Shown here one piece after another: positions 1 to 21,283 of a DNA stretch of 21,283 bases. Position numbers and translations under genes: made by a program. Location of the stretch: positions 1-21,283 of the forward strand of contig JAHLVW010000048.1 in assembly GCA_019058275.1 (NCBI GenBank), written 5' to 3'. Position 1 is the stretch's first letter; every line of letters starts with the position of its first letter. Origin of the DNA: Candidatus Heimdallarchaeota archaeon. Lineage in GTDB: Archaea > Asgardarchaeota > Heimdallarchaeia > JABLTI01. The notes below the pieces were generated by a model. The model ran no database searches and was not told where the DNA came from. It saw only the letters and a list, made by a program, of their open reading frames with translations.

Positions 1-570
1 CAGTATAGAATATTAGATGATTTTTAGTAAAATTCCAAAGGTAATTTCCATTATTATCAAGGCATAGTACCGAATGTCTTGTGGTTGTAATTACTTCAAC
101 ATTAGAATCCCCATCAATATTACAAACGAGAGGATTAGCTACTACACGACGATCAATCCATAGTTATAATCCCATAATTTTTTCCTCATAGAGTTGAAAC
201 AATTGAGAGAATAACCATCCGAAATTAAAATTTCATATAACAAGTCATCATTTAAATCAACAACAATCGGTTGACTTTGAGTAAAATGTTCAAATGATAA
301 ATCTATTGACCAAAGTAATTCACCTTCAATGGTATAACAACAAAGTGAATTATCAGTAAAATAAAGGATTTCTTCTATGTTGTCATTATTTATATCTTTA
401 ATAACTAAGTTGGATAGAATAAGATTAGTATAACCCGATGGAGTAATCTCCCAAGTCTTTTTAGGTGTATATTGATAACCAGCAACACTTTGAGAAGCTA
501 TTATTTGCAGAAAAATAATGAAGATGATTATTACAAAGAACGATTTTTTCTTAGCAATTCTCTCTATCAT
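1..570 (-). pseudogene. Exported FG-GAP/PQQ-like beta-propeller repeat protein, frameshifted near 160-165 and running off the left edge
   Basis: ORF 142..570 has a signal peptide and DxNxD-type repeats (DINNDNIEEI, DLNDDLLYEI). Another frame continues with WIDRRVVANPLVCNIDGDSNVEVITTTRHSVLCLDNNGNYLWNF, a third repeat of the same type, open to position 1. The break may be an assembly indel. Confidence 0.7.
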
Positions 571-647
571 ATTTGAATTCCCATTGATATCTTTTTTTTT
601 TCATTATAAAAATAATTCTAATACTTTAATTCAAGAGAATATAATGT

Positions 648-692
648 AAATGTAGAATTTTTGCACCCACTTCTTCTTGAATGGCTAAAAGT
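648..692 (+). repeat. Array repeat copy 1 (left arm type A, short right arm)
   Basis: AAATGTAGAATTTTTGCACCCACTTCTTCTTGAATGGCTAAAAGT, which matches the start of copies 2, 5 and 7. Confidence 0.85.
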
Positions 693-762
693 AGTATATA
701 ATCATAATACAATTTGTGTTTTTGATAATAAAAAATATAGTCTATTCATACTCTGTCTAATT

Positions 763-2181
763 ATGTTAATTCCAACTGATAAGAATAGAACTGATTGCTT
801 TTATTGTCAGGATATAGTTAAAGAAGAAAAAAACTACCCAATAAGGATTGGAAAATACAGCTCAGAAGGACTGGTAAATCGCTGCCTTTGGCACTCAAAG
901 TTCCAGTGCTCGGAATGTAAAGGATTTTTCCATTTTAGTTTCCTTTATTGGTGTCCGACAGCTAATCAAATAATCTGTGGAAAATGCAATAAACCAACTC
1001 TTTACCCAACAAAATTTTGGAATAAAACATATGCTTACGCTTTTGATTGTAAAATTTGTGAAGAACCTCATTTTGATCTCTTATATGCTGAATATACAGG
1101 TAAACACCCATGGCAAATCAATACAAAGAAATTGTACAAGGAAGAGAATGCATTAATACCTATAGTGCAAATTCGTTTCCCTTGGGAACCAATTTGGAAA
1201 CCAGCAGATTTACGGAAAGGTAAAGAAATTACAGTAGAGGAAGCATTGAAAGCAGACAATATAATTCATTCTTATCGAAAACAATCAGGGAATGTTACAT
1301 TTCATTCAGATGTTTTCGCAGATGAAAAAATAGATCTTTCTGATACAAGAGATAGATGGGAAAAAGCAAGTCATACATTTATGCAGTATTATGATAATAT
1401 CGAAGATAAGGGTGATGGAAATAGAAGATTAATTATTGATCCAGCTCTTTGGAAACAAATGGGGGAAATAAAAGGGTTAAGAATATTAGATGCTGGATGT
1501 GGAAATGGATACTTAGCAAGAGAACTAGCTAGAAAAGGAGCGAAAGTAGTTGGTATCGATTTCTCAAAGAATTTCATCGGATTTTGTAGGAAAAAAGAGA
1601 AAGAAGAATCCTTGGGATGTGAGTTCCACATAGGATCATTAACTAATATGACCATGTTTGAATCAGAGTCATTTGATATGGTTGTGTCAAATATTGTTAT
1701 GGTTGATGTTCAAGATTACAAAGCAACATTTAAAGAGATTAGTAGAATCTTAAAACCAGAAGGGAGATTTATTTGGTCAAATCTTCATCCTGTCTTTGGA
1801 TCTAACAATCAGATTTTCTTCAGACTGCCTTTTGACACACCTAGAAATGAAGAAAAATTATTCATACTAATTGACAGATATTTTGATTCCGGTGGATTAT
1901 TAGTTTCATGGGCGAAGAATAAACCAGTCTGGCAATTTCATCGTACACTACAAGAATATACACAAGCACTTTTTGGAGCTGGTTTTCTGATTAGAGAAAT
2001 CATCGAACCCAAACCTGTTCTTGAAGATCTGAAAGATAATCCTAGATCTTTGGCCTTTGATTCTGATCGAAGACCAATTTTTATTATATATGATTGTGTA
2101 AAAAAAAATGTAGAATCACTGCACCCACTTCTTCTTGAAGGGCTAGAAGTCCAGGTTGGTAATGACATGCTGAAGTGGTAA
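763..2181 (+). CDS. Class I SAM-dependent methyltransferase with an N-terminal Cys/His-rich (putative Zn-binding) domain
   Basis: Motif I ILDAGCGNG, followed by VVGIDFS, FDMVVS and RILKPEG. The N-terminus has CFYC, CSEC, CGKC and CKIC. Likely start is ATG 763 because the tracked start at 661 lies inside repeat 1. The last ~25 codons are read-through into repeat 2. Confidence 0.85.
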   Translation: MLIPTDKNRTDCFYCQDIVKEEKNYPIRIGKYSSEGLVNRCLWHSKFQCSECKGFFHFSFLYWCPTANQIICGKCNKPTLYPTKFWNKTYAYAFDCKICEEPHFDLLYAEYTGKHPWQINTKKLYKEENALIPIVQIRFPWEPIWKPADLRKGKEITVEEALKADNIIHSYRKQSGNVTFHSDVFADEKIDLSDTRDRWEKASHTFMQYYDNIEDKGDGNRRLIIDPALWKQMGEIKGLRILDAGCGNGYLARELARKGAKVVGIDFSKNFIGFCRKKEKEESLGCEFHIGSLTNMTMFESESFDMVVSNIVMVDVQDYKATFKEISRILKPEGRFIWSNLHPVFGSNNQIFFRLPFDTPRNEEKLFILIDRYFDSGGLLVSWAKNKPVWQFHRTLQEYTQALFGAGFLIREIIEPKPVLEDLKDNPRSLAFDSDRRPIFIIYDCVKKNVESLHPLLLEGLEVQVGNDMLKW

Positions 2182-2200
2182 GTACCTGCTGGCTGAGCAT
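2106..2200 (+). repeat. Array repeat copy 2 (type A left arm, full right arm)
   Basis: AAATGTAGAATCACTGCACCCACTTCTTCTTGAAGGGCTAGAAGTCCAGGTTGGTAATGACATGCTGAAGTGGTAAGTACCTGCTGGCTGAGCAT, with internal inverted pair CCACTTC (2125-2131) / GAAGTGG (2172-2178). Confidence 0.95.
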
Positions 2201-3582
2201 TAAAGACTAACAGGATTTTCTAAGGGATATGGATCAGTATTATTTCCACCATCTATTTCGTAGATTACTCCTTCATTCCAAACAATATCAGACCAGTAAT
2301 TACCTCCATTTGTACTAATATCATACCAGTAAATCGCTTGATCATGATAATGTGGTAAACTTGTATTTTCAAAAACTTGGGCAATGCCTGAAGGCATTCC
2401 AGCAAGGTTGTTGTAATAAAAATTATTTTGATAGAATAAATTTAAGTACCCAATATATTCAACATAAATACCATATTCAGTATTATTTGCGAATAGGTTC
2501 CTAGTTAAAATTACAAAGTGATTATCATCGAAGAAAAGTCCATTTTGATTCTTTTGAATATAATTGCTAGAAAGTGTAATATTTATACTATATTTAATTG
2601 TCACTCCAGTATTTACATTCGAACTAAAATTATTGCCTAGCACTGTGACAAGTTCTGATGAATCAATAAATATTCCATCTCGATTATTACAAGAAGTATT
2701 ATTTACAATTAGTAGATTATATACATTGAGAACCCTAAGTCCAGGATTTGTACAATTGTTGATTATATTATTGCTAATTGTTGAATATCCAGAACAACAA
2801 ATCAGTAAACCTGTTGTTATTCTGTTATTATTTACCAAAACTTGATCTGAGAAATCAATTTTGAGGTAGCCACATTTATTGTTAATAATTCTGGCAAGGG
2901 AACAATTACTAATATCAATTTTATTTTGAACAGTATTATTTTCTAGAGAAAGAGCAATTGAATTCTCTATGAGAAGTGTTCCATGAAAGAGCTGGTTGTC
3001 AATTATCTTGCAATTTCCAAATGCAGTTCCTCTCACATAAATTGTATTTCTACTTGCATGAATGGTACAGTTACGAATTAAAAAGAAATTCTTAGAATTT
3101 CTTATGTAGATACCATATGTTTTTGTTGTATTTATGTGTAAATTTTCAATTAAAAACGGATTATTTTCTGAACCATCTCCAGAAAAACCATATAATGATT
3201 TGTAATCCCTATCATTGAGTATAACGATTTCTCCCATATCTCTTCGTTCTTGATTAACTTGCCATAAAGTAAAAGGTATTGCTAATCCTGAACCTAAGAT
3301 TAAAATTACAAAGAAAAACCCGAAAAGAGAGCAGCCCCAAAGATTAACATTCTTATTTTTTGCAAATGAAAACCAGGTAATTAATGGAGTATAGACAATG
3401 GCCATTATACCCAGAGCAAAACAAGTAAAAGATATACCAAAAGATTCTCCAAAAGTATAATTTGGATCACTAATTCCACCTGTAAATTTTAAAATAAAGG
3501 GAACAAGAAATAAAGAGACGAATAAGGAAAACCCAATTAGTAAACTAATTAAAGTTTGTTTTTTCATTTGTGTCTTACTCAT
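2200..3582 (-). CDS. Membrane-anchored NosD/CASH-type right-handed beta-helix protein
   Basis: Three N-terminal TM segments, GDGSENNPFLIENL, Asn-rich beta-helix repeats (NNxxGIxI) and the C-terminal GGNYWSD...DPYPL typical of archaeal NosD-domain proteins. The stop codon abuts repeat 2. Confidence 0.85.
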   Translation of the reverse strand: MSKTQMKKQTLISLLIGFSLFVSLFLVPFILKFTGGISDPNYTFGESFGISFTCFALGIMAIVYTPLITWFSFAKNKNVNLWGCSLFGFFFVILILGSGLAIPFTLWQVNQERRDMGEIVILNDRDYKSLYGFSGDGSENNPFLIENLHINTTKTYGIYIRNSKNFFLIRNCTIHASRNTIYVRGTAFGNCKIIDNQLFHGTLLIENSIALSLENNTVQNKIDISNCSLARIINNKCGYLKIDFSDQVLVNNNRITTGLLICCSGYSTISNNIINNCTNPGLRVLNVYNLLIVNNTSCNNRDGIFIDSSELVTVLGNNFSSNVNTGVTIKYSINITLSSNYIQKNQNGLFFDDNHFVILTRNLFANNTEYGIYVEYIGYLNLFYQNNFYYNNLAGMPSGIAQVFENTSLPHYHDQAIYWYDISTNGGNYWSDIVWNEGVIYEIDGGNNTDPYPLENPVSL

Positions 3583-3675
3583 AAAATCAGTCCTCTATTT
3601 CTATTATTACCTATTAATTACATTTCTAATAAACACTCTCTCTTGATAGTTTAGAAACAGTTAACGGAAAAAATT

Positions 3676-3729
3676 GATGCGACAGGACTCACACTTCTTC
3701 TTTAAGGTCTAGAAGTCCAGTTCGGTAAT
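3676..3729 (+). repeat. Array repeat copy 3 (type B left arm, truncated right arm)
   Basis: GATGCGACAGGACTCACACTTCTTCTTTAAGGTCTAGAAGTCCAGTTCGGTAAT. Confidence 0.95.
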
Positions 3730-3730
3730 C

Positions 3731-3763
3731 AAAGAAAGGATTATATATCGCAAGACCTTAATA
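3731..3763 (+). promoter_or_regulatory. Putative archaeal BRE/TATA promoter shared with 10371-10401
   Basis: Purine-rich AAAGAAAG followed by TATATATCGCAAGACC (3742-3757), identical over 16 bp to 10380-10395, about 40 bp upstream of ATG 3782. Confidence 0.6.
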
Positions 3764-3781
3764 TGTATGAGTTGCACGAGG

Positions 3782-4461
3782 ATGAAAGGTTTAAGCAAGA
3801 TCCAAGTAGGATTTCTAGTACAGATTTTATTTATTTTGCTAATTTTTACTAATTTAATTAATATGTTCAAAATATGATTGATGAAAACGAAATGCCTGAA
3901 GATTATAAAAAACTGGAACTTGTAGCATATAATATTACCTGGAAATTAGCTGATCCTGCTTATTATGCAGATACTTGTAAAAATTACTCAGTTTTTGAAT
4001 TAAATGTTGATTTTAAAATAAATAATTCAAACAACTATATTGTTAATATTACCTTTTGTTGTGGATTGGAATTCTTCCGTGTGAATGTAAGCGCAGACTT
4101 AAGAAATATAAGAACAAAGGTCATAGACTGTAATGTTTTTGCAGCTTTTCAATCAATTACTACAATTCACATACAACAAGGAATCACTCATAGGACAACA
4201 GTTTCATATTTAGGTTTTAGTGATCCAAACTTAACTGAGCTGCCAGATAGCGAATATATTATTTGGTTAACACTTTTTCAATTTGGTGAAACCTATACAG
4301 ATTCAACTCGAACAAAACTAACTATTAGGAATGGTTTACCGTCGTTTGAATATAACTACATTCCAACAATAAACTTACCAATCAAAATTTCCACTATACT
4401 ATGTTCTCTATTAATAGTGGCTTTTGTAATTCAATATAAAAAAACGGAAAAAATGACTTAA
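3782..4461 (+). pseudogene. Exported/membrane-anchored hypothetical protein, paralog of 10414..10956; signal peptide split off by a 1-nt frameshift near 3860
   Basis: ATG 3782 encodes MKGLSKIQVGFLVQILFILLIFTNLIN. Adding one T at ~3860 joins it to YVQN-MIDENE of ORF 3874..4461. There is a C-terminal TM segment and basic tail. Motifs shared with the paralog: NITWKL/NLSWSI, FELNVDFKINN/FRIDADYQINN, IQQGIT/IEQGIT, LPDSEYIIW/LPDGKYSFW. Confidence 0.65.
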
Positions 4462-4597
4462 ATTTACTGTTAATTTCAATTAATTTTTTAAATTATTTTT
4501 TCTCTAGCAGTCTTTTTATTTTGACTTTAGATAAAAAGTAATCTAAGAATTGAATTGTTTTATCCTTTGTAATTTTATGATTAATTACTAATCACCA

Positions 4598-4984
4598 CTA
4601 GTTAATTAATTTAAGTTTCTGAAATTTTTTTAATAATTTAATTGGTGTTTGTGTTCCAGATGTACTTTCTATATTATAAAAAGACAATAGTTTCATAGAC
4701 CAAATGGAAATATATTCTTCATTGGAAGGTAGTTTGACAATTGAACCTTTTTCCTTACCAAAACTATAACTGAAATGATTATGTTCAATTTCTACTGGCC
4801 ATTTAATTCCTGGATGTATTGGTTTGGGTAATATAATTAGACTTTCACTAAAAACTGATGAATTGTTAATTATAATTATACTATTTCTTGTATGCATTTC
4901 ACCATTAATCAAACGTTCAGCTGTTTCAATGAAATAATTTGAATCTTTATTTAGTGCTGATACAAAAATGAAATCTAAACTCAT
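4598..4984 (-). CDS. Hypothetical protein, possibly a 5'-truncated remnant
   Basis: 128-aa ORF with no recognised motif. The frame is open for a further 16 codons upstream (IAASVVVTFTTTSNKN) before a TAA. Confidence 0.35.
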   Translation of the reverse strand: MSLDFIFVSALNKDSNYFIETAERLINGEMHTRNSIIIINNSSVFSESLIILPKPIHPGIKWPVEIEHNHFSYSFGKEKGSIVKLPSNEEYISIWSMKLLSFYNIESTSGTQTPIKLLKKFQKLKLIN

Positions 4985-5089
4985 GTTTTTATTGGAGGTT
5001 GTGGTGAATGTAACTACTACAGAAGCTGCAATTTAAAATTTTACAAACCATCAAGAAGTTGTTGATTAGTATTAATTGAATTTTTTCTT

Positions 5090-5117
5090 AAAAAAAAAGC
5101 TCTTCAAAGAGAAGAGC
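5090..5117 (-). terminator. Hairpin plus oligo-T terminator of the 5122..5835 gene
   Basis: Perfect 7-bp stem GCTCTTC (5099-5105) / GAAGAGC (5111-5117), followed on the minus strand by T9, 4 nt after the stop codon. Confidence 0.7.
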
Positions 5118-5121
5118 CACT

Positions 5122-5835
5122 TTAAATATAAATAGCCATACTATCCATTACATTATACCAAGCAGAATCTGGGTATTCATATGATGTTGCCCAATTATCA
5201 TAAGGATAAGGTCCAAAGAACCCATATGTGAATTCACCATCATCATGCCAATCGGAATATTTTTGAATGCTTCCATAGTTAGAATCATCTATTCTAAACT
5301 TGAGAATACATCCATAATAAAGGCAGATATTCATTTGTTGATTTAGATCAATAATTCCACCACGGATACCAACAAATTTGTCATCGTAATCATTTGGATA
5401 ATCAAATGATTCAGTTTTATAAGCATGGATATGATACCGTCCATTGCCTACAGGATCTGTTGTTGCATCATCAGTTGTGATCCAAAGTCTTTCCCATAAA
5501 TTTCCATAGGGATTGAAAATGTCTACTTGAAAGTTCTTAGTAAAGGATAAATCGTAGAAATAATCAATTTGTGCAATATAAGTTATTCTCCAACCATCAT
5601 TAGACAATAAATATTCTTTAATGACATAATGTATTCTAGTACCATCACCAGTACTTATGTACCCTTCGTCATAATTGTATACCCATATTCGTTTGAGAGT
5701 TGCAGTTATTGTACCTCCTCCACCCACACCAGGGTCTAACTCAATTGGTGGAGCTATTACTATACTAACAGTAGGTATAAGAATTGCTAAGAAAAATATT
5801 GAAAAACCAATCAAATTCATTTTTTTTCTCATCAC
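5122..5835 (-). CDS. Secreted hypothetical protein (signal peptide, PGVGGGG linker, Tyr/Asp/Trp-rich body)
   Basis: 237-aa ORF with a basic then hydrophobic N-terminus and a GAGGTG RBS-like sequence at the start. It is followed by a terminator. Confidence 0.7.
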   Translation of the reverse strand: MMRKKMNLIGFSIFFLAILIPTVSIVIAPPIELDPGVGGGGTITATLKRIWVYNYDEGYISTGDGTRIHYVIKEYLLSNDGWRITYIAQIDYFYDLSFTKNFQVDIFNPYGNLWERLWITTDDATTDPVGNGRYHIHAYKTESFDYPNDYDDKFVGIRGGIIDLNQQMNICLYYGCILKFRIDDSNYGSIQKYSDWHDDGEFTYGFFGPYPYDNWATSYEYPDSAWYNVMDSMAIYI

Positions 5836-6085
5836 ATCACCTCGAATTTTTTTGGTTGATAAAATCAGATTGAAATGATTTAATAAGATTCTTAGGGGAT
5901 TTACCCAAGGATAAGAATTCGAAAAATCAATTTTTACTGGTTCTTAGTTCTATTTTTAGGATTCTTATCGAAGTATAAAAATGTAATGAAAATCAGCTTC
6001 AGAAATTTCACAAAAATTTAATAAATATGGAGAGAATATGTTTGTTAAAAGGAAAAGTTGGGATTTTTGTTCTTGAGGGTATTAA

Positions 6086-7846
6086 ATGTCTTCCAGAATT
6101 GCTATTGGAAAAATTACTGAAAAACAATTATCTAAAGAATTCTTCCAATATTTTAAAAAAATATCTGCATTTTTAGATGCTCAAGTGAAAAAAATTAAAA
6201 TGAAAGTAAAAATACAGAAAGCAGATTCAGATGTTGTAATTCATGACTATGGAAAAGGTTTTGGCGTGATCACCGAAAATGAACAAATAATTTTAGCTAA
6301 TTGGTTGTTTAATTTACCACAACGTGAAAAGGAGATACTATTAAAATTCTTATTAATAAGGGAAGGATTTCGAGTTCATTTTAATAATCAAATTAAATCA
6401 TCACATTTTTACAATGATTTGGTTGAAATCTTGTTAAATATTATTGCAGCTCTTTGGATAATTAATGATCGAGGATATAAGCTTGGAAGTCCACAAGTGA
6501 TAGATATTCGTGGACGGATAGCTTTCGATGATACACAAGTTTTCAATCATAATTATTGGGAATGGGTTTTACTCGATTGGTACAATTATAGATTAAGCAC
6601 AATGGAATTATTTAATAAATTAGTCTCGAGCATTAATTTAGCTATTGAAAAAAAATTTTCTTTGAAGCATCTTGTTGATGATTTTAAATCATGGTTAGAA
6701 AACCAAGTTCAGAAGGTATTTTTACTAGCATTACCATTAAGCTTGAAGAAAAAAAAATTTGATATTATTAAATCAATGATTACTTTAGGTTATGATAAAT
6801 CATCTGCTAAAGAAGTAGGAAAATTAGTTAATCGAAGCTATAATGTGGTTGATATAGCTTTTAAAGAATTATTTGAAAAATATCAAGTCTATTGGCGGGC
6901 AAATATTAATCTTCCATTAATAAGATTATATCCTTATTATTTTAGAATAACTCTTAATGATAAAAAATTCAAATCACAGTTAATCAAGAAGTTTAAAACA
7001 ATTCCTTATCTAAAAGAATTAGATGAAAGCTTTTCTAAAAATAAACATACTCTTGCAGGTTTTTTGGAGAGTCCTCATTATATTCCTGTTAGTTTAGAAG
7101 AATATTTCGAAAAACTCGTTCGAAAAAAAATTGCGGACAATTTCTTTTGTCAGATGATAAGAAGAAAAACACTGTATACCACAATTACAACAGAGAAATT
7201 AAAACCAAATAAAGAAACATATAAGCAAGTGTTTGAAAATCCAAACAAAGAGAAAAATCTGACATTAACTATCCTAGATGATCGTTTTGATATTACAAAA
7301 CCTCCAAAGGAAAAGAAAGCAGTTTTTGATGAGAATGTTCTTAATTTCATTACATTAATTAAGGCTCGCTATTTAGGGAAAGCTCATTATATGTTATCAC
7401 CTCTAACAAAAGTATATGAATTTTGCAAGAAAAATGACATTGATTCTATTGATTCATTGGCTGTTAAATATTTCTTGAATCAATTAGATATTAGATGTAG
7501 AAGATTAGGCTTAATAAATTACTTCCTGAATATTCAGAATATTAGTAATTATGGTGATGCTTTGTTCTTTGAATTACAAGAGGATCCTAAAAGTGATTTG
7601 TCTATGTCTATTATTGAAAAAGCAAAAATCTTTTCTCCTATGATTGTTAAAGAGTTCTTTCAGAGAACAGCTATTTTGTTTCCAAAAGTAAGTATAAATA
7701 ATCCTCTTCGTGAAGTGTTAGAGGAATTTATTCGTAATATTGGTGTTGAATTTTCAACATATCATTTCAGCTATTATAAAGAATATTTACCTGATGTGCT
7801 CTATATCGATTTATATGATTTTGAAGAAAATCGATGGAAATTCTAG
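6086..7846 (+). CDS. Large soluble protein with a central HTH/Lrp-AsnC-like region; putative transcriptional regulator
   Basis: 586 aa. SAKEVGKLVNRSYNVVDIAFKELFEK followed by INLPLIRLYPYYF resembles a wHTH plus Lrp-type linker. It is divergent from the secreted-protein gene. The family assignment is inference. Confidence 0.5.
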   Translation: MSSRIAIGKITEKQLSKEFFQYFKKISAFLDAQVKKIKMKVKIQKADSDVVIHDYGKGFGVITENEQIILANWLFNLPQREKEILLKFLLIREGFRVHFNNQIKSSHFYNDLVEILLNIIAALWIINDRGYKLGSPQVIDIRGRIAFDDTQVFNHNYWEWVLLDWYNYRLSTMELFNKLVSSINLAIEKKFSLKHLVDDFKSWLENQVQKVFLLALPLSLKKKKFDIIKSMITLGYDKSSAKEVGKLVNRSYNVVDIAFKELFEKYQVYWRANINLPLIRLYPYYFRITLNDKKFKSQLIKKFKTIPYLKELDESFSKNKHTLAGFLESPHYIPVSLEEYFEKLVRKKIADNFFCQMIRRKTLYTTITTEKLKPNKETYKQVFENPNKEKNLTLTILDDRFDITKPPKEKKAVFDENVLNFITLIKARYLGKAHYMLSPLTKVYEFCKKNDIDSIDSLAVKYFLNQLDIRCRRLGLINYFLNIQNISNYGDALFFELQEDPKSDLSMSIIEKAKIFSPMIVKEFFQRTAILFPKVSINNPLREVLEEFIRNIGVEFSTYHFSYYKEYLPDVLYIDLYDFEENRWKF

Positions 7847-7965
7847 TTTATACTAAATTAAAACCTGTACAACTTTGAAATCGGGGTACAATTACTTAAA
7901 TTAAAACAAAACGTTAATGATGGAAATCATTAATGAGGATTAACTTGTCGGGTTTTTTGGAAATA

Positions 7966-8472
7966 TCATTCTATTGGTGCACCACAATTTGAACAGAATT
8001 TCTCATTAAAATTCAAAGCTTTACCACATGATTGACAGAATTTCGATTCACTTTTCGATATAGATTCAGCTTGTATTTGAATTGTATCTGTAGCATCCAT
8101 AGATTGTACTACAGTTGATCTGTAAATATAATATCTAATTGTTGAAATAATAGCAGTCATTACATTGAGTCCAATTATTAACCATACCCACCAATCATTA
8201 TAATCCCACTAGCCAGCTGCAAGAATTCCAATAATATAGAATAATAAGATTACGATTAGCAAAAACATCCATGAGCCTAACATAGAAATGAAACGTGGTC
8301 TTCTTCCCCGTCTATCTACAATAAATTTTATTGTTGCTGACAAAGCGAATATTAGTAAAATACCTCCAACAAACCAAATCCACCAATCTGCTATAGTAAA
8401 CCATCCTGCTGCTAGAATTCCTATAAGTCCAAAGAAAAACATCCAAAAAACAAAAATTGACCATGGCATCAA
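7966..8472 (-). pseudogene. Membrane protein with duplicated TM-hairpin motif and C-terminal zinc ribbon, interrupted by an in-frame TAG at 8209-8211
   Basis: ORFs 8209..8472 and 7966..8160 are in the same frame, joined by WDYNDWWVWLIIGLNV. Internal repeat GILAAGWFTIADWWIW versus GILAAG*WDYNDWWVW. C-terminus FCQSCG...FCSNCG. Confidence 0.8.
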
Positions 8473-8582
8473 TAGAAAACTGATTAGTAAACATTAAAAG
8501 AACACTAAATCTGGTCAAAGGGTCATAATCTTTGGTATAATGTTTAAAATCTTCATGTGAAATAGAAAAATAATCAAATAAA

Positions 8583-8668
8583 GATGCACACTCACACTTC
8601 TTCTTTAAGGACTAAGTCTGTTTCAGAAAGGACACGCTTAGGTGGGAAGTATCTGCTGGCTGAGCATC
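8583..8668 (+). repeat. Array repeat copy 4 (B-like left arm, full right arm, diverged centre)
   Basis: GATGCACACTCACACTTCTTCTTTAAGGACTAAGTCTGTTTCAGAAAGGACACGCTTAGGTGGGAAGTATCTGCTGGCTGAGCATC, with terminal GATGC/GCATC inversion. Confidence 0.95.
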
Positions 8669-8786
8669 TCGCCCGAAGAATATATAAAAAATATATTCTA
8701 ATGTCTATATGATAAGGAAATGAAAAGATTATTTGTTTTGAGCATTGAAGCTTTTATTGCAGAAGGATCAAAGAGATGGGATAGAA

Positions 8787-9704
8787 ATGAATACGAAAAC
8801 CCTAAATGAGCGTTTAAATGAAATAAAGAAAAATTTAGATTCAAAGCCTTCAAAATTTGAATCATTCCAAACTAAATTTGGTCAAGAATTTGAAGAAAAT
8901 TTTAAGGATTTGACAGGTTTTGTAACTAACATAGGAATTTTACAATTTTTTATGGAAACAATATCAAATATAATCAAAAACATCACAAGTAAAGCTAAGA
9001 AAGAAGTTCGAGGAAAAATGAGGGAAATCGTAGAACAATCTGAAGAATCACCTGAAAAGATTGATGAAATAGAGAAAAAAATAGATGAAGCCATTAAAGA
9101 TGATGAAAAGAAAGAGAATTCTTTTGCAGAATTTTTCAATGTATTGAAAAAAGAAAATATTTTCGATCGAATAAACTCATACTTCTTCTTAACATTTTAT
9201 ACTTACATAGATTTATACACAATATCACTATATCAACATGTTATCTCTAAAATAGATGTTACAAAAGTTTACGATGTTATTGATGGATTTAAGCCTTCCA
9301 GTAATCCTTCTGATAGATTAAAACAAATTCTCAAGAAGCTTGAATTAAAAGACAAAAAAAATCTTTATGAAAAATTGGATTTAGTAAGGAATTTCGAAAG
9401 TGATTTTATAAATTTCATAAAATTAAGGAATTCAATTGCTCATAGAGAACCATTAACTACATATCAAACGATAAAAAAGAATTTCCCAAAAATAGCAAAA
9501 AAGGCTAAAAAAATAAATGAGAAACAATCAAAAAAAACTGATTTAAAGGAACTTGAGAATCATATTAATAGAGAAAATATGATTCAGAATTTTGAGATAT
9601 TAACTGCTCTCAATTTAATAGCAGTTAACTGTTATATTCTTCTTGCAATGGTTGATTATTTGATAATTGAATTCTTTAAGGAGAATCAACAGCTTGAAAT
9701 ATAG
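8787..9704 (+). CDS. Helical protein with HEPN-like Rx4H motif (putative RNase)
   Basis: FIKLRNSIAHREP in an all-helical, coiled-coil-rich protein. ATG 8787 is preferred over the tracked TTG 8745. The stop TAG is supplied by the TAGAAT at the start of repeat 5. Confidence 0.6.
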   Translation: MNTKTLNERLNEIKKNLDSKPSKFESFQTKFGQEFEENFKDLTGFVTNIGILQFFMETISNIIKNITSKAKKEVRGKMREIVEQSEESPEKIDEIEKKIDEAIKDDEKKENSFAEFFNVLKKENIFDRINSYFFLTFYTYIDLYTISLYQHVISKIDVTKVYDVIDGFKPSSNPSDRLKQILKKLELKDKKNLYEKLDLVRNFESDFINFIKLRNSIAHREPLTTYQTIKKNFPKIAKKAKKINEKQSKKTDLKELENHINRENMIQNFEILTALNLIAVNCYILLAMVDYLIIEFFKENQQLEI

Positions 9705-9767
9705 AATTCTTGCACACACTTCTTCTTTAAGGGCTAGAAGTCCAGTTCGGGAAGGACACGTTGAAGT
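9697..9767 (+). repeat. Array repeat copy 5 (type A)
   Basis: AAATATAGAATTCTTGCACACACTTCTTCTTTAAGGGCTAGAAGTCCAGTTCGGGAAGGACACGTTGAAGT, filling the whole gap between two convergent stop codons. Confidence 0.95.
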
Positions 9768-10027
9768 TACATTTGTTTATAAAATTCATCAATTGGAATT
9801 TTAGCTAACCGAAGAGCTCCTCTTAAGGTTCCTGGTTTGAGTTCTTTATGGAGTGGAATCACAGTGCCAATCTTGCCATCTTTGGATTGTTTTGAAAGAC
9901 GAACATGACTACCTTTGCGTCCAGTTATGGTAAAACCGAATTTATTACATAAAATCTTAATGACTTTCTCACCAGAAATTGGTTTATACTTTGGCAGTCT
10001 TATCAACTTCCTTAGGTGAAATCTCAA
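9767..10027 (-). CDS. hicA: HicA family toxin (mRNA interferase)
   Basis: PISGEKVIKIL...FGF...RKGSHVRL...VIPLHKELKPGTLRGALR. The true start is probably nearer 9997-10006, overlapping the hicB stop. Confidence 0.9.
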   Translation of the reverse strand: MRFHLRKLIRLPKYKPISGEKVIKILCNKFGFTITGRKGSHVRLSKQSKDGKIGTVIPLHKELKPGTLRGALRLAKIPIDEFYKQM

Positions 10028-10220
10028 AAGTAGTAATGATAGGATGACTTTCAGTTGTTAATGGAAATTCTTCGAGATATAACTCAGTTGCTTCAATTAA
10101 ATTTGCCAAAGCTTCTTCAATTGTGTCTCCTTGGCTTACAGTACCAACCTGAGGGCATTCAGCAACATACATATCCTCATCCTTGTAAATAACAGCTGTC
10201 AATGTAGACATCTTGATCAT
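9984..10220 (-). CDS. hicB: HicB family antitoxin (short form, no DNA-binding domain)
   Basis: YVAECPQVGTVSQGDTIEEALANLIEATELYLEE, GAGGT RBS-like sequence upstream, overlaps hicA. Confidence 0.9.
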   Translation of the reverse strand: MIKMSTLTAVIYKDEDMYVAECPQVGTVSQGDTIEEALANLIEATELYLEEFPLTTESHPIITTFEISPKEVDKTAKV

Positions 10221-10296
10221 TCTTTATTACCTCAACTTAATTCTTTAATTTTCTTATAAAAACCAAACTAATTTACTTGAAAAAAAAAGCAGTGAT

Positions 10297-10351
10297 GATG
10301 CAACAGGACTCACACTTCCTCTTTAAGGTCTAGAAGTCCAGTTCGGCAATG
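10297..10351 (+). repeat. Array repeat copy 6 (type B, truncated at the same point as copy 3)
   Basis: GATGCAACAGGACTCACACTTCCTCTTTAAGGTCTAGAAGTCCAGTTCGGCAATG. Confidence 0.95.
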
Positions 10352-10370
10352 TAAGAAAATAATGGAGATA

Positions 10371-10401
10371 AAAGAAAAGTATATATCGCAAGACCATAAT
10401 A
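10371..10401 (+). promoter_or_regulatory. Putative BRE/TATA promoter shared with 3731-3763
   Basis: AAAGAAAAGTATATATCGCAAGACCATAATA, with the TATA-like box ~34 bp upstream of ATG 10414. Confidence 0.6.
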
Positions 10402-10413
10402 TAACAACTTGTT

Positions 10414-10956
10414 ATGGGAAAGATTAAAAGATATTTACTAATGAATTTTCTAATTCCACTACTAATTACAGGGAGTACGTTCTTAGTTATTTCACAAATA
10501 CAAAACACTAAGGATATAACAATACATATAACAAATCTTTCATGGTCGATTATAGAAAATGAGTATATAAATGAAAACAATACAAAATTCAGAATAGATG
10601 CTGATTATCAAATAAATAATAAGAAAGGTGAAAATGTTTATCTCGATTATACATGTATAACAAATTATTTTTTGCTAAATTTTAAATATAAATCGATAAA
10701 TCAATTCCAAGAAATTATTGTAAATGGAAGTAATTATGGAAGTCAGCCATCTTGTAATAAGCTCATTATTGAACAAGGTATTACAAATGGATCAACATTT
10801 ATGTATTGGGAGATAGAACAAAAAAAATATGAAACGCTGCCTGATGGAAAATATTCTTTTTGGATAGTATTATTAGATTATGGGGAATCATATTTTAAAT
10901 CTAAAAGGTTAAGACAAATTATTAGAGATGGATTACTAATATTTGATTTTCCATGA
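10414..10956 (+). CDS. Exported hypothetical protein, paralog of 3782..4461
   Basis: N-terminal signal/TM segment and the shared motifs listed for the paralog. It lacks the paralog's C-terminal anchor. Confidence 0.75.
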   Translation: MGKIKRYLLMNFLIPLLITGSTFLVISQIQNTKDITIHITNLSWSIIENEYINENNTKFRIDADYQINNKKGENVYLDYTCITNYFLLNFKYKSINQFQEIIVNGSNYGSQPSCNKLIIEQGITNGSTFMYWEIEQKKYETLPDGKYSFWIVLLDYGESYFKSKRLRQIIRDGLLIFDFP

Positions 10957-11049
10957 AAAGTTCTTTTTTCCTTCAAGACTATAATAAACCTTAGCAAAGT
11001 AAAAGTGCTTAAGAAACAACTAACAATGAGAATTAACAAAAATCAAAAA

Positions 11050-11127
11050 AAATGTAGAATCACTGCACCCACTTCTTCTTTAAGGTCTAGAAGTCCAGTT
11101 CGGTAATGACACGCTTAGGTGGTAAGT
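11050..11127 (+). repeat. Array repeat copy 7 (type A)
   Basis: AAATGTAGAATCACTGCACCCACTTCTTCTTTAAGGTCTAGAAGTCCAGTTCGGTAATGACACGCTTAGGTGGTAAGT. Confidence 0.95.
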
Positions 11128-11178
11128 GTAAAGAAATAATAAAAGTGATTTCTTAATTGGTCAGTAATTAATAGAGTG

Positions 11179-11523
11179 CTACTGTTCTAGAGTTTGAAGA
11201 AGAGCCAGCAATTTAGGTTTGAGGATAGGAATTTCTATTTTTATTACTTCCCAAGTAAGCTCAAGGTCTACCCCAAAATATTGGTGAATTAAGATATCAC
11301 GCATACCAGCGACCTGTTTCCAAGGTAAATCAGGATTCTCTTCAATAACACTATCAGGAAGGTTCTTCACAGATTCACCAATGATTTCCAATCTTCGAAT
11401 AACAGCATCTTGTAATTGAACAGAAGCAAGAAATTCTTTTTTACCTTTGTTGGATAAATATTTCTCGATTAACTTGAGAGATTCCAACATATGTTGAATG
11501 AAAAATTTTGGTTGCTTAACCAT
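11179..11523 (-). CDS. HEPN (DUF86/HepT-like) RNase toxin of an MNT-HEPN pair
   Basis: DAVIRRLEIIGE and PWKQVAGMRDILIHQYFGVD (Rx4HxY). ATG 11523 overlaps the MNT stop. Confidence 0.92.
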   Translation of the reverse strand: MVKQPKFFIQHMLESLKLIEKYLSNKGKKEFLASVQLQDAVIRRLEIIGESVKNLPDSVIEENPDLPWKQVAGMRDILIHQYFGVDLELTWEVIKIEIPILKPKLLALLQTLEQ

Positions 11524-11815
11524 AAATAACCACTTCTTCACTGAGAATTGAATCTTTAATGAGTGGATGAATGGAGTTGTAAGTCAGAACATCAACGTTA
11601 CAATGAAGAATGTCTTCAAGGGCAAATTTCAAATCAACTAAGTCGAACAAACTTTTCGTTCCTGAAAATTCCACTAAAAGATCAAGATCACTAGTATCAC
11701 TAGCATCACCTCTCACTCGAGAACCGAATACTGATGCTTTTACGACATCATATCTTTGTAATACTGGTAAGATTTTTCCTTTAATGTCTTCTAATGATTG
11801 CTCCATACTAACCAC
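11516..11815 (-). CDS. Minimal nucleotidyltransferase (MNT/MntA-like) antitoxin
   Basis: VFGSRVRGDASDTSDLDLLVEF (GSx10DxD) and NVDVLT. Confidence 0.92.
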   Translation of the reverse strand: MVSMEQSLEDIKGKILPVLQRYDVVKASVFGSRVRGDASDTSDLDLLVEFSGTKSLFDLVDLKFALEDILHCNVDVLTYNSIHPLIKDSILSEEVVIYG

Positions 11816-11900
11816 TTAGCTCTAATCCTTTTATCTATTTATTTACTTTATATGTAATAAATTTGTTTGGAATCAAGTAGAGTAACAAGAAAAATAAAAG

Positions 11901-11962
11901 TTCTAGCACTCAATTCCTCTTTCAGAACTAGAAGTCCAGTTCGGGAAGGACACGCTGAAGTG
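11901..11962 (+). repeat. Array repeat copy 8 (degenerate A-like left arm)
   Basis: TTCTAGCACTCAATTCCTCTTTCAGAACTAGAAGTCCAGTTCGGGAAGGACACGCTGAAGTG; the right half is nearly identical to copy 5. Confidence 0.9.
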
Positions 11963-12065
11963 AAGAATATTAGTTCATTTTACCGAAAAGTAAAAGAGTT
12001 TTGTTGTTTCTTTTTAATATATATTTCTGGGTGGGTGTAAACTGAAAACAGATAACAAAGCTGTT

Positions 12066-12272
12066 TTGATGATTATTTTTATTATAATTGCAGTGGTGTC
12101 AGGTTTTGGTCTTCTTTGGGGAATCACGATATTAGCATGGACAGGAGAATATGGATGGATCGCATTAATTGTGGGATCTGTTGCAGCCATCATTGGAGCG
12201 GTATTTGGTATTTTCAGAATTTTACTTAGAAAAAGAATTACAACTACTAAGAGAGAAAAAGAATCCTTATAG
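12066..12272 (+). CDS. Small two-TM membrane protein with basic tail
   Basis: 68-aa ORF with two hydrophobic helices and RKRITTTKREK; the only ORF between repeats 8 and 9. Confidence 0.6.
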   Translation: MMIIFIIIAVVSGFGLLWGITILAWTGEYGWIALIVGSVAAIIGAVFGIFRILLRKRITTTKREKESL

Positions 12273-12438
12273 AAATAACCTTATCTGATTAGTTGTAGCA
12301 ATAGAGTCTTGTGCTGGAGCAGTACTATCTTATTTCTAAGTGTATAAAGCTCTCATCTTACTTGGATATTTCATATCATAGCACTTCTTCATTAAACTCA
12401 ATATTAATTCTTTATCAAAAAAAATACATAAAATAATT

Positions 12439-12468
12439 GATGCTCAGGACTCACACTTCTCCTTTAAG
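12439..12468 (+). repeat. Array repeat copy 9 (type B left arm plus core only)
   Basis: GATGCTCAGGACTCACACTTCTCCTTTAAG, 13 bp from the SDR stop codon. Confidence 0.9.
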
Positions 12469-12481
12469 AGGAGTAAATTCG

Positions 12482-13318
12482 TCAAGAATCTCTTTTTTTT
12501 CTTCTATAAGCTTTCGAGAAATCAATTTCTTCTGGAAGATGTAAAACTCGACCTTCCATACCACCTGCAATGGTAATGATCTCACCAGAAATGTGACCTG
12601 ATAATTTGTCTGATGCCAATACTGCAATCATATTTGCAATATCTTCTGATTCTGCAATCTTTTTCAAGGGAACAGTTTTCAAAATATGTTTTATACCTTC
12701 TTCATCGTCAAGATATTTTTCTGACATTGGAGAGACAGTCCAGCCGGGACAAACAGCATTAACTCGACCCAATCTTGCCACATTAATAATCTCATTTTTT
12801 AGGCTTCTAGTTAAGCCATAACTTATGGCAGCTTTTGCTGCAGCATAATCAGCATGACCTGCTGCTCCAAAAACAGCAGAAGTAGAACCTACAATAATAA
12901 TACTAGCAGACTCACCATCATATTTTCGAAGTTGTTGTATAAAAGAACGACAACATAGGAAGACACTATCAAGATCCATTGCCATGGTATGGTTCCATCT
13001 CTCCAAAGTCATTTGTTCAATTTCAATGTAGTCTTCCGGCCAGATAGCAGCATTACAAATAAGGATATCAATTCGACCTTTTTTCTTCTCAATTTCCTTA
13101 AATATTTCAAGAACTTGAGATTCACTCAAGAGATCAGCTTTAATACTAAAAGTCTTTTTGCCTAATTCATTAGTTAATTTCTTAGCTCTAATTTCACTAC
13201 TATTGTAATGAACTATAACATCAACACCTTCTGCAGCAAGTACCCGAGCGGTAGCTGCACCAATACCACCTGAAGCACCAGTTATGAGTGCCACTTTTCC
13301 TTCAAGTTCTAAATCCAT
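12482..13318 (-). CDS. Short-chain dehydrogenase/reductase (classical SDR, FabG-like)
   Basis: ITGASGGIG, IDILICNAA, catalytic S...YAAAK, RVNAVCPG. Confidence 0.95.
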   Translation of the reverse strand: MDLELEGKVALITGASGGIGAATARVLAAEGVDVIVHYNSSEIRAKKLTNELGKKTFSIKADLLSESQVLEIFKEIEKKKGRIDILICNAAIWPEDYIEIEQMTLERWNHTMAMDLDSVFLCCRSFIQQLRKYDGESASIIIVGSTSAVFGAAGHADYAAAKAAISYGLTRSLKNEIINVARLGRVNAVCPGWTVSPMSEKYLDDEEGIKHILKTVPLKKIAESEDIANMIAVLASDKLSGHISGEIITIAGGMEGRVLHLPEEIDFSKAYRRKKRDS

Positions 13319-13406
13319 CTCTATCGATTTTTATATGATTTAACCAAGTAATTAGTTTTGGCATTGATTGTTATAGTTAAAGAAATTTAAAAACGATAAA
13401 GTAGTT

Positions 13407-13437
13407 GATGCTCAGGACTCCCACTTCTTCTTTAAGG
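13407..13437 (+). repeat. Array repeat copy 10 (type B left arm plus core only)
   Basis: GATGCTCAGGACTCCCACTTCTTCTTTAAGG, 6 bp from the stop of the next minus-strand gene. Confidence 0.9.
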
Positions 13438-13443
13438 CTTGAA

Positions 13444-13838
13444 TTAAATCTCTAAGAGTTGCTTAGCTAAACGAATTTGATGATTTTGACGATACCAGAA
13501 GTAAAAACAGATAATAAGAAGTAAGTAGAAAGAGAAGGGAAGAAGAGGAAGTAATATCATAGAATCAACAACACCAAGAAAGAAATAAAAAATACTAAAA
13601 AGTAAAAAAGCTATGGAACCTAAAAAACTAAAGTAAGAGCATAAGAAAGAGAGAAAGAACGATCGTAGGTGAGCTGCAATTTCTGAAAGTATCGATGAAT
13701 GAAAAAAATAATTATAAATATAATAGCAGCAACCATAAGGGAAATACCAAGAAACGAGAAACCTCGAAGAGTATCAAACCGTAGAGGATGAGGTATAACA
13801 TTCAAGACTTTTAGAAAATCAAAGAAAATGAATGACAT
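13444..13838 (-). pseudogene. ~130-aa multi-TM membrane protein, frameshifted in a T6 run near 13622-13627
   Basis: ORF 13620..13838 continues, with one extra T, as LGSIAFLLFSIFYFFLGVVDSMILLPLLPFSFYLLLIICFYFWYRQNHQIRLAKQLLEI* to TAA at 13446-13444. Confidence 0.7.
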
Positions 13839-14030
13839 CCTCTAATTAATCCCTATTTATTCAAATACTAATATCATATTTGTAGTCCTATTCAAATAAA
13901 GATTTTCATAAAACAAAGAAAACTCTGAATTAAACACTTAAGATCTTTTAGTAATTAGTATAAAATAAATTTTTAGATATTAACATAATATATTTATTTC
14001 TGGGGATACACCTTTACCTATTGTTAGGGA

Positions 14031-16919
14031 TTGATCTTGGTGGGAAAAGAGAAGATTAAAAAAGGAAAATCAGGATTAGGTAACTTTCTTAAAATCTATC
14101 TAAAGAATACTAAAAGAAATGTATTAGTTAATATTATTACGAGTGCAATAATCTTCTCAGTAATAGCTTCCATTTTCTTTATATGGAATGCTGAAAAAAA
14201 TGATAACTTAATTGATCACTTATCTGATACGTCAATTTGGTCTTCTGATAATAAATTCAGTGTTTCATATAGTACCATCAAAGAAAATTATAATGCAAAT
14301 TATAGTCCAACATACCTTGATGACATGGCATTAGAAATCAAAGGACAAATAAATTCGATATATCAGACATCACTGATTAACAATAATTTTTCTGGTTTGA
14401 TGAGTCTTGAAGTGTATGCTTTTAATGACACAGTACCAAGTGGTATTCATGGAGATTACCTAACATTCACATCAAATGTTGATAACATCCTTAACCAGAG
14501 TCTTGTATCTGGTCGTTTACCTGAAAATAATTCTGAGATTTTATTTCTTTATCAAGAAAATTCTACATATAATTTCGAATTAAACAGTCAAATCACTCTA
14601 AAATTAGGTCGTTATGAAGACATTCAGAAGAATTTTACTATAAGCGGTATAGTTAAAGATTTATCTGGGAATTTAACATCAAATGGTTTATCAAGTGAAA
14701 TTTTAAACTGGCATGAGAATATAGAAAACTGGCGATATATGTATTCATCTGAAATTAGCTTCATTTCAATGCCGCCAAGCTATTTTTTGAATTTAAACGA
14801 GTTTTCCACAATTGATTATGGTCGTGCAGTTGTTATTGATTATAATTATGATACAACTAATATTAATGCTCCAAAATTAGTTAGTTATATTTCTAAACAT
14901 CAAAAATTAATTAATGGTGAAATTAAGCTTGAAACTGAACCAAGTGAATTCCTAGTAATTTGCAATGATCTTTATGATACACTATCATTGTTTGTGGTTA
15001 CTCAATTAATTGAAACTATAAAGATAATTACCCTAATTTTCCCCTTAATCTTATCTGCATATATTCTTATCAATGAGATTTCGGGTTTTGGCAAAGTTAC
15101 ATCAATTTCAACACTTAATAAATTCAAAATAATAGGCAAAAACAATAAGGAATTAAGGAATATAGTACTTTACAAAAACCTAATTGTTTTTTCATTCGGA
15201 TCAACATTTGGCTTGATATTAGGTTTCTTTGTTAGCTATTCAGTTAAAGCAATCTATTATCAAAATGTTACACTAGCTAACTTTATGCTTACAATTATTG
15301 ATACATTTTTCTTACTGTTTACAATTACATCCTTTGTATTAATTCTTTTTAGTGGTTTATTTAAAGAAATAAAATTGCTTAATAATCTCAAAGATGAAAA
15401 TCTAAAGCTAAATGATCCAAGTAAAATTGAAAAGAAGAATCGGATTTTTAAATTACCTGAATTACTGGTACTAACTTTTGGTTTAGTGTTGGTAATTCCA
15501 AGCTCAATAATTTTTTCAAGAAGTTCAATTCAAAACCCGACAATTGTAGATACTAGTTTTTTAACCCAAAATGTAATTTCAATTATAGCCTTTATTATAT
15601 TATATTTTGGCGCTTTTCTATGTATTATTATAGTTATTATAATTATAAATCGATTAATTGTCCGATTATTTGATATTATAAATCGGGATAATTGGCCTTA
15701 TAAAAAGAATATTTTTACTTATATCGTAAAGAATATTTCAACATCAAAAGAAATTTACTCAAAAGTAATGTTTCTTACATTCTTAATTTCATTTGGATTA
15801 ACTCCAGGCTTAACTATAACTAAATCTGTTAATAATCATATATCATTAGAAAGCAAATTGGCAACTGGATGCTCTGACATCATTATAAATAATTGGGATA
15901 AAAATCCTATTCCAACATCAATTATCGAGGGTATTAATGGAATTGATAATGTTACATTTATTACAATTTACTATATTCATCATCACTTAGGAACAAGGAA
16001 TATCATAATTAATATGGCTGCAATACATAATTTAGAAGAATTCATAGCTATAGCAAATATAGAAGAATTAGGGAAGATAGCATATACAGAAGATGATATT
16101 AAAAGATTGGAAAATAACCTTTCATATTTGATGGAGAAAAAATTTGCTAAGAAGTACAATTATGATAAAGGCACCACCATCCTAAGCAATAATTTCTTTG
16201 GACCAAAGTCAAAAATAGTCTTTCTTAATTTCGCAGGTTATTTTGAATATTTTCCAACATTACCTGTTCCAATTAATGATGATTATGATCCTTACTCATT
16301 AACGTCAACCAACAGTATAGTTACTTCGTTAAATACAGCCTTATTGCTTGAAGAGTCTGCTACGATTTCTCATGAGAAGGAAATTAAAATACTGGTAAAA
16401 ACATCACGAAATAATAATTCACAACAAGTATGTGATTATCTAATTAACAATTATAATCTGGAAGCATTCACTGAAGAAAGCATTGCACAAATAATTACAA
16501 TAAATACAAATTCATTTTTCATCAAAGTTACACTATTGCTATCTTTCCTACAAATTATGATATCAATAATTTTTGGTTTGATTGTTTCCAAAAGTATATA
16601 CCAAGAAAGATTAGCAATGGTAGAAATTGAATATAGAATTGGTATCAGTAAAAGAAAGATCAGCAACCGTTTAGTACTTGAGATCATATTATTGGTATTC
16701 ATTCCACTAGTTTGTTCAATAATTAGTAGTACTATTTTAGTTTCTAGAATGGCAAGGTCTCTTATACAGATAATTCAGGAATATTTGAACTTTAGTTTAT
16801 GGTTACCCTGGTGGATGATTGTAGTGATTTTCTTATTTTCATCATTTTTGATAATTTGTAGTACTTTCCTTGGAATTGAATCACAATTAAAGAAATATAA
16901 ACCAGTTAAAACAGAATAG
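14031..16919 (+). CDS. ABC transporter permease, FtsX/MacB-like (duplicated topology)
   Basis: TM, large extracellular domain (LVSGRLPENNSEI), TM bundle, second extracellular domain and C-terminal TMs (QER...RIGISK); upstream of the ABC ATPase. Confidence 0.85.
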   Translation: MILVGKEKIKKGKSGLGNFLKIYLKNTKRNVLVNIITSAIIFSVIASIFFIWNAEKNDNLIDHLSDTSIWSSDNKFSVSYSTIKENYNANYSPTYLDDMALEIKGQINSIYQTSLINNNFSGLMSLEVYAFNDTVPSGIHGDYLTFTSNVDNILNQSLVSGRLPENNSEILFLYQENSTYNFELNSQITLKLGRYEDIQKNFTISGIVKDLSGNLTSNGLSSEILNWHENIENWRYMYSSEISFISMPPSYFLNLNEFSTIDYGRAVVIDYNYDTTNINAPKLVSYISKHQKLINGEIKLETEPSEFLVICNDLYDTLSLFVVTQLIETIKIITLIFPLILSAYILINEISGFGKVTSISTLNKFKIIGKNNKELRNIVLYKNLIVFSFGSTFGLILGFFVSYSVKAIYYQNVTLANFMLTIIDTFFLLFTITSFVLILFSGLFKEIKLLNNLKDENLKLNDPSKIEKKNRIFKLPELLVLTFGLVLVIPSSIIFSRSSIQNPTIVDTSFLTQNVISIIAFIILYFGAFLCIIIVIIIINRLIVRLFDIINRDNWPYKKNIFTYIVKNISTSKEIYSKVMFLTFLISFGLTPGLTITKSVNNHISLESKLATGCSDIIINNWDKNPIPTSIIEGINGIDNVTFITIYYIHHHLGTRNIIINMAAIHNLEEFIAIANIEELGKIAYTEDDIKRLENNLSYLMEKKFAKKYNYDKGTTILSNNFFGPKSKIVFLNFAGYFEYFPTLPVPINDDYDPYSLTSTNSIVTSLNTALLLEESATISHEKEIKILVKTSRNNNSQQVCDYLINNYNLEAFTEESIAQIITINTNSFFIKVTLLLSFLQIMISIIFGLIVSKSIYQERLAMVEIEYRIGISKRKISNRLVLEIILLVFIPLVCSIISSTILVSRMARSLIQIIQEYLNFSLWLPWWMIVVIFLFSSFLIICSTFLGIESQLKKYKPVKTE

Positions 16920-16934
16920 GAGAATAAAAAGAAG

Positions 16935-19877
16935 ATGTTTAGAGACAATAAAGAAGATAGAAAACAAAAAATTTCAAATAAGGATGTTTTGAGATTATAT
17001 TTTAGAATTCGAAAACAAAGATTGATTCTTTCTCTAATTGTCTGTACATTTACAATCATTTTAATGGTTTCAATAATGTTTAGTTGGAATTCATACAAAA
17101 TCACTTCTTTTAAACAATATTTAGATGAAAATGGCAATTGGTATAACGATAAAAAAGTTATATTGAATGCTTTTGGTGGCTCAGATGTTGTCCATATAGA
17201 TTACAATTATCTTAATGATTTATCTAGCTATATTGTTAATGGTATAAATAGAAATACATTAGATGGAATTGTTAAAGATCATACAAGTTTGCAATCAATT
17301 ATGTTACTAGAGAGTTTAAACAATCCATTTTTTAGTATAGAATTATTTGATAATTATACTTATGAATTATTAGAAGAGGGATTAATTGAAGGAAGAATGC
17401 CAGCTAATTCATTAGAGTTAGTTTATTTTAAAGAAAGCAATGACAATGGTATCAACTTAAATGATAATTTAACCCTTTTTGCTACAGATTATTATGTGGG
17501 ACCAAAACAAACATTCCAAGTTGTAGGAATTATAGAAAACTTGACATCTGTCTTTACAGAAAATGAAAAATCAATAGATATTCTTGACTGGGAAGATAAC
17601 TATGTTACAGATTCATCATATTTGAACATTGAAATAGCTTCAAAATTATTTTCAACACCAGAATTTTTCTATTCACTATTCAGTGAATTTTCTGAGACTT
17701 ATCCATATGGCTATACTTTAATTGATATAGAATATGATAATTCAATTATTAGCAATAAGAAACTTCCAAAAATAATTACTAGAATTAATCATTATATTAA
17801 TGATCCAATAACTGGAATCTCTAAAATCCATTATAATGATTTATATCCGAGTAAGAATTTACAAATTGAATACACTATTGATTGGTGTCAACAATTAAAC
17901 TCACTTAGTTTGAATTATAAAGAGAAATCCCTCCATGAGACTGCTAGGATAATAGCGATTCTAGTTCCTACCATCTCATTGCTCTTCTTCCTAATTTTTG
18001 AAATATTAGGTTTTGATAAAAAAACATTACGAATTACATATCAAAAATTCAATAGTTTTGGTTTCAATATAAGAACAATAGGAAAATTAGTCTCAATAGA
18101 AAATCTTGTGCTAGTTAGTTTAAGCTTGGTAATTGGAATTATTCTAAGTTTGATATGTGGACCCTTGTTAAATATCATTTTGGGAATCAATTTAACATTT
18201 AGCACATATATTACAGCAATAAGTAATCCATTGAATTACATTTTGTTAACAATATATCTAAGTTTTGTTTTCATTGCTAGTTACTTTTACCAAACAAAAC
18301 TAGCAAAAGAGACAATAATTGACAGATCTAAGCAAACATCTGGATTCAAGGAAAAGTTTAGAGATTTCGCAACAAAGTTTGAAGTAAGAATTCTAGTTAT
18401 AGGATTGATATTACAATTAATTGGAATTTTGCTTCTGTTCTTATCTCAGATGGTTATAGATATAATGTATAACTATAAGATCTACCAGTCTCTTTTTGGT
18501 TTCTCGTTAGTTTTACTTTCCTCTGGATTTCTTCTTGAATTCTTTTTAGTTCTAAGTATTCTGTCAAAATTATTTACGTTAATTATTTCAAAAATAAGTG
18601 AATTACAATGGCATGCAGTAAAAAGAAACAAACTAAGTTTAATACTAAAAGAATTTTCTGTTAATCGTAAAGAGTATCATAGAATGTTTATGATTTTAAT
18701 GCTATTTTCAATATGTTTCTTGCCTGGTATACTAATAAATGATAATCTTAATAATTACGCAAATTTTGAACATTCTTTAGAATTAGGTTGTTGTGATATA
18801 AAAATCATAAATTGGGAGTATAATAATAGTTTATACAATGAAATTAATACCATTGATGGAATAGAATCAACAACAATAATCACCAATTATGTTTTTGAAT
18901 TTGAAGGGTCTTATCATAATATTCTACCTGAACTTTATGGTGTTGTTAATGTCCTTGCCATTCATAATTCGACAAGTTTTATTGAGACAGTAAATCTGGA
19001 ACTGTGTTTTGGTGAAACAAATAATGTAATAGCTGATATACAGAATTTATCTAGAACAAACTCTTATCTTTTAACAAGCTTAAATTTACAAAACAAGTTA
19101 ATTCTTAATCAATATAATTTGACTAACTCTGATGTTACTGGTAATGCAAATTATGAGTATGATATGAACTACATTAATTCTTATGATTATTTCCCAGCTG
19201 CAATTTCGAATTATAAAAAACTATCAAAGGGGAAAGTATTATATGATTATGAATTTGATATTATCAATTCATTTGGAATTATTACAAGTAGAGAAACTGC
19301 AAACACTTTGAAATATTTCGATCCTGATACCCTATCTAGTGAAACGGGAAGTATTCTTGTTAAAACTTCAAATGGTGCTAACAATACTGAAATAATAAAC
19401 AATCTAACAAATCTTGGTTTGGAACCAATTACAGCTAGTAACCTCATAGCTGAAAAAGATTTCCAAGCCAAGTACATATCATTTATCCTAATACTAAATG
19501 CAGTAATTATAACTGTAGTTATATTATTTATTGGATTTACAACTGCTTGGAATATCTATTCAGAAAGACTTGACCTTACTGAAACATATTATCGAATTGG
19601 ACTAAATAAACTAAAAATATGGTTTAATTTCTTTCTTGAGATAACTCTTGTATCATTAGTACCAATTATCATCTCGGTACCAATTTCAATTTATCTAATT
19701 GAAGTTGTCTCGAAATTCCTTTTAAGAAATACAATAGAATACCATACTTTCACACTTGACTTGCATTGGTGGTTTATCATTGTTTCAATTATTGTTCAGA
19801 TGGTACTTCTACAACTGGGATGGAATAGTATTCTAGCTTATAAGATAAAACAATACAAACCAATAAAGCAGGTATAA
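16935..19877 (+). CDS. ABC transporter permease, FtsX/MacB-like, paralog of the preceding gene
   Basis: LIEGRMPANSLEL, LGCCDIKI (versus TGCSDIII), SER...RIGLNK, C-terminal YKPIKQ (versus YKPVKT). Confidence 0.85.
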   Translation: MFRDNKEDRKQKISNKDVLRLYFRIRKQRLILSLIVCTFTIILMVSIMFSWNSYKITSFKQYLDENGNWYNDKKVILNAFGGSDVVHIDYNYLNDLSSYIVNGINRNTLDGIVKDHTSLQSIMLLESLNNPFFSIELFDNYTYELLEEGLIEGRMPANSLELVYFKESNDNGINLNDNLTLFATDYYVGPKQTFQVVGIIENLTSVFTENEKSIDILDWEDNYVTDSSYLNIEIASKLFSTPEFFYSLFSEFSETYPYGYTLIDIEYDNSIISNKKLPKIITRINHYINDPITGISKIHYNDLYPSKNLQIEYTIDWCQQLNSLSLNYKEKSLHETARIIAILVPTISLLFFLIFEILGFDKKTLRITYQKFNSFGFNIRTIGKLVSIENLVLVSLSLVIGIILSLICGPLLNIILGINLTFSTYITAISNPLNYILLTIYLSFVFIASYFYQTKLAKETIIDRSKQTSGFKEKFRDFATKFEVRILVIGLILQLIGILLLFLSQMVIDIMYNYKIYQSLFGFSLVLLSSGFLLEFFLVLSILSKLFTLIISKISELQWHAVKRNKLSLILKEFSVNRKEYHRMFMILMLFSICFLPGILINDNLNNYANFEHSLELGCCDIKIINWEYNNSLYNEINTIDGIESTTIITNYVFEFEGSYHNILPELYGVVNVLAIHNSTSFIETVNLELCFGETNNVIADIQNLSRTNSYLLTSLNLQNKLILNQYNLTNSDVTGNANYEYDMNYINSYDYFPAAISNYKKLSKGKVLYDYEFDIINSFGIITSRETANTLKYFDPDTLSSETGSILVKTSNGANNTEIINNLTNLGLEPITASNLIAEKDFQAKYISFILILNAVIITVVILFIGFTTAWNIYSERLDLTETYYRIGLNKLKIWFNFFLEITLVSLVPIIISVPISIYLIEVVSKFLLRNTIEYHTFTLDLHWWFIIVSIIVQMVLLQLGWNSILAYKIKQYKPIKQV

Positions 19878-19880
19878 GAA

Positions 19881-21283
19881 ATGATCGAATGCATTGATGT
19901 AATAAAAATATACACTGATAGAAAAAGTTCAACACAAGTACCAGCATTAAGAGGATGTGATTTACTTGTGAATGATGGAGAGTTAATTTCGATTATCGGT
20001 CCAAGTGGTTCTGGAAAAACAACACTAATCAATATTCTATCAGGATTGGAATCAATCTCGAGTGGATTTGTGAGGGTTAATAATTTCACCGTTTCAAATA
20101 TGGTAAAAGAGAAACTGAATGATTATAGAATGAGGGTAATAAGTATAGTGGATCAATTTCCTGAACGAACCTTGTTCTTGAATGCTACAGTAAAAGAAAA
20201 TATTGATTTTGCATATTCATTAAAACATGGGTTTTCAATAACCACAGGGGAATTTAAACAGAAAGTCTTGGTTGACTTAGGAATTGATCATCTAACTGAC
20301 CGAATAGTCAAAACACTATCCGGAGGAGAAATGACCCGATTAGCTATTGCTTGTGCTATTATTAGAAGATGCCCAATAATGTTATGTGATGAACCCACAG
20401 GGCAACTTGATACTGAGAATACTAATCGAGTTAAAAGAATATTCTGGGAAATTGTTGAAAAATACAAGACAACAATTATAGTAGTAACACATGATTTACG
20501 ATTTATAAAAGATGTTGATAAAACATATGAAATTATTGATGGAAGAATTTCATCTGTACTATCAAAAGAAGAACGAAAAAGAAAGCAAGAATTTCCATTA
20601 ACAATTAGCAGTTATATTGACTCTACAAAAAGCACAAGAATCCCTGAACTAATTTATGATTCATTAAAGCTAGATAAGAAAATAGATTATCAAATTACTA
20701 AAGATGGAGTAATTAAACTTCTTAATCCCTCTGGGTATCAACCAGAAGAAATTCAAATCAAACCAAAGAAAACAGCTATACAAATACTGGATATAAAACC
20801 TTTACCTAAGAACTACTCCTCAGATAAAGAATTAATTATTCAACTTTCAGCTGTAAATAAAACATACATTCAAAACAAGTTGGAAATTCCAGCATTAGAT
20901 GTAACAGATTTGAATATATACAAAAACGAACTTGTTTTTATATTAGGTCCAAGTGGTTCCGGGAAAACGACATTGTTAAAAGTGATAACTGGTTTAGAAC
21001 CTTGTACAAGTGGAACAATAACTGTTTTAGATGAAAGAATTGATCTACTTGATGATAATCAAAGAGCAGACTTTAGGATGAAGAGTTTTGGCATTCTATC
21101 ACAACAAGGCAATATGCATTCATATCTCTCGATTGAAGATAACCTTAGCATTAAAGATATTTACAAGACTAGTCAAACAAAAGTCTCTAAGAAAGATAAA
21201 AAGGAACTACTAAATAACTTCAATATCTTTCATAAACGAAGAGCTTTTCCATTAAATTTATCTGGTGGGGAATTACAAAGAGC
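19881..21283 (+). CDS. LolD/MacB-type ABC ATP-binding protein with two tandem ATPase domains, truncated by the window edge (absent from the ORF track)
   Basis: Translated from ATG 19881: MIECIDVIKIY...GPSGSGKTT...LSGGE...LCDEPTGQLD...VTHD, a linker, then a second GPSGSGKTT...LSGGELQR at the edge. Confidence 0.93.
   Translation, partial: MIECIDVIKIYTDRKSSTQVPALRGCDLLVNDGELISIIGPSGSGKTTLINILSGLESISSGFVRVNNFTVSNMVKEKLNDYRMRVISIVDQFPERTLFLNATVKENIDFAYSLKHGFSITTGEFKQKVLVDLGIDHLTDRIVKTLSGGEMTRLAIACAIIRRCPIMLCDEPTGQLDTENTNRVKRIFWEIVEKYKTTIIVVTHDLRFIKDVDKTYEIIDGRISSVLSKEERKRKQEFPLTISSYIDSTKSTRIPELIYDSLKLDKKIDYQITKDGVIKLLNPSGYQPEEIQIKPKKTAIQILDIKPLPKNYSSDKELIIQLSAVNKTYIQNKLEIPALDVTDLNIYKNELVFILGPSGSGKTTLLKVITGLEPCTSGTITVLDERIDLLDDNQRADFRMKSFGILSQQGNMHSYLSIEDNLSIKDIYKTSQTKVSKKDKKELLNNFNIFHKRRAFPLNLSGGELQR

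Follow-up and report, generated by a model that had tools for sequence, protein, structure and literature searches.

The DNA analysed here, a window of 21,283 nucleotides from a Heimdall-group (Asgard) archaeon, raises the question of what kind of repeat separates its genes and by what means the units between the repeats were assembled. In the first-pass annotation, the locus was described as an integron-like array delimited by ten co-oriented copies of a non-attC palindromic repeat at gene boundaries, with units of about 0.55–4.9 kb. The nhmmer search confirmed all ten copies, with starts at positions 646, 2102, 3669, 8573, 9696, 10291, 11047, 11888, 12430, and 13398, on the + strand in every case; the spacings of 1456, 1567, 4904, 1123, 595, 756, 841, 542, and 968 bp agreed with the unit sizes given. 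When up to two mismatches were allowed, the 15-mer CACTTCTTCTTTAAG gave 10 matches on the + strand of the window, against 0.15 expected by chance. Nine of these were copies that had already been annotated, and the tenth, at 12382, is possibly a degenerate extra copy. The copy at 11901 had three mismatches to the 15-mer and was recovered by the profile instead.

The non-attC character of the repeat was also corroborated: pairs of RYYYAAC and GTTRRRY boxes at a spacing of 50–160 nt were absent from both strands of the whole window. The description of the repeat as palindromic had to be abandoned. The fold z-scores of single-stranded copies ranged from −0.17 to +0.53, which is no better than shuffled sequences, and RNAalifold predicted 0 pairs, and hence no consensus structure, for 45 copies. 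The short hexamer ACTTCT...AGAAGT was the sole inverted element in the repeat. A search of the whole window against Rfam gave no match at E values up to 1.

The repeat had been treated as an anonymous element; in fact it derives from the 23S rRNA gene. The genome contains a single such gene (C98:98488–102769); on the opposite strand, its last bases and the trailer agree with the repeat consensus at every position. The repeat comprises the 23S rRNA 3′ end and the trailer, which supplies the 3′ strand of the stem for pre-23S processing, and lies antisense on the + strand of the window. The trailer forms base pairs with the leader of the 23S gene; in the BHB-like motif, the 15-nt core shared by the copies, CTTAAAGAAGAAGTG, takes in the predicted 3-nt bulge and one strand of the outer helix. 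This core is the only segment common to all tails; among the orphan copies its pairwise identity was 0.8–0.97, compared with 0.3–0.65 for the flanks. The length of 23S sequence varied from 0 to ~45 nt in the tails of the window and reached ~160 nt in those of relatives. Two types of distal arm, A and B, were distinguished, each being the true trailer of some congener, and the A-type arms terminate in a T-run. The true 23S tails of five species were identical through the core and diverged directly after it.

The location of the core on the predicted bulge and outer helix of the processing stem would fit a role at the RNA level, as would the T-run of the A-type arms, since T-runs are terminator-like in archaea. 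The orphan tails, representing the trailer half of a splicing-endonuclease (BHB) site, would then be kept as processing or termination signals in read-through transcripts or would serve as alternative 3′ “splice” partners joining the 23S leader to a downstream cassette. In archaea, pre-rRNA is known to undergo cleavage at BHB motifs followed by religation, and 23S circles have been reported from Asgard members (PMC12918454), which also counts for such a role. However, the inner-helix pairing with the leader has been lost in the orphans (18 pair-keeping vs. 194 pair-breaking changes), and there was no clear wobble bias, A-to-G changes not being clearly favoured over G-to-A per site. In addition, of the cassette ORFs of at least 70 aa, 145 were sense and 112 antisense to the tails (56% vs. 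44%). A role in RNA would leave both the copying of tails and the changes of cassette neighbours unexplained, and the family search detected no reverse transcriptase in the genome. We consider this explanation improbable.

The ten orphan tails of the window, all on the − strand when read as 23S sequence, bound a varied set of cassettes. Tail 1 (646–716, core 668–682) is degenerate on the 23S side and has an A-type distal arm. The first cassette gene (661–2181, + strand) encodes a SAM-dependent methyltransferase domain (residues 260–380), while its N-terminal half has no assignment; the only PADLOC match among ten window proteins, mad2, fell on this domain and is read as domain-level only. Tail 2 (2102–2200, core 2126–2140) includes ~40 nt of the 23S 3′ end and is the point where contig C75 diverges (C75:1–119 is the reverse complement of 2104–2222). 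A gene for a right-handed beta-helix/NosD-like protein (2200–3582, − strand) follows, and then tail 3 (3669–3753, core 3692–3706), with a short 23S-side arm and a B-type distal arm. The next unit, of 4.9 kb (3707–8594), contains six ORFs (195, 128, 237, 586, 64, and 87 aa); its sole Pfam match was a zinc ribbon in the 64-aa ORF, and PADLOC gave no match for the other five. Tail 4 (8573–8667, core 8595–8609), again with ~40 nt of the 23S 3′ end, precedes a gene of 319 aa without a confident family (8745–9704, + strand). A HicA/HicB toxin–antitoxin cassette (9767–10220, − strand) is located between tail 5 (9696–9776, core 9717–9731) and tail 6 (10291–10369, core 10313–10327), the latter with a B-type distal arm, and is succeeded by a gene of 180 aa without a family (10414–10956, + strand). 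Tail 7 (11047–11131, core 11070–11084) had the top score of all copies in the genome. Between it and tail 8 (11888–11974, core 11911–11925 with three mismatches) lies a HepT/MNT (nucleotidyltransferase) toxin–antitoxin cassette (11179–11815, − strand). The 23S-side arm is nearly absent in tail 9 (12430–12494, core 12454–12468) and in tail 10 (13398–13482, core 13422–13436, B-type distal arm); at 12468 and 13436, these tails amount to barely the core plus ~16 nt. The cassette between them encodes a short-chain dehydrogenase (SDR; 12482–13318, − strand). The SDR reading frame crosses the core of tail 9 and extends as far as the TGA with which the B-type arm begins. The remainder of the window (13437–21283) belongs to a 9.1-kb unit with a 72-aa gene, two FtsX-type permeases, and an ABC ATPase.

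Across the genome, about 60 tail copies (57–65) were counted, and those with E values below 1e-3 were all confined to contigs C35, C38, C75, C80, C98, and C99. Tails are co-oriented within each array, and the array begins at the 23S gene; a reversed mini-array at C98:55–57 kb is the exception. The right end of the window (C38:21143–21283) is the exact reverse complement of C98:130045–130185 and is identical to C99:1–141, i.e., the window joins either C98, which carries the 23S gene, or the variant C99 by an exact overlap of 141 nt. The ABC operon is thus situated inside the array and not at its edge, as one 9.1-kb unit that runs on into C98 or C99, where the next tail sits. The window represents an inner part of a single island, roughly 100 kb or more in size, which starts at the sole 23S gene and makes up ~3% of the genome. 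The median unit length is 1239 bp, the longest unit reaches 12.5 kb, and the cassettes carry housekeeping-like accessory genes of 104 different families. Past the last clear tail of C80 (from 17.5 kb), no synteny with congeners was found and genes were shared with the cassettes; the outer boundary of the island is therefore indistinct.

The distribution of copies also bears on two more familiar explanations, an ordinary dispersed repeat of the REP/MITE type and a classical integron with unusual attC sites, with which a short intergenic multi-copy repeat would agree. A REP/MITE would be scattered over the genome in both orientations, whereas the copies lie on six contigs of one island, with each array co-oriented, and are homologous to the 23S tail. 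Neither attC boxes nor attC-like structure was present, and the IntI model TIGR02249 reached at most 38 bits in the genome, off the array contigs, against a cut-off of 265. The copy distribution and the homology to the 23S tail refute both candidates, to which we assign a negligible probability.

Tails were present in all 10 congeners, none of which was syntenic with the window. The SDR unit (12439–13437) recurs tail-to-tail with different neighbours in two other species, G005 (96% and 88% identity) and G003 (90%), and once more at C98:55169–56654 with 81% identity; many further cassettes change neighbours at a tail in the congener comparison. The shuffling of cassettes that had been proposed from the window is borne out by the lack of synteny and by the same cassettes in new contexts. 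Of 37 public multi-tail loci, 36 were co-oriented, and orientation together with the box search supports the original view that this archaeon has a cassette-like array whose units are delimited by a co-oriented, non-attC repeat. Two genomes of the same class, each closed in one contig, contained no orphan 23S tails, which indicates that the feature is lineage-restricted. No description of such arrays was found in a full-text literature search.

The first-pass annotation placed no recombinase within the window, which proved correct, and suggested a dedicated enzyme encoded outside it. No recombinase, PF00589 matches included, was detected on the tail-bearing contigs of 11 genomes, and none occurred in 52 public loci. 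A tblastn search with all recombinases of G000 against more than 80 array loci gave nothing, and no recombinase was found among the genes upstream of the 23S gene or past the C80 edge. The family search of the genome revealed no HUH Y1 transposase; two small serine resolvases were present, both on non-array contigs. A single-copy tyrosine recombinase of 352 aa (C55:205722–206777) is unlinked to the arrays; orthologues with 64–70% identity occur in 7–8 of 10 congeners, and 50 other genomes of the class, from outside the genus, yielded none. Since the genomes are MAGs and incomplete, that of the source being 92.8% complete, an array-linked enzyme could be unassembled. The suggestion of a dedicated enzyme was not upheld by these results, as no array-linked recombinase occurs in the 11 genomes and the homology breakpoints are spread over the repeat; ordinary homologous recombination is no less probable.

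We propose, with about even confidence, that the units move by recombination between 23S tails that is most likely guided by homology, through general recombination and gene conversion. Units would move, be lost, and be swapped between species through recombination inside the tail. Two tails could recombine and loop out a circle with one tail, and we infer that such a circle might re-enter at any tail, including that of the 23S gene itself, whereby the tail would be duplicated. The tail would represent portable homology, kept alike across species by selection on rRNA processing, and a dedicated integrase would therefore be unnecessary. Where homology could be mapped, the 5′ boundaries of cassettes fell mostly between the core and +20, while the 3′ boundaries ranged from −46 to +29 and the arms were patchy; these values come from ungapped change-point mapping, in which about one third of the pairs were spoilt by indels (values of ±59–60) and only the remaining pairs were used. 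The spread of the 3′ boundaries, the varied length of 23S sequence in the tails (0 to ~160 nt), the correspondence of both distal-arm types to true trailers of congeners, and the lack of a linked recombinase and of a hairpin argue for homology-guided exchange. Against it stands the core, far better kept than the flanks in orphans that no longer serve rRNA. A better-kept core is what a recombinase site predicts, although concerted evolution of the sole common segment could yield the same pattern. The near-armless tails (12468 and 13436) are, moreover, short for homologous recombination, and the model does not account for the way in which a new gene first gains a tail.

These difficulties lead to a second, possible but clearly less probable explanation, a dedicated site-specific system in which an unlinked, trans-acting recombinase would recognise the 15-nt core and insert or excise integrase-less cassettes. 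The tail of the 23S gene itself would act as attI and the orphan tails as attC; the result would be either an analogue of the integron or a row of cis-mobilisable elements. The candidates are the 352-aa tyrosine recombinase and an enzyme of unknown family. The conservation of the core relative to the arms, the identity of the five true 23S tails through the core followed by their divergence, and the several 5′ boundaries at the core up to +20 are consistent with it, as are the near-armless tails that still bound cassettes. The restriction of the 352-aa recombinase to the genus likewise fits; however, descent is a confounding factor here, as the same distribution would be seen with any gene specific to the genus. 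The arrays have no linked recombinase, the 3′ boundaries are spread over ~75 nt with mosaic arms, the tails have neither inverted binding arms around a 6–8 bp spacer nor conserved structure, and tails with 150–160 nt of 23S sequence exceed what a recombinase site needs. The broader idea that Asgard archaea of several lineages use the 23S trailer half of the BHB site as the recombination site of a gene-capture platform with a dedicated enzyme, an independently arisen functional analogue of integrons, is put forward just as tentatively.

When an integrase inserts elements at a tRNA or tmRNA gene, direct repeats of the 3′ end of this stable RNA are left next to the gene. The tails beside the 23S gene have this appearance, and their lengths vary like those of att identity blocks, so the array might be what is left after a large number of separate integrative elements, whether viruses, plasmids, or islands, each equipped with its own integrase, targeted the 23S 3′ end and decayed. 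However, neither an integrase nor a fragment of one turned up in the ~60 units (median 1.2 kb) in 11 genomes, a 27-nt tail pattern had 0 matches in viral contigs, and the cassettes carry the housekeeping-like accessory genes described above. Such an origin appears unlikely.

If recombination between tails does move the units, the end of an essential rRNA gene doubles as the docking site of a ~100-kb island, and the turnover of the island is faster than species divergence. Heimdall-group archaea, the lineage nearest to eukaryotes, would gain a route to import and reshuffle accessory genes. The array would also explain the short contigs behind the 23S gene in these genomes; integron finders and island finders do not look for arrays of 23S tails.

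Comparison with known systems revealed partial similarity to several of them. The pdif sites of Acinetobacter plasmids are dif-like, 28 bp long, alternate in orientation, and depend on Xer. As in the arrays, small accessory or toxin–antitoxin modules lie between short recombination sites, and pdif modules are moved by a host enzyme encoded elsewhere; unlike them, the tails are uniformly oriented, derive from rRNA, and have no evident dif-like arms. HeimM2 of Ca. Heimdallarchaeum, a lone insertion of 8 kb, separates the 16S rRNA gene from a tRNA gene and presumably relies on a homing-endonuclease-like gene (Wu et al., 2022, PMC8813620). It resembles the island as a mobile element adjoining an rRNA gene in a Heimdall-group archaeon, but the array of rRNA-tail repeats is absent in HeimM2.

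Tandem islands and integrase-less cis-mobilisable elements (CIMEs) at tRNA or tmRNA 3′ ends share several features with the arrays: the repeats copy the 3′ end of a stable RNA, the intact gene stands at one end of the array, the units between att-like repeats are integrase-less, and successive insertions would push older copies outward. The differences are the target, which is the 23S rRNA trailer and not a tRNA, the dozens of very small units, the mosaic arms, and the lack of the cognate integrase, which in those systems is encoded in the array or in a resident element and which was found in none of the arrays of 11 genomes.

Sedentary chromosomal integrons, of which the super-integron of Vibrio with its uniform VCR sites is an example, also resemble the arrays, as do CALINs, clusters of attC sites without an integrase, and archaeal integrons (Ghaly et al., 2022, PMC9668308). 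Unlike integrons, the island has no IntI, attC boxes, or hairpin; its repeat is a 23S tail, and the anchor of the array is the 23S gene where an integron would have attI/intI. Cassette ORFs of integrons run nearly all in one direction, whereas here 56% share the direction of the repeat; units reach 12.5 kb, and the repeat boundaries are variable rather than exact. As in sedentary integrons and CALINs, however, alike co-oriented repeats form a long row with mostly one or two genes per unit. Toxin–antitoxin pairs, methyltransferases, small membrane proteins, and proteins of unknown function make up the content, as in integrons, and in both the order of cassettes varies between related species, with the same cassette occurring in different contexts.

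The 15-mer CACTTCTTCTTTAAG was found 10 times in the window with up to two mismatches, always on the + strand, compared with 0.15 matches expected by chance, and a profile built from the copies recovered all ten sites (646, 2102, 3669, 8573, 9696, 10291, 11047, 11888, 12430, and 13398). The ten co-oriented repeats of the first-pass annotation were thus confirmed, with agreeing spacings, as was the lack of attC sites: no RYYYAAC...GTTRRRY pair at attC spacing was present anywhere in the window. The repeats had also been called palindromic, which did not hold, since five copies folded no better than shuffled sequences and RNAalifold predicted no base pairs for an alignment of 45 copies. Three mismatches occur in the core of the copy at 11901. 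An additional core-like 15-mer with two mismatches is located at 12382-12396, 72 nt from the copy at 12454 and in the same orientation; it may represent an eleventh copy that has decayed.

The reverse complement of the repeat corresponds to the last bases of the 23S rRNA gene and about 60 nt behind it; the copies are hereafter called orphan tails. The sole 23S gene of the genome is located on the + strand of contig C98 (C98:98488-102769). Every tail contains the core CTTAAAGAAGAAGTG (in 23S sense). Upstream of it, the part of the 23S gene end retained in the window copies ranges from almost nothing to about 45 nt, with at least 75 nt kept elsewhere in the genome and 150–160 nt in congeners. 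The distal arm downstream of the core is of two main types, each being the true 23S trailer of some species in the genus: type A, the commonest (TGTGCAGTGATTCTACA followed by a T-run), and type B (TGAGTCCTGAGCATCA), the actual trailer of this genome. In the predicted fold, the 23S trailer pairs with the leader in a long processing stem, to which the core contributes CTT (short strand of the central helix), AAA (a 3-nt bulge), and GAAGAAGTGTG (outer-helix strand). Given these strands and the bulge, the core is predicted to be the trailer half of a bulge-helix-bulge-like site. An RNA-level role of the orphan tails is nevertheless very unlikely, because their inner-helix pairing to the leader is broken, with 18 pair-keeping vs 194 pair-breaking changes and no clear wobble bias.

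About half of the orphans genome-wide share the changes CCTTCCCGAAC(T/C)GG in place of the CATTACCGAAATGG seen in each of the five true 23S tails from the genus. The shared changes, absent from the true tails, indicate that the orphans form a sequence lineage of their own rather than fresh copies of any sampled 23S gene. That the array consists of decayed independent elements has, in our judgment, only a small chance. The 23S gene itself spans 4282 nt vs a 2987-position model, thus containing about 1.3 kb of insertions, either expansion segments or introns; a 185-aa ORF lies within it (L007:8718-9275, L007 being a stretch of C98). Upstream of the 23S gene, the genes for aldehyde:ferredoxin oxidoreductase (AOR) and a sulfotransferase are each split between two adjacent ORFs (C98:92349-93980 and 95757-96775; L007:349-1980 and 3758-4776), which could reflect a frameshift, a pseudogene, or recoding.

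The genome-wide search proposed in the first-pass annotation detected 57 copies by nhmmer (E below 1e-3) and 65 by the sequence-only covariance model R1, all on six contigs (C35, C38, which is the window, C75, C80, C98, and C99) and co-oriented within each contig. Only one group departs from this pattern: at 55-57 kb of C98 (C98:54451-56654, L009), two or three tails form a reversed mini-array, 45 kb upstream of the 23S gene. This mini-array is a paralogue of window 12452-13922 with 81% identity and could have arisen by transposition or inversion of part of the island, or come from a second strain in the bin. The array stretches sum to >100 kb, and on C98 the array begins at the 23S gene and extends as far as the contig does. 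Over its final 141 nt, the window exactly matches the terminal 141 nt of C98 in reverse complement, and this segment also equals C99:1-141, C99 being a 92% variant of C98; reading in 23S sense, either C98 or C99 leads into the right end of the window. This overlap places the ABC operon (genes for two FtsX-type permeases and an ATPase) at the right end of the window within one 9.1-kb unit between two tails; it is therefore inside the array and does not form its border. In addition, C75:1-119 equals window 2104-2222 in reverse complement and diverges beyond it, so that a second continuation exists past the tail at 2140, belonging either to the sampled population or to another place in the genome.

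The 130 inter-tail units had a median length of 1239 bp, and 62 of them contained one ORF of at least 70 aa. Relative to the tails, 145 ORFs were sense and 112 antisense. In this genome, 114 array ORFs matched 104 different Pfam families, including TPR proteins, methyltransferases, SDRs, beta-lactamase-fold proteins, ABC transporters, DUF433/DUF5615 pairs, radical SAM enzymes, and DNA methylases. The window cassettes encode a methyltransferase, a NosD-like beta-helix protein, HicAB, HepT/MNT, an SDR, small membrane proteins, and several ORFs without a family. The largest unexplained block of the window is the 4.9-kb unit at 3707-8594 with six ORFs, one encoding a 586-aa protein; its sole Pfam match was a zinc ribbon (64-aa ORF), and the other five ORFs had no PADLOC match.

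Tails were present in all ten other species of the genus (1-40 assembled copies, fewer where the assembly is fragmented). The anticipated reshuffling of cassettes between relatives was borne out: no DNA-level synteny was detected between the window and any of the ten congeners, and single units recurred with changed neighbours. The SDR unit (12439-13437) matched tail to tail in the congeners G005 (96% and 88%) and G003 (90%), each time with other neighbours and another 23S-side arm in front. When the array stretches of seven species were compared all against all, many shared cassettes were seen whose neighbours switch at a tail. A further 145 tails were counted at 52 public genome or metagenome loci, and of the 37 loci with several tails, 36 were co-oriented. 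Models of rRNA assign this genome to the Heimdall group of Asgard archaea. The exact 27-nt tail pattern was found on public contigs that all belonged to MAGs labelled Heimdallarchaeota or Promethearchaeati, with one exception, L047 (DATKZI010000020.1), where a true-looking 23S tail of this genus occurs in a MAG labelled Bathyarchaeia; this record has probably been mislabelled or mis-binned. Two closed one-contig genomes of the class had no orphan tails, as a search with each genome's own 23S tail matched only the tail itself and the complementary strand of the leader. Thus, the feature is not universal within the class.

Where a cassette occurs in two contexts, the sequence before the core at its upstream end is unrelated, and the core and distal arm travel with the cassette. 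Downstream, it is the 23S-side arm that travels with the cassette, and the sequence past the core switches. In a change-point model, usable for pairs without indels, the 5' boundary fell mostly between the core and +20, and the 3' boundary varied between -46 and +29, the arms being patchy. This asymmetry, together with the variable and mosaic arms, fits a single fixed crossover point less well and is consistent with exchange between tails, in which exchange and gene conversion would be guided by homology along the tail; we give this reading an even chance. A dedicated enzyme that acts site-specifically on the core is a serious rival, possible though unlikely, because the orphan core (0.8-0.97 pairwise identity) is far better kept than its flanks, cassettes are bounded even by tails that hold hardly more than the core, and in five species the true 23S tails agree up to the end of the core and diverge directly after it. 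The probability left over by these and the other readings falls to something else.

The enzyme had been expected outside the window. Indeed, none is encoded within it, but no enzyme was identified elsewhere, and in the 11 genomes of the genus no tyrosine recombinase shared a contig with a tail. In this genome, tyrosine recombinases are located on C55, C5, C9, C20, C36, and C78 and none on an array contig; two small serine resolvases lie away from the array; and no IntI, HUH Y1 transposase, or reverse transcriptase was found. That this is just a dispersed repeat, or a genuine integron, is scarcely credible. A tblastn search with the recombinases of this genome gave no match in any of the array loci compared, and no tail was found on viral contigs. 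A single-copy 352-aa tyrosine recombinase with a SAM-like N-domain and a catalytic domain (C55:205722-206777) has orthologues with 64-70% identity in 7-8 congeners, and 50 other genomes of the class yielded none; it is a weak lead, since any genus-specific gene would show the same distribution. In the congener G007, a second integrase fragment (C37:502-999) adjoins its orthologue. The tyrosine recombinase ORF at C5:1-660 is cut by the contig start (219 aa present), and the sequence upstream of it is missing from the assembly.

A full-text search of the available literature found no cassette arrays bounded by rRNA tails, an absence that is no proof of novelty. Mobile elements of Heimdallarchaeum have been described (PMC8813620), and a term search of that text returned no rRNA-tail array; 23S circularisation has also been studied (PMC12918454). 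Classical IntI/attC integrons are known in archaea (PMC9668308). The first-pass description of an integron-like array with a non-attC site was right in outline, but the site is the tail of the 23S rRNA and the window is the middle of an array.

Follow-up and report, generated by a model that had tools for sequence, protein, structure and literature searches.

The window analysed here, a 21,283-nt stretch of DNA from Candidatus Heimdallarchaeota archaeon (GCA_019058275.1 JAHLVW010000048.1:1-21283), contains ten short repeats that lie between genes and vary at one end only, which raises the question of what these repeats are and what their variable ends signify. The first-pass annotation weighed two origins, attC sites and 3' fragments duplicated from an RNA gene, and proposed a search for an intact parent locus extending past copy 4. 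That locus exists and identifies the second origin as the correct one: each repeat is a spare copy of the 23S rRNA 3' end and the trailer behind it. The genome has a single 23S rRNA gene (contig C98, 98488-102769), and the parent comprises its 3' end and ~50 nt of trailer. The spare copies align to the last bases of the gene and to the trailer, the minus strand of the window is the rRNA sense, and copy 4 continues with TCGCCCGAAGA, which corresponds to about -47 to -57 in the 23S gene (here and below, the last 23S base is 0, trailer positions are positive, and positions in the 23S tail are negative).

In the whole genome (assembly completeness 92.8%), there are 62 spare copies, all on six contigs and co-oriented within each contig. 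Sixty of these belong to co-oriented cassette arrays that total ~100 kb and start behind the 23S gene; the other two are in a duplicated two-cassette block. The copies are the joints of a ~100 kb array of gene cassettes located directly behind the single 23S gene. Array copies are present from C98:103583 onward, the nearest spare copy lies 713 nt behind the gene, and the cassettes (n=55) have a median length of 1.2 kb (range 0.35-8.3 kb). Lying inside this array, the window reads backwards relative to it; its final 141 nt recur without a difference at the end of C98 (in reverse) and at the start of C99, and positions 2104-2222 are identical to C75:1-119, an assembly fork. The copies are short, noncoding and located between genes; their upstream neighbour ORFs are in the same sense in 37 cases and antisense in 24, and the orientations alternate within the window. 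Many of the cassettes are roomy enough for a promoter of their own.

The truncation of the copies on one side only, noticed in the first-pass annotation, is real and extends to the entire set of 62. Whereas 59 copies retain (to +30 or beyond) a 16-nt trailer core, CTTAAAGAAGAAGTG, at +20 to +35, the opposite, 23S-side limit ranges from -114 to +20, a span of 134 nt, and 16 copies lack any 23S base. The limits are sharp: the 30 nt past each limit resemble 23S to the same extent as permuted pairs (33.4% vs 33.0%). A BLAST search with the 23S part alone produced no tail-only fragment beyond the known copies. For copies 1 to 10 of the window, which were delineated by nhmmer and local alignment to the native 23S tail, the limits are +9, -41, -4, -53, -10, -5, -24, -18, +19 and +11, respectively. 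The right ends of the original description thus do vary, from +19 to -53, but copies 2 and 4, which it took to be full, reach -41 and -53 only, compared with -114 for the longest spare copy in the genome. Identity in the core is 94%, against 84-86% elsewhere in the copy, across all copies; in the 30 long copies, which are detectable through their tails independently of the core, it is 92% vs 84% and 86% (p=0.002 and 0.02).

On the other side of the core, the pattern is less uniform than the preserved left ends and adjoining oligo-T first described: the core is kept, but the arms that follow it belong to at least two families. Arm A, GAGTCCTGAGCATCAAT, is similar to the native trailer, and arm B, TGTGCAGTGATTCTAC, is in ~22 copies an almost unchanging 16-mer, with a T-run that follows at a constant distance. 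A run of at least five T comes after the arm in 8 of the 10 copies in the window; genome-wide, the figure is 39 of 61, compared with 31% of control windows (p about 2e-7). In 22 copies, the T-runs are phased at +16/+17 past the core.

Within the window, all copies are on the minus strand. Copy 1 (648-692; nhmmer E=3.5e-5) is a degenerate trailer fragment, +9 to ~+33, with arm B and no T-run. A SAM-dependent methyltransferase (763-2181, plus strand, antisense to rRNA; Pfam Methyltransf_11/31/25) no longer has its native stop and is read through copy 2 for the final 26 codons; the ortholog in the G002 genome ends ...YDCVKA*, and likeness to the orthologs ceases at window position 2103. In copy 2 (2104-2200), the 23S tail starts at -41 and is followed by the trailer, core, arm B and T9; this copy is adjoined by a NosD/beta-helix gene (2200-3582, minus strand, rRNA sense; Pfam NosD, Beta_helix). 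Between copy 3 (3671-3729; tail from -4, core, arm A, T6) and copy 4 lies a multi-gene cassette of 4.85 kb (3730-8578) with ORFs on both strands: 3874-4461(+), 4598-4984(-), 5122-5835(-), 6086-7846(+), 7966-8160(-, zinc ribbon) and 8209-8472(-, membrane). No Pfam or PADLOC match was obtained for these ORFs, and NCBIfam yielded weak domain hits for the 64-aa zinc-ribbon ORF only. Copy 4 (8579-8679), the longest in the window, has a tail from -53 (TCTTCGGGCGAGATGCTCAGCC...), the core and a variant of arm A. The next cargo, a 319-aa ORF with no assigned function (8745-9704, plus strand, antisense), has its stop 7 nt within the arm of copy 5 (9698-9767), which has a tail from about -10 to -16, the core and an arm B variant with no T-run.

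A hicB-hicA toxin-antitoxin module (9767-10220, minus strand, rRNA sense; Pfam HicA_toxin, HicB-like) separates copy 5 from copy 6 (10296-10351; tail from -5, core, arm A, T9), the limit of which equals that of copy 3 because the neighbouring cassette shares common descent. The 180-aa ORF of that cassette (10414-10956, plus strand) is a distant paralog (26%, E=4e-19) of ORF 3874-4461, and the motif TATATATCGCAAGACCWTAATAT is found upstream of both. Copy 7 (11048-11127; tail from -24, core, arm B, T8) is followed by a second toxin-antitoxin pair, an MNT nucleotidyltransferase with HepT (HEPN) (11179-11815, minus strand, rRNA sense; Pfam HepT-like, Polbeta, NTP_transf_2). In copy 8 (11896-11962), the tail starts at -18, the core has diverged (AAAGAGGAATTG) and the arm, which is atypical, is accompanied by T5. 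It is followed by a 68-aa membrane ORF on the plus strand (12066-12272, antisense), a paralog of which lies at C35:2383-2662, and by copy 9 (12433-12468), which is limited to the core (from +19), arm A and T8. The last cargo flanked by copies on both sides is a short-chain dehydrogenase (SDR; 12482-13318, minus strand, rRNA sense; Pfam adh_short). Beyond copy 10 (13406-13443; trailer from +11, core, arm A), the remainder of the window (13444-21283) is a large, repeat-free block of the array that contains a decayed copy of a 132-aa ORF (13444-13922) and, on the plus strand, two FtsX-type permeases with an ABC ATPase.

The first-pass annotation also placed minus-strand stop codons at the truncation point. 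For four genes, stops do lie near the copy: the NosD TAA stop is 0 nt from copy 2, with a 1-nt overlap with the first base of the copy, the hicA stop is 0-6 nt from copy 5, the SDR stop 13 nt from copy 9, and the HepT stop 51 nt from copy 7. The fifth case, a membrane protein ending 6 bp away, dissolves, as no minus-strand ORF of at least 25 aa ends at that point and ORF 12066-12272 is on the plus strand. Tabulated genome-wide, as had been proposed, the stop-to-copy gaps of the 37 same-sense upstream ORFs have a median of 62 nt (14 of the 37 are at most 31 nt), which is within normal gene spacing in this genome (medians of 33 nt for convergent and 82 nt for co-directional pairs); the asymmetry of the truncation stands, but the stop-to-copy distances are ordinary. 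Cargo also adjoins the arm side of the copies, where the methyltransferase lost its own stop.

What is actually exchanged becomes apparent from the comparison with other contigs and species: the shared cassette extends from ~+20 of one copy to ~+35 of the next, and the exchange between arrays and species takes place in the 16-nt core. The SDR cassette recurs whole in the G001 and G007 genomes (96%, 90% and 88% identity) with tails of other lengths; likeness begins at ~+22/+24 (the 96% copy is at G001:C133), and the upstream tails start from about -50, about -40, +5 and +11. The cassette at C80:6371-6830 shares with G001:C141 the stretch from +20 to +35 and the same diverged tail limit, -53. 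Both cassettes have other neighbours in G001 and G007, with the breaks at +20 to +35. In the pair of C98:128.2-128.8 kb and C99, the cargo and tail limit are equal and divergence sets in at +36, with arm B in one and arm A in the other. Five paralogs of one downstream cassette are preceded by tails starting at +20, -59, -13, -44 and +9. In five congeners, the native trailers agree through ...AAAGAAGAAG, after which differing arms follow. The variable 23S tail goes with the upstream cargo, and the core, arm and T-run go with the downstream cargo. Most of these exchange boundaries are bracketed only, and where a tail or arm is shared, the crossover could have occurred anywhere in the shared stretch.

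The one-sided shortening of the copies follows from the place of exchange, the 16-base core at the opposite side. That cargo was joined at variable positions, as initially suggested, describes the copies correctly, but each limit is inherited as a trait of the upstream cassette and is kept in pairs that are 85-96% identical. A paralog pair at 76% identity has unequal limits, +17 and -40, and therefore the tail limit is not fixed over long times.

The copies join small exchangeable gene blocks, and we consider it probable that these are swapped at the trailer core, with the tail as a passenger. Read in the rRNA sense, such a cassette starts with the 3' part of the core (from ~+20, TTAAAGAAGAAGTG) followed by an arm (A, B or other) and, usually, a T-run; continues with a cargo of one to several genes, which may be on either strand; and ends with an optional stretch of 23S tail and proximal trailer, of a length fixed for each cassette, before the next core. 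The core and arm would be required at each joint, as the first-pass annotation proposed, which fits the retention of the core, its higher conservation and the absence of tail-only fragments. The 23S tail would be carried along as a passenger where the upstream cassette ends; it could have any length down to zero, and would often cease where the cargo gene ceases. Deletions in a compact genome may have shortened the tails, or the cassettes may have arisen with differing tails. The core and arm might be bound by a recombinase encoded elsewhere or by another enzyme, the T-run of the arm might end transcription coming from the 23S gene or upstream cargo, and ordinary homologous exchange between the longer copies is likely to be superimposed.

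Homologous recombination could also suffice on its own, in which case the copies would be portable homology used by the general machinery, with no dedicated site or enzyme, and the core would look special merely as the part still common to all copies. No tyrosine or serine recombinase genes (PF00589, PF00239) were found on C35, C38, C75, C80, C99 or the array part of C98, nor next to the 23S gene, where the preceding 14 kb are free of PF00589 matches; these are confined to C55, C5, C9, C20, C36 and C78. Cas1 and TnpB are missing from the array contigs and from the vicinity of the 23S gene, and IS200-type (Y1) and IS110-type transposases from the whole assembly. The lack of a recombinase in or near the arrays, the assembly forks at the repeats and the location of all mapped boundaries at edges of shared homology speak for this mechanism. 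In addition, the tails are mosaic: in a four-gamete test, nearly all pairs of variable sites in the tails show all four combinations (for instance, -4/+5: 10/13/4/15), so that exchange or gene conversion occurs inside the tails too, which fits plain homologous recombination. However, 16 copies that have only ~15-35 nt in common with any partner are still at cassette joints, the core is more conserved than the tail even in long copies detectable without it, and the nearly invariant 16-mer of arm B with its T-run at a fixed distance recurs in ~22 copies. The origin of new, tightly trimmed cassettes would also be left unexplained. On balance, homologous recombination as the sole mechanism seems rather unlikely, if a serious possibility.

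Insertion of a MITE- or REP-like repeat into existing intergenic regions, followed by truncation, would produce short noncoding repeats found exclusively between genes, but is very improbable considering that the sequence is that of an rRNA gene end, that the copies are co-oriented on each contig and restricted to arrays contiguous with the 23S gene, and that whole cassettes, with their tail limits, are common to genomes with different neighbours. It is harder still to credit retro-copying of the pre-rRNA 3' end, with reverse transcription from a U-tail, early stops and insertion between genes, or the RNA or single-stranded DNA intermediate envisaged in the first-pass annotation. The polarity fits, with variable 5' limits, a kept 3' part and a T-run next to it, but there is no reverse transcriptase (RVT_1, PF00078) match and no Y1 transposase in the whole assembly (92.8% complete), the copies carry C at +5 (69% of copies) and at -19 (28 of 30) where the native gene has A, several unrelated arms occur among them, the tail limits are inherited with the cargo in cassettes exchanged at the core, and the copies, rather than being dispersed, are grouped behind the 23S gene in one orientation. 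Finally, a classical integron, with the repeats as attC sites recombined by an IntI integrase, would account for toxin-antitoxin cargo in a cassette array that shows no local promoter logic, and integrons are reported in Asgard genomes (PMC9668308), but this reading is refuted by the lack of IntI or any other tyrosine recombinase on the array contigs, the lack of an attC hairpin (z-scores of -0.45 to +0.93 when six copies were folded as single-stranded DNA, including both strands for two), the absence of GTTRRRY from the copies (all 29 window matches lie outside them), the cargo on both strands (37 vs 24) and the identity of the repeat with the 23S tail.

The array has features in common with sedentary chromosomal integrons and integrase-less attC clusters (CALINs), archaeal ones included (Ghaly et al. 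2022, PMC9668308). In both cases, a long array consists of small, mostly single-gene cassettes in which toxin-antitoxin pairs and unknown genes abound, a recurring site bounds the cassettes such that each joint is a hybrid of the ends of two cassettes, and cassettes are re-assorted between genomes with breakpoints in the site (+20 to +35 here). The differences are that here IntI, the attC hairpin and GTTRRRY are absent, the cargo is on both strands, whereas integron ORFs are co-oriented with the site just 3', many cassettes could accommodate their own promoter, and the site comes from an rRNA gene.

The part of the trailer that is kept across copies corresponds to the 3' strand of a predicted 23S processing stem, the leader-trailer helix. 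In RNAcofold models, trailer positions +5 to +39 and +43 to +50 are paired with the 23S leader, and the longest predicted helix, 11 bp, is formed by GAAGAAGTGTG (+25 to +35); the predicted stem did not accommodate a canonical bulge-helix-bulge motif. Archaeal rRNA processing stems are leader-trailer helices that are cut by the splicing endonuclease (PMC7038931, PMC10351888); these studies describe one stem per rRNA gene, for RNA maturation, and a literature search found no paper on dozens of spare 23S-trailer 3' strands as DNA joints, nor one describing 23S-tail cassette arrays.

The closest parallels at RNA genes are tandem or additive genomic islands located at tRNA and tmRNA gene 3' ends, namely the tycheposon islands of Prochlorococcus (bioRxiv 10.1101/2020.12.28.424599) and, in 'Ca. 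Methylopumilus', an additive island in which the final 20 bp of tRNA-Lys recur (PMC10872708). As in the array described here, co-oriented partial 3' ends of an RNA gene lie between blocks of accessory genes, the array begins at the intact RNA gene, and newer blocks are thought to displace older ones outward. Whereas at least some elements of such islands have an integrase next to the att site, the ~55 cassettes (median 1.2 kb) include none, the target is the 23S trailer, a processing stem, rather than a tRNA, and the part taken from the gene may have any length or be missing. In islands of this type, the crossover is inside the RNA gene, to which the element provides a new 3' end; here, exchange occurs at +20 to +36 of the trailer, past the Rfam 23S end, and therefore an element need not restore the 23S gene. 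The hicB-hicA module of the window is also present (81%) in G002:C13, where it is flanked by tRNA 3'-end fragments.

The source genome (4.12 Mb in 118 contigs, 32.5% GC, 92.8% complete) contains 63 matches to the repeat, spread over six contigs, and an intact parent locus extending past the repeat, which the first-pass annotation had called for, is present: it is the 3' end and trailer of the sole 23S rRNA gene (contig C98, 98488-102769). This gene ends in ...GTCTTCGGGCGAGATGCTCAGCCAGCAGGTACTTAACACCTAAGCGTGTCATTAC and continues into the trailer as CGAAATGGACTTCTAGACCTTAAAGAAGAAGTGTGAGTCCGAGCATCAAT; the copies in the window are the reverse complement of this sequence, so that the minus strand of the window is the rRNA sense. 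Positions hereafter are relative to the last 23S base (0) in the rRNA sense, negative in the 23S tail and positive in the trailer. In these terms, the 23S side is what was originally described as the right end of the repeat, and the "arm plus core" belongs to the trailer, where the core is a 16-nt stretch (+20 to +35) followed by an arm and usually a T-run. RNAcofold pairs trailer positions +5 to +50 with the 23S leader, the longest helix being formed from the core GAAGAAGTGTG (+25 to +35); thus, what the copies contain is the 3' strand of the predicted 23S processing stem. The internal loops of this stem, at +10/11, +18/19 and +23/24, include no canonical bulge-helix-bulge motif. The 23S gene is 4282 nt long compared with 2987 model positions, an excess of about 1.3 kb made up of introns or expansion segments. 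Upstream of it, an aldehyde:ferredoxin oxidoreductase gene (C98, 92349-93980) is split into two adjoining ORFs, one with AFOR_N and the start of AFOR_C and the other with the remaining AFOR_C, for which a frameshift, a pseudogene or a recoding site are possible explanations.

The final 141 nt of the window (21143-21283) exactly match the end of C98 (reverse) and the start of contig C99, which places the window inside an array that starts behind the 23S gene. Window positions 2104-2222 are identical to C75:1-119 (reverse). Both overlaps are assembly-graph forks at k-mer length, the latter exactly at a repeat, and point to a duplicated joint or to cassette orders that vary within the sampled population. 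The array spans about 100 kb (2-3% of the genome) and comprises about 55 small cassettes, that is, cargo gene blocks between two copies, none of which encodes an integrase. The repeats break assemblies: six contigs of this genome end in or near them.

A repeat finder and iterated nhmmer located ten copies in the window, all in one orientation, between 648 and 13443. No RNA gene was detected in the window by an Rfam scan (E up to 1), the copies being shorter than the LSU model can detect, and ARAGORN found no tRNA or tmRNA. The cargo blocks between the copies encode a methyltransferase, a NosD-like protein, a 4.85-kb block of unknown genes, a 319-aa ORF, hicAB, a 180-aa ORF, MNT-HepT, a 68-aa membrane ORF and a short-chain dehydrogenase (SDR). 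For the window ORFs without known function, NCBIfam gave only weak zinc-ribbon domain matches (64-aa ORF, 7966-8160) and PADLOC none. Cargo strands in window 600-13500 strictly alternate between sense and antisense, such that the copies are flanked by convergent and divergent gene pairs in turn. In the genome as a whole, the four cargo arrangements are roughly equal in frequency (16, 15, 9 and 20). Two plus-strand ORFs that are only distantly related (26% identity) each have a 23-nt motif, TATATATCGCAAGACCWTAATAT, ahead of them, at 3744-3766 and 10382-10404, and a third copy of the motif is at C73:4959; it is conserved far above the two proteins and may be a promoter or operator of this ORF family. 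Copies 3 and 6 share the same tail limit because the cassettes flanking them, with these 26% identical proteins and the motif in both, are paralogous. The two-cassette block at window 12452-13922 (a 132-aa ORF, a core copy, the SDR gene and a second core copy) has an 81% identical duplicate at C98:55169-56654. This duplicate is inverted and lies outside the array, 42 kb upstream of the 23S gene; its 132-aa ORF is intact, whereas five stops interrupt the one in the window.

All 62 spare copies, i.e., partial duplicates of the 23S 3' end and trailer, were aligned to the native tail. On the 23S side, their limits vary from -114 to +20, with 16 copies lacking 23S bases altogether, whereas on the opposite side 59 of the 62 reach +30 or further. 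Likeness to the native trailer stops either at +33/+35, in copies with arm B (TGTGCAGTGATTCTAC) and a T-run mostly immediately after it, or at +46 to +59, in copies with the native-trailer-like arm A; the arms of about 19 copies belong to neither type. When only the 23S part was used as the BLAST query, no core-less fragment was returned, and in the 30 nt past each limit the identity to the native gene is 33.4%, compared with 33.0% in permuted pairs; therefore, the truncation is real and sharp. The same permutation comparison of flanks rules out gradual decay in place of truncation for the set as a whole; copy 9, at the SDR gene, may have a locally diverged limit at +9. Across all copies, the core is conserved at 94%, compared with 84% for the tail and 86% for the proximal trailer, and in the 30 long copies, which are detectable by their tails independently of the core, the values are 91.7% for the core versus 84.4% (p=0.002) and 86.0% (p=0.02), respectively. 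The one-sided truncation shows the 23S-derived part to be dispensable and reduces the testable site to about 35 nt, namely, the 16-nt core and the arm, which offers a substrate with which to look for the enzyme and a rule to delimit cassettes in other Asgard genomes.

The first-pass annotation had placed minus-strand stop codons at the truncation point. Such stops indeed lie 0 nt (NosD), 0-6 nt (hicA), 13 nt (SDR) and 51 nt (HepT) from it, but no minus-strand ORF ends at the 6 bp given for a membrane protein. Genome-wide, the median gap is 62 nt for the 37 copies with a same-sense upstream ORF (31 nt or less in 14) and 105 nt for the 24 with an antisense one, the shortest gaps to a same-sense stop being found in the convergent arrangement (median 20 nt; 31 nt or less in 11 of 16). 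The genome's own genes are spaced similarly (convergent, 33 nt; co-directional, 82 nt; divergent, 199 nt), so the repeat is placed where any next feature would be. Hence, of the two outcomes that were to count against the original proposal, symmetric truncation is not seen, but the stop-to-repeat distances are ordinary. The arm side, too, is directly adjoined by cargo: the methyltransferase gene lacks its native stop and reads 26 codons through copy 2 on the reverse strand. Its ortholog in a related genome (G002) ends in ...YDCVKA*, whereas the window gene continues (2098-2181) into an A-run, giving a repeat-made C-terminal extension unless, possibly, the A-run has a length error. The repeats can thus produce false ORF extensions.

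Recurrent cassettes delineate the unit of exchange. The SDR cassette recurs in two related genomes (96% identity, G001:C133; 90%, G007:C215; 88%, G001:C141), with likeness beginning at about +22/+24 of the upstream copy, and the preceding tails are unlike: a long 23S tail from about -50, others from about -40 and +5, and +11 in the window. The cassette at C80:6371-6830 has a counterpart in G001:C141, the likeness beginning at +20 of one copy, ending at +35 of the following copy and including the same diverged tail with its start at -53; the downstream neighbor of this cassette is the SDR cassette in G001 and a different one in the source genome. Between C98:128.2-128.8 kb and C99:4.4-5.0 kb (89%), cargo, tail limit and core are alike, and from +36 arm B faces arm A. 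Five paralogs of one downstream cassette are preceded by tails with limits at +20, -59, -13, -44 and +9, and the native trailers of five congeners do not differ up to ...AAAGAAGAAG, beyond which the arms diverge. Taken together, these sequence comparisons assign the tail to the cassette upstream of it, assign the core, arm and T-run to the downstream cassette, and place the exchange point within +20 to +36.

The spare copies are a separate lineage. In 28 of 30, position -19 is C, as in the native genes of four congeners, where that of the source genome has A; at +5, 69% have C and all five native trailers A. Therefore, the spare copies are neither recent duplicates nor transcripts of the native end. 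Tail limits are kept in cassette pairs that are 85-96% identical and unlike in one pair at 76%; the length differences could stem from deletion after capture or from different lengths at birth. No association was found between tail length or limit and the arm type of the same cassette, cargo orientation or the stop gap. What is new here is the tally and sharpness of the truncation, the tail and arm assignment, the +20 to +36 exchange window, the spare-copy lineage with its mosaic tails, and the ordinary stop-to-repeat gaps.

It is probable that exchange depends on a site in the trailer core, the structural reading being included in this estimate. A defined site served by an enzyme encoded elsewhere is favored by the extra-conserved short core at every joint, by the conserved arm families and phased T-run (39 of 61 copies versus 31% of controls), and by joints whose partners share little past about 15-35 nt. 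Homologous recombination alone is a less likely, although not negligible, account of cassette exchange. Against a dedicated site, all four combinations occur at nearly every pair of variable tail positions, and therefore homologous exchange or gene conversion between longer copies also acts and may even be the whole story. An RNA intermediate is unlikely. The attC reading was rejected, as the copies show neither attC-like folding nor GTTRRRY, as was a TnpB guide, the only tail or core matches outside the arrays being a 17-nt one on contig C55 and the block at C98:55-56 kb. No tyrosine or serine recombinase, TnpB or Cas1 was found on the array contigs or at the array edges, including in a Pfam scan of ORFs from both array edges on contig C80 and from the 14 kb preceding the 23S gene, and no RVT_1 reverse transcriptase or IS200-type or IS110-type transposase anywhere in the assembly. 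Six tyrosine and two serine recombinases, which are candidates for the enzyme, are encoded on contigs C55, C5, C9, C20, C36, C78, C117 and C11.

The known gene-collecting arrays are anchored at integron attI sites or at tRNA genes. The present layout works like those of integrons (PMC9668308) and of tRNA-anchored additive islands or tycheposon arrays (PMC10872708; bioRxiv 10.1101/2020.12.28.424599), but the array fails the tests that define either system, and its anchor, unlike attI or a tRNA gene, is the trailer of an rRNA gene. Full-text searches, which covered the paper on closed Heimdallarchaeum genomes, turned up no description of cassette arrays behind rRNA genes. Such an anchor is of a new kind, and it occurs in archaea closely related to eukaryotes. 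We tentatively raise the possibility of an Asgard gene-capture platform that would work like an integron with other parts: the outer helix of the 23S processing stem (TTAAAGAAGAAGTG) would serve as the landing site, and cassettes carrying only the core and a short terminator-bearing arm would be inserted and excised, with rRNA maturation unharmed, by an unrecognized enzyme encoded elsewhere or a repurposed host enzyme. The same or sister machinery might serve tRNA-fragment arrays, because one hicAB module occurs in both kinds of array. At G002:C13:175550-180789, a tRNA 3'-end fragment (TGGTGGGCGATCCCGGATTTGAACCG...) recurs in at least five co-oriented copies, spaced by 0.6-3 kb up to the contig end, and two of them enclose a hicAB module 81% identical to that of the window. 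In both array types the module ends exactly at the stop codon; this would suggest joining at the stop codon but was discounted, given that, at 81% identity, the fading of likeness in DNA under no constraint explains it as well. A similar tRNA 3'-end fragment is present in the source genome at C19:17905.
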